This document shows, one piece after another, positions 1-64,000 of a stretch of DNA of 64,000 nt. Within the stretch, counting starts at the first letter, position 1. Each line of letters opens with the position of its first letter. The DNA is taken from the NCBI GenBank assembly GCA_018238155.1, contig JABCTZ010000036.1:397241-461240 (forward strand), in the 5' to 3' direction. A program made the translations under genes and the position numbers. Origin of the DNA: Candidatus Heimdallarchaeota archaeon (GTDB lineage: Archaea > Asgardarchaeota > Heimdallarchaeia > JABLTI01). The notes below the pieces were generated by a model. It was not told where the DNA came from. It saw only the letters and a program-made list of their open reading frames with translations, and did no database searches.

Positions 1-1
1 T

Positions 2-220
2 GAAATTGGGCAAGAAGTCACTCGAGGAGAATTGGTAGGTTATTTATTATATCATCGAGCTGGAGCTCACATACACTTTATGTTACAAAAAAATAATGAA
101 CCTGTATGTCCCTATCAGTATTTTAGTGCAGAAGCGAAAACAATTTTTGATGGTCTTTGGGGACAAATAGGTACTAGTGGTAATCCATGCAATGGTACTT
201 CATTGCTATGTTCTCATTAG
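2..220 (+). CDS. M23-family (LytM-like) metallopeptidase, C-terminal part (5' truncated by window edge)
   Basis: Frame is open from base 2: EIGQEVTRGELVG...AHIHF...PVCPYQYF, matching the M23 pattern GxxVxxGxxIG...HxHF...VxP. Confidence 0.55.
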   Translation, partial: EIGQEVTRGELVGYLLYHRAGAHIHFMLQKNNEPVCPYQYFSAEAKTIFDGLWGQIGTSGNPCNGTSLLCSH

Positions 221-434
221 ATATTTTTGCTTTTACCAATCTTTTCATTTTATCTATGCAACAACATATTTTATCTATGAGTTACCTAATAAATTAGTTA
301 AAAACTTTCAAAAGAAATAGTTAATGATAATTTCCTCAAAGAAATAATAAAGAGAATAATATAGAGATAGTAAATCAACTAATTAACAAACTAATAAGTA
401 AAATTCGTTATCATATTTTGGAGTACGTGTTCAA

Positions 435-1040
435 ATGCAAAGAGTAAAGTTCGGGAAGAAAGTTAGAAAATTTATTGCAGAAATTATACCAATTACATAT
501 TCAAAAGACATTTCAACCTATTTTGAAGAAATAGAAGAATTTCGAAAACTAGCACTAAAAATACCTGATCAAGAACAAGAGAAATATGAGCAATACTTTG
601 CAAAACATATGACCCATCAAATCAATTTAGTGCAAATCAATCAAAGAAAAATTGAGATGAAACATAGAGATTGTGTTCATGGTACAAGTAAACAATCTGC
701 GAAATTTAATTCATTGTTAGCTGATCCAAAACTAAAACAGCACATGAGAATATTTTATCAAAGAGAATATCTGAAAATTTTGAATCCAATGTACTTTCTT
801 GAGCAACTCAAAGAAAATTACAGTAAATATGTTGAAGTTTTGGAAATAACTCAAGCAGAATTCAGTGAATGGTTTTTCTTGGGTAGATCTGATTATTTGA
901 AGCAATTATTGCAACCATATATTATCGAGAATAAGCCTTCTGCAAAAGAAAAAGAAATTTGGATCTATAGAAAGCATACTCAAGAATTAAATCCTGAACG
1001 AAAGAAAAAGATGTATGAAAAAGCAGGATTAAATCAATGA
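435..1040 (+). CDS. Hypothetical protein
   Basis: 201-aa ORF with normal composition and no recognised motif. Confidence 0.55.
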   Translation: MQRVKFGKKVRKFIAEIIPITYSKDISTYFEEIEEFRKLALKIPDQEQEKYEQYFAKHMTHQINLVQINQRKIEMKHRDCVHGTSKQSAKFNSLLADPKLKQHMRIFYQREYLKILNPMYFLEQLKENYSKYVEVLEITQAEFSEWFFLGRSDYLKQLLQPYIIENKPSAKEKEIWIYRKHTQELNPERKKKMYEKAGLNQ

Positions 1041-1084
1041 AAAAATGTTCTGTTTTCTTTGTTTAAGCTTTTCAAAGAAAACAA

Positions 1085-2407
1085 TCAATCACCTTTTTCA
1101 GCTGGAAGAACAACTTTTTCTGGAGTACTCATCGAATCTTTTCCAAAGACAATGAAAAACACTGTACCGATTATACCAAAAGCTCCCGCGACAAGGAAAT
1201 TTACCCGTGGACCAACATCTGTTCCAATATTCCATAAAAATGCTCCACCAAAAGCAGCGGCTGAAACAACCAAATCTCTAATGAGATAATATGTACCAAA
1301 AGTGTTTGCTTTCGCATCTTCTGGAGCAAGCTCCATAATCAATGCTTTTCTTGTAGGTTCACCAAATTCCTTCAAACCACGAATGACAAAAGCAATTACA
1401 AAGAACCAAAATGATTTGCAGAAAATAAGTATAAATGGAAAAGCGGTAAAGAAGATGAAGGTTGTCACTACAAAAGGCTTCTTTCTATACCTGTCTGCAA
1501 AATATGCAACTGGAATATAAATTAGTACAGCAGTTACCATTTCAATTGTTGTTAAAACTCCAAATTGGATGGTTGTTAATCCATGTGTGTTTACTGCCCA
1601 GATGACTACAAAAGCATAAGGGATCTGTTCGGCAAAACGTATCAATATATCCGATATTAACAAATACCATAAACTTGAGGGGATGTTTCGGATGGATCGT
1701 ATCAATTTAATTGGCTTTTTGTCTTTTTTTTCTGGTTCCTTCACCAAAAACCATTGTAAAATTGTTGCAACAACAGCTAATCCTATGGCGATTCCAAATG
1801 CAATTCGTAATCCCAATATAGTTCCGAATGCATAGATTAGCATTCCACCAAAAATAGGTCCAAGTGCCATTGGCAATCTTCTGATGAGTGAATGTACTGT
1901 TACCCCCATAGTTTGTTTTCTCTTTGGGATGATTTTTGAAATCATGCTCATAATAGCAGGTAAAGAGATAGCTGTCCAAGAAATAAAAAGCACCGCACCA
2001 ACAAGTACTGCCCACCAATAAGGAACAAACAAAACAATGCTATAACCTGTTATAGCCATAATATTGAATACAACTAGCGCTTTTTTGTAACCAATTTTAT
2101 CACTTAGAAAACCTCCCGGAAATGAATAGAGTGATGATAAGAGGTTATCCATGCCATTAAGAAAACCAACAGCGAGTATTCCTCCACCCATTGATATTAG
2201 ATAGAGAGGGAGAAAACGTTCAGCCATTTTTTCACCCATTCCAACTAAGATAACTACACCAAGTAATGTAAGCATGCTTGGTTTAAAGAAAGAAGACCAT
2301 CCCTTTTCTTTAGGATGTTCAGGTGGATCTGGAGTATCAAAAGCTTCATCATGTAATTTAGATTGTTCTTCTGTTAGAGTATCCTCTGGCAATTTTTGAG
2401 AGACCAT
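1085..2407 (-). CDS. MFS transporter
   Basis: About 12 hydrophobic segments; motif A GGFLSDKIGYKK with a second-half repeat ADRYRKK. Confidence 0.9.
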   Translation of the reverse strand: MVSQKLPEDTLTEEQSKLHDEAFDTPDPPEHPKEKGWSSFFKPSMLTLLGVVILVGMGEKMAERFLPLYLISMGGGILAVGFLNGMDNLLSSLYSFPGGFLSDKIGYKKALVVFNIMAITGYSIVLFVPYWWAVLVGAVLFISWTAISLPAIMSMISKIIPKRKQTMGVTVHSLIRRLPMALGPIFGGMLIYAFGTILGLRIAFGIAIGLAVVATILQWFLVKEPEKKDKKPIKLIRSIRNIPSSLWYLLISDILIRFAEQIPYAFVVIWAVNTHGLTTIQFGVLTTIEMVTAVLIYIPVAYFADRYRKKPFVVTTFIFFTAFPFILIFCKSFWFFVIAFVIRGLKEFGEPTRKALIMELAPEDAKANTFGTYYLIRDLVVSAAAFGGAFLWNIGTDVGPRVNFLVAGAFGIIGTVFFIVFGKDSMSTPEKVVLPAEKGD

Positions 2408-2445
2408 ACTGAATCAAATCGGAATTCTTTATTGAAGATATAAAA

Positions 2446-2949
2446 TTATTCTTTCCTAACAATACGAATCCTGCCGTTCAATTTTGGTCGTTCTTCGGGG
2501 TATTTTGTTTGAGAACGAGAATCTTCTCCAGCAATTCTGCTTATTGCCCAACAAGCCCAATCACGAACTCGAGTGTTTTCATCTTTTGAAGCTTGGTGAA
2601 GAACAGGCATAGCTGTAATCGCTGTTTTATCTAATTCGCCTAACATTACTGCTGCATGGCTACGAAATTCTTTACTATCATCCCGTTTCAAAATATCAAT
2701 TAATATTGGAACCAATTGACTATTTTTTTCACCTAATTCACCTAAAGAAAGAGCAGCCCATTTTCTCACGTCCCAATTATTATCAGTTAAAGAATCAACA
2801 AGAGCTTTTCTTATGTTTTTGTCCTTTTTCCCCAATGTCCCAAGCATGTAAGCTGCAACAGCACGTGATTTAGTATCGCCAGTTTTCAAATCTTTAAGAT
2901 ATCCTTTGATTTCTTCACGACTTGTTTTGATACTATCTTGTCCTACCAT
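2446..2949 (-). CDS. HEAT-repeat (PBS-lyase-like) protein
   Basis: Repeated D..VR..AA..LG units; GGTGA RBS upstream. Confidence 0.85.
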   Translation of the reverse strand: MVGQDSIKTSREEIKGYLKDLKTGDTKSRAVAAYMLGTLGKKDKNIRKALVDSLTDNNWDVRKWAALSLGELGEKNSQLVPILIDILKRDDSKEFRSHAAVMLGELDKTAITAMPVLHQASKDENTRVRDWACWAISRIAGEDSRSQTKYPEERPKLNGRIRIVRKE

Positions 2950-3301
2950 TTTTTCACCTTACAACAAAAATATACTATGTCTTTCCAATAATTATTCTCT
3001 AATGTAATTAAAAAAATAGCGGTTGCGTATTTAAACTCAAAACATCAGATTAACCATTCAGACAAAAAATAAAATAGACGGTTTGTTGGACTTGTACTAA
3101 TTATGCCAAATTTCTAACACTTCTAGTTGATATCATTGTGAGTGAGCTATGTTCGTATATAATAATAGAATCCGATGTAGTTTTGATATTCAAGAAATAA
3201 TCTTACTATGTTTCACAAGAATATCATACTCGATGGAGTCTATGCTAAACATCACATACTTGCAAACGATCTAGTTTAAGATAAGAATTGGTTATCCGTT
3301 G

Positions 3302-3784
3302 TTACTTAATGGTTGAATACTTTGTTAACATAGCATTATATCCTTGAATGCTTTCTTCAGCTATGGTACTATCTTCTAACCATGATTTTATGTGAACTAG
3401 TCGTGTTGCTATCCAGGAGAAATCTTCAACATCAAAAGCAAGAGCTAGTTCCCATTCGGTAGCTGTTAAATGAGCTTGGTTCACTTTTTCAGCTTCTGAA
3501 AAAAGTAGGTTTGCACTTATCTTAAACCCCATTTTTTTCAGTTCATTTAATTCAATAATTTCATGTATTAGTAACCACTTTGATTGTAAAACATTATCAA
3601 GTGTGATTGTATCTCCTGAAGGTGCTTCTCCTTCGAAATAATCAATTAATTCTTGAGTATAAATTTCTTCTATTAGATAACTGTTTTTCAATAGAAGTGT
3701 ACGAAAAAGATTAATTTTTTTCTGAATTTCAACAAGAGCATTTTTGTTGTTGAGATGATTTGAAGCTACCAATATTAACAACAA
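3302..3784 (-). CDS. Hypothetical protein (HExxE-like segment)
   Basis: 160-aa ORF containing LIHEIIE; start uncertain. Confidence 0.55.
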   Translation of the reverse strand: MLLILVASNHLNNKNALVEIQKKINLFRTLLLKNSYLIEEIYTQELIDYFEGEAPSGDTITLDNVLQSKWLLIHEIIELNELKKMGFKISANLLFSEAEKVNQAHLTATEWELALAFDVEDFSWIATRLVHIKSWLEDSTIAEESIQGYNAMLTKYSTIK

Positions 3785-4008
3785 AGTAATGATTTACGAG
3801 TCAATTAAAATAATTATTGGTGAATGAATATGGTTGGTAAAATGTTTATTGAGATACGCCATCTTTCTCTTTTGTACAACAATTAGTAAACATAAAACTT
3901 ACGCTGAAAAAATATTTATCGAAATAAGTTCGACAAAATTAATTTTCACTTTGCAACTATAGTAACATAGATATTTGATTATTGAAAGCTATGCGTTAGT
4001 AAGTTACG

Positions 4009-5118
4009 GTGAGAATAAAATTGACTGAGAAGAAACGATATTCTTTATTGTGCCCACATTGTAAGGATAACATCGCATTTGAATTAAGTGTAGAAGAATT
4101 AGAAAAAAGCTATTCTGGAGAAACGGCAAAAATATCTCTCGCAACACATGGAAGCCCTGAACATACTGTAGATGTTTATATTGATCGTGATGGGCTAATA
4201 CGTTCTGCTTTTGCAAATTTCGCTTCAATTGAAACCAAGGTTTCTCTACAGAATACCTATATTACAGATGCAACAAGTGAACTCAATCCTCAAGAAGGAC
4301 TAGCAATTGGAGTCAAAGTTGTCCCTTATACTGTTACTATTGGTGATAGCTCACCGAAAAAATATAATGAAGAAGTATTTTTTTCGGAAGTTTACGATGG
4401 GTTGAAATCTGATAAAAGAGTTAAAAGTCAACCTGTTTCTGTTGAGTCATTTTTAGAAGCTTTCAAAACATCTCCACGCGATAAGCCTGTGATTACTGTA
4501 ACTGTTAGTATGAAGTACAGTGAAGGATATGCTAACGCTGTCAAAGCTAAGAAAATCCTCGCAAAGGAAGACCCCTCTTTTGCCAAAAATATCCACATTG
4601 TTGATTCAAAAACAACTGGGCCAATGATGAAATTAATGGTGAAAAAAGCTCTTTCTTTGGATGAAGAAGGGCAAAGTGTCTCTGAAATAATTGAATACTT
4701 GAATTGGATACGCGAAAAACATTTAACTTATATTTATGTTGATTCATTGAGTGCTCTTCGAAAAAGCGAACGTGTTGGTCGTGTGACATCATTTTTTGGT
4801 AATTTACTTGGTTTAAAACCTGTCATTATTGAGAATGAAAACAATAATGGAGAACTTAAACCTTTTAAAACTGTTCGTAGTAAGAAAGCTGCTATTAAAG
4901 AAATTGTTAAAGCAATTAGAGAACAATTTGGTTATGTAGAACTTGTTGGAGTAATTATTTATGGTATCATTATTGATGATGCATTAGAAATGCAAGAGAT
5001 GCTTAAAGAAGATTCAAGAACTGAAGATAATGACTTTACAATGGATTTCATTGGTACTGGAGTCGCAATGCATCTGAGCTATGATGTTCTTGGTATCTCT
5101 CTCTATCCTAAATTATGA
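4009..5118 (+). CDS. degV: DegV/FakB-family fatty-acid-binding protein with N-terminal CxxC...H...H domain
   Basis: YITDATSEL, KSQPVS, TVSMKYSEGYANA, IHIVDSK, RVG...GNLLGLKPVI, IGTGVAMH are DegV hallmarks; about 80 extra N-terminal residues contain CPHC. Confidence 0.85.
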   Translation: MRIKLTEKKRYSLLCPHCKDNIAFELSVEELEKSYSGETAKISLATHGSPEHTVDVYIDRDGLIRSAFANFASIETKVSLQNTYITDATSELNPQEGLAIGVKVVPYTVTIGDSSPKKYNEEVFFSEVYDGLKSDKRVKSQPVSVESFLEAFKTSPRDKPVITVTVSMKYSEGYANAVKAKKILAKEDPSFAKNIHIVDSKTTGPMMKLMVKKALSLDEEGQSVSEIIEYLNWIREKHLTYIYVDSLSALRKSERVGRVTSFFGNLLGLKPVIIENENNNGELKPFKTVRSKKAAIKEIVKAIREQFGYVELVGVIIYGIIIDDALEMQEMLKEDSRTEDNDFTMDFIGTGVAMHLSYDVLGISLYPKL

Positions 5119-5307
5119 TTCTTCTTCAACGTTGTTAATAGAAGAATCTTTTTCCTTTTCTTTTTTTAAATTAAGGATAACTTGCTTTGCTTACCATTTT
5201 TTGAGGAAAAGTAAATCATCACTTTATTTTTGTTGATAACTATTTATAGTTTTTAACAAACTAACGTACTATTTTATGTGTATAGAATCTCTCTGGAGAT
5301 AAAATTA

Positions 5308-5379
5308 ATGTCAACAAGTACTGAATTTGATGCCGTTATTGAACTACCTAAAAAAGGTTATAGGGGGAGGGAGGCCTAA
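5308..5379 (+). CDS. Possible 23-aa small ORF (MSTSTEFDAVIELPKKGYRGREA)
   Basis: GGAGAT RBS-like sequence 7 nt before ATG and a TATTTATA box near 5241; could be a gene remnant. Confidence 0.25.
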   Translation: MSTSTEFDAVIELPKKGYRGREA

Positions 5380-5558
5380 TAACCGTGTAAAAAAGAAAAA
5401 AGTTTTCTATTTTGGTCACTAGGCTGAACTTATTTTATACTCATATAATAAAAAGCTTTTGTCGATTACATAAAAGCAATTTTTGCTTTACTTTCTACTT
5501 ATATAAATAAGTTCTTGATTAAGTTTCTATTTTTTTATTGTTCTAAATAGAATTATGT

Positions 5559-6722
5559 TTAAACTTTTCGTCGAGAGATACGTATAAATTCCTCAGTATC
5601 ACCACATACAGGGCAACCTTTTTCCTTTAACACTTCAATATTTTTTGTTTCCAATGTTAACCCTACTTCTGTGATATGTCCATTTTTACATTGATATTCT
5701 CTAATAGTGGGATTTAATTCACCCGTATAGATCTTCCCACTAAAATCTAAAGTGATCAATGATTTTGAGCTATCAGTTGTCGATAAAATACTGATATAAG
5801 TGGTGTTTCCGTGCATTTCAGCACCTTCATATAAATTGAAACCCGGTATTAATTGTTGAATTGCTAATCCTAGTTTTGTTAATGAGTTTTGAACTTCTAA
5901 TTGTATTTTAGGTGGGCGATGAGCATAAGCTAGGTAGATCTTTCTTCCTGATTCATCTTTTAACCCTTGAATTGCTCTGGAAAGAAATAATTCTAATCCG
6001 GGAATAGTGTACGGTGGATCTGTAAGAACTACATCAAATCTATTCGTCAAATCTTCAGCAAGCGATTTACGTAAATCATGTGTTACACAATTAATATGGA
6101 AATTGTTTTCTTCTGAGATTTCTTTTATCACTTTTAACAATCTGGTATCAATATCTAAAACAGTGATTTTTGCATTTGTTTTTAGCTGAGCAATTGCTAG
6201 AGATGTAAAATCATCATCTCCAATTAATAGTATCTCTCTACCTTCAAGATCATTGTTTTCTAACATCAAATAAGCTCGGCGAATTGCTGTTATTGGTCTA
6301 CCAAAAGCTTGATCAATTTCTGTTTGAGGTTTTGGTCTTCGCTCAGAAAAGATTCTTTGTTTAGCAATCAATTTTTCAGCTTCATGTGGGAGTGCAAGAC
6401 CGGTACTGTCACATTTTTTACAGCTGTGGCTTTCAAGGTAATTAATGCCTAATACATCATTAACAAAAATTAATCCTCTTTTGGTTAAAATAGCCCCTTT
6501 TTTTTCACGACTAATTAAATTAACTTTTTCTAATTCTTTTCTTATTGCAGCTATAGTTGGTATGGGCATTTTTATCTTTCTTGAGAGGCTTTTGGTTCCG
6601 ATTGTACCACTAAGGAAAATTTCACGTAAAATGGCTCTAATTGCTTCCTTTCCTTCAAATACATTTGCTTTTTCAGCGATTTCATTTAATACTTCATCAG
6701 GATCATTAGTAATATTTGACAT
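5559..6722 (-). CDS. bpsA: Branched-chain polyamine synthase (N4-bis(aminopropyl)spermidine synthase) family
   Basis: RP....DQ, LEGREILLIGDDDFTSLA, LDIDTR, HDLR and TDPPYT..G..LFLSR motifs; N-terminal wHTH plus CxxC and a C-terminal zinc ribbon; adjacent to speD. Confidence 0.85.
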   Translation of the reverse strand: MSNITNDPDEVLNEIAEKANVFEGKEAIRAILREIFLSGTIGTKSLSRKIKMPIPTIAAIRKELEKVNLISREKKGAILTKRGLIFVNDVLGINYLESHSCKKCDSTGLALPHEAEKLIAKQRIFSERRPKPQTEIDQAFGRPITAIRRAYLMLENNDLEGREILLIGDDDFTSLAIAQLKTNAKITVLDIDTRLLKVIKEISEENNFHINCVTHDLRKSLAEDLTNRFDVVLTDPPYTIPGLELFLSRAIQGLKDESGRKIYLAYAHRPPKIQLEVQNSLTKLGLAIQQLIPGFNLYEGAEMHGNTTYISILSTTDSSKSLITLDFSGKIYTGELNPTIREYQCKNGHITEVGLTLETKNIEVLKEKGCPVCGDTEEFIRISRRKV

Positions 6723-6738
6723 TGAAATTTCCCATCTT

Positions 6739-7119
6739 TCATTTAATTTCCCTTGGCAATTCTTTCAATTCAAAAGATTCAGGCTTCAATTCTGCCTTAA
6801 TATATTCCCAAGCAACATAAGGATCTAAGGACTCACCACAGAGGAAAATGTCTAGGGCAGCGAAATTAAATTCTGGCCAAGTATGAAGTGAGATATGTGT
6901 TTCTTTCAGGATAACCACTACACTACAACCTAAAGGAGAAAATCTGTGAACTGATGCTTGAAGAACATGTGCTCCGGCTTTTTTTGCCGCTTCTGTTATT
7001 AATGTTAGAATTGCTGTTTCATTGTTTAGATCTGATTGACATTTATATAGATCAATTAATAGTTGATTTACTTTCAATGGTTCTTTCAATGGGTATTTTT
7101 TTATTTCTTCTTTGGGCAT
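6739..7119 (-). CDS. speD: S-adenosylmethionine decarboxylase proenzyme (class 1b), E-T-H variant
   Basis: HRFSPLG..VVILKETHISLHTWPE...ALDIFLCG; canonical ESH reads ETH. Confidence 0.85.
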   Translation of the reverse strand: MPKEEIKKYPLKEPLKVNQLLIDLYKCQSDLNNETAILTLITEAAKKAGAHVLQASVHRFSPLGCSVVVILKETHISLHTWPEFNFAALDIFLCGESLDPYVAWEYIKAELKPESFELKELPREIK

Positions 7120-7296
7120 CAAATTTTTTCTCCAATTTACTTGTTTTAGTTTGTAAAAAATGACAATATTAATGTATGTTTCCTTTGATTAATTTATTTT
7201 CATAGATAAAAGTAATAAAAAATATAGCTTCTTGTTCCATTAAATATAATTAGAATAAAGAGGTATTAAAATAACTATAGGAGAATGATTTAAACT

Positions 7297-8052
7297 ATGA
7301 GCACTATTGAAAATGAAATTTTGACATTTGATGAAGTTATATCCACTCAAGAGTTAGCAATGAAATATATTCGTGAACGAAAAAAAACTCATGGTTTAGT
7401 TCTAACTGCAACAAAACAAACAGGTGGACAAGGACGATTAGAGCGTAGTTGGTCATCTCCTATTGGTGGGCTCTGGATGACTACAATATATCAATGTAAA
7501 ACACCTCTAGCTCAATTTGAAGGTTTTTCAGTTCGTTTGGGTTTGGAAATGATCAAGGATTTTGAGAATTCAATTCCATTAAAATTTCAAATTAAATGGC
7601 CAAATGACTTGATAGTAAACAAGAAAAAAGTAGGTGGGATTTTGATTAATACACGAATAAAAGAAGATATTCTGACCGAACTCATAATTGGCATTGGTAT
7701 CAATATTAATAATCAAACAGAAACATTACCTCCCGAAGTAGCATCAATTGCTACATCAATGAGTGAAAACATGCTCGATAAGATTTCTATTAGTTCAGTT
7801 CAACACATTGTTCTTACAGCACAGAATAGGTTATTCCAAAATGTAGAAAGAAATGAGTTAGAAGATATTGCAGATATTTGGACCAAGAAATCTCTCAGTT
7901 ATCAGAAAACTATTCGAGTAGTTACTCGAGAAGAAACATTGACCGGCGTAGAGCAAGGAATTACTGAAAATGGTAGCTTAATTCTGAAAACAAATTCGAA
8001 TGAATTAAAAACAGTTTCTATAGGAGATATTGAATTGCTGAGAATAAAATAA
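7297..8052 (+). CDS. birA: Biotin--[acyl-CoA carboxylase] ligase (no HTH)
   Basis: QTGGQGRLERSWSSP, IKWPNDL, KKVGGIL, IGIGININ; GGAGA RBS. Confidence 0.95.
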   Translation: MSTIENEILTFDEVISTQELAMKYIRERKKTHGLVLTATKQTGGQGRLERSWSSPIGGLWMTTIYQCKTPLAQFEGFSVRLGLEMIKDFENSIPLKFQIKWPNDLIVNKKKVGGILINTRIKEDILTELIIGIGININNQTETLPPEVASIATSMSENMLDKISISSVQHIVLTAQNRLFQNVERNELEDIADIWTKKSLSYQKTIRVVTREETLTGVEQGITENGSLILKTNSNELKTVSIGDIELLRIK

Positions 8053-8076
8053 AAAATAGAAAGGGAAATTGATTCC

Positions 8077-8838
8077 CTACGCTTCAATTAATTGATTAAC
8101 AAAAAATTCTCGTAATGCAACGAATGTTTCATGACGAGCTTGGGGGTTCGTAAGATTGTGATCAGCATTTGGAATGATTTTAAATGCTTTTGGATTAAAT
8201 GCTTTAGAGAAAAGATGTCTCATACCTTTCATTGGCATAAAACTATCTTTTGAACCTGTAATAATCAGCAATGGTCTTGGTGAAATTCGATTAACACATC
8301 TTAATGGATTATTTCCTCGAATATCATTTTGCAATTTTTCCTTTACACCTGTTGCAGCTGTACGAACTAATCCTGATGCGGTTAATCCATCCCAGAGAGC
8401 ATCAAAGTGAGGATAATTCACAACAAAATCGAAATCGAATAGTGGTGCTTGTAAAGCAACTATTGCTACTCTTGGATCTCTCGATGCATGACATGTTACT
8501 AATGCTCCTCCCAGACTCACTCCATATAATCCGATTCTCATTGGATTTACTTTTGGATGATTTGCTAAAAAGGAAATTACATAATCCAAGTTTTGGAGTG
8601 AAGCATGGATTGTCGTTTCTCCTTTACTTTTGTAAAAACCTGATAAATGAAATACAAAATAAGCTATTCCGTTATCAGTTAAAAGTGATGCAAGAGCTTC
8701 TTCTTTAGCGAATTCATTTGAAACCAACCCATGAACTTTACAGACCACAGGATATTTCTTTCTATCATCATCTGGAAAGAAGAACGCAGCACTTATTGTG
8801 CTATTATAGTAATCGATCATTAATTCTTCTTTTTTCAT
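8077..8838 (-). CDS. Alpha/beta hydrolase (candidate thioesterase/esterase)
   Basis: HG oxyanion segment, GVSLG nucleophile, GSKD acid and NADH His; 14 nt downstream of accB on the same strand. Confidence 0.85.
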   Translation of the reverse strand: MKKEELMIDYYNSTISAAFFFPDDDRKKYPVVCKVHGLVSNEFAKEEALASLLTDNGIAYFVFHLSGFYKSKGETTIHASLQNLDYVISFLANHPKVNPMRIGLYGVSLGGALVTCHASRDPRVAIVALQAPLFDFDFVVNYPHFDALWDGLTASGLVRTAATGVKEKLQNDIRGNNPLRCVNRISPRPLLIITGSKDSFMPMKGMRHLFSKAFNPKAFKIIPNADHNLTNPQARHETFVALREFFVNQLIEA

Positions 8839-8852
8839 TTTTTGTTTATCTC

Positions 8853-9344
8853 CTATTTTTCTTTATTTTGAATTGGTTTTACTTTTATCATCAATTGCCT
8901 AGCTACTACTTGATCACCGGTATTCACTAGAATTTTATCTACGATACCATTAATTGGTGAAAGAATTTCATTTCTCATTTTCATAGATTCGAGAATAAGT
9001 AGGCATTGTTGATCACTTACAACATCCCCAATTTTGACTTTTACATCAACTATTTTCCCAGGGATAGCTGCTTTGATATCTGCTTGTCTCTTTTGTTGAA
9101 CTCCTTTCTTCAATTGTATTGTAGGTGAATGTCGAAAATCGAAATCTATTTCTTTGCCATCAAGAAAAATAACATTGTCTTTGAATTCAATTCTGAATTC
9201 ATGACCACTCACAAATACTTTATAGAATTTGCCATTAAAGATGACTTCAGGAGTAAAACTATAATTTTCTACGATTATTTTTTTATCGGTTTTTTCTAAT
9301 TCTAAATTAATACCATTTAGAGATATTTTGTACCTGTTTTCCAT
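8853..9344 (-). CDS. accB: Biotin carboxyl carrier protein
   Basis: IKAAIPGKIV...LESMKMRNEILSPING biotinyl-Lys motif; overlaps the accC stop codon. Confidence 0.95.
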   Translation of the reverse strand: MENRYKISLNGINLELEKTDKKIIVENYSFTPEVIFNGKFYKVFVSGHEFRIEFKDNVIFLDGKEIDFDFRHSPTIQLKKGVQQKRQADIKAAIPGKIVDVKVKIGDVVSDQQCLLILESMKMRNEILSPINGIVDKILVNTGDQVVARQLMIKVKPIQNKEK

Positions 9345-10819
9345 TAGTAATCTCTCCTAATTGCGTCTAGTCTTCCTTTCATTCGCCATTGGTTCGATTG
9401 ATCTGGAAGGTTTGTTTCATTCTTCCTCATCCCTACGGCGAATAAAGCACTTGCTTGTAAACAGATACGTTTTTTTAATTTCTCAAGGATATTTCGCTCT
9501 TCAATAAATTTAATGCTTATATCCCCTGATTTGAATTTTTCATCATTAAATAACTCTTCAAAAAATGGTATGTTGGTTGCAAAACCAAGGATAGATAATT
9601 CCTTTAGAGCCATTTTAGCTCGAACTATCGCTTCTTCTCGTGTCTCATCTGCAACAATCAGTTTTCCTATTAATGAATCATAACAATCTGGGATAGTAAA
9701 TCCTTCATATATTGCAGTATCAAAACGAACTTGTGGTCCTCCTGGTGCAGTGAATTTCCTGACTCGTCCTGGAGTCGGGCGGAAATCCAATAAAGGATCT
9801 TCTGCATTGATCCTTAACTCCATTGCATGACCCCTAAATTTAATATCAGATTGTTTAAAGGATAAATGTTCTCCTTTAGCAATTCTAATTTGTTCTTTAA
9901 CAATGTCTTTTCCAGTTAACATCTCTGTGACAGGGTGTTCGACTTGAATTCTTGGGTTCACTTCATTGAAAAGGATATTACTATCCTTTAAGAGGAATTC
10001 AACAGTCCCTGCATTTCTGTATTTTACTCGTCGAGCTAATTTACAGACTAATCTTCCAATTCTTTTTCGCTCATCATGAGAAATTACTGTTGAAGGTGCT
10101 TCTTCAAGCAATTTCTGATTTCTGCGCTGAATAGAACATTCTCTTTCTCCCAAATGAACTACTTTGCCATAGTTATCAGCAATAATTTGGAATTCAATAT
10201 GTCTAGGATGTTCTAAGAATTTTTCTAAAAATACTTCACCACGTCCAAAAGCAGCTTCTGCTTGAGCACTTGCACTTGCAATCGCAGGATGCAACTCCTT
10301 GGCATTTTCTGCTTTTTGTATGCCCATTCCACCACCACCATAGACAGCTTTTACTAGAATAGGATAACCAATTCTTCTCGCTTCGCGATTAGCATGATTT
10401 TCATTTCGAATAATATCTGAACCAGGAGGTACTGTTAAGCCTACTCTTCTAGCTAAATCTCGAGACTTTACTTTATTTCCTAAAAGCTCAATAACCTCAG
10501 GAGGTGGTCCAACATAGACTATTCCTTCTGCAATGAGTTTCTTAGCAAACATTTCGCTTTCAGAAAGAAACCCATAGCCTGGATGAACACTTTCAATATT
10601 TAATCTATTACAAATAGCAAAAATTTGGTCTATGTCCAAATAACCCGGTTGGTCATTAAATTCTTCTAATTCTATTGCCTCATCTGCAAGTTTAACATGA
10701 AGGGCATTTTTATCTACAGAAGTATAAATTGCGTAAGTTTTTACACCGAGCTCTCTTGCGGCTCGAATAATGCGTATAGCAATTTCACCTCTATTTGCAA
10801 CTAACAGACTACTGAACAT
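9344..10819 (-). CDS. accC: Biotin carboxylase subunit
   Basis: LVANRGEIA, HPGYGFLSE, GGGGMG, ERECSIQRRNQK, EVNPRIQVEHPVTE, RINAEDP, YDSLIGKLI. Confidence 0.97.
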   Translation of the reverse strand: MFSSLLVANRGEIAIRIIRAARELGVKTYAIYTSVDKNALHVKLADEAIELEEFNDQPGYLDIDQIFAICNRLNIESVHPGYGFLSESEMFAKKLIAEGIVYVGPPPEVIELLGNKVKSRDLARRVGLTVPPGSDIIRNENHANREARRIGYPILVKAVYGGGGMGIQKAENAKELHPAIASASAQAEAAFGRGEVFLEKFLEHPRHIEFQIIADNYGKVVHLGERECSIQRRNQKLLEEAPSTVISHDERKRIGRLVCKLARRVKYRNAGTVEFLLKDSNILFNEVNPRIQVEHPVTEMLTGKDIVKEQIRIAKGEHLSFKQSDIKFRGHAMELRINAEDPLLDFRPTPGRVRKFTAPGGPQVRFDTAIYEGFTIPDCYDSLIGKLIVADETREEAIVRAKMALKELSILGFATNIPFFEELFNDEKFKSGDISIKFIEERNILEKLKKRICLQASALFAVGMRKNETNLPDQSNQWRMKGRLDAIRRDY

Positions 10820-10860
10820 GATGTCATCTCACATTCTTTGCTTCTATAAAGTATTAGTGT

Positions 10861-10991
10861 ATTTTTACTGTAAAATGATTCAATTTGTTTATCTAGAAAG
10901 CAAATTTTACTGTAATATACAGTATATTTTTTATATAGCTTATTCTGATTGTAAACTACACAGTTTGGCACATTGTACTGTGTAACAGGAG
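10861..10991. promoter_or_regulatory. Divergent accC / carboxyltransferase-synthase promoter region with palindrome TACTGTA-N3-TACAGTA
   Basis: Perfect 7-3-7 inverted repeat at 10908-10924; TACTGT half-sites also at 10866 and 10977; TTTATATA TATA-like box near 10930. Confidence 0.5.
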
Positions 10992-10999
10992 ATTTGGCA

Positions 11000-12598
11000 A
11001 TGAATCTGAACACAGAGCTTGGCACGCAAAAAGATATGATAAAAAAATCCAATTCGGAAAAAAAGAATGAGGAATTATTAGAAAAACGCGAAGAAGCTCT
11101 TATGGGTGGAGGGCAAAAAGCTATTGATAAGCAATCGGAGAAAGGTAAGCTTACTGCTCGACAAAGAGTGGAGTTACTACTTGATCCAGGTACTTTTTCT
11201 GAAACAAATATGTTCGTCCGACATAATTGTAGCAATTTCAACCTAGAAAAAAAGAAATTTTATACTGATGGAGTCGTCACAGGATTCGGACAAGTAAATG
11301 GGAAGTTAGTTTATGTGTACAGTCAAGATTTTACTATACTAGGAGGAAGTCTTGGTGAAGCACAAGCCAAAAAAATCGCTTACACAATGGATCAAGCTCT
11401 TCAAAATGGTGCTCCATTGATTGGATTCAATGATTCCGGTGGAGCTCGAATCCAAGAAGGAGCTAATTCATTAGCAGGATATGGTGACATTTTCATAAGA
11501 AATGTCCGTGCATCGGGTGTCATTCCTCAAATTTCTTGTATGGTTGGTCCCTCTGCAGGAGGAGCTGTTTATTCTCCCGCACTTACAGATTTCGTCATTA
11601 TGACAGAAGATACCTCTTACATGTTCGTAACAGGTCCTTCAGTTGTTAAAGCTGTTACAGGAGAAGATGCAACTTTTGAGGAACTAGGCGGAGCATCTAT
11701 CCATAGTGCAAATTCTGGTATAGCACATTTAACAGGTTCAGATGAAATCGAATCTATTGAATTTATCAAATTGCTTCTATCCTATCTTCCTTCAAATAAT
11801 CTCGAAGATCCTCCAATAAAAAAAATTACTGTTACAAATGATGCTGATCTTGAGTGCTTAAACAGTGTCATTCCTGAAGACCCTCAAATTCCTTATGATG
11901 TTCGTGAGATTATTTTAAGAGTAGTCGATAAAGGTAATTTTCTTGAGATTCAGAAAAAATGGGCTCAGAATATCATTGTTGGTTTTAGCCGATTAAATGG
12001 ATATCCAATTGGTATTGTAGCTAATCAACCAAATAATCTCGCTGGAGCACTTGATATAAATGCCTCTTCAAAAGCTGCCAGATTCATACGATTCTGTGAT
12101 GCATTTAATATTCCAATTATTTCTTTTGTAGATGTTCCCGGCTTCTTGCCTGGATTAGATCAAGAACACAACGGTATCATTAAACATGGTGCAAAATTAA
12201 TCTATGCTTACGCTGAAGCAACTGTTCCTAAATTAACAGTTATTACTCGAAAGGCATATGGTGGTGCTTACATTGTTATGGGCTCAAAACATTTAGCCAC
12301 CGACATGAATTTTGCCTGGCCATCTGCAGAAATTGCCGTTATGGGTGCAGAAGGAGCAGTACAAGTTCTTTATAGAAGGGATTTAGCTAAATCAGATGAC
12401 AAAGAAACCTTACTTGAAGAATTGAAAAATGAATTCATTGAGGAATTCAATAACCCCTATTTAGCTGCAGAAAAAGGATACATCGATGATGTTATCTTGC
12501 CAAGTGAAACAAGAAGAAAACTCATTGCAGCACTTTGGCCCCTACTCAGGAAGAGAGATAAACTTCCAAACAAAAAACATGGAAATGTACCTCTTTAG
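11000..12598 (+). CDS. pccB: Acyl-CoA carboxylase carboxyltransferase subunit (PccB/AccD-type)
   Basis: GKLTARQR, QDFTILGGSLG, DSGGARIQEG, GPSAGGAVYSPALTDF, DVPGFLPG, RKAYGGAY, KKHGNVPL. Start moved to the ATG at 11000, which follows AGGAGA. Confidence 0.95.
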   Translation: MNLNTELGTQKDMIKKSNSEKKNEELLEKREEALMGGGQKAIDKQSEKGKLTARQRVELLLDPGTFSETNMFVRHNCSNFNLEKKKFYTDGVVTGFGQVNGKLVYVYSQDFTILGGSLGEAQAKKIAYTMDQALQNGAPLIGFNDSGGARIQEGANSLAGYGDIFIRNVRASGVIPQISCMVGPSAGGAVYSPALTDFVIMTEDTSYMFVTGPSVVKAVTGEDATFEELGGASIHSANSGIAHLTGSDEIESIEFIKLLLSYLPSNNLEDPPIKKITVTNDADLECLNSVIPEDPQIPYDVREIILRVVDKGNFLEIQKKWAQNIIVGFSRLNGYPIGIVANQPNNLAGALDINASSKAARFIRFCDAFNIPIISFVDVPGFLPGLDQEHNGIIKHGAKLIYAYAEATVPKLTVITRKAYGGAYIVMGSKHLATDMNFAWPSAEIAVMGAEGAVQVLYRRDLAKSDDKETLLEELKNEFIEEFNNPYLAAEKGYIDDVILPSETRRKLIAALWPLLRKRDKLPNKKHGNVPL

Positions 12599-12655
12599 TA
12601 CATTTTATATGATTTTTTTTATTGTAACCAAAAATTTAAACAGGAGATATTTTAA

Positions 12656-15600
12656 ATGGTTGCTGATACAAGATTTAATCAAATAATGGAAAATAAAAAA
12701 CCGATATTGGCATTTAATCCTTTAGGACTCAATGATCTAGGATTAGTAAAAGCAGTAAACAAAGCAGGTGGCATAGGTTTAATTAATCTTGAACGTATGA
12801 CAGCTCAAGGATACCAAGCAATATTAATAAAATGCTTGTCAGAAATTACAAATATTGTTGGAATTCGAGTAGTAAATAAAGATCAATTGAATTTCATTTT
12901 GGAACACTCCTCAAAACAACAAAGTTTGATACTCATTATTGCTGATGTTTCTCTAAGCAAAGAGCAAATAAAATTGGCAAAAGAAAAAAGAATGTCACTT
13001 ATTGCAGAAGTTATTTCATTAGAAGAAGCTTATGATAAAAAGTGGGCTGATGTTTTTCTATTAAAAGGTGCAGAAGCTGGCGGAAGAGTTAGTGATGAAA
13101 CTTCCTTCATTCTTACTCAGCAATTTGCAGAGGCTGGACTTGAATTCATTGTTCAAGGTGGAGTCGGTATTTATACTACTCCAGCACTCTTTGCTGCTGG
13201 AGCTAAAGCTGTTGTGCTTGATACACAATTGTATACTATGCCTGAATGCCCCTTATCAAAGGAAGTAAAAGATTTTCTTGTTAAACTTGATGCAACTGAT
13301 ACAAAAATTATTGGTGATTCAACAAGTTACAAATACAGAGTATATGCTCGCTTAGCAACAAAAATCGTTAAAGATTTTATCAAGATTGAGAAAGATCTTC
13401 TTGGTTTATCTCTTGAAGAGCGGACAAAGAAAATTAAACAAAAAATAGAAGATGAGAAGGAATCTTTCAATAGCCCTACTTTAGCTAATTGTCTGCTACC
13501 AATAGGTCAAGATGTTTCTTTTATTAACATCTTTTCAAAGAGATTTTCATCTGTGGAAGAAGTTTTTGACGGTCTTCTTGAACAAACTAAAAAACAAATC
13601 AAAAATACTCTTGATAATTATCCTTTCAAAAGTGGTTCTGATTTAGCAAAAGATTTGGGAATAAAATATCCCTTAATTCAAGGTCCAATGGCTAATATTT
13701 CCGAAAGCCCTGAATTTGCCAAAATCATTGCAGAAGAAGGAGCTCTTCCTATTCTTGCTCTTGGTTCTCTGTTCAAAAACCAATCCAGAAATTTAATCAA
13801 GAAAACTAAGGAAACATTAGGCTCTCTTCCGTTTGGTTGTGGAATCATTGGTTTAGATGCTAATGCTACTGCTCGAGATAACCATTTAGTGATAATTAAA
13901 GAAATACAACCATCATTGGTTGTTGTAGCTGCTGGAACAATTGATTTAGCAAAGGAAGTTATGAGTTATGGTGACATTAAGACTTTCTTACATTCACCCT
14001 CTCCCTTGATTTTTTCAGAAGCAATTGAAACTGATGTTAGATACTTGGTTCTAGAAGGTATGGAATGTGGTGGCCATATTGGTATTTTAACTAGTTTTGT
14101 TTTATGGGAACTATCCCTACATCAACTAGTACGATTACAAGATAAAATAAAAGCAAGTGGAAAGAAGATCAATGTAGCTTTTGCTGGTGGCATTGGAGAT
14201 CGATTTTCTGCTGCAATGGTTGCAGTTATTGCGTCAGCTTTACCTGACCTAATGAACAGTGCACTATGGGTAGGTACAGCTTATATTCTTACAGAAGAAA
14301 TTGTTGATACTGGTGCAGTAAAACCTCTTTATAGAGAACAAGCATTAGATGCTAAAGAAACAGTTCTTCTTGGTGAGACTGTAAGCATTCGAGCCAGAAC
14401 AATTCCAACACCATATGCTAAAGTTATTGTTGAACGAGAACTAGAACGAATAAAGGACGGTATAAGTCTCAAAGAACGTAAACATCTCTTCGAAAGAGAT
14501 AATCTGGGTTCAACTCGTATAGCTGCATTAGGTGAAATTTGGAATCCTGATGGAGAAGATGATAAACCAAATAGATTTGTACCAATTGATGAAAAAGGTC
14601 AATACGAAAAAGGAAATTATATGATAGGTCAGATAGTTGGTAGTTTACGAAGTATTCGTACTGTAAAGGATCTTCATATGGAATTAATTGAAGAGTCAAA
14701 AAGAGTTGTTAGTACCAAAGGAAAAAGTATTACCAAACAATTTGAAGCTAAAGATGATTCTGTTAAAACAATTAATTCGCAAATTGAACATGATCATACA
14801 AGTCCAATACCTGATGATATCCCTCATGGTGAGGGTGTTGCAATTGTTGGTTTAGGTGGAATCTTTCCAGATGCATTAAATATTGATCAATATTGGAAAA
14901 ATATTACTTTAGGACTTTATTCAGTAAAAGAAATACCAAAAGAAAGATGGTCCAATGACCTTAGCCTCTTTTATTCTCCTGACCCATTTGAACCCGATAA
15001 AACATATGCGAAAATTGCTGCAACAATTGATGATTTCAAATTCAATTCATTGGAATTTAAAATACCTCCAAAAGTTGCTCTAAGGATGGATCGCGTTCAG
15101 CAATTCGCTTTGGTAGCTGCAAAAGAAGCTCTAATTGATGCCAATATTTTAGATAAAGATAATTCAAACACAGCTGTTATTATTGGAAACAGTATGGGTG
15201 GAGAGATTCGAGTGGATTACAATAGAAGAATTTTCTTACCTGAAACCTATCGTTCTTTGGAAAAATGTGCTTCTTTTAGTAATATTGACAAAGGTGTTTG
15301 GAAGAAAGTCAAAGAAGAATTAAAAGTGATTTATGACAGCGATCTTTTGTCAATAAATGAGGACTCGATGCCTGGAGAATTATCTAATGTAATTGCAGGT
15401 CGAGTAGCCAATGTCTTCAATCTTCGAGGTAAAAGTATGACCTGTGATGCTGCTTGTGCATCAAGTTTAGCTGCTTTGAATATCTCCGTTAAAGGATTAC
15501 TAGATAATGAGTACGATGTTGTTCTTTGTGGTGGATCAGATTGTTCATTAGATGCGTCCATTTTTGTTAAATTTGCAAAAATTGGTGCAATCTCTGCAGA

Positions 15601-18600
15601 AGGTTCATATCCATTTGATAAAAGAGCAAATGGTTTTGTAATGGGTGAAGGTGCTGGGTTTGTTGTTCTTAAACGTCTTTCTGATGCAGAAAGAGATGGT
15701 GATAAAATTTATGCTGTTATTCGAGGATTAGGCGCAGCAAGTGATGGAAAAGGTAAAGGTATCACAGCACCAAATCCAATAGGACAAAAACTAGCCATTC
15801 AAAGAGCATTAGATCAAGCAGGAGTAACCTTCCCTGACATACAATTTATCGAAGCTCATGGAACTGCTACTGGTGTAGGTGATGTTGTTGAAATGGCTGT
15901 TTTGAATGAGATGGCAGAAAACACGCCCAAATCATCAATAGTCATTAGCTCAGTTAAAAGTCAAATAGGTCATCTAAAAAGTGCTGCGGGAATTGCTTCT
16001 ACAATCAAAACTGCTCTGGCACTTTACCATAAAAAATTCCCTCCAACAGCCAATTTCAAATATCCAAATCCAAAAGTTGCCTGGGAAACTTCACCATTTT
16101 ATGTTACAACTGAAGTAAAGGATTGGCCTCAACCAGTTTCTGGTCATCGAATTGCAGGAATATCTTCTTTTGGTTTTGGTGGAACAAACTTTCATGCTAT
16201 TATGGAAGAATATATTCCTGGAGAAACCATTGGTCATCTACCTAAATTATTTACAAAAGAAGAATTGGACTCATTAGTTTTACGTGTTAGTCAAATGGCT
16301 TTACATTCTGGTGATGGGCAAGGTTTCACAACTGTGTTTGATGAAGCATCCTGGGAGAATTTTTACAACGAAAATATAGTATTAGAAACAGAACCCCTCT
16401 TTGTAGGAGGAACCTCAGATGCAGCCTTACTTAAAAATTTGAAAGCATTAAAAACAAAAATACCCAAGAGTACTTTTGCTTTGAATGGAACAGGGACTCG
16501 TATACATGATTTTAGTCAAGAAACAATGTCTGCTCTTTCTCAGAAGAAAAGAATAGGTATTGTATCAAAATCATTAGACGATTTACCTTCTCTAATTGAT
16601 TCTGCAATATCTGGACAACAAGATAAAGCTAAGAGATTGATATTAAGAAATAAAGGAATATTCTATGGAGAAGATCACTCTCTTGGAAAAATTGCTTTTA
16701 TGTTTCCAGGGCAAGGTAGTCAATATGTTAGGATGGGCAAAGAGCTCTGGGATAAGTATGATATTGTAAAAGAAGCTTTTAAAGAAGCTGATGAAGTAAC
16801 TCAAACCGAACTTGGTTTCTCCCTTACAGAGATAATTTTTGCTATAGGAAAAGATGATGCAGAAGCAAAAGCATTACTGAGAAAAACAGAAGTAACGCAA
16901 CCGGCAATCTTTGCTGTTAATATAGGCATTTACCGGTTATTGCGTTCATTTGGTATAAAACCTGATTTTGTTGCTGGACATAGTTTAGGAGAATATGCAG
17001 CACTTGTTGCTTCAGGGATTGTTAGTTTCAAAGATGGCTTAATGGCTGTAATTCCTCGTGGAAAAGCAATGTCTCTTTTTGAATCAGATGATAATGGAAT
17101 GATGGCTTCAGTAAGCTCTGATGCTGAAACAATAGAAGAAGTTTTGAAAAGTGTGAAAGGTTATGTTATTGCTGCTAATAAAAATACTCCAAGTCAAACA
17201 GTAATATCCGGAGCATCTCCTGCAATAAAAGAAGCAATCAAGATTTTCATAGAAAAAGGTATTACTGCAATTCCTTTACCCGTTTCCGCAGCATTTCATT
17301 CAGAAATAGTTGCTCCCGCAGAAAAATTCCTAAGAGAATCGTTAGAAAAGCTTACCTTTAACAAACCTTCAATTGCTCTTTCAAGCAATGTTACAGGAGG
17401 TATATATCCTGAAACAAGGCAAGAAATTATTGATCTACTTTGTAAACAAGTGTATTCTCCTGTTGAATGGATGAAACAAATTGAAAATATGTATGAGGAA
17501 TATGGAGTAAGAACCTTCATTGAAATAGGACCAAAATACGTTCTAACAAGTTTTGCTAAATCTGTTCTTAACGATAAGAAAGACTTTGTAGCTCTTGCAT
17601 CAAACCATCCAAAGAGAGGAGCTATGCAACATCTCAATGAAGTGTTGGCTGCTCTTGGTGCTTTTGGCTATCCTCTCAAAATTCCTAATAAGGATGATTC
17701 TATTTACAGTGAAGAGTTTAGAAATCCAACAAAGAGATTCTTCAAGAGGAAGGCAATTTCAATCCCGTCAATTGCTCCTTCAACTAGTACACCTAAGGTT
17801 ATTACTAAAGAATCTCCCTTTGATGTATTAGCTTTTGGTGATTTGGCTTCGATAACAAAAAATGATGATTTTAACGACTACTTAGAATTACAAGCACCAG
17901 CTATCAATGCATTTCTTAAAGCAGGTTATGATACATACCAGAATATAATCGCAAAAGCATTAGAGACTAAAAAAGAAATAGACAGGCTGAACATTAATAC
18001 AGATGCTGTTGGAGTTACAGGCATTGCAATCGGGTTGCCGGGTAAAAATCGCAAGGTATTCGATGATTCTAATTTCGATGCAATCCTCTCTGGTCAGAAT
18101 TTCATAGAAAAAACCTCCGTTCAATTGAGAGAAAAGATAGTTGAAAAGAATATAGTACGACTAGTGAAAGATGCTGTTAAAGGAGCACAATTCCAATCAA
18201 TAACTGATGTAAGTGAAGTTATTAAACTTGCAGCTCAAAAAGGAGAGTTTGATCTTACAAAAGATTATGGTGTACAAGCAGAATTTACAGAGATTTTTGA
18301 TGTAACATTTCAATTAGCATTAGCCGCTGGAATTGAAGCACTTAAAGATGCCGGCATTCCATTAATGCCTTTGAAAATTAAAACATCTGTTGGAAAAGAA
18401 ATCTCCAAAGGTTGGGTATTGCCGGAATCAATGAGAGATGAAACAGGTATTGTTTTCGCTTCTGCTTTTCCTGCAAGTAACAATCTAATTTCAATTGTAT
18501 CTCAATCCCTTGCAGATAAATATGCATCAAAGCATAAGGACGAAACAATTTTACTTTTCGATGAATTAATTCAACAAATATCAAATAAAACCTCAAGAGA

Positions 18601-21600
18601 AAATGTGACAAAGTGGTTTGAAAAGAATAAAGCCTCACTTGCTGGTGATAAGAAATCGAAATACCAGTTCAGTCGGAAATTCTTATTCGAAGTTCTTTCA
18701 ATGGGTCATTCTCAATTTGCTCAATTTATTCGAGCACGAGGACCAAATACTCAAGTAAATGCTGCTTGCTCTTCAACAACACTTGCTATTGGCATTGCTG
18801 AAGATTGGATTCGAAATGGTCGATGCAAACGAGTAATTGTCATCGCAGCAGATGATATAACAAGTGATGAAACGTTCCAATGGTTTGGTTCAGGATTCTT
18901 AGCAGTTGGAGCAGCAACAACTTCTGAAATAGTGGAAGAAGCTGCTTTACCATTCGATAACAGAAGACACGGAATGATTGTTGGAATGGGAGCTGTCGGT
19001 ATAGTTTTGGAATCAGAATCAACAATGAATGAAAGAGGGATAAAACCAATTGTTGACTTGATGGGAACGCATCTTGTAAATTCAGCATTCCATGGAACAC
19101 GATTGGATCGTGATCATATTTCATCTCAAATGAGTGATTTCATTGGAAAAATGGAGAAAAGATTTAATGTCTCAAGAGATGATATTGCGAAACAATTAGT
19201 TTTTGTTAGTCATGAAACCTATACACCTGCTCGTGGTGGAAGTGCTTCTGCGGAAATAGACGCTCTACGAAAAACTTTTGGTGCTTCGTTAGATAAAGTC
19301 GTTATTGCTAACACAAAAGGATTCACAGGTCACGCTATGGGAGCAGGAATAGAAGATGTTGTTGCAGTCAAGATGCTCCAAGAAGGAATTATTCCTCCTG
19401 TAGCAAACTTCAAAGAAGTAGATCCTGAATTAGGTGTCCTTAATCTTTCAAAGGGTGGAAAATATAATATCAAATATGCTTTGCGTTTTTCAGCTGGTTT
19501 TGGTTCACAATTAGCAATGGTTTTGTATCGTTTGAATACAGCTAGTGGACGATTTGACAGCAAGGATTATGATCGCTGGTTAGCAACAATTGGTGGTAGT
19601 CGTTCTACTATGAAGATTTCTAATAATACATTGAGAATGACTGAAGATCCTAATATAGCAAAAACATTACTTTCCACTCCAACTCCACGCTCCTCTGTTG
19701 TTTCTGCTTCTAATAGTGAAGTTGTTACAATGATTATCTCATTGTTATCTGAGAAAACAGGTTACCCTGCAGATATGATTGAAGCCGATATGCATCTTGA
19801 AGAAGATCTTGGCATTGATACTGTTAAGCAAGCAGAATTATTTGGTATGTTGCGTACACAATATAATTTACCTCGTGAGGAAGGAGTTAGAATTCAAGAT
19901 TATTATTCAGTAAACAAAATTGCTGAATATCTTGCTACTAAGATGGACCCTGTAGCTTCCACTTCTGTTGTTGCCGGAACATCTTCAATTCCGATCAGTG
20001 AAATTACTAAAGTGATTATTGACCTTGTTTCTGAAAAAACTGGTTATCCACAAGACATGTTAGAAGCTGACATGGAACTTGAAGAAGACCTTGGTATTGA
20101 TACTGTTAAACAAGCAGAAATTTTTGGTATTCTTCGTACAAAATGGGATTTACCTCGAGAAGAAGGAATTCGAATTCAAGAATACTCAACAATTACTAAG
20201 ATTGCAAAGTATGTTTCAGATAGAATTGCAAGTTCATCTGGAGCTTCAGCAAGCACTTCAAGTCAACCATCTAAGAAACCACTCGAAAAAGTTCCTGCTC
20301 AAAGAATGCAATTACAATTAATACCTTCTCAAATTAAGACAAAAGGTTTAGATCTCAAACAGAAGCAGTTCATTGTAGTTGGTGATAATAACATCTTTAC
20401 TAAAGATATTGTTTCAATTCTGGAGAAGAAAAAAGCTCGAGTTGTGAAAACAATCAACTTAAAGTCTATGAAATCGCTTGATAAACTCAAAGCAGCATTA
20501 CCTAAAGAACAAGTTGATGGTTTAGTTTTCATCGCTCCAAAGACAACAGTTCAGACAAAACATGATCTTGTTGCACGAAGCTTTTTCATTTGCTGTCGAT
20601 ATTTATCCTTTAATGAGAAGCCAATTGTTTTATCTATAGATAATCTATCCGAGAATCTCGGTTGGAAACAAATAAAATCCAACCCTATTGTTGGCTCATT
20701 AACTGGCTTTACTAAAGCACTTGCTCGAGAGTTTGTTGGAGGTACTGTTAAATTTGTTAGCTGCCAAAAACCAAAGCAAGCAATTGATGAGTTATGTACT
20801 GGTGATGGCTCTGTAGAAGTACTATACAATTCTGCAGGAAAACGTCAAATATTCATCACAACTGTAGAGGAATTGGAAGAAGCTAAAGAGAAATATAAAC
20901 CAACTAAAGATGATTTGATAGTTATTACCGGTGGTGCACAGGGAATAACTTTTGAAATCAGTAAGAAAATAGCTGAAAAATATCAAGCAAAATTGGCATT
21001 ATTTGGTCGGACAAAAATTCCAAGGAATATCAAAGAACTACTTGCATTGGATGAAGCCGGCTTAACTGAGCTCAAAAATGCTATGGTTGCCAAAATGAAA
21101 GAGACAGATGACAGAGTCACACCTGTTAAAATTGAGAAAGCTTGGTCAAAAACAGCAAAAGCTATTGCTATACAGAAAGGAGTGCAAGAACTTGTATCCT
21201 TGGGTTCAAAAGCAAAGTATTATTCTGTTGATGTTGTTGACACAGAGAAAATGAAGAAAATTCTACTAAAAGTTACTTCAGATTTCAAAACTTCAATAAC
21301 AGGTATAGTGCATGGTGCCGGCTTGGAAGTTTCTAAATACATTGCTGACAAAGAGCTCACTGATTTCAATCAAGTCTACAACGTTAAAGCAATTGGGTAT
21401 GATAATTTAATCAATAATATTGATTTGAAGAAAATTCAATTCATCATTTGTTTCTCCTCTGTTGCAGGACGATATGGAAATGGTGGACAAGTAGATTATT
21501 CTGCTGCAAATGATTATCTCTCAAAGAGTTGCTGGAATCTAAGAGCGAAGGGTATACGTGCAACCTCTATTTGTTGGACTGCTTGGGCAGAAGTAGGAAT

Positions 21601-28883: not shown

Positions 28884-29774
28884 ATGATGACAATTTCTAA
28901 AATAAAAGCGAATGGAATAGAGATTAGAATTCAAGAATTTAGAAATGAAGGAAAAGAAACGATAGTTTTTCTTCATTATGGAGGAGCTACATTAGGGATT
29001 TGGAATGGTGTTATCCCTCAATTTAAAGAAAATTATCGTATTATTGCTCAAGATTTAAGGTGTCATGGTTTTACTGACAAGCCAACAGATAAATGCCACA
29101 TTGATGATATGGCAAAGGATTTAGTAAGTATTCTAGATCAGCTCAAAGTTGAAAAAGCCCATCTGGTAGGAAGTTCAATGGGTGCAGATGTAGCTATTAG
29201 TTTTGCAGCGAATAATCCTGAACGTGTTACATCATTAGTTCTTGATGGTGGTTTGTATGACATTGTAGGACCTGATAGCAAAGAACAGTTGATTACAAAA
29301 GAAGCAATCGAAAAAGCTAGAAATGAATTGAAAGAACGAATTTTGACTCGTCCACGGAAATACTATGAGTCCAAAGAAGAGTATTTGGTTGAAAATAAAG
29401 AAGGTTGGGAAAAATACTTTCCATGGTCAGATGTAGTACGAATTGCAACTGAAGATGAAATAATGGAAACAGAAGATGGAAAGTACACTAATCCTCAGTC
29501 TCCAGAAGAAATTTGGTCCTATATTGAACCTTTGTATGACGTCACTTTTGCTGATTATTATAACAAATTCAATTGTCCAATTCTTTGGTTGCCAGACGAA
29601 AAAGAACGAGATAATGAAATAGTTTTACGAAATCTTAAGAAATATGCTAAAAATAAACGATATACTAAGAAAGTTACTCTCAAGGGTTCAGTACACGCTT
29701 ATACTTGTTTACTTAAGCATGAAGAGTTTAGCAACGAAATTATTCAATTCTATGAAGAAATAAAGGGACTATAA
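28884..29774 (+). CDS. Alpha/beta hydrolase
   Basis: VFLH, DLRCHG, GSSMG, C-terminal His. Confidence 0.88.
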   Translation: MMTISKIKANGIEIRIQEFRNEGKETIVFLHYGGATLGIWNGVIPQFKENYRIIAQDLRCHGFTDKPTDKCHIDDMAKDLVSILDQLKVEKAHLVGSSMGADVAISFAANNPERVTSLVLDGGLYDIVGPDSKEQLITKEAIEKARNELKERILTRPRKYYESKEEYLVENKEGWEKYFPWSDVVRIATEDEIMETEDGKYTNPQSPEEIWSYIEPLYDVTFADYYNKFNCPILWLPDEKERDNEIVLRNLKKYAKNKRYTKKVTLKGSVHAYTCLLKHEEFSNEIIQFYEEIKGL

Positions 29775-29802
29775 AAAAACCCTTTTTCTTTTTTAACTAT
29801 AA

Positions 29803-31401
29803 TCAGATGTCATTATTCAGTGGTACTCGATCAACCATTGAAATCTGCAACTCTGTATTGTAAAGAGTTTTCGCTTTTTCAGGAAAATCAAGAGAATAGT
29901 GAACACCACGGCTTTCCATTCGACCTTTCGCACATCTGATGATGAGTTCAGCTACTTGCGCAAGATTTCTAAGATCAAGAAGAGATGGATGTAATTTGAA
30001 ATCCCAATAGAATTGGTTAATTTCTTTCATAACCATGTCAAGTCTATTGCCTGCTCGAATCAATCTATTATTTGAGCGAACTATTCCAACATAGTTCCAC
30101 ATGAATCTTCTAATCTCTTCCCAGTTTTGTTTAACAATAACCATTTCATCTGGATCTTCAGCCATACCGGGGTCCCAATAAGGAAATGGTTGTTTCTTTG
30201 TTGAATTATTGCTCATCATTAAACTGGCTGCATATTTTGCTGACTTGTCTCCAACTACCAGTCCTTCTAAAAGGGAATTGCTAGCTAATCGGTTCGCCCC
30301 ATTGAATCCTGTGCAAGAAACTTCTCCAATAGCTAAAAGATTTTTTATTGAAGTTTGACCTGAGGTATTAGCTTTAACTCCGCCTATAGAATAGTGAGCT
30401 GCAGGAATAACAGGTATAGGTTGTTCTGTGATATCAAGTCCAAATGATTTGCATTTACCATAAATCATAGGAAATCTCTTTTTAATGAAATCTGAATCTT
30501 TATGCGTGATATCGAGAAAAACGCTATCTGCACCTGAAATCTTTAATACAGTATCAATTGATCGTGAAACAATATCTCTGGGAGCAAGCTCTTTCTTTGG
30601 GTGATATTTCTTCATAAATTGTTTGCCATTCAAATCAATTAGCTTTGCGCCTTCTCCACGCATTGCCTCGGTTATAAGAAATGATTTTGCATGAGGATGA
30701 TATAAACACGTTGGATGAAATTGTACCATTTCCATGTTGATTATTGATGCACCTGCACGATAAGCCATAGCAATACCATCACCAGTACTAATATCGGGGT
30801 TACTTGTAACAAGGAAGACTTTACCTGCTCCACCTGTAGCCAAAGTTGTAACGCTTGCTTGAAAATTAATTATATTACCTTTGTTTTTTTCTAATACATA
30901 AGCGCCAATACAAATGTTATTGTCAACAAACAAATTAATTGCTACGTGATCCTCATAAAATGTTATATTTGGTTCTTTGCGAGCTGCTTCTACCATTTTC
31001 GATTCAATTTCAATACCAGTTCTATCTGCTGCATGGAGAACTCGTCTTTTCGAGTGCCCTCCTTCTAAACCAAGGTCGTAAATTCCTTTCTCTTTCGAGA
31101 ATTTAACATTATAATTATCGATTAATTCTTGAACCAGTTTTGGTCCTGCTAAAACAATTTCTTCAACAATATCTGGTCTGCATAAACCTGCTCCTGCTGA
31201 AAGAGTGTCTTGAATATGTTCTTGGAAAGAATCCTTTTCATCAAATACAGTAGCTATACCTCCTTGAGCATAAAGTGTAGAGCCTTCAGTTATTTTATCT
31301 TTACTAAGTAAAGAAACAGTCCCGTATTTCGCAGCCTTTATTGCGAAAGATAATCCGCTTATACCACTACCAATAACTAAGAAATCCGATGAGATTTTCA
31401 A
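29803..31401 (-). CDS. nadB: L-aspartate oxidase
   Basis: IGSGISGL, YAQGGIA, EGGHSKRRVLH, QFHPT, LAPRDIV, PAAHYSIGG, GANRLASNSLLE, ESRGVH. Confidence 0.93.
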   Translation of the reverse strand: MKISSDFLVIGSGISGLSFAIKAAKYGTVSLLSKDKITEGSTLYAQGGIATVFDEKDSFQEHIQDTLSAGAGLCRPDIVEEIVLAGPKLVQELIDNYNVKFSKEKGIYDLGLEGGHSKRRVLHAADRTGIEIESKMVEAARKEPNITFYEDHVAINLFVDNNICIGAYVLEKNKGNIINFQASVTTLATGGAGKVFLVTSNPDISTGDGIAMAYRAGASIINMEMVQFHPTCLYHPHAKSFLITEAMRGEGAKLIDLNGKQFMKKYHPKKELAPRDIVSRSIDTVLKISGADSVFLDITHKDSDFIKKRFPMIYGKCKSFGLDITEQPIPVIPAAHYSIGGVKANTSGQTSIKNLLAIGEVSCTGFNGANRLASNSLLEGLVVGDKSAKYAASLMMSNNSTKKQPFPYWDPGMAEDPDEMVIVKQNWEEIRRFMWNYVGIVRSNNRLIRAGNRLDMVMKEINQFYWDFKLHPSLLDLRNLAQVAELIIRCAKGRMESRGVHYSLDFPEKAKTLYNTELQISMVDRVPLNNDI

Positions 31402-31467
31402 GCGTAGACCTCAATTATTACAATTGATTATAATGATTAATTTCAAAACATAAATGTTTGTATATAT

Positions 31468-32208
31468 TTATTCTTTTGTAATTTCCACTTTAAGCGGTTC
31501 ATCATTGATGATTGGTGTTTTCGATTTTTTAAGAAGAAACCAAGCACCTATTCCTTGAATGCCAAAGAATATTACTTCTGTATAAACGATTACTTTTTGC
31601 CCTACAACTTGAATTAGCTTTCCAATATCAGTACCAGAGCTTGGCCCTACAAATAAAATAAACAAATATCCTGCTAGAATCAATGTGAAAACAACATAAA
31701 TCCATGCATAGACATTTGGATAATTCTTCTCAAGAAAAATTCCTACACTATATAATGTCGTTGTGAGTATTGATGCAGAGAAAGCTGTATATACTGCATA
31801 TGTGTGAGCATCACCAAATAAATCATATGGCAGAAAACCAATTAATGCATAAGCAATCGCTGTTAGAAGTCCGTTTATTGTTCCAATAATAATCAACCAT
31901 TTCGCTACTTTGCTTTCAGTGAAGAAAGTTGGTAAAGTAATAAAATATAATGTTAAAGATATAGCAACAACTGTTAAAGCAACGGTAAATAATACTCTTG
32001 AGGTAATATTTGTTTCACCAAGAAATGTTTGTGCTCTTCCCAAATCACTAAAGTAATTCTCAAGAAAAAAATAACTGGTGGCTGTTTGATTAGCAAAAGT
32101 TCCTCCAGGATAGATGATCATAGCTATTCCTGTTAAGATTACAAATAGAAGGCAACCACAAAATGCTGTTAGTAAGAACGCTTCTTTGACTTTTATGGGG
32201 AAATTCAC
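31468..32208 (-). CDS. Multi-pass membrane protein (DUF998-like)
   Basis: YPGG...NYFSDLG motif with about 6 TM segments. Confidence 0.65.
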   Translation of the reverse strand: MNFPIKVKEAFLLTAFCGCLLFVILTGIAMIIYPGGTFANQTATSYFFLENYFSDLGRAQTFLGETNITSRVLFTVALTVVAISLTLYFITLPTFFTESKVAKWLIIIGTINGLLTAIAYALIGFLPYDLFGDAHTYAVYTAFSASILTTTLYSVGIFLEKNYPNVYAWIYVVFTLILAGYLFILFVGPSSGTDIGKLIQVVGQKVIVYTEVIFFGIQGIGAWFLLKKSKTPIINDEPLKVEITKE

Positions 32209-32365
32209 AATAAATCACTATTTGGTTATAAATAAATTTTCTACGATTTACCGCTTTTTTAATTTGTGTAAAGATTTCTATTATTGTTCTGAGAAAAATT
32301 TCTTTATTAATAGAATTAACAACTTTGAGAGAGAAGTATTTTTTAGATTGAACCTAACGTGCTAT

Positions 32366-32488
32366 TAAATGAAAGGCGGAATTAGAAATTTAGAAGTAAT
32401 ACGTGCGTGGAAACGCTCAGTAGAGTCGTCCCACGCAAACAGGAGATAGTCATTTATTAAATAGCGTGATAATGGCATTTTCACGCTA
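32366..32488. ncRNA. Candidate structured non-coding element (GC-rich hairpins plus AGGAGA)
   Basis: Stems TGCGTGG/CCACGCA (32404-32437, with inner pairing), TAGCGTGA/TCACGCTA (32462-32488) and closing TAAATGA/TCATTTA; TATA-like box on the minus strand at 32521-32531. Confidence 0.4.
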
Positions 32489-32644
32489 ACAGTAAATACG
32501 CTTTCTTAGTATATTAATGTCTTTATATTATACGGTTACCAATGCGTAAAAGAAATTTCTTATTTACAAATAAAAATGAAGTCTTAAAAAAATAATACTA
32601 AATTAGATTTTTTTAAAAAAAAGAAATTTGTCTAGGAAATTGAA

Positions 32645-32986
32645 CTATTTAACTTTCAATAATTCAACTTCGAAGATAAGAGTCGAATTTGGTGGAATCA
32701 GTCCATTCCCTACATTACGATTTCCATAAGCTAGTTGAGGAGGAATGGTTAATTTTCTTTTACCACCAACTTTCATTGTGATAACTCCTTGATCCCATCC
32801 TTTAATTACTTGACCAACTCCAATTTGAAATTCTAGAGGTTCCTTACGGTCAACTGAGCTATCAAATTTCTTACCATTTGTTAACCAACCTGTATAATGT
32901 ACTGAGATCTTATCTCCTTTTTTTGGGATTGGACCTGTACCTTCTTTGATCTCTTCGATTTGTAAATCTGTCATTAATTCTACCAC
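32645..32986 (-). CDS. FKBP-type peptidyl-prolyl isomerase
   Basis: VHYTGWL..GKKFDSS, GQVIKGWD, IPPQLAYG, IPPNSTLIFEVEL. Confidence 0.97.
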   Translation of the reverse strand: MVELMTDLQIEEIKEGTGPIPKKGDKISVHYTGWLTNGKKFDSSVDRKEPLEFQIGVGQVIKGWDQGVITMKVGGKRKLTIPPQLAYGNRNVGNGLIPPNSTLIFEVELLKVK

Positions 32987-33130
32987 TCAGAATTTGTTGT
33001 CTATTATTAGAGTATGATACTGTGCTATAAAATAGTTTGTAAAGTAGATTATGAATTACTAGAAAAAAACTCCCTCAAATTATTAACGTATATTTATAAG
33101 TACTAAAGAATCAATTTATCTTGGATTTCA

Positions 33131-34507
33131 ATGAAGTTAATGAAAACGATTTCTAAAAAGGGTATTAGAAAATTTTTTGTAATTTTACTTTTTATAAGTG
33201 TTATACTACCAAATAATATTAATCGAATTAAAGCTGTTGACTCTCCAGTGTTAATCTCACCTGCTGATGGTGAGCATACCACTGATTCGACACCAACATT
33301 TGATTGGGGAGATATTAGTGGAGCAACCGTTTATAATTTAGAAGTTGTTACAGATATTGGTTTCATCAGTGCAGTAATAAATATCACAACACCTTCAAGT
33401 ACGTTTACTCCGGCATCAAATATTTCAGATGATACTTACTACTGGCGTGTTCGTGCAACTGATGATGGGGTAAATTGGAGCTCTTGGAGTTCTATCTGGA
33501 CAATAGTGGTCGATACAATTGCTCCAGAGCAAATAAATTTAATTTCACCAGTGGATGGTTTAATCACCAGCAATGATAGACCAACTTTTAGTTGGAGTTC
33601 AATAAGTGATTCATACAGATATCAATTACAAGTTATTCGAGATACAGGTAATATTGCAACCTATACCTTAATCCCAAACTCGCAGCAATCAAGTATCCTA
33701 TCTGATTCCACTTATACTTGGCGTGTTCGAGCATCAGATGAAGCAGGTAATTGGGGTATTTGGAGTCTTAATAGAACAATTATTATTGATACAACTAACC
33801 CAACAATAACGAATGTATCTCATGAACCAACCTCACCAACTATTCATGATACTGTGACAATTTCTTGTACGGTAACTGATGTTGTTGGTATTAATGAAAT
33901 TAACCTAGTTTATTTGATAAATTACGGCACGCCTGTTGAATTAGAAATGACTTGCGTTTCTGACGATCAATATTCTGTTGATATAGGTCCTTTTGTAATT
34001 GATGACTTTATAATGTATGCTTTTGAAGCATATGATAATGCATCTAATAGAGTTGTAGATGATAATGATGATAAATTTTACAACTTTACTGTAACAGATG
34101 ATTTAACTGGACCTGTAATTGAGAATATCGTTCAAACAGAGGATATTAAAGCAGGTATGCCAGTAAGCATCAATTGTACCGTCTCTGATATAAGTGGAGT
34201 TCAATCCGTAGTAATCTGTTATAGACTAAATAATGGATCCTGGTTCATGCAAGGAATGCTAGTGCTCTCTGGAACTTTATATGGAACAACAATAGGACCA
34301 TTTGAAGCTGGTGACATAGTTGATTACTATATTCTGGCAAAGGATAATTCAACAAAAAACAATAGTGCTGTAAATGATAACAGTGGCTCATATTATAATT
34401 TCACATTAGATTCAATACCAACTCCTACATTTATTACACCATTATGCTATGTCATCCCAATATTGTTTATTTTGGGATTAATCAATGTAGGAAGGAAAAG
34501 GAGATAA
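33131..34507 (+). CDS. Surface glycoprotein with FN3/Ig-like repeats and C-terminal membrane anchor
   Basis: Signal peptide; two P.LISP.DG...Y.WRVRA.D repeats; two Ig-like repeats; many NxS/T sequons; TM followed by RKRR. Confidence 0.85.
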   Translation: MKLMKTISKKGIRKFFVILLFISVILPNNINRIKAVDSPVLISPADGEHTTDSTPTFDWGDISGATVYNLEVVTDIGFISAVINITTPSSTFTPASNISDDTYYWRVRATDDGVNWSSWSSIWTIVVDTIAPEQINLISPVDGLITSNDRPTFSWSSISDSYRYQLQVIRDTGNIATYTLIPNSQQSSILSDSTYTWRVRASDEAGNWGIWSLNRTIIIDTTNPTITNVSHEPTSPTIHDTVTISCTVTDVVGINEINLVYLINYGTPVELEMTCVSDDQYSVDIGPFVIDDFIMYAFEAYDNASNRVVDDNDDKFYNFTVTDDLTGPVIENIVQTEDIKAGMPVSINCTVSDISGVQSVVICYRLNNGSWFMQGMLVLSGTLYGTTIGPFEAGDIVDYYILAKDNSTKNNSAVNDNSGSYYNFTLDSIPTPTFITPLCYVIPILFILGLINVGRKRR

Positions 34508-34514
34508 TCCTTTT

Positions 34515-35837
34515 CTATTCTTTTTCATCTTTTTTTTGTTTTGCTAGTCTTTTCTTTACAATTTTACTTTGAATCAATGGTATTAATCCGGCAATTGGAT
34601 ATGCAGTCATAGCTATTGGAAAGAGAATGGTTCCTAAAGAAGCAAATGCCAATCCTCCTATGAGTGTACCTGTTGCACGCATGCCACGTTGTCCTGTTTG
34701 TAATATGCCCAAAGTTTTACCTCGATGTTTCGGTGCAATCCATTCATACATAAAGCTATTCCAAGCAGCACTAGGACACATAGCAAAAAATGCTCGAATA
34801 ATATAGAATATTGCAGCAACATAGAAAGTATTTGCAAGCATAATACCAACAGCAGCAGGAATAACTAATGCCCAAGATATAACAATAATAATTTCTTTAC
34901 CTATTTTTTCTGCAAATAACCCCATTAAAATGTACCCGAACGTAAGAACGATCCAAAAGATGCAATTCAACCAACCCCACATTTCTGTTGCATTGATATA
35001 ATTATCTGTTAAAAATTCAGCATAAATATACCACCCAACAAAAGGTATTGCCACACCACTTGTAAAACCCATGAGCATTCTTCCAAGACCAAAACTGACT
35101 TGCACACCTAAAATTGACTTTTTGTCTTCTTTTTTATCTGAAAATTGTGTAAACTCATCTTGGCTATCTTTAGATAATTTTTCAGCATATTCTATTTCTG
35201 CTTTTGGAGTCTCTTCTACAACTAATTTCAAAGTGAAAACTAGAATTAAGGCTACAACCGCAAATCCAGCCATTATTGTAAAAGCCCAATCAAAATTTAA
35301 TCCCGGTATTGTTAACATATACATAGAAATAATTGGTGCTAAAGCATTAGCAATTCCTCTTGTTGTTTGATTTGCTGTAAAACCTCTAGTACGATCTTGC
35401 CCTTTTTTGGTTTCATTGGCTATGAACGTATTCGTTGAAATCATCATCAATTGTTGACCAATTGCAAAGAGTCCATAGAAGACAATTGATAACGCCAAAA
35501 TTGAGACTCGAGTAAAAACAACTGCAGATACAATAGTGCATATTAAACCTACAACCATTGTAGTACGCTTAAACTGTATGTCAACAACAATACCAAGAAG
35601 AAATACAACTGCCATAGATGCGTATCCTCCAATAGCGAGGATCAATCCATATTCATAGTCTGTCCAATTCATGATATCTTCTGCAAAAGGTATCAATAGA
35701 ACTCGGAACCCTTCACCAAAAATTCTATAGAAGAAATTAACTATTAAAATATTAATTAAAATCCCTTTATGTGTTCCATTACCATTTAACCTAGAATATA
35801 GATTCTCTTTCTTAGGTTTGGAACTTCGCTCAGACAT
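34515..35837 (-). CDS. MFS transporter
   Basis: About 12 TM segments; GLFAEKIGKE motif; central hydrophilic loop. Confidence 0.85.
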   Translation of the reverse strand: MSERSSKPKKENLYSRLNGNGTHKGILINILIVNFFYRIFGEGFRVLLIPFAEDIMNWTDYEYGLILAIGGYASMAVVFLLGIVVDIQFKRTTMVVGLICTIVSAVVFTRVSILALSIVFYGLFAIGQQLMMISTNTFIANETKKGQDRTRGFTANQTTRGIANALAPIISMYMLTIPGLNFDWAFTIMAGFAVVALILVFTLKLVVEETPKAEIEYAEKLSKDSQDEFTQFSDKKEDKKSILGVQVSFGLGRMLMGFTSGVAIPFVGWYIYAEFLTDNYINATEMWGWLNCIFWIVLTFGYILMGLFAEKIGKEIIIVISWALVIPAAVGIMLANTFYVAAIFYIIRAFFAMCPSAAWNSFMYEWIAPKHRGKTLGILQTGQRGMRATGTLIGGLAFASLGTILFPIAMTAYPIAGLIPLIQSKIVKKRLAKQKKDEKE

Positions 35838-35938
35838 AGATTTCGTTAAACATTCAATGGATTTTTAATGTTTTGGTATGGTTTAATAAATTGGCTAAAA
35901 AATAGAAATTAAGATGGATGCTACCATCTCAAAAAAAG

Positions 35939-37066
35939 TTATATTTTAGTGAAAGAATCAATTGTTTTTTGATCTAATTTTTTGATTACTTCGATAAGAA
36001 GTAGTATGCATTTCTCTACATCTGCAAGATCTAAAATACCGTTGTGAGAATGGATGTGTCTTGTTGGAATACCTATTGCTAAACTTGGTGCACCTATACC
36101 CGTAAGGTGGATTACACCTGCATCTGTTCCTCCTCTGGCTATCATTGATAATTGAGTGTCGATTCCATGTTTCTTTGCAATATCTAAAACAAAATGTTTT
36201 AAACGCGGATTTGGAAGCATTGAACTATCAGCTGTAAGTATAGATGGTCCTTTGGACATTTCTGCAGGAGTACGCATTTTATTCACTCCGGGAACATCTC
36301 CTGAAATATCGACATCTAATGCAAAACCAATATCTGGTTGGATTAAATGAGCCGAGGTTCGAGCGCCACGAAGACCAACTTCTTCTTGGGTTGTAGCAAC
36401 ACCAAATAGTTGGTTTGGATGAGCAATATTTCCTTCTTTCAAACGTTTTAATACTTCAGCAATTATTATTACTCCAATACGGTCATCAAAAGCTTTACCA
36501 AAAGCTAAAGTTACTTTCTTTTCTTCTACTTTGCCACTTTCTTCATTCTTAATTAGTTGTGTTCTTTTAACAAGCTCGAAAGGGCTGTCTGGAATCATTG
36601 GATCCCCAATTTGGATGCCTAATGCTTCGGCTTCTTTTTTACTCTTACAACCTATATCGATGAACATATCTTCTTTTGACACTACTTTGTTTCTTTCTTC
36701 TGGTTTTAGAATGTGGGGTGGTTTAGAACTAATGATACCTTTAATTTTTGTTCCATCTCTTATTTGTAAAATCACTCTTTGTCCTAGTAAGACTTGATCC
36801 CACCATCCGCCTAACGGATTAAATGCTATGAAGCCATCTTTGCTTATACCTGCAACAATGAAACCAATTTCATCCATATGTCCTGCAAGCATAATTTTCG
36901 GTCCTTTATTTCCTTTCTTGAAAATTATCGAACCCGTTCGATCTTGAATAACCTCATCAGCAAATGGGCTAATATATTTTTTAACCATTTTAGCAATTTC
37001 TCGCTCAAAGCCAGATGGACCAAAAGCATTAGTCCATTTCTCAATAGTTTCAACGTCTAGTTTCAA
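35939..37066 (-). CDS. M42 (TET) aminopeptidase
   Basis: GPSGFE, GHMDEIG, KAFDDRIG, QEEVGLRGA, GGTDAG, RHIHS. Confidence 0.95.
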   Translation of the reverse strand: MKLDVETIEKWTNAFGPSGFEREIAKMVKKYISPFADEVIQDRTGSIIFKKGNKGPKIMLAGHMDEIGFIVAGISKDGFIAFNPLGGWWDQVLLGQRVILQIRDGTKIKGIISSKPPHILKPEERNKVVSKEDMFIDIGCKSKKEAEALGIQIGDPMIPDSPFELVKRTQLIKNEESGKVEEKKVTLAFGKAFDDRIGVIIIAEVLKRLKEGNIAHPNQLFGVATTQEEVGLRGARTSAHLIQPDIGFALDVDISGDVPGVNKMRTPAEMSKGPSILTADSSMLPNPRLKHFVLDIAKKHGIDTQLSMIARGGTDAGVIHLTGIGAPSLAIGIPTRHIHSHNGILDLADVEKCILLLIEVIKKLDQKTIDSFTKI

Positions 37067-37241
37067 TGAAAGTCACCTTTTTTTTTATGTACAACTACAA
37101 CTGTCATCCTTTTAAAAATTTATTGAATGTTCAAAATTTTTTTATCGTTTTATTTTATAGTTTTAAAGAGTAAAAATTCCTGTTGCTTCTTTATGTAAGC
37201 TTAAAAAGTAATATATTTATGAAAGACTAAGAGTTCTTGCA

Positions 37242-39365
37242 ATGCAGAAATTATTTGATACCTTCATAAATCGATTGCCGATGGATACACGAGATAGGTT
37301 AAGAGCAGCAATTTCTCATCAAAATGAACAAAATCCAAATGATCGATTGCAGAAAGGAACTATTGTTGTTTTAGATGAAGTATTAAACAATCAGCAAGAG
37401 CTTGAGATGCTTCTCAATATGAACATTGATCTATCTAAAAAAGGGCTCTTTTCAAGAATAAAAGAAAGGAAAAAATCTCAACAGAAAAAAGTTTTTATCA
37501 AATCTGAATTAGTCGCTACAAAACAAATAGCTTTTCAAATTGCTTCCCTGAGTTGTTATTTAACTCAAAAAATGAAAACAACAGAAGAATACAAAGCGCT
37601 GCTAAAACAAATTGGACATCCATATATTGATATGTTTCTTAGCTATTTCAATGAAAATCCAAGTAATTATAAAGAAACTCGAGAGACTGTAGAAGAGCTC
37701 TCAAAGGTTATTGAGGTACGAAATGATTTTACACTGGAGATGAAAGCATTTGTGGTAGCACTTCGTACTTGGGTTTATGGACAACAAGGAAATGTAGCAA
37801 TTCTGAAAGAGGGATTCAATTACATCAATACTCGCTTGCCACAAGTTGAAAATATTATTGAAAGTCGTGGATTAGAAGATGCCTCTACAAATTGTATTTG
37901 GTGGATGCTCCATTCTGGTGTTGAAGCAAATATTAAGGAAATGATTGATTTTATTGAACCTTATATTCTAAAAAATAGGCTCTATCAATCTTATACTGAT
38001 CTTTTAAATTTGAAGGGCGCTATTGCAACTTATTTTGGTAAAAATGAAGAAGGGATAGAATGTTTTGAAGATTTAATGAAAGAATATGAAAACGTTCACG
38101 ATAATTATCGTCTTTCAATTGCTATTGGTAATCTTGCAGAAACATATTTTGAAACGGGGAAAATTGTTCAAGCTAAAGATATGATGGAAAGAGCAATCAA
38201 ACTCTATAAAGAATCAACAGGTGAATGGCCTTATCTCTATTTAACAGAGATAGGAAATATTTACTATGTTATTGGAGACCCCAGGGCGGAAGAATCTTTC
38301 CTACATGCTTATGAAATTCAGCGAAAAGAAAAGTCTATGTTTAAAGCATTCATAATGTTTGAGTTAATACATTACTATTTGCGGTCCGAAAAAATTGAAA
38401 AAGCTCAACAATATATTGGTGAATTACAAGCTTTAGCTAAAGAGCTGGAGATTCTTTCAGTTAATGCTCAATTAACTTATCTTTTTGGCTATTCTGAGTT
38501 GCTAAATCAAAATTTCTCAAGTGCAATTAAAAATTTCCAGCAAGCATTAGCATTAGCTAACCAATCTAAGGATTATGGATTAATCCTCTCGAGTAATATT
38601 CAGCTTACTGCAGTTTATCTTCAAAAATATCGCTTAAAAACAGAAAATACAACATTAAACCTCGCACTTAATCACATTGAGATAGCTATCAAATTGGCAC
38701 AAGAAAATCAACATAATCAAATTTTAGCTATTGGTCTAACTATTAGAAGTGTTTTACAAGCAGCAAAAGGTGTATACAAAGAAGCACAAGATGACTTGGA
38801 TCAAGCAAAAAAAATAATGAATGAAATTGATTATGGTGTTTGGAAGCAAAAATTGACTAACATCGAACAAGGAATTGCTGAAGCAAAAAATGAGGGGCAA
38901 TTGGTTCTTGACACAGATAGTTTATTTAAACTTATATCCCCACAATTAAAGTCCATTCTTTCTTTCAAATTAATGGACCGGAAACAGATTGAATCGGAAA
39001 TTATCGGTTTGTTGATTATTTCAGAAAGTGGTGTGCCAATACTTTCAAAATTACGAGAAAGTGTGAAAACAAATCAACTAATTCTTTCAGGATTACTTAC
39101 AGCTATTAATCATCTTTCTGAAAGTATAATTGAAGGACAAGATAAAGGACGACTGCGTGAAATACTATACGATGAGTTTTGGATTGCTGTTCAACCGATC
39201 AAAAATGGTTTAGTAGCAGTAATAGCAACTGAAGCAACTGCTGAAATCAGGTTATGGGCAAATGTTATTGCAGATCGTGTGGTGGAAGTACCAATTGTTA
39301 TTTCTGAGTTCACAACACAATTAGAGAACAAGATCAAGGACCTTCTAACTCAAATGAATATATAG
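37242..39365 (+). CDS. TPR-repeat protein with C-terminal longin/roadblock-like domain
   Basis: TPR-like GNLAETYFETGK..QAK; C-terminus GLLIISESGVPI...LILSGLLTAI...LVAVIA. Confidence 0.75.
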   Translation: MQKLFDTFINRLPMDTRDRLRAAISHQNEQNPNDRLQKGTIVVLDEVLNNQQELEMLLNMNIDLSKKGLFSRIKERKKSQQKKVFIKSELVATKQIAFQIASLSCYLTQKMKTTEEYKALLKQIGHPYIDMFLSYFNENPSNYKETRETVEELSKVIEVRNDFTLEMKAFVVALRTWVYGQQGNVAILKEGFNYINTRLPQVENIIESRGLEDASTNCIWWMLHSGVEANIKEMIDFIEPYILKNRLYQSYTDLLNLKGAIATYFGKNEEGIECFEDLMKEYENVHDNYRLSIAIGNLAETYFETGKIVQAKDMMERAIKLYKESTGEWPYLYLTEIGNIYYVIGDPRAEESFLHAYEIQRKEKSMFKAFIMFELIHYYLRSEKIEKAQQYIGELQALAKELEILSVNAQLTYLFGYSELLNQNFSSAIKNFQQALALANQSKDYGLILSSNIQLTAVYLQKYRLKTENTTLNLALNHIEIAIKLAQENQHNQILAIGLTIRSVLQAAKGVYKEAQDDLDQAKKIMNEIDYGVWKQKLTNIEQGIAEAKNEGQLVLDTDSLFKLISPQLKSILSFKLMDRKQIESEIIGLLIISESGVPILSKLRESVKTNQLILSGLLTAINHLSESIIEGQDKGRLREILYDEFWIAVQPIKNGLVAVIATEATAEIRLWANVIADRVVEVPIVISEFTTQLENKIKDLLTQMNI

Positions 39366-39389
39366 TGATAGAGAATCTTATTTATTGAA

Positions 39390-39839
39390 TTGATTCTCTT
39401 AGAAATTATTATGATTAGAAAAGCAACAAAAGAAGATATTCCTGCTTTGATCTCTCTCTGGGAAAAAACTGACTTACGAATGAAGTCGAAAGGACGTGAT
39501 AACCCCGGAAATCTTGAAAAGCAAATGTTGCAACCTCACATGTGGATTTTCGTTGCAGAGGACAATTCTAAAGATATTGTTGGTGCAGTCATTGTTACAA
39601 ATGATTCACGAAAAGGTTGGATAAATAGATTGGCAGTCAATCCTCAACAAAGGAGAAAAGGGATTGCAAAAAAACTTCTAGCTGCATCAGAGAAGTCCTT
39701 GATTGAAATAGGCATTACTGTTTTTTCTGCTTTAATTGAAATCAATAATACTGCTTCAGCAAAACTCTTTGAAGATACAGGATACAATCACATAGAAGGT
39801 GTAACCTATTTTGCAAAAAAAATACTTCCTGACGATTGA
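39390..39839 (+). CDS. GNAT acetyltransferase
   Basis: LAVNPQQRRKGIA and N..S..LFE..GY motifs. Confidence 0.92.
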   Translation: MILLEIIMIRKATKEDIPALISLWEKTDLRMKSKGRDNPGNLEKQMLQPHMWIFVAEDNSKDIVGAVIVTNDSRKGWINRLAVNPQQRRKGIAKKLLAASEKSLIEIGITVFSALIEINNTASAKLFEDTGYNHIEGVTYFAKKILPDD

Positions 39840-39892
39840 AAAAAATAAATTTTGGCTTCAAAATTGTTTTATTGAAACCAAAAGAATCTAGA

Positions 39893-41074
39893 CTAATAAT
39901 CTGGATAGTTAATTGATTTGACTTTCTTTGGTTCTCTCTTGAGTTCTACTTCGCCTTCTACAGAAAGCTCATCAATATACTCAATGTCTCCTGAAACTTT
40001 AGCTCTTTCTTCGATGAAGATTGTTTCACCATAAACATTTCTTACTCTTGCTCGTTCCTCAATTATTATTTCTCCACCAAAGAGATCTTCAGCAGTTGCT
40101 CTTTCAGAGATAATTATTTTTTCTGCTTGTACAGGACCGTAAACGTCTCCTCTTCGACCAATTTTGAAATACCTAGCCTTAGCGAATTCTGAACTGAATG
40201 ATCCTCCAACAGATATTTCATCTGCAAATATGAAACCATCTATTTTGCTTGTACCACCAATGGAAAGTTTACCTTCCAATTTCATGTTTCCTTTTGTACT
40301 TAGAGCTCCTCCAACGGATAGACTATTTCCAATACCCGTTCCTTCTATTGAAACAGTTCCACCTACATTTATGGTTTCAAATTCAAGATTAGCTCTAGTT
40401 TTAAAGGTGCCACCAATACTTACTGTACCTACTTTTGCATCTTTTTCTAGTTTAACTGTACCACCAACATCAATGCTTTGAATTTCAATTGGTTCAGAAG
40501 CTTTGAAAGATCCTCCAATACGAACTTTACCGATTTTACCACCACTAACTTTACCCGTTCCTCCAACTCGTAAAATATCGAGCTCTGTTGTTCCTTCAAG
40601 AGTTACGCTTCCTCCAACTTTAATTGTTCCAATATTGCTGCAGCCTTCAATTTTGATAGTTCCACCTGCATTTGCTGTTTCAATTGCAGCATTACCTCCA
40701 ATAGTTATTGATCCGCCAGCTTTCACTTCTTGGCATTGAATATCACTTTTGGCGTTTAAACTACCACCAACATCTATTTCAGGAGCAGTTATATTTCCAG
40801 TTACTACTAACCGTTTATCGATAGACAAATACTTAGAAACTTTGAGATCACCTTCAACTTCTAAGGAACCTCTCTTACATCTAATGCTAACTGCTTCAAG
40901 TGAACCTTCAACAAGAAAACTTCCTTTTGAAATGATATTTCCTGTGACTACAATAGTTTTATTTTCTGCAACCAAAGTTGCACCATCACCAATTTGAAGA
41001 TTACCTTTTACAGTGTCCAATTCTACTTTTTTACCTGCATCTATTTTTTTGAATTCTTCAGTCATGTTTATCAC
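39893..41074 (-). CDS. Bactofilin-like / polymer-forming beta-helix repeat protein
   Basis: Many ~17-aa repeats of (I/V)x(V/I)GG(S/T)xx(I/L)xG, ending in the EE.A.V.G pattern. Confidence 0.7.
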   Translation of the reverse strand: MINMTEEFKKIDAGKKVELDTVKGNLQIGDGATLVAENKTIVVTGNIISKGSFLVEGSLEAVSIRCKRGSLEVEGDLKVSKYLSIDKRLVVTGNITAPEIDVGGSLNAKSDIQCQEVKAGGSITIGGNAAIETANAGGTIKIEGCSNIGTIKVGGSVTLEGTTELDILRVGGTGKVSGGKIGKVRIGGSFKASEPIEIQSIDVGGTVKLEKDAKVGTVSIGGTFKTRANLEFETINVGGTVSIEGTGIGNSLSVGGALSTKGNMKLEGKLSIGGTSKIDGFIFADEISVGGSFSSEFAKARYFKIGRRGDVYGPVQAEKIIISERATAEDLFGGEIIIEERARVRNVYGETIFIEERAKVSGDIEYIDELSVEGEVELKREPKKVKSINYPDY

Positions 41075-41106
41075 CTTGTAACTAATCTACTTTTTTCTAT
41101 CCTTTT

Positions 41107-41208
41107 TTATTTACACCCATTTGTAAGATACATTCTTTGTTGGGTTTGTTCGATTTCTTTTTTGACTTGTTTTCTGACATTCAATCTTTTATTCTTCATT
41201 TTTTTCAT
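41107..41208 (-). CDS. Possible 33-aa basic peptide (MKKMKNKRLNVRKQVKKEIEQTQQRMYLTNGCK)
   Basis: Short ORF with AGGTG upstream, co-oriented just before the beta-helix gene. Confidence 0.3.
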   Translation of the reverse strand: MKKMKNKRLNVRKQVKKEIEQTQQRMYLTNGCK

Positions 41209-41287
41209 ACACCTTGTGTGTTTGGTAATCTTACAACAGTCCTTTTTATTTAAAAGGAGAATTCACAAAAAAGAGACTCATTTCGAG

Positions 41288-41302
41288 GTCACAAGTTGTG
41301 AC
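41288..41302. promoter_or_regulatory. Palindrome GTCACAA-G-TTGTGAC
   Basis: Perfect 7-1-7 inverted repeat in intergenic DNA. Confidence 0.4.
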
Positions 41303-41346
41303 TATCGCATACTAAGTATATCCTTTTTTTACTGAAGAAAAACAAT

Positions 41347-42222
41347 CTACTTTAACGCTTCTTTTGCTAATGCAAGATACTTGGGGTCAATTTCAAAGCC
41401 AACAAAGATACAATGTAATTTTTTTGACGCAATGGCTGTTGAGCCAGAACCCATAAAGGGATCAAGAATTACAAGAGGTTTGTTTTTATCAAGCCCATGT
41501 AATTTAATGCACATTTCTGGTAATTTCACTGGAAACATTGCCGGATGGAGTTTCTTTTCTTTTACAGTTTCATATGGGATGAACCATTGATTTCCTCTGC
41601 CACGAAGGTCTTGTTGAGCGTGTTTCCAACGACCAATGTTGCTTTTATCACCGTAAGGTACACCAATGGCAAGCTTATCAAGAGCTACAGAACGGTCTTT
41701 GGTGAAATGGAAGATGTATTCATGAGAATTATTTAGAAAACGTTTGGAATTAACAGGTTTATAATGTCCAATATTCAAGTTCTTCTCAGGAATAGCAATT
41801 GATTTGACCCAATGAATAGTGTTTTGCAATTTGAAACTCTCAGCTACTTTCTTTGCAATTGTCAAAGATCGAAATTCATCAGAAGGTCTATCGCCTAAAT
41901 TGAAGAAGAAAGAACCGGTGTCTTTCAACACTCGATGGCAACTTTTTACCATTAAACCTATCCAAGAAAGATATTCCTCAAAAGGTCGATTGTCATTATA
42001 GCTATTGTATTCTATACCAATATTGTAAGGAGGGGACGTGACAATAACATCAATAGAATGTTCAGGTAGTAGTGTATCCATACCTTCTATACAATCAATG
42101 CCAAAAATGCTGTTATGCCAGTCAGATTTCATAGTAGTCAAATCTATATATCCGCGCTTTTTATTCTTTGTTAAAAAAAGACTTGAAAAAGATTGGGATA
42201 ACTGTTTTACCCACCTCTCCAA
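41347..42222 (-). CDS. Orphan beta-class N4C/N6A DNA methyltransferase
   Basis: VTSPPYN precedes HPAMFP and LDPFMGSGST; the true start is probably downstream (near MKSDW). Confidence 0.92.
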   Translation of the reverse strand: MERWVKQLSQSFSSLFLTKNKKRGYIDLTTMKSDWHNSIFGIDCIEGMDTLLPEHSIDVIVTSPPYNIGIEYNSYNDNRPFEEYLSWIGLMVKSCHRVLKDTGSFFFNLGDRPSDEFRSLTIAKKVAESFKLQNTIHWVKSIAIPEKNLNIGHYKPVNSKRFLNNSHEYIFHFTKDRSVALDKLAIGVPYGDKSNIGRWKHAQQDLRGRGNQWFIPYETVKEKKLHPAMFPVKLPEMCIKLHGLDKNKPLVILDPFMGSGSTAIASKKLHCIFVGFEIDPKYLALAKEALK

Positions 42223-42602
42223 TGAAAAACTGCTGCTGCTGCTTTATTACCTTGTGAAACCTCTGCAAGTTTTGCTGTTTTTGCTAATCGTTTTCTTTTG
42301 GCTAAAAGAATTTTAACTATTAATCTAAATTCACTTTTGGTTGTATTAAGAAGAACCTTCTCGCCCTCAATTCGAAGGATTTTTTTTGTTTCTATTGCTA
42401 TTTTAATATTTTTCTTCCAAGAAACAGTTTTTACAAGAACTATTAAGTGAGGTTTATCTTGTATCAAGACTTTCTCTTCTGCTCCACGAAGATCAACAAT
42501 TTCACCCAATTTCTTTCCTTGTTTATCACAAGCAGTTTTATTTATAATATTAATATCTAACATGTACTTCCTCCATAGAAAGATATACTTTACCGTATTC
42601 AT
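42207..42602 (-). CDS. PRC-barrel-like protein
   Basis: NK.A.DKQGKKLGEIVD pattern; likely start MLDIN after GGAGG. Confidence 0.65.
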   Translation of the reverse strand: MNTVKYIFLWRKYMLDINIINKTACDKQGKKLGEIVDLRGAEEKVLIQDKPHLIVLVKTVSWKKNIKIAIETKKILRIEGEKVLLNTTKSEFRLIVKILLAKRKRLAKTAKLAEVSQGNKAAAAVFHWRGG

Positions 42603-42638
42603 AAGGTTTATTTCTAAAGATTTAAATCTAAAAGATAT

Positions 42639-42685
42639 AACTATACTTCATGCGTGTGGGACAACGAGGAGAATAAAGTATAGTT
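42639..42685. other. Hairpin AACTATACTT...AGGAGA-N3-AAGTATAGTT
   Basis: Perfect 10-bp arms around a 27-nt loop containing AGGAGA. Confidence 0.45.
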
Positions 42686-42716
42686 GATGTTAATATTCCG
42701 TCGAGGAAAAAAATAA

Positions 42717-43241
42717 ATGAAAGAGCTTTACCTCCATTGTGACTCCCCTTGTGTGACTTGCCCTACATATGGTAGAATGTTGAAAATAACCACTTTCCAG
42801 CAAAGAAAATTACCAGGAGTTTATTTCTGTAAGCATTGCAACGTTTATTCTTTATGCAAAATGGGTATTGCTCATAGAAGGAACAATGGTAAATTAAGAC
42901 CTCTTTGTATAAAATGCAACCGGTTTTTAAATAAAGTAACTTTGAGTTATGAAGAAGGTCAAAATGAAAAAAAATTCTCTGAAAAAAGCTTCATAGTAAT
43001 AAGAAAACCAATAGGTTCAAAATTTAAAATCTTAAAGACCCTTAAAGCGAACTATTTTGTTGACTTGGCAGATATTTTACTATTTATATTAACTGAAATT
43101 GGTTCTGGATATTATAATTTAGTAGAATACAATCCAATTACTAATAGCTACAAAATAATCTATACTGGATTTCTTGATCCAAATAGAGTTACAATAAAAA
43201 AAGTAAATACAGGTCAAAATAATTTCATTACTTCAATTTAG
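42717..43241 (+). CDS. Cys-rich hypothetical protein (putative zinc-binding)
   Basis: CxxC motifs CVTC, CKHC and CIKC. Confidence 0.55.
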   Translation: MKELYLHCDSPCVTCPTYGRMLKITTFQQRKLPGVYFCKHCNVYSLCKMGIAHRRNNGKLRPLCIKCNRFLNKVTLSYEEGQNEKKFSEKSFIVIRKPIGSKFKILKTLKANYFVDLADILLFILTEIGSGYYNLVEYNPITNSYKIIYTGFLDPNRVTIKKVNTGQNNFITSI

Positions 43242-43334
43242 AACCAAGAAATAAAAAAGCAATCTGTTTGATTGTTCTATGAGATTGAATGATTGTAGCA
43301 CTCAAATTTCTCATAGATATCTAATGTTTTACCT

Positions 43335-43745
43335 TTACAATTCTTCTCCACAACTAGCACAGAATTGACTGGGTTTTTCAATAGCTCCTCCACAGTTATT
43401 GCAGAATTTACTTATTGTTGGTGTATATTCTTCTGTTGATAATTTTGAACTATATTGTTCTTGAGATGAATTATTGAATTGATGATGTTTTTCTGCATCT
43501 AAAGAATGTTCACTACCCGAATTCTGTTCAGACAAATTATCTGAACCTGATGTGTAGTACTTTAAAGTAGCGGAAATTGCTCCAATAAGAGAAAAGCCGA
43601 GAATTAACCAAACCCACCAAGCATTATGCCACCAATTTGCTATTAAATCTCCTACAATATAGAAGATAAATAAAACAAAAGCAAATGATGTCCAAGCGCT
43701 GATTACCTGATTAAACTGTTTTTTTGGACGTACTGAATGTTTCAC
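43335..43745 (-). CDS. Two-TM protein with C-terminal double zinc ribbon
   Basis: Two TM segments, a polar linker and FCNNCG...FCASCG. Confidence 0.8.
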   Translation of the reverse strand: MKHSVRPKKQFNQVISAWTSFAFVLFIFYIVGDLIANWWHNAWWVWLILGFSLIGAISATLKYYTSGSDNLSEQNSGSEHSLDAEKHHQFNNSSQEQYSSKLSTEEYTPTISKFCNNCGGAIEKPSQFCASCGEEL

Positions 43746-43797
43746 TATATTTCACCGAATCTATGTTGCAATGGTTCAAATAATTATTTAAACACTA

Positions 43798-45621
43798 CTA
43801 ATTACTCGAGAGTAATCGCTCACCTGTTTGCACTGCCCAGAGAGATGCGTACTGACCATTTTGTTCTAGAAGCTCAATATGAGTTCCATTTTCGATAATC
43901 TTTCCATTACTTAAAACAAAGATTTGATTAGCATTTCGAATGGTTGATAATCGATGAGCAATAATTATAGTAGTCCGATTTATGATAATCTTTTCAAGAG
44001 AACGCTGAATAGCAGCTTCTGTTTCGTTATCGACATCTGAGGTTGCTTCATCTAACACTAGAATTGGTGGATTTTTTAGTACTGCTCGAGCTATGGAAAT
44101 TCTCTGTCTTTGTCCTCCACTCAACTTCTGTCCTCGTTCTCCAACCATCGTATCATATTGTTGTGGTAAATTCATGATAAACTTATGAGCCTCAGCGATT
44201 TTTGCTGCAGCCACCAAATCATCATAGTCTATTTCCGGGTTACCATAGGCAATGTTTTCTTTTACTGAACCATCTATTAGAAAAGTATCTTGACTAACCA
44301 AACCAATTCCTTTCCTTAAATCCTGTAGATTTAGATCTTTAATTTCATTTCCATCAAGAGTTATGCAACCACTCTGGACATCATAAAATCTAAGAAGCAA
44401 TTTTATTATTGTTGATTTTCCAGAACCTGTGGCGCCTACGAAAGCAATGGTTTGTCCTTCTTGAATATTAACATTGAATTTTGTAAGAATGGATGGTCTT
44501 CCTTCATATGCAAATCCAACATTGTTGAATACAACATCTCCTCGGATCTGTTCTTTTGGTAAGGATAATTCTCCAGAAATAATTTGTTTAGGAGTATTGA
44601 CAAGATCCAATGATCGATTAGTGGATGCCATTGCTCTTTGGTATTGATCAAAAGTTTCACCCAAACGTGTTAGAGGCCAAAGCAATCTTTGAGTATAAAA
44701 TATCATAATACTGTACCAACCAATTTGTAACCCTCCATTTAATGCATCAATTCCAGCAAAAATAAGCATCAAAACAAAACCGACAACAATTATCATCCGA
44801 ACTAATGGAGTGAATGCAGAACTAAGCAGAATTGCTTTTCGGTTGCTTTGTTGATATTCATTGGATAGCTGTTCAATACGATTACTTTCAAATTTCTCTG
44901 CTGTATAACTTTTAATGGTGGAAATTCCTGAAAGGTTATTTGAAAGTTGACCATTAAGAACACCAACTTTTGACCGAACAGTAGCATATTTTGGTGCGAG
45001 AAGTTTTTGGAATCCAAAAGAGAATAATAAAATAAATGGCATAGGTAGCATTGCCATCCAAGCAGTTGTTGGGGATAAAATGAAGAAGACAATTCCAATA
45101 GTAATAACTGTTGTAATTACCTGTATGATGCTATTTGCTCCATTATCTAAAAATCGTTCAAGCTGATTAATGTCATCATTAAGAATTGCCATTAACCCAC
45201 CTGTTTGTCTATCCTCAAAATATTTTAGCTCTAATTCTTGCAAATGAGTATACGTGTTCATTCTCAATTTGTGTTGTATAGCTTGAGCTAAATTTCGCCA
45301 AACAATTTGCTGTAAATAACCAAAAACCGATTCCATTATCCAAATTAGCAATGTAGCTACACCAAGAATGATAAGTTGTGATTTGGGGTTCTCATATCCC
45401 CAACTAGCAAATAACGAATTTTCTTTGTAAACGACTATGTCAACCGCTAATCCAATTAAGAAAGGAGGGGCAAGATCAAATAATTTGCCAAATATTGAGA
45501 AAATTATTGCAAAAGAAATTCTTCCTTTAAATTCAGAAGAATATTGAAGTAATCTTAAAAGTGGTTTTTTTTGTTTGGCTGTTTCTGGCATTTTTGTTAT
45601 TCCTTTAAATTTGTTTAACAT
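43798..45621 (-). CDS. ABC exporter, fused permease/ATPase
   Basis: GATGSGKST, LSGGQRQR, LVLDEATS, IAHRLST; N-terminal TM domain. Confidence 0.97.
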   Translation of the reverse strand: MLNKFKGITKMPETAKQKKPLLRLLQYSSEFKGRISFAIIFSIFGKLFDLAPPFLIGLAVDIVVYKENSLFASWGYENPKSQLIILGVATLLIWIMESVFGYLQQIVWRNLAQAIQHKLRMNTYTHLQELELKYFEDRQTGGLMAILNDDINQLERFLDNGANSIIQVITTVITIGIVFFILSPTTAWMAMLPMPFILLFSFGFQKLLAPKYATVRSKVGVLNGQLSNNLSGISTIKSYTAEKFESNRIEQLSNEYQQSNRKAILLSSAFTPLVRMIIVVGFVLMLIFAGIDALNGGLQIGWYSIMIFYTQRLLWPLTRLGETFDQYQRAMASTNRSLDLVNTPKQIISGELSLPKEQIRGDVVFNNVGFAYEGRPSILTKFNVNIQEGQTIAFVGATGSGKSTIIKLLLRFYDVQSGCITLDGNEIKDLNLQDLRKGIGLVSQDTFLIDGSVKENIAYGNPEIDYDDLVAAAKIAEAHKFIMNLPQQYDTMVGERGQKLSGGQRQRISIARAVLKNPPILVLDEATSDVDNETEAAIQRSLEKIIINRTTIIIAHRLSTIRNANQIFVLSNGKIIENGTHIELLEQNGQYASLWAVQTGERLLSSN

Positions 45622-45719
45622 TAAGAAAAAATAGCTTTTTAATAACCTTACTATTTAGCTTGTACTTTTGAATGAGGAATAAAACAAAAGAAAAAAATGG
45701 TTCTAGTGGATTTTTTCTA

Positions 45720-46124
45720 TCAAAATTTCTCCCAGACTGTATGAACCATCTTACCTGTTTCTGCAATAACCGGTTTCATATCTTCTTCAGATGCTAATCC
45801 AATTTCTACTGCTGCTTTCATTATTGAAACATGAGAGACGAATATTTTGTCATCTTCTTCGTAAACAACAAAACTACACGGAAATAAGAGACCAACATTG
45901 AATGATACATCTAATGCCATCTTCGCAAGTTTAGGACCGCAAGCCATAATTGTTGTATATCTTGGAGGACCTATAATTCCAAGTTTCTTTTTTAACATCT
46001 CATCTATTGCTTTTACCATTAAAACTGAAAATCCTCCGTCTGTAATGGTTTTCTGAACATGTTCAACTGCTGCATCAAATTCCAATGATATTTCTTTCTT
46101 TAATACATCAACCAAAATAATCAC
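45720..46124 (-). CDS. DUF302-family protein
   Basis: TIMACGPKLA...VGLLFPCSFVVYE. Confidence 0.85.
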   Translation of the reverse strand: MIILVDVLKKEISLEFDAAVEHVQKTITDGGFSVLMVKAIDEMLKKKLGIIGPPRYTTIMACGPKLAKMALDVSFNVGLLFPCSFVVYEEDDKIFVSHVSIMKAAVEIGLASEEDMKPVIAETGKMVHTVWEKF

Positions 46125-46235
46125 CTATACTTTAATGTAAATCAATCTTCCTAAAAAGTAGCGTGATTGAAAAAATAATAAAAATGACATTAAAATTGAT
46201 ATATACACAAGTTAGTTAGAACGAGAGGTCTTAAA

Positions 46236-46781
46236 TTGTACGAAGGTAAAAAAGTAAAGTTACGTTCTTTTGAATTGTCTGATATAGATTGTATAATGAA
46301 GAATTGGAATAAAATCCATTTGAGAAAGGAATTAGGACCTGTAGTACCGCATTCTCGATCAGAACGTGAAGCTTGGATAAGGAAAACTTGGGAGTATAGA
46401 CAGAAAGGTCAAGCATTCATTTTTGCTATTGAAGATATAGCTAGTGGTGATTTTTTAGGCCATGCAAGCTTAAACAGTGTAACGAAAATAAACCGAACAG
46501 CAAAAGTTAGCATTGCAATTTATGACGATAAAAGTAGAGGGAAAGGTTTTGGTACAGATGCTTTGAGCGTTTTATTAAGAATAGGTTTCGATTATTTGAA
46601 TTTACATCGTATAGGCTTAAATGTTTTTAATACAAATCCGAGAGCTCATAAAGTCTATGAGAAAGTTGGTTTCAAAAAAGTTGGTGAATTACGGCACACT
46701 GATTTTGTAGAAGGTAAATATGTAAATGATATAGTGATGGATATTCTCGAAGATGAATGGAGGGCTTTAAAGAAAAATTAG
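46236..46781 (+). CDS. RimJ/RimL-type GNAT acetyltransferase
   Basis: RGKGFGTDA, LNLHRI.L.V...N.RA..VYEKVGF. Confidence 0.92.
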   Translation: MYEGKKVKLRSFELSDIDCIMKNWNKIHLRKELGPVVPHSRSEREAWIRKTWEYRQKGQAFIFAIEDIASGDFLGHASLNSVTKINRTAKVSIAIYDDKSRGKGFGTDALSVLLRIGFDYLNLHRIGLNVFNTNPRAHKVYEKVGFKKVGELRHTDFVEGKYVNDIVMDILEDEWRALKKN

Positions 46782-46818
46782 ACTAGCTCACATGAAAACA
46801 ATGTCACACAAAGTACAA

Positions 46819-47004
46819 TCAACTGAATTTCCTGCCAATTATATTCATATGTTTGTTGAGTTTATCATGTAACCTATTTACTTGTTGAATAACCGCTTCA
46901 ATTTCGAAGCGTTCCAACCCATCCAAAGTTGATTCATTCAAAAACTCTTGGTATTTGTCAACCAATCTTTGAAATGCTTGTTCAAGATCTCTATTTTTAG
47001 TCAT
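46819..47004 (-). CDS. Small helical hypothetical protein
   Basis: 61-aa ORF with GGTGA RBS. Confidence 0.55.
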   Translation of the reverse strand: MTKNRDLEQAFQRLVDKYQEFLNESTLDGLERFEIEAVIQQVNRLHDKLNKHMNIIGRKFS

Positions 47005-47111
47005 TTATATTTCACCAAAAAAGCTCTAATCATCTATTCTTCAAAATAACTTTTAAATTTATTTAACGCTAAGTAGAAATTTGTATTCTGATAAAATAAT
47101 AAGGGTGGGAT

Positions 47112-47188
47112 GAGATGGACTGAAAAAAATTAAGGAGATGATTCAGTCCACCTCGAATCTTTAGCCGGAGAATGAATTTTTGCTAAAG
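47112..47188. ncRNA. Two adjacent hairpins with GGAGA-containing loops (candidate ncRNA)
   Basis: TGGACTGAA/TTCAGTCCA (47116-47150) with AGGAGA in the loop; CTTTAGC/GCTAAAG (47159-47188) with CGGAGA in the loop. Confidence 0.4.
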
Positions 47189-47496
47189 CGTAATTTTATG
47201 TTTTCTCTCCAGGCGAAATGTCGTCAGATGCAGTTTCTGTCGTTTAAGAGCATCAATGTAAATATTGTATCTAAATCCGGTCAAATTTTGGCTATGAAAT
47301 TATGTACATTTGCATTAATTCATATTATTAGTTTCTCATGAAGTTATTAAAGCGTTGTAGAAATAATGTTCGGTATATATAGTCAAATTGTCAGTATATC
47401 TAGAAGATTCATTCAGATGATTTCGTATAAATAAATACTCGTTCTAGCACTTTTTTCATACTATTTTCTTTCAACTCCTTAAAAGAAATAGTTGAT

Positions 47497-48090
47497 TTAT
47501 ATTTTAATTAATTGAATTATTCTATCGAAATACTTATTGAAAACCTCTGTCGCCAGAGGCAAGTCTATTATATTGGCATAGCTGTTTAGTATTCCCAAGT
47601 TAATTAAAATTGAGAAGTCACAATCACTCTTTTGTGATAATTTATCTAATTTATGTTTGATTTCTTTTTTGTTCAGTTTATCTTTTACTTTTCTTTCAAT
47701 CATATAAACAAGATTCTGTGTTGATTTTGTGTGTATCTCTTTAATGATTTCACTCAAACATAATAGAAATCTAAATGATTTGTTGGAAAGCTGATCTTCT
47801 TGCAAGGGCTCAATTTTTTTCTTATAGTTGTTAATTACTTTTCCTCTATCAAAAGGTATTTTTTCTGCTATGGAAAAAATATATTCTATTTCTTTTTCAG
47901 CGTCCCAAAGATCTATTTCAGAAAGAATTCTTTCATGCATTTTTCTAATAATCACGCCACTACCTTCGACAGTAATATTCCTAGTATTTCGTCTATCTCG
48001 TATTTTATTTGGTTCCAAAAATAATTGCTGATATAGAAGAGACGTTGTAACATTTTCATAATCGTGAATTTTTAATTCCTCCAACAACAA
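47497..48090 (-). CDS. Hypothetical protein
   Basis: 197-aa ORF with no recognised motif. Confidence 0.55.
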   Translation of the reverse strand: MLLEELKIHDYENVTTSLLYQQLFLEPNKIRDRRNTRNITVEGSGVIIRKMHERILSEIDLWDAEKEIEYIFSIAEKIPFDRGKVINNYKKKIEPLQEDQLSNKSFRFLLCLSEIIKEIHTKSTQNLVYMIERKVKDKLNKKEIKHKLDKLSQKSDCDFSILINLGILNSYANIIDLPLATEVFNKYFDRIIQLIKI

Positions 48091-48167
48091 TATACCATCA
48101 AGATTTCAATGGGAATAAAGTACATTGCCCTTTATTCTTTTTACTCTTTGGGAATAAATCATTCCGT

Positions 48168-48551
48168 TTATTGATGACAAGTACCAATGGTCCAATCTAC
48201 GAGGTATTTGATAGCTTTTGACAAACTTTCACCCTTTTCTGTTAATGAATATTCAACCTTTGGTGGTGATTCTGGGAAAACATTACGAATAATGATCTTC
48301 TCTTTTGTGAGATCTGCTAATCTAGCTGAAAGAGTTGCATCGCTAATTTTTTCTTTTTTCCATCCTCTCTGCAACCTTTCCTTAATTTCTTTATACCTGT
48401 ATACCTTTCCTTCATGTAATATGTGAATTAATTGAATGCTCCATTTTTTACTTATAAGATTGAGTATTCGTTGAGCGGGAATTAAACACGGATAACCATT
48501 TTCTTCTTTGGAGCAATCACCATTTTCAGTTTCATTTAATTTTTTAATCAT
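48168..48551 (-). CDS. HxlR-family winged-HTH regulator
   Basis: LISKKWSIQLI, ISDATLSARL..L, PPKVEYSLTEKG. Confidence 0.93.
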   Translation of the reverse strand: MIKKLNETENGDCSKEENGYPCLIPAQRILNLISKKWSIQLIHILHEGKVYRYKEIKERLQRGWKKEKISDATLSARLADLTKEKIIIRNVFPESPPKVEYSLTEKGESLSKAIKYLVDWTIGTCHQ

Positions 48552-48606
48552 GTTACTTCACTTGCTTTGAGTTACTAAATAATTTTTAAGTGACACTTTA
48601 TATATA

Positions 48607-48650
48607 ATTACTTTGATAACTAAAGTAATAATACTTTAAAAACTAAAGTA
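48607..48650. promoter_or_regulatory. Tandem operator TACTTT-N7-AAAGTA (two copies)
   Basis: Copies at 48609-48627 and 48632-48650, directly after a TTTATATA box (~48597) and between hxlR and the divergent small ORF. Confidence 0.65.
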
Positions 48651-48660
48651 GAGTGATATT

Positions 48661-48819
48661 ATGGCATGTGGATGTAAAGACAGAAAACAAACGAAATGTG
48701 GTAGCGAAAACACTGATAAAAGTGTAGAAGAACAATTAAAACATTTAAAAGATTGCAAAGCGAGCTTCTCTCTGAAAGTCAAAGAAATTGATGAAGCAAT
48801 TGCAAAAATAAACAATTAA
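48661..48819 (+). CDS. 52-aa Cys-containing coiled-coil protein (not in the ORF track)
   Basis: MACGCKDRKQTKCGSENTDKSVEEQLKHLKDCKASFSLKVKEIDEAIAKINN; GAGTGA RBS; divergent from hxlR. Confidence 0.7.
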   Translation: MACGCKDRKQTKCGSENTDKSVEEQLKHLKDCKASFSLKVKEIDEAIAKINN

Positions 48820-48859
48820 TAGCAATTAACTTCGAGGAGATATTTAAAATATCGATGAT

Positions 48860-52117
<3,258 letters not shown>

Positions 52118-52210
52118 TCAAAAACGAAATTGGATTCTAAACATTTTTATCGCTAAACGACTTATATTAATTTGATTTGACAATCAAAACAAAATTAGGT
52201 GTAAATAAAA

Positions 52211-52651
52211 ATGCCCCGAAGAGGTTTCAGACCCAGAATAAGAGGACCCAGAATGCCTGGCAAAGTTATTAGACGCGCAGTTAGACATGGCATGAGACGG
52301 CAAAGAAGATATCATCGAAGAAGAACAAGACGATGGTTGGTTGGTAGTGCAGTACTTTTAGCACTATCTGGTACTCATAATGCTTACAAAATACAAAATA
52401 GAGATGTTGAAAGATTAGAGAATCATTATGACCGCCCCGCTGAAGATCTTTCAGAAAAAGAAATTGTTTCAGGTATGCAAACATTAGACATAGAAAAGAT
52501 TGAACTTGATGATGAAGATCGAAGCAAAGTTTACAAAGCAGATTCAGAAGATGAAGATTTCAATAGTTCAGGAATACGGTATTGTATACATTGTGGTGAA
52601 TTATTAAAATCAAATGGTAATTTCTGCCCCAGCTGCGGTTCGGGGATTTGA
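52211..52651 (+). CDS. Arg-rich protein with C-terminal double zinc ribbon
   Basis: Poly-Arg N-terminus, short hydrophobic stretch, acidic middle, YCIHCG...FCPSCG. Confidence 0.7.
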   Translation: MPRRGFRPRIRGPRMPGKVIRRAVRHGMRRQRRYHRRRTRRWLVGSAVLLALSGTHNAYKIQNRDVERLENHYDRPAEDLSEKEIVSGMQTLDIEKIELDDEDRSKVYKADSEDEDFNSSGIRYCIHCGELLKSNGNFCPSCGSGI

Positions 52652-52708
52652 TTTTACTTTTTTTTGTTATTTTCTCTTTAAATCCATAAGTATGCTTTTG
52701 GTTAAAGT

Positions 52709-54487
52709 TCACACCTTGATTTTTTCAGTATGTTCTTCAGAGGATAATGCTTTTGTGTTCTCTTCTCTAAGAGGTCTTCTAAGTATTTTTCCTACAGGGC
52801 TTACGGGTAATTCTTTTCGATATTCAAAGACTTTAGGAATTTTATAAGGAGCTAAATATTGTTTGCAAAACGTTCTTAGTTCATCTGCTGTTTGCTCCTT
52901 AGAACCGGGAGAGCGGACTAGAAATGCTTTGACTTTATCATTTAATTGGTCATCTTTGAATGGAATAACTGCTGCTAAGGAGATATCAGGATGTTTACAT
53001 AAAACCTCTTCAATTTCGAGAGGCCATACTTGGTATCCTGAAGTAAAAATACAATCTTTAAGGCGATCAACAATGACAAAAAAACCATTTTCAGTCATTT
53101 TTGCAACATCACCAGTTTTTAACCAACCATCTGAAGTAAACACTTTTGCTGTTTCTTCAGGTTGATTCAAATACCCCTTCATTACTTGCGGTCCTTTAAT
53201 ACATAATTCTCCTTCTCGAGTGAATCCATCTTTATTGAATTCGTCAGAGATGTCTTCACCAGTTTGAAGGTCTATTAATTTAGCTAGTGTATTTGGTATA
53301 GGTATACCTATACCAATCCGTCTGTATTTTTCATCGACAGGATTGATATGAGTAACAGGCGAAGCTTCTGTTAAACCATATCCTTCAACCAATAATGCAT
53401 TTGTTTTTTCTTCGAAAAGATCTAGAGTGCTCTTGTGTAAAGCACTACCGCCAGAAATACAACCTCTAATGGATGACCAATCATATTTTCTTACTTTAGG
53501 ATGCTCTGCTAATTTTTGGTAAAGAATTGGCACACCCATAAAAAAGTGAATTTTATGTTTTTGAATTAATTTCATTATTTCTTCTAATTTGCGTGGATCC
53601 GGAACAAGGACAATCAAACCACCAACTGATATTGGCCATAGAAATGAAGTGGTTAAACCAAAACTATGAGAAAAGGGTATTGCTCCAAGACTTCGATCCT
53701 TGATACTAGGAAGTTTGCCACCAACCCATTCCATCCAATAATCTACTGCAATTACTTGTGAAAGAAAATTGAAATGAGTAAGCATTGCTCCTTTTGATGG
53801 ACCTGTAGTTCCTACGGTGTATTGTAAAATTGCAATATCTTTTTTAGCATCAATTTTTACATCAATGTTTTTTTCTGACCCCTTAGAAATTAATTCTTTG
53901 TAACGTAATTCAGAGGTATTTGGTTTTGGATTTTTTCGTGCGAGAATTTTTTTGTACAAAAATCCTTTGAGAGGTTTTAACTCATCTGCTATAGACGTGA
54001 CAATTACATATTCAATGTTAGTATTTTTTCTAATTGGTCTAATTTTGTCTAAGAACATATCTAAAGTGAATATAGCAACAGATTCACTGTCTTTTAATTG
54101 AAATTTAATTTCAGTTGGAGTATAGAGAGGACTAATGGCATTTGATATCCCTCCAATGGAAAGAATGCTTAAATAGCTAACAACGAATTGAGGGCAATTG
54201 GGCATTAGTAATCCAATTCGATCTCCTTTTTTAATTCCAAGTTCCAGAAGTGAATTTGCTAATTTTGTTACTTCTTTCCTAGTTTGTTCATATGTTTTTG
54301 TTTTACCTTCAAAAATTAGAAATGGTTGCTTAGCATTTTTTTGTGCACTCTCAAAAAATAACGTTGATAAATCCTTATTTGGGATTTCAATCTCGAGTGG
54401 GATTTTTGTGTGATAGATAGAAGCCCATTTAGCATTTTTGATTTTTTCCGAGTCGTTTTTTTGTGAAACCAACTGCTTCGTCCTCAT
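52709..54487 (-). CDS. Long-chain fatty-acid--CoA ligase (FadD-like)
   Basis: QYTVGTTGPSKG, EGYGLTEASP, GWLKTGD, PYKIPK, VGKILRR. Confidence 0.92.
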   Translation of the reverse strand: MRTKQLVSQKNDSEKIKNAKWASIYHTKIPLEIEIPNKDLSTLFFESAQKNAKQPFLIFEGKTKTYEQTRKEVTKLANSLLELGIKKGDRIGLLMPNCPQFVVSYLSILSIGGISNAISPLYTPTEIKFQLKDSESVAIFTLDMFLDKIRPIRKNTNIEYVIVTSIADELKPLKGFLYKKILARKNPKPNTSELRYKELISKGSEKNIDVKIDAKKDIAILQYTVGTTGPSKGAMLTHFNFLSQVIAVDYWMEWVGGKLPSIKDRSLGAIPFSHSFGLTTSFLWPISVGGLIVLVPDPRKLEEIMKLIQKHKIHFFMGVPILYQKLAEHPKVRKYDWSSIRGCISGGSALHKSTLDLFEEKTNALLVEGYGLTEASPVTHINPVDEKYRRIGIGIPIPNTLAKLIDLQTGEDISDEFNKDGFTREGELCIKGPQVMKGYLNQPEETAKVFTSDGWLKTGDVAKMTENGFFVIVDRLKDCIFTSGYQVWPLEIEEVLCKHPDISLAAVIPFKDDQLNDKVKAFLVRSPGSKEQTADELRTFCKQYLAPYKIPKVFEYRKELPVSPVGKILRRPLREENTKALSSEEHTEKIKV

Positions 54488-54576
54488 CTGAGATTTTAGT
54501 ATAAACTTTATTTGGTTATCATATAATATTTCTGTCCATTAAAGCTGGAACATCTAATATTCAATGTTAATTACAA

Positions 54577-55452
54577 TCATTCTAGCATTGTTTCATCATT
54601 AAACTCTCTTTTTTTTGTCCTAAGAGAATTTGATACTTCAGATAAATAGAACCACTGATGGAGGATCACTGTATAAACAAATGCAGCGCAGGTAGAAAAT
54701 AACACATCAGATGCAAAATGAGCGCCAACTTTTATTCTAGAAATTCCTACAAAAACTCCAATAAAAAGAATGATAGTTATTACTAGAATTTTCAAGGGGT
54801 TCCTCCACTTTAGTTGTTTGACTGTAATTATTAATGGCAAGAGCATCCAACCCATTGCAGTATGACCCGATGGAAAGCTATTGTTTTCTGTACTAGGTCC
54901 AAAAGAAGCATACCATCTCGAGTAGTTTTCTAAACCCTCATCTAATAGATTTCTATATCTAATTCTTTGAGTAAGTAATTTTGTTACTTGAACAAAGAAC
55001 AGTGGATTGAATATTGCCAAAAGAAGAATTACCCAAGAAATTTTTCTAAATTCCTTCATATCTTTTTGATAAAATGTTGGTATGAAAATTAATGGTCCAA
55101 TTCCTATTGTAATACAATATTTTGTAATTTCATAATTTTGTATAATTAAAAAATAAATAAATAATCCTAAGGTGATTGCTATTATAATATATGATGGAAT
55201 TTTCTGCCTATGCTTGCTTTCAAATAAGCTTCCCAATAAAATACAAATTGAAATAATAATTATGCAAAAACCTGGTAACTCACCAAATTCTGCACCAATG
55301 TTCCCCCAAATGGAATTCTGGTTAACAAAAAGTTGCGAAATTTCTAAATCAAACATACCAAATAATGCTGCAAAGATTCCCCAAAATGCAACAATGACAA
55401 AGAGTATTATTGGTGTTTTAGTAGTGCTTTTTATTTTCCAATTGCGTAACAT
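54577..55452 (-). CDS. PAP2-family membrane phosphatase
   Basis: K....R.R, SFPSGH, SRI..GAHFASDV. Confidence 0.9.
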   Translation of the reverse strand: MLRNWKIKSTTKTPIILFVIVAFWGIFAALFGMFDLEISQLFVNQNSIWGNIGAEFGELPGFCIIIISICILLGSLFESKHRQKIPSYIIIAITLGLFIYFLIIQNYEITKYCITIGIGPLIFIPTFYQKDMKEFRKISWVILLLAIFNPLFFVQVTKLLTQRIRYRNLLDEGLENYSRWYASFGPSTENNSFPSGHTAMGWMLLPLIITVKQLKWRNPLKILVITIILFIGVFVGISRIKVGAHFASDVLFSTCAAFVYTVILHQWFYLSEVSNSLRTKKREFNDETMLE

Positions 55453-55524
55453 CAGAACTCACTAATAGCTTTACAAAATAATGAAACATTAGTTTTTCTG
55501 TCGTGGTAAGAAGTAAACTTTAGA

Positions 55525-55821
55525 TCAAGAGTGTTCATGTATGATATTTTGAATTGCTTTTGCAAGTTGTTGAGCACAAGAAACAGCCCTGTTGCAACCA
55601 GCTTCTTTTAATTCATCAATAGAAATATTGACTATTTTGCGGTTTTTAACAAGAATTGGAATAAGTTTATTGTGACCAATACAACCTTTTTCTCCTTCTA
55701 TGATTAAATTGCTTATGGAAATTTCTCCATTATCCTCTTCAATGAGGTCAAAATCAAAAGAGGTTTTACAAGTATCCTCATCTTCAATAGGAGTATATGT
55801 ATAACTGAATTTTCTAACCAC
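55525..55821 (-). CDS. Stand-alone TSCPD-domain protein (TIGR03905-like)
   Basis: YTYTP...TC, GCIG...I..LV, C....SCAQQLAKAI. Confidence 0.7.
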   Translation of the reverse strand: MVRKFSYTYTPIEDEDTCKTSFDFDLIEEDNGEISISNLIIEGEKGCIGHNKLIPILVKNRKIVNISIDELKEAGCNRAVSCAQQLAKAIQNIIHEHS

Positions 55822-56113
55822 TTAATTCACCTGAGTTGATTATTTGATTAGTAATAATTAGCAACTAATAAAATTAGCTATTTAGATTATGATTCAACAA
55901 AAAATCAGATACAAATGACCTTTCATTAAAGCAGATATTCAATAAAGCTGTTCAATATACAAGCAAGATTTTACTACATATAAAGAGGAAAACACTTGAT
56001 ATATCGAATAATTTCTCTAAAATGTTTTAATAATTTATTGAACATAGTATTATATAAGATGTAACAACTAACTCTAAATCTGAAAACAAAATTAATATTT
56101 CAATTTATAAACT

Positions 56114-56145
56114 GAGAGGTCAAATCCTCTCCCTCTCGCTTTTTT
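56114..56145 (+). terminator. Hairpin plus T-tract resembling a tRNA 3' remnant
   Basis: GAGAGG-TCAAAT-CCTCTC then CCTCTCG and T-runs. Confidence 0.35.
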
Positions 56146-56464
56146 ACCCTTTTTTTATCTTCTTCTTTTGAAACTCATATCCCGGTTAATTTAACCATAT
56201 TTGATTGCGTTTTCGTTTTTCAAAATAATCTTTCAAGTGAAAAAAGACAATTAGAAAGAAAACAAGACTAATTAAAATATTGTTATCAATTGATGGATAA
56301 GTTCCATGAAGACCTCTATTATGAAGATGATGAAATCTAAACTAACAAGAAACCTCACTTTGCCATTTTCCAAAGTGATTTAAATAGTAATTTAAATACT
56401 ACTTTTAGAAAAATCTCTTTCTTTACTAAGACTTGAGATTTGAATAATAAAACAATTATAGGGA

Positions 56465-57466
56465 ATGATCATTTTGTCTAAACTAAAAAAGAAAATTTTT
56501 GATTATCTTCCAGCAATTTTTATAGTACTAATTTCTGCTTCTGCTTTTGTACCAGGTTTCCTTCAAAGTGGTGCATCTGAGGCTTTAGAAGATAACCAAC
56601 AATTCTTAGAAGATGCACGTACAACCTATGATTTTATGGTTGATCAAGCGAGGTATATTTACGAATATGATTCAGATATCTATACATTGATGTGGCAAGA
56701 ATTACAAGCTTGTAAGGAATTAGAAGTTGAATGGCTTTCTATAGGCGGTAATACCACCGATTTACAAAATAGTACTTTCGTTGCATTACTACTTTCACAT
56801 TTATCAAATGTCAATGTGTTAGCTGATCAAACTTTTTCGTTTAGTATTGATACTGACCTTAGAAATAATCCAGAACAAATGACCTATGAGATAGATGTAT
56901 CTTCAACTGGTGCTTCATACGAAATCAATAGATCAGATTGGGAAACATATCCGATATTTTTCCGAACTACCCTCGTTGGTTTTCTAACAGATACTTACTC
57001 GGAGTGGTATGCAGATCCTGGTGTAGCATTTTTTACCAATGAAACAATGGAATTTCTATTGAGCGACTATCCAAGTGAATTAAGTGTTGGATTTAATTTC
57101 CTATATGCTGAGGATACTATTTATACTCTAGATAGAAGATGTAATCTTTATTCAATCACACAAAAACCAATTTTCAAACAAAATGCTAAAATTGAAGAAT
57201 ATCTCTTTGAGATTGGAGACATGCAAGCACTTGTCACTAATTACCGGACAATTATATCAGTTATGACTGTAGCAACACTTCTAGCAGCTGCAATGGCTGG
57301 AAGACTTGAAGAAAGGAAGATTTCTCACAAGGTTTCAATTCTTAGAGCCGATTTGAAAAATGATGAAAACTTGATTATCGGTGAAGTTGATAAATTTAGC
57401 TTTTTGATTATAACTGCAGCTTTAATTATTGCAGTGTCTGCTCTCATATTCATCTTACTATTTTAG
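56465..57466 (+). CDS. Hypothetical membrane protein
   Basis: N-terminal TM, large acidic loop and two C-terminal TM segments. Confidence 0.7.
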   Translation: MIILSKLKKKIFDYLPAIFIVLISASAFVPGFLQSGASEALEDNQQFLEDARTTYDFMVDQARYIYEYDSDIYTLMWQELQACKELEVEWLSIGGNTTDLQNSTFVALLLSHLSNVNVLADQTFSFSIDTDLRNNPEQMTYEIDVSSTGASYEINRSDWETYPIFFRTTLVGFLTDTYSEWYADPGVAFFTNETMEFLLSDYPSELSVGFNFLYAEDTIYTLDRRCNLYSITQKPIFKQNAKIEEYLFEIGDMQALVTNYRTIISVMTVATLLAAAMAGRLEERKISHKVSILRADLKNDENLIIGEVDKFSFLIITAALIIAVSALIFILLF

Positions 57467-57495
57467 ATGCTAAGTTCACCTCTACAGGTGAACAA

Positions 57496-58947
57496 TTATT
57501 CTTTTTCTTGGTATTCAATTTGTATTGATTCATCTTCTTTTTCTGTAATTTCAATATCATTTGTTAGTTCGACCCAAGATATTGGTGTTGGTTCAGAAAC
57601 TTTCCCTTGTACATCCATGAAATCACCAAAAATAGCTCTCCTATTTTGTTTCTTGGCTTGAAAAGGTGCTTTTAATACTAAAGCAAATAACCAATCTATT
57701 GAACCGATGAAATGACCTTTTTCCCAAACCCAGGTTATACCAAACCACATCAATATTTCGAGTGCAATAAGAAACAATGTCCAACCAAGATTTAACCCAA
57801 AAGACGTTCTAAATCCGGGGTCGTAACTGAATATCTGGAAGATATAATACAATAATACTCTAAGGACTGCTTGGATAGAAGCCAAAGAATAAACTGTTAA
57901 TGAGAACACTCCTACTCTTCGACTGAAACGCGATCGTTTCAACCTCTTCTCCCAATCTACTTTGGCATTGAATTCATGACGAGCTAGAAATCCTAATACC
58001 ACCATTAGTAGCATACCAATTGTCAAGAACGTAAACCATGTAGGATGCACATGAAAGGTTACCAAAGAAAATGGATCCTCGGGTATTTTCTCTACAACAA
58101 AGAGCCAAAATACAGAGAAGATCATACAAAAACCTGCAAAACCAAAACCTCATGAAAGGAATTTCTTTTTATCAGGTTTGCCCTGGGAGAGAAAGATGCC
58201 AAATATTGACCCTACAGCGCTATATGCAAAATGCGGGAATAGGGGAGATTCTCTTCCGGTTGCTTGATTAGCAAAAAATCTTACAATATAATCCCACCAA
58301 CCTTTGTCACCAATATTTTGTAAATATTCGGGGATAACAGCTAAACCTTCGTTATGGAAATCAATTCCCCAGAAATTATTTGCTGCTTGATAAATTGCTG
58401 GTGCAGGGAAAATAAAAGCTAATCCTAACAAACCAAAAACAATTGACCCTACAATTGGTTTTCTTAACTTTTCACTTGAGGTGAGAATATAGAATACAAT
58501 CGCAGAAAGAATAATTGCAAAAGCAATGTTTGCAAATTGATCTGCATGGTAAATTTTTCGCCATTCAAGATGAATTGGCTGCTGTTCAACCCAGCTTTTT
58601 GATATTTGCCATTGAGCTAAGAAAACATAGAAAAACATTGCCCAAATCCAAAGAACAATTCCTTTTAATATTTCTTGGAATAAAATTACTTCTCTAGACA
58701 TTCCACTTTTGAACTTCTTTTGCATCATATACATGTGAATTGCTGCACTTATCAATAGAAACAATCCACGCTAATGTCCAAAAACAATAACTAATGACAT
58801 GAAGATGAAACCGTACCATGGTAAATTTCCCGGGTCAGTTTCGGCAATACCTTCTATTTGTGAAACCAACATAAAAGTATGTATCATTAAATTACCAAAT
58901 ATTGCCCATCCCCGAAGTATATCAAAGGAAATTATTCTGTCGGACAT
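57496..58947 (-). pseudogene. DUF1624/DUF418-like polytopic membrane protein interrupted by two in-frame stops
   Basis: One continuous frame of 484 codons from MSDRIISFDILRGWAIFGNLMIH, with TAG at 58773-58771 (GH*RG) and TGA at 58152-58150 (LS*GF). Confidence 0.85.
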
Positions 58948-59059
58948 TTCAACATATACGATGTTTGGTAGTAAAAAAAGTTATCCACAGACCATTTTAA
59001 GTGAAAAAGTCAAAAAAAAGAAAGATGAATTAGGACTAATACCTAATTTTTTTTTACTG

Positions 59060-61120
59060 CTAGCATTGAGAAGATATCCAAACTAACCATCTAGCGGGGT
59101 AAGGATCGGAACTGACATAGCCATAACCATGTAGATGATCATGGTAAGGATCGTCCTGTTGTGGATTCCAAGTATCATCTGAATTTGATGCATAGAAAAT
59201 TGCTGACCATCTTTTCCAACCAGTTGTTTGCTTAGCAGCTTTAAACCAGGAATACCTAACGGTATGTCCATCTCTACCATGTTTGGCAAACTTCTCACCT
59301 CTACTCTTAGAATCCGTTCCAAATGTAGCAAATCCACAAATCATGTGTAATCCTTTCATAGCAGGTCCCCATCTTTGAAAAACGTTATAACCATAATTAG
59401 TATCAAATTGAAGAATACTACAAGTGTCTAAAATAATCCATTCAAGATCCCCATTACCCCATTCAGCTTCATGATCAACTAATCCTGCATCATCTTTTTG
59501 AGATGTAAAAGAGAAACTATTTGGTAAACCATGACCACGGTAATAAGCTATATCAACAGCATCAATATAGAAATCATCCATTCCACCATTTGTTGCTGCT
59601 GCTCGTTTGAAATCCTCTTCCCATGCGCTAGCATCTCCAAATTTAAACACCTTATCCCACATTGTACTGCCACCTAGTTTGTTATAGAATCTTCTTGCAG
59701 CATCATCAGCATTGGGTAAGCGATCACTACCAGAGTATCCTACATATTCTGCGCCTATTTCGTATACGCCATTGTCATCATCATCATAAGCTGCTTCTAA
59801 TGGAAATTCAAAGGTGAAAGTGTTTATTGAAGCTTTTACAGTCGATATTTGAATGATTGAAGACATAAAAAACATAGAAACTAATGCAGTAACAATTGCA
59901 ACAGATTTTCTTTTTCTATCATTAAGTTTAGAAAAGAAAACGAATAATGCAATTCCAAGTGTTCCTATTATAATAAAATGTTCAATTCCAAATATTGCAG
60001 AACCTGCAATTATTTCCACTTGTATTGAATCAGAAGCTGTTAAACCATTATCATCTGTTAAAGTTAATGTAATAGTATGAGCTACAGAAGAATTGCCTTT
60101 AGTAACTGCTGATAAATCATCACATTGGAATGTTTCTTGATTGCTCAAAATTCCATCTATATCTGACTCCCAATTATATGTATATGGAGAGGTTCCTTCA
60201 AAAAAAGAACAATTAAAATTAATAGAATCTCCCGATGTGAAAGTTTTTCCATCTGAAGGATTTGTTAAGTAGACTTTCGGATTAAAAGATGTGGCTGGTA
60301 GAAATACTACTCTTGAATATTCAATATCAGCAAATGTTTGTTTGATTTCAACTTCATAGACTGGATAGATATAATCTTGGACGACTCCAACTGAATCTTG
60401 GTAGTAAACTAATTCATATTCAATTGAAATATAATTTGTAATCTCATGCATTGTTAATACATCATCAATACTATATAATGGAACATAAAGTAAAGGTACG
60501 GTTTTACGTTTAATCCAATTGAAACCAATAATCTCTCCACCATTACCAAGTGAAACTGAACTGGAAGCACCGGGACCTCCAAATCTAAGATTGTTCAATT
60601 CATAACCATAATTAACATTGATATTCAATAGCTTCTCTTTCATCTCATGAGTTTCTGTATTATATGCTGTAGCATTCGTTGAGCCAAAATATACGAAATG
60701 AGTTGGATCGAAGTAAGAAGAGCTTGTTAAAAATTTGTTTGCATTTGCTTCACAAGATTCAAGATCAGGCAAATCTGGACTATAGGTTACATTCCAAAGT
60801 TTGGATTCATCAGCATACCAAATGGAACCACATTCAGTATACATTTCAAATGTTTCACTTCCATTCTGTATCATTATCCTTCCTTCAGATTCAGATATCG
60901 TACCATTTAATTTAAACAGATCATTAGCTAGTGTTTGCGTAAAAGTTTGATTTACCTCTGCAGGAACAGTCCCAAAAATCTGTGCTTCTCCTATGGGTTG
61001 ATAATTGAAATCATTGGTTTCTACTGTTTCTATAATATTAATAGCCATGCTTTCTTGATTAGAAGACAGCATTAAAATAATGTAAAGTGAGAAAAATATA
61101 AACAAATGGCTTCTTTTCAT
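59060..61120 (-). CDS. Secreted/membrane protein: N-domain, PKD/Ig-like domain, TM hairpin, DUF6345-like domain
   Basis: Signal peptide; PYTYNWESDIDG...HTITLTLTD..G; two TM segments; AWEEDF, DIAYYRGHG, WGNGDLEWIILDTC, GLHMICGF. Confidence 0.75.
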   Translation of the reverse strand: MKRSHLFIFFSLYIILMLSSNQESMAINIIETVETNDFNYQPIGEAQIFGTVPAEVNQTFTQTLANDLFKLNGTISESEGRIMIQNGSETFEMYTECGSIWYADESKLWNVTYSPDLPDLESCEANANKFLTSSSYFDPTHFVYFGSTNATAYNTETHEMKEKLLNINVNYGYELNNLRFGGPGASSSVSLGNGGEIIGFNWIKRKTVPLLYVPLYSIDDVLTMHEITNYISIEYELVYYQDSVGVVQDYIYPVYEVEIKQTFADIEYSRVVFLPATSFNPKVYLTNPSDGKTFTSGDSINFNCSFFEGTSPYTYNWESDIDGILSNQETFQCDDLSAVTKGNSSVAHTITLTLTDDNGLTASDSIQVEIIAGSAIFGIEHFIIIGTLGIALFVFFSKLNDRKRKSVAIVTALVSMFFMSSIIQISTVKASINTFTFEFPLEAAYDDDDNGVYEIGAEYVGYSGSDRLPNADDAARRFYNKLGGSTMWDKVFKFGDASAWEEDFKRAAATNGGMDDFYIDAVDIAYYRGHGLPNSFSFTSQKDDAGLVDHEAEWGNGDLEWIILDTCSILQFDTNYGYNVFQRWGPAMKGLHMICGFATFGTDSKSRGEKFAKHGRDGHTVRYSWFKAAKQTTGWKRWSAIFYASNSDDTWNPQQDDPYHDHLHGYGYVSSDPYPARWLVWISSQC

Positions 61121-61265
61121 AATAACACCTTTAACTTATTATTTAACTAAGATAATATTCTCAGAATACTTAATATGTTTATCTAATCTAGACTTTCTTT
61201 ATGATACTTTGACTTATTTAAGAGAATAACTTAAATCTTAATATTTCCTATAAAATATTATTCTG

Positions 61266-62294
61266 GTGATACTTTTGGAGAAAGCAAAGGTCTATTTCTA
61301 TGAAAATGTGAAGGATTTGGAAACTGGTTATGATAAATTCTTCAAAATGATTGCTGATGAGCTAAATACCCAAGAAAAAATTGCTATTAAAATTCATTTT
61401 GGTGCAGATAAGAATGATACCCATCTAAATCCAAATCATATGAAGTCACTACCAAAAATTTTCAAAAAACCGATCTTTATTGAGAGTAACTGCCTTTATC
61501 CCGGAAGAAGACATAGAAGTGATGAACATATCAAACTAGCTCATGAACATGGGTTTGATTTTCTGGAGATTGATATTATTGATGGCGATTTAGGTAGAGA
61601 TTACATTGAAGTAGAAATTAATACTAAAAATACTAAAAAAGCAAAGATAAGCTCCGGTTTACAAAGGTACAAAAATTTAGTTTCTGTTGCTCATTTTAAA
61701 GGACACGTTGCAGCTGGTTTTGGTGGCGCATTGAAAAATCTTGGAATGGGCTTAGGTTCTCGAGGAGGGAAACTCGATATGCATTCAGGAATAGCTCCTA
61801 CAGTAAATGAAGAAAAATGCACCGCTTGTGGCATTTGTGCTGAGAACTGTATTGCGGATGCCATAACAGTTGAAGATTATGCAATAGTTGATCAAGATAA
61901 ATGTATAGGATGCGCTTACTGTATTTCTGTTTGCCCTGAAACTGCATTTCGACCTCCATTTGGAATAAGAAAAGGTAATGAATTCCTAGAGTCAATAGCT
62001 GAATATGCATTAGCAGGAACAATTGGTTACAATTGGTTCTACATAAATGGGATAGTAAATATCACTATGATATGTGATTGCATGCGAATAAAACAGACAC
62101 CATTTATGGATGACATTGGTATTGTTTATTCCAAAGATCCAGTTGCCATTGATAAAGCATCATTAGACATTGTCACGGAGCAAAATAACGGGGTAAATCC
62201 TTTTCTTAAAAATAATGCAATGCAAGAACATATCCTCGACTATGCTGAAAAAATTGGTTTAGGTACAACAAAGTATGAACTTATACATCTTTAG
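61266..62294 (+). CDS. DUF362 protein with 2x[4Fe-4S] ferredoxin domain
   Basis: IAIKIHFG, HFKGH..AGFGGALKNLGMG, CTACGICAENC, CIGCAYCISVCP, CDC, DPVAIDKAS. Confidence 0.93.
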   Translation: MILLEKAKVYFYENVKDLETGYDKFFKMIADELNTQEKIAIKIHFGADKNDTHLNPNHMKSLPKIFKKPIFIESNCLYPGRRHRSDEHIKLAHEHGFDFLEIDIIDGDLGRDYIEVEINTKNTKKAKISSGLQRYKNLVSVAHFKGHVAAGFGGALKNLGMGLGSRGGKLDMHSGIAPTVNEEKCTACGICAENCIADAITVEDYAIVDQDKCIGCAYCISVCPETAFRPPFGIRKGNEFLESIAEYALAGTIGYNWFYINGIVNITMICDCMRIKQTPFMDDIGIVYSKDPVAIDKASLDIVTEQNNGVNPFLKNNAMQEHILDYAEKIGLGTTKYELIHL

Positions 62295-62423
62295 AATAAT
62301 GTTCTGAGATAAAATAAAATCTTCAAAGTAATTCCAAAAAAACTGTTCTCTTACGGATTATAAACATAGTAACCAATGATAATAAAAATGGTTTATTTTT
62401 GTAATGAATATCAGTGATAAATA

Positions 62424-63464
62424 ATGTCCAAAATAACAATCATATCCAATGTTAAAGAAGAAATTCCAAGAAAATATCTGGAACAATTATTCAAATTAAT
62501 GCAAGTAAACAATCAAGAGATATTGAAAATTAAGCCTCCTTCAATAGGGTATTTCAAAAGAGCTTGGGTTCTAGGATCATCTTCTGAAGAAAAAATATTT
62601 TATTTATTAGCTATTAATCCGGAAGACGAAGTTTTTGGATATGGGCAATGTTCTTGGAATATTAATTATGATAATTTGGATAAGGGATATGTTTGGGCAC
62701 ATATTGCAAGAAAATACCGAAGAAAAGGATATGGCACTCAGTTATTTCTTAAAGCAGTTGAAATATTGCCAGATCAAATTACAGGATTATATATTGAAAC
62801 TTTCGAAGATTCAGATGGAATCCGCTTCATTGAATCTTTAGGTGTGAAGGAAGGATATAAAGAAACACTCAGTGCTTCAGATTTAACAAAATTCAATCTG
62901 GAAGAAGTTAAAAAAGAAGCAAAAGTACAAAGAGAAAAAGCCAATGAGAAAGGTTATGAAATAATCTATATTGATGCTTTAGAGGAAATTTTGCTTGTTG
63001 ATTTTAGCAAATATGTTGAAATGCTAGAAGAAATATGGAATGACATGCCTCGAGAAGAACTTACTTTTGAAGATTATAAATTATCAATTGAGAGAGTAAA
63101 GAAAATGAATCAGAGAAGACTTCTTAGGGGAGACAGCATAATGACTTTTGTAGCTATTCACAAGGAATCAGGAGATCCAATTGGACTCTCTAACTCTTAC
63201 ATTAATGAATATCAACCTACACTAGTTAGACAAGGAGATACAGGAATAGTAAGAGCACACAGAGGTAATGGTTTAGGATTAGCACTTAAATATCAAATGC
63301 TTGAGAAATTATTATTTGAGACTGATGCAAAATTATGGAGAACAGGAAATGCTGGTAGCAATGAACATATGCTGCGAATTAATCAAATTCTAAAATATGA
63401 ACCATTTGCTTGCGTTCATGAATTTGAAGTAAATAAAAAAGACCTTCTTAAGAGATTAAAATGA
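62424..63464 (+). CDS. Tandem GNAT acetyltransferase
   Basis: YRRKGYGT and TGIVRAHRGNGLG.ALK...TGNAGSNEHML.IN. Confidence 0.88.
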   Translation: MSKITIISNVKEEIPRKYLEQLFKLMQVNNQEILKIKPPSIGYFKRAWVLGSSSEEKIFYLLAINPEDEVFGYGQCSWNINYDNLDKGYVWAHIARKYRRKGYGTQLFLKAVEILPDQITGLYIETFEDSDGIRFIESLGVKEGYKETLSASDLTKFNLEEVKKEAKVQREKANEKGYEIIYIDALEEILLVDFSKYVEMLEEIWNDMPREELTFEDYKLSIERVKKMNQRRLLRGDSIMTFVAIHKESGDPIGLSNSYINEYQPTLVRQGDTGIVRAHRGNGLGLALKYQMLEKLLFETDAKLWRTGNAGSNEHMLRINQILKYEPFACVHEFEVNKKDLLKRLK

Positions 63465-63574
63465 GCTTTTGTATTATCTATTTTGGTTTGATTTACTATT
63501 ATGTGACTATATAATAAACAATATATACATTATCAATTCATAAAAATTAGTGAATTAGAGGTTGAGCTGAGGTT

Positions 63575-64000
63575 ATGAGTGATTTAGATACTCTCTGGAT
63601 TATTGATTCAAATGGTTTAAGTCTTGTACAACAAGTTTTAGACCCAAATTCAATCCTTAGTGATAGAACAATGTTCTCTGGTTTTATCAGTGCTTTGTTG
63701 ACCTTTTCAGATAGTGTATTCGACGATCAGTTTGAACTCCTCCAAATGGGAAAGCTTTTTGTCCACATTTTATCATTTATGAATGGAAAATTCCTTGTAG
63801 CAATTGCAGCAAAAAAAGATTCAAGTAAAGAATTTGTTCATCAGAAATTAATTGAAGTTGGTGAAGCTTTTGAAGCTGAATATAGTGAATACCTAGAAAA
63901 CCAAACAATTTGCATTGCAGATGAGTTTATACCTTTCACAGATACTTTAGATAAAATCTTTGGTACAAAGACATTGCTAATAATCCCGGAACATGAAGAA
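63575..64000 (+). CDS. Longin-like domain protein (3' truncated by window edge; not in the ORF track)
   Basis: MSDLDTLWIIDSNGLSL...MFSGFISALLTFS...LQMGK...LVAIA...KLIEVGEAFEAEY; frame stays open to the window end; GAGGT RBS. Confidence 0.7.
   Translation, partial: MSDLDTLWIIDSNGLSLVQQVLDPNSILSDRTMFSGFISALLTFSDSVFDDQFELLQMGKLFVHILSFMNGKFLVAIAAKKDSSKEFVHQKLIEVGEAFEAEYSEYLENQTICIADEFIPFTDTLDKIFGTKTLLIIPEHEE

Follow-up and report, generated by a model that had tools for sequence, protein, structure and literature searches.

A fully fused megasynthase in a Heimdall-type Asgard archaeon: a probable iterative fatty-acyl synthase of the Type R lineage

To our knowledge, archaea are generally described as lacking acyl carrier protein (ACP)-dependent fatty-acid synthesis, and how eukaryotes gained bacterial-type acyl-ester membranes, the question known as the 'lipid divide', is still open. 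Exploring a 64,000-nucleotide stretch of the genome of a Heimdall-type Asgard archaeon (the window), we found one unbroken reading frame that carries the domains of an entire synthase, which raises the question of what such an enzyme makes in an archaeon. We consider it likely that this is an iterative type I fatty-acyl synthase dependent on carrier proteins, that it represents the Type R lineage at its most fused, and that it is resident in a Heimdall-group Asgard archaeon. It may be how Heimdall-type Asgard archaea make fatty acids. The features on which this reading rests are collected in Table 1.

Table 1. Features of the megasynthase and its neighbours in the window (L005, Heimdall, L007, Hod, L009, Loki, and L010 are synthase loci used for comparison)
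Feature	Position	Strand	Details
Biotin protein ligase (BirA-like)	7297..8052	+	profile match; kept in L005, L007, L009
Alpha/beta-hydrolase	8077..8838	-	Ser108-Asp198-His227 triad; candidate trans-acting release enzyme
Biotin carboxyl carrier protein (BCCP)	8853..9344	-	profile match; kept in L005, L007, L009, L010
Biotin carboxylase	9344..10819	-	profile match; kept in L005, L007, L009, L010
Acyl-CoA carboxylase carboxyltransferase subunit	10973..12598	+	Carboxyl_trans 644 bits
Megasynthase ORF	12656..23380	+	E0-ER-KS1-AT-KS2-ACP-ACP-(psiKR)KR-DH-PPTase, 3,574 aa
E0, FabK-like pseudo-enoyl-reductase	12668..13615	+	aa ~5-320; NMO 35.8 bits; FabK alignment
ER, FabK-type FMN enoyl reductase	13631..14740	+	aa ~326-695; catalytic H474; NMO; Z 38.8 to FabK
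KS1 and KS-AT linker	14831..16216	+	aa 726-1187; C934, H1068, H1106; Pfam, motifs
Malonyl-type AT	16688..17605	+	aa ~1345-1650; GHSLGE with S1443, AAFHS; FabD 250 bits, Pfam, motifs
KS2	18023..19555	+	aa ~1790-2300; C2038, H2186 (SHETY), H2226; Pfam, motifs
Two tandem ACPs	19718..20227	+	T2389 (19820-19822), T2483 (20102-20104); two PP-binding stretches (Pfam)
psi-KR and KR	20273..21610	+	aa ~2540-2985; Rossmann TGGAQGIT; Y2948, N2952; Pfam, motifs
PKS-type double-hotdog DH	21773..22645	+	aa ~3040-3330; H3076, ExxxQ acid E3240; Pfam, motifs, structure
Sfp-type PPTase	22694..23380	+	aa ~3347-3574; HetI-like; GKP, VSITH, D3455/E3457, WAAKEAVSK

Pfam scans of the whole protein and of the protein cut in pieces placed NMO matches at residues 94-267 (E0) and ~412-680 (ER, 58 bits), KS1 at 726-1187 (ketoacyl-synt, Ketoacyl-synt_C and KAsynt_C_assoc), AT at 1348-1643 (Acyl_transf_1), KS2 at ~2005-2253 (ketoacyl-synt/ACP_syn_III/Ketoacyl-synt_C), KR at 2756-2979, DH at 3056-3314 (PS-DH, 28.5 bits; PKS_DH_N, 21.9 bits and below its cut-off) and PPTase at 3380-3537 (4PPT_N and ACPS), and detected no thioesterase (TE) or terminal-reductase family. 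The scans thus bear out an earlier sequence-only reading of the locus, which had placed KS, AT, KR, DH, ER, ACP and PPTase on a single chain devoid of a TE or reductase domain. Its ER, DH and PPTase assignments were each supported by HMMs, and the weakest calls, E0-ER and DH, were upheld by structure as well, so that all claimed domains are backed by HMMs, by conserved catalytic motifs and by two confident structure models. Together, the models and the catalytic motifs, which are intact and kept in ~70-120 homologous domain copies, show that the active sites of all six catalytic domain types are intact and conserved.

The protein begins with a tandem of enoyl-reductase-like domains. Sequence alignment of E0 to FabK (2z6i) spans residues 5-248, the whole barrel; R144 stands where the catalytic His would be, and QGPMA, the FMN motif, is degenerate. 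Across 51 homologs this column holds R, M, L, K, I, W or E and never H, indicating that E0 is a copy of the ER conserved in a catalytically dead state, in line with the earlier proposal, which took the N-terminal NMO-like domain for a pseudo-ER. In the ER itself, the aligned homologs have His in 46 of 46 cases and QGPMA in 45 of 45. The model of the E0-ER di-domain (719 aa; pLDDT 92, pTM 0.93) matched FabK over residues 326-695 with Z 38.8 and rmsd 2.0 A (305/310 residues), compared with Z ~35 and rmsd 3.1 for PfaD and fold Z of 28-32 for the ER of fungal and mycobacterial FAS; FabK thus fits better than the fungal ER does. A PfaD-type ER was rejected, given that both profile scores and structure favoured the FabK type. 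The domain scored 122 bits against the FabK equivalog (NCBIfam), below the cut-off of 453, and is therefore FabK-like rather than a FabK ortholog. It has the fold, catalytic His and FMN motif of FabK (enoyl-ACP reductase II; PDB 7l00, 2z6i, 5gvh) and, unlike FabK, is fused into a megasynthase behind its dead paralog. No stand-alone E0-ER protein was found, the shorter matches being contig-end fragments or proteins in which E0-ER was still joined to KS. ER domains work as dimers, and the structure of a thraustochytrid ER heterodimer has been solved (PMC13311796).

The two ketosynthases form a second pair. The C/H/H triad of KS2 is kept in 120/120 homologous copies, H2186 lying within an invariant SHETY motif, and the nearest solved relative of this domain is FabF (85 bits), suggesting that KS2 is a divergent, active-looking ketosynthase. 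Because Cys-His-His is kept, the possibility that KS2 is a Cys-less chain-length factor (CLF) was rejected. Complex prediction for KS1 and KS2 gave a score of 0.76 (best control, 0.00), a mark reached by 58 of 80 solved complexes and by 2 of 110 mismatched pairs, which measures likeness to the KS-KS and KS-CLF dimers already solved and may reflect model memory. The runs shared at least 82% of contacts with a partner pLDDT of at least 79, the interface was centred on the segments flanking both active-site Cys, and the prediction fits a KS1:KS2 heterodimer and KS1:KS1 plus KS2:KS2 homodimers alike. It suggests that KS1 and KS2 pair as KS and CLF do. E0 with ER, and KS1 with KS2, are normally homodimerising domains laid out as tandem pairs and would probably form intramolecular pseudo-dimers. 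In the KS-CLF heterodimers of type II PKS and PfaC, two unlike thiolase-fold KS-like domains meet at the same canonical interface that is predicted here; in the megasynthase, by contrast, both partners have Cys-His-His and lie on one chain with the AT in between.

The DH model (pLDDT 94) matched PKS double-hotdog dehydratases with Z 28.7 and rmsd 2.5-2.6 A over ~265 residues. Given that the KR-DH-ER loop is complete and its sites intact, saturated chains are predicted. The carboxyltransferase gene is co-directional with the synthase, 58 bp upstream of it, and adjoins it in L007, L009, L010 and the Elusimicrobium locus L011, and a malonyl-CoA operon adjoins the synthase in loci of Heimdall, Hod, Loki, Thermoplasmatota and Elusimicrobium. 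Gene order has been reshuffled between the Heimdall (L005), Hod (L007) and Loki (L009) loci, yet in each of them the hydrolase gene, its triad conserved, remains linked to the synthase. It was missing from the bacterial and Thermoplasmatota synthase loci examined, and the nearest solved relatives of the hydrolase are generic esterases (58 bits). A downstream TPR protein was also considered as a conserved regulator of the cluster and dropped, because no similarity could be detected between it and the HTH-TPR proteins that neighbour the Hod copy.

We propose that malonyl-CoA comes from the biotin carboxylase, BCCP, carboxyltransferase and BirA encoded next to the synthase, that the C-terminal Sfp-type PPTase primes both ACPs on a conserved Thr, in cis or between copies, and that AT would then load malonyl for condensation by KS1 and KS2. 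Full reduction by KR, DH and ER in every round would yield a saturated or nearly saturated acyl chain. In the absence of a TE domain, gene linkage makes the Ser-Asp-His hydrolase the most likely enzyme to free the fatty acid. The host genome, a MAG that is 90.7% complete with 5.9% estimated contamination, encodes FakA, 11 DegV and 6 PlsY proteins, a FakA-like, a DegV and a PlsY gene forming a trio on one contig (C6). FakA with DegV could convert the free fatty acid into acyl-phosphate for the six PlsY acyltransferases. PlsX was not found in this 90.7%-complete genome, and the combination of FakA, DegV and PlsY without PlsX points to a route from free fatty acid through acyl-phosphate to acyl-glycerol-phosphate. 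Searches of the same genome for a PlsC-type acyltransferase and for PcrB/GGGPS found neither, and a GpsA-type match was marginal (25.9 bits); as no PlsC-type enzyme was found, the genes detected do not add up to a full diacyl-lipid pathway. In the families with a near-universal synthase PlsY is universal, and in another family (f14) it occurs in 40/68 genomes vs 5/68 for the synthase; being far more widespread than the synthase, PlsY is only loosely linked to it. Tentatively, then, the megasynthase may be the de novo source of fatty acids for ester-type acyl-glycerol-phosphate lipids in Heimdall-group Asgard archaea by way of the hydrolase, FakA/DegV and PlsY, with Thr-linked phosphopantetheine attached by its own PPTase and with internal pseudo-dimers (E0:ER, KS1:KS2) in place of a homodimer, a detailed scheme that we regard as possible and put forward with much less assurance than the assignment as a fatty-acyl synthase.

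The product may alternatively be a specialised secondary lipid or polyketide, e.g. a very-long-chain, hydroxylated or partly unsaturated envelope lipid or glycolipid handed directly on rather than destined for bulk membrane. The family was defined as one of secondary-lipid synthases with uncharacterised products, and characterised relatives in the same survey make heterocyst-glycolipid or phenolic-lipid tails (PMC3098273). Two KS domains with tandem ACPs are typical of such enzymes, no TE domain is present, and the distribution in the host phylum is patchy, the architecture occurring in 57/301 genomes and the synthase in none of 21 and 76 genomes of two families (f4 and f11). However, the intact reductive loop predicts saturated chains, the synthase was found in 10/10 sampled genomes of the host's own family and is near-universal there and in two sister families, and the conserved cluster in the Heimdall, Hod and Loki loci contains no tailoring genes (glycosyltransferases, type III PKS). 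In addition, the megasynthase carries the only KS domains of the genome, one further weak thiolase-like match aside, and its only ACPs, in a host with the FakA, DegV and PlsY genes described above. We therefore consider a specialised product unlikely.

The carrier domains raise a different doubt. Both ACPs have Thr at the usual phosphopantetheine Ser of the GxDS motif, and their PP-binding scores in a genome-wide profile search were low (24 and 19 bits). In E. coli ACP, exchange of the Ser for Thr yields a poor substrate for AcpS. We know of no description of Thr-linked phosphopantetheine, and none was found in the full-text literature searched, the coverage of which is incomplete. These ACPs might accordingly have no function or bear another modification, in which case the enzyme would be inactive or act on CoA- or pantetheine-bound substrates. 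Against this, Thr is nearly fixed in the 2-6 tandem ACPs per protein of ~120 homologs, and Ser occupies the same column in one homolog (P0053) and in the first ACP of three others (P0062, P0085, P0118), a pattern that fits a functional role of the hydroxyl group. Furthermore, the PPTase is fused to or adjoins the synthase throughout the family with intact Mg- and CoA-binding motifs (among homologs, D in 71/71, E in 69/71 and K..E..K in 71/71, with W/FxxKExxxK present), and every other catalytic site is strongly conserved. Carriers that cannot be phosphopantetheinylated thus appear improbable. Since no PP-binding or ACPS domain was found elsewhere in the 90.7%-complete genome, self-activation of the megasynthase by its own PPTase is plausible; with Thr in place of Ser as the acceptor, self-priming stays a hypothesis.

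The synthase family is also found in bacteria (Elusimicrobia, Saprospiraceae, Bradymonadales, Spirochaetota). In a FastTree tree of the top matches to the megasynthase, midpoint-rooted and not used to infer where the gene came from or which way it moved, the Asgard copies group in coherent clades; Elusimicrobium and Elusimicrobiaceae homologs lie inside the tree, which does not contain the Type R strains Koribacter, Solibacter, Roseiflexus and E. minutum. That the gene is a bacterial contaminant of the MAG or a recent passenger with no working part in archaeal metabolism is hardly credible: the bacterial relatives, two close homologs labelled as Zixibacteria and Bathyarchaeia MAGs and the contamination estimate speak for it, whereas the MAG has archaeal SSU rRNA, the gene lies on a 461-kb contig with ~30 kb around it syntenic with a 930-kb Heimdall contig, its GC is 0.34-0.37 vs 0.30-0.36 in the rest of the window, Arf-family GTPases adjoin the Loki and Hod copies, three single-contig genomes (G026, G074, G213) carry it, and both its Asgard clades and its occurrence in the host's own family argue for residence.

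The archaeal group closest to eukaryotes has what is probably a complete, self-contained and evidently selected fatty-acyl synthase with its own source of malonyl-CoA. If the tentative ester-lipid scheme were true as well, these closest archaeal relatives of eukaryotes would have, encoded in their own genomes, an ACP-dependent way of making acyl lipids of the bacterial or eukaryotic style. For enzymology, the family offers three unstudied features: Thr-type carriers, the dead-ER/live-ER tandem and two active ketosynthases per chain.

Comparison with known synthases places the megasynthase closest to the Type R secondary-lipid synthases of Koribacter, Solibacter, Elusimicrobium and Roseiflexus, whose product is uncharacterised (Shulse & Allen 2011, PLoS One 6:e20146, PMC3098273). 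These have a single PfaA-like gene, KS-MAT-second KS ('CLF')-tandem ACPs-KR, with an associated PPTase (motifs P1a x(G/D)xP and P1b' hShxH) and an associated acetyl-CoA-carboxylase gene (PMC3098273). The megasynthase likewise reads KS-AT-KS2-ACPx2-KR, and its conserved GKP and VSITH match the two PPTase motifs. It has 2 ACPs as against 3-6, its host is archaeal, its 'CLF' retains Cys-His-His, the PPTase is fused C-terminally and the pseudo-ER and FabK-type ER N-terminally, and a PKS-type DH follows the KR, whereas the domain string in PMC3098273 lacks a DH. In the Elusimicrobium locus L011 the core is a single gene and ACPS a separate one. As judged from these gene structures, the Type R core has gained nothing but the E0-ER pair and the PPTase, and the megasynthase represents, fully fused, a synthase family that is widespread and uncharacterised. 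The architecture, called unusual in the sequence-only reading, is so to a limited extent: its core has been catalogued as Type R, and ~35 Asgard proteins have the identical full order. In the literature searched, with incomplete coverage, only Shulse & Allen 2011 (PMC3098273) was found to catalogue the core, and no description of the archaeal enzyme or of a Type R product was found. A search for sequencing runs, RNA runs among them, listed none.

The further claim of an independent fusion of Pfa-type parts did not hold. The core KS-AT-KS-ACPn-KR-DH is already one gene in bacteria (Type R, PMC3098273), the ER is FabK-like rather than PfaD-like, the architecture is a conserved family trait, and the whole protein scored 945.2 bits against PfaA (NCBIfam TIGR02813), its best NCBIfam match, below the cut-off of 1010.1. 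With PfaA and pfaABCDE it shares the order KS-AT...ACPn-KR-DH as well as ACPs in tandem, an ER of the FMN type and a dedicated PPTase of the Sfp type. Unlike PfaA, it has a second KS between AT and ACPs, a FabK-like ER and Thr in its ACPs. No partner PfaC (KS-CLF with FabA-type DH/isomerase) was found in the neighbourhood, nor was any further KS in the 90.7%-complete genome, and without PfaB, PfaC and a FabA-type dehydratase/isomerase, all present in PUFA synthases, there is no route to cis-polyenes. Convergence on fungal FAS-I held for two traits only, the FMN-type ER and the C-terminal PPTase; the scaffold is of the PfaA/PKS/animal-FAS type. Like fungal type I FAS (alpha6beta6), the megasynthase has an FMN TIM-barrel ER and a cis PPTase at its C-terminus and lacks a TE domain; it differs from it in domain order, in its KS-AT linker domain, psi-KR and double-hotdog PKS DH, and in having neither an MPT nor a split into two subunits.

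Translation of the window gave an uninterrupted frame for the synthase, and a Pfam scan of the entire protein and nine pieces of it recovered the domains listed in the table and matched no thioesterase or terminal-reductase family. The best NCBIfam match was PfaA (945 bits, under the cut-off of 1010); lower-scoring pieces resembled FabD (250 bits), FabK (122 bits) and HetI (52 bits). Structure models were aimed at the two assignments with the least HMM support, the N-terminal reductase-like pair (E0-ER) and the dehydratase (DH). The E0-ER di-domain (719 residues; pLDDT 92, pTM 0.93) matched FabK best in its ER half (Z 38.8, rmsd 2.0 Å, 305/310 residues), more closely than PfaD (Z ~35, rmsd 3.1) or the ER of fungal or mycobacterial FAS (Z 28-32), and the DH model (pLDDT 94) matched double-hotdog PKS dehydratases over ~265 residues (Z 28.7, rmsd 2.5-2.6 Å). 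The domain architecture proposed in the sequence-only reading is confirmed: ER, DH and PPTase lie on one chain with the other activities, the models uphold the ER and DH assignments, and a recognisable thioesterase or terminal reductase is absent from the Pfam matches.

Domains, attachment sites and neighbouring or related genes of the synthase
Feature	Location	Strand	Details
Synthase ORF	12656..23380	+	3,574 codons
N-terminal pair	synthase		two NMO/FabK-like domains (Pfam)
KS1 and AT	synthase		KS with KS-AT linker domain, then acyltransferase (Pfam)
KS2 and carriers	synthase		second KS, then two PP-binding domains (Pfam)
KR and DH	synthase		KR, then PKS-type DH (Pfam)
PPTase	synthase		Sfp-type, 4PPT_N + ACPS (Pfam)
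ACP attachment site T2389	19820-19822	+	LGIDTV, Thr
ACP attachment site T2483	20102-20104	+	LGIDTV, Thr
DegV homolog	4009-5118	+	fatty-acid-binding, FakB-like
Branched-chain polyamine synthase	5559-6722	-	BpsA_C
BpsA_C in syntenic Heimdall contig	L005:2858-4431
TPR protein	23499-25346	+	615 aa
TPR ortholog	L005:20911-22764
FakA-like/DegV/PlsY trio	L030 (own-genome stretch C6:61000-69500) 2778-5560	-
Stand-alone KS2-like ORF	G003:C1:136571-138265
Stand-alone KS2-like ORF	G086:C12:45942-47576
Stand-alone KS2-like ORF	G148:C190:9507-11066
Stand-alone KS2-like ORF	G054:C8:519463-520443

Conservation of the active sites was judged over ~70-120 homologous domain copies. The catalytic His of FabK is kept in the ER of 46/46 homologs, and QGPMA is also kept. 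The sequence alignment of E0 to FabK spans the barrel; its residue at the His column is R, M, L, K, I, W or E, with His in 0/51 sequences, and the FMN motif is lost. Judged by these residues, E0 is a conserved pseudo-reductase; no free-standing E0-ER protein was found. The Cys-His-His set is kept in KS1 (C934, H1068, H1106) and, in 120/120, in KS2 (C2038, H2186, H2226, inside an invariant S-H-E-T-Y motif), therefore KS2, whose position was labelled CLF in the survey of Shulse & Allen 2011 (PMC3098273), is not a Cys-less chain-length factor. AT carries GHSLGE and the malonyl-type AFHS, KR a Rossmann motif and Y2948/N2952, and DH the invariant H3076 in HxxxGxxxxP plus the ExxxQ acid. Motifs retained in the PPTase are GxP, WxxKExxxK and the hShxH assigned to PPTases of Types M-T (PMC3098273), along with the D/E metal ligands. 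Thr occupies the attachment site in virtually all of the 2-6 tandem ACPs across ~120 archaeal and bacterial homologs, Ser being rare (P0053; first ACP of P0062, P0085 and P0118). Some genomes of the same class hold extra stand-alone KS2-like ORFs (~500-570 aa, 45-50% identity to KS2); two of the four in the table contain TAA stops.

The synthase sits among genes for malonyl-CoA supply. A carboxyltransferase gene of the same strand precedes it by 58 bp, and biotin carboxylase, BCCP, an alpha/beta-hydrolase and BirA are encoded divergently; Heimdall, Hod and Loki genomes keep these genes together with the synthase, although in rearranged order, and carboxyltransferase, biotin carboxylase and BCCP accompany it in a Thermoplasmatota genome. 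The DegV homolog, with an N-terminal extension of ~84 residues, precedes the synthase by 7.5 kb and is absent from the equivalent place in L005. Upstream of the cluster is also the polyamine synthase gene, in conserved synteny with L005, where its partner is an AdoMet decarboxylase gene. The TPR protein directly downstream is more conserved against its L005 ortholog than the synthase (68% versus 59% identity), and it showed no similarity to the HTH-TPR proteins encoded close to the Hod synthase.

The SSU rRNA of the host genome is archaeal; the assembly comprises 46 contigs and 4.08 Mb, at 90.7% completeness and 5.9% contamination. The synthase lies on a 461-kb contig, its region is syntenic over ~30 kb with the 930-kb L005, and Arf-family GTPases adjoin the Loki GC14_75 and Hod copies. 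The gene occurs in 57/301 sampled genomes of the phylum, including 10/10 of the host's own family (9/9 of its genus); two sister families have it in 25/29 and 10/11 genomes, a third in 0/21, and occurrence is patchy elsewhere. Contig, synteny, Arf neighbours and family-wide occurrence thus make a MAG contaminant very unlikely. Among full-length homologs, the labels are Heimdallarchaeota or Asgard at 54-63% identity and Heimdallarchaeaceae, Promethearchaeota/Lokiarchaeum or Hodarchaeota at 41-45%. Two close full-length homologs with Zixibacteria and Bathyarchaeia MAG labels (P0004, P0006) are nested inside the Heimdall clade and are probably mis-binned contigs.

The synthase ORF holds the only KS domains of the host genome (one weak thiolase-like match aside), its only PPTase and its only PP-binding domains, therefore the substrate of the PPTase is limited to the ACPs of its own chain. 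This exclusivity is the best available support for the proposed self-priming, but its acceptor would have to be Thr. The intact KR, DH and ER and the absence of a FabA-type isomerase predict an acyl chain that is saturated or nearly so. Both domain types that normally homodimerise in FAS/PKS occur as tandem pairs with one diverged member, E0-ER and KS1-KS2. In the model, E0-ER forms a single rigid unit (pTM 0.93), and ER domains are known to act as dimers, one solved example being a heterodimer (PMC13311796). KS1 and KS2 were predicted to pair via the canonical interface, centred on the active-site Cys of each domain, with a score of 0.76 (best control 0.00; mark reached by 58/80 solved complexes and 2/110 mismatched pairs), a pass that shows likeness only, since structures of KS dimers and of KS-CLF pairs already exist, and that is compatible with homodimers. 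Prediction runs had at least 82% of contacts in common, with partner pLDDT of at least 79. We hypothesize that internal pseudo-dimers (E0:ER and KS1:KS2) may be a design principle of the synthase.

As to release, AT might off-load the chain to CoA. The alternative we favour as the most economical involves the neighbouring hydrolase, whose Ser108-Asp198-His227 triad is kept in Heimdall, Hod and Loki orthologs and whose nearest solved relatives are small esterases. PlsX, the enzyme that would take acyl-ACP, was not found in the host genome, nor was a PlsC-type acyltransferase. A FakA-like gene (Dak2 + FakA_M, only 330 aa) forms a trio with DegV and PlsY, adjoined by an EMG1/NEP1 gene; the genome has 11 DegV and 6 PlsY paralogs, several in adjacent pairs. 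PlsY is universal in the families with near-universal synthase, and is also far more widespread than the synthase. The FakA/DegV/PlsY system would start from free fatty acid. For the steps after synthesis we infer that the hydrolase would liberate free fatty acid, which FakA and DegV would convert to acyl-phosphate and PlsY to acyl-glycerol-phosphate. The PcrB/GGGPS family had no match in the 90.7%-complete genome, an unusual gap for an archaeon, although the genome does have two UbiA-family prenyltransferases. The synthase family is relevant to the lipid divide and to fatty-acid synthesis in archaea.

Mapping the synthase domains onto 120 homologs revealed a graded series: bacterial homologs are KS-AT-KS2-ACPn-KR-DH, those of Thermoplasmatota and Kariarchaeaceae add a fused PPTase, and all other Asgard forms (~35 proteins) add an N-terminal E0-ER as well. 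A Bradymonadales clade (P0088, P0093, P0097, P0104, including Lujinxingia vulgaris) has the permuted order E0-ER-KS-AT-ACP3-KS2-KR-DH-PPTase, with carriers ahead of KS2. These states are strongly clustered on the shared-core tree (FastTree, midpoint root), with 12 changes versus 60 for shuffled labels. An independent fusion of Pfa-type parts, as first suggested, thus holds only in part: E0-ER and PPTase are added modules, but the core was already a single gene ancestrally, the ER is of the FabK type, and the architecture is conserved within the family rather than a one-off.

The core class is already catalogued. Type R secondary-lipid synthases of Acidobacteria, Elusimicrobia and Chloroflexi comprise one pfaA homolog (KS-MAT-CLF-ACP(3-6)-KR), with a PPTase gene after it and in some cases an ACC gene, and were listed without an assigned product (PMC3098273). 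An Elusimicrobium locus retrieved in this analysis (synthase, separate ACPS gene, carboxyltransferase) has exactly this layout. In the literature we found no account of the fully fused archaeal synthase, nor of its Thr carriers, its E0 pseudo-ER or its active KS2. The proposed convergence on fungal FAS-I holds for two features only, the FMN-type ER and the PPTase in cis, whereas the KS-AT linker, psi-KR and double-hotdog DH give it a scaffold of the PfaA/PKS type.
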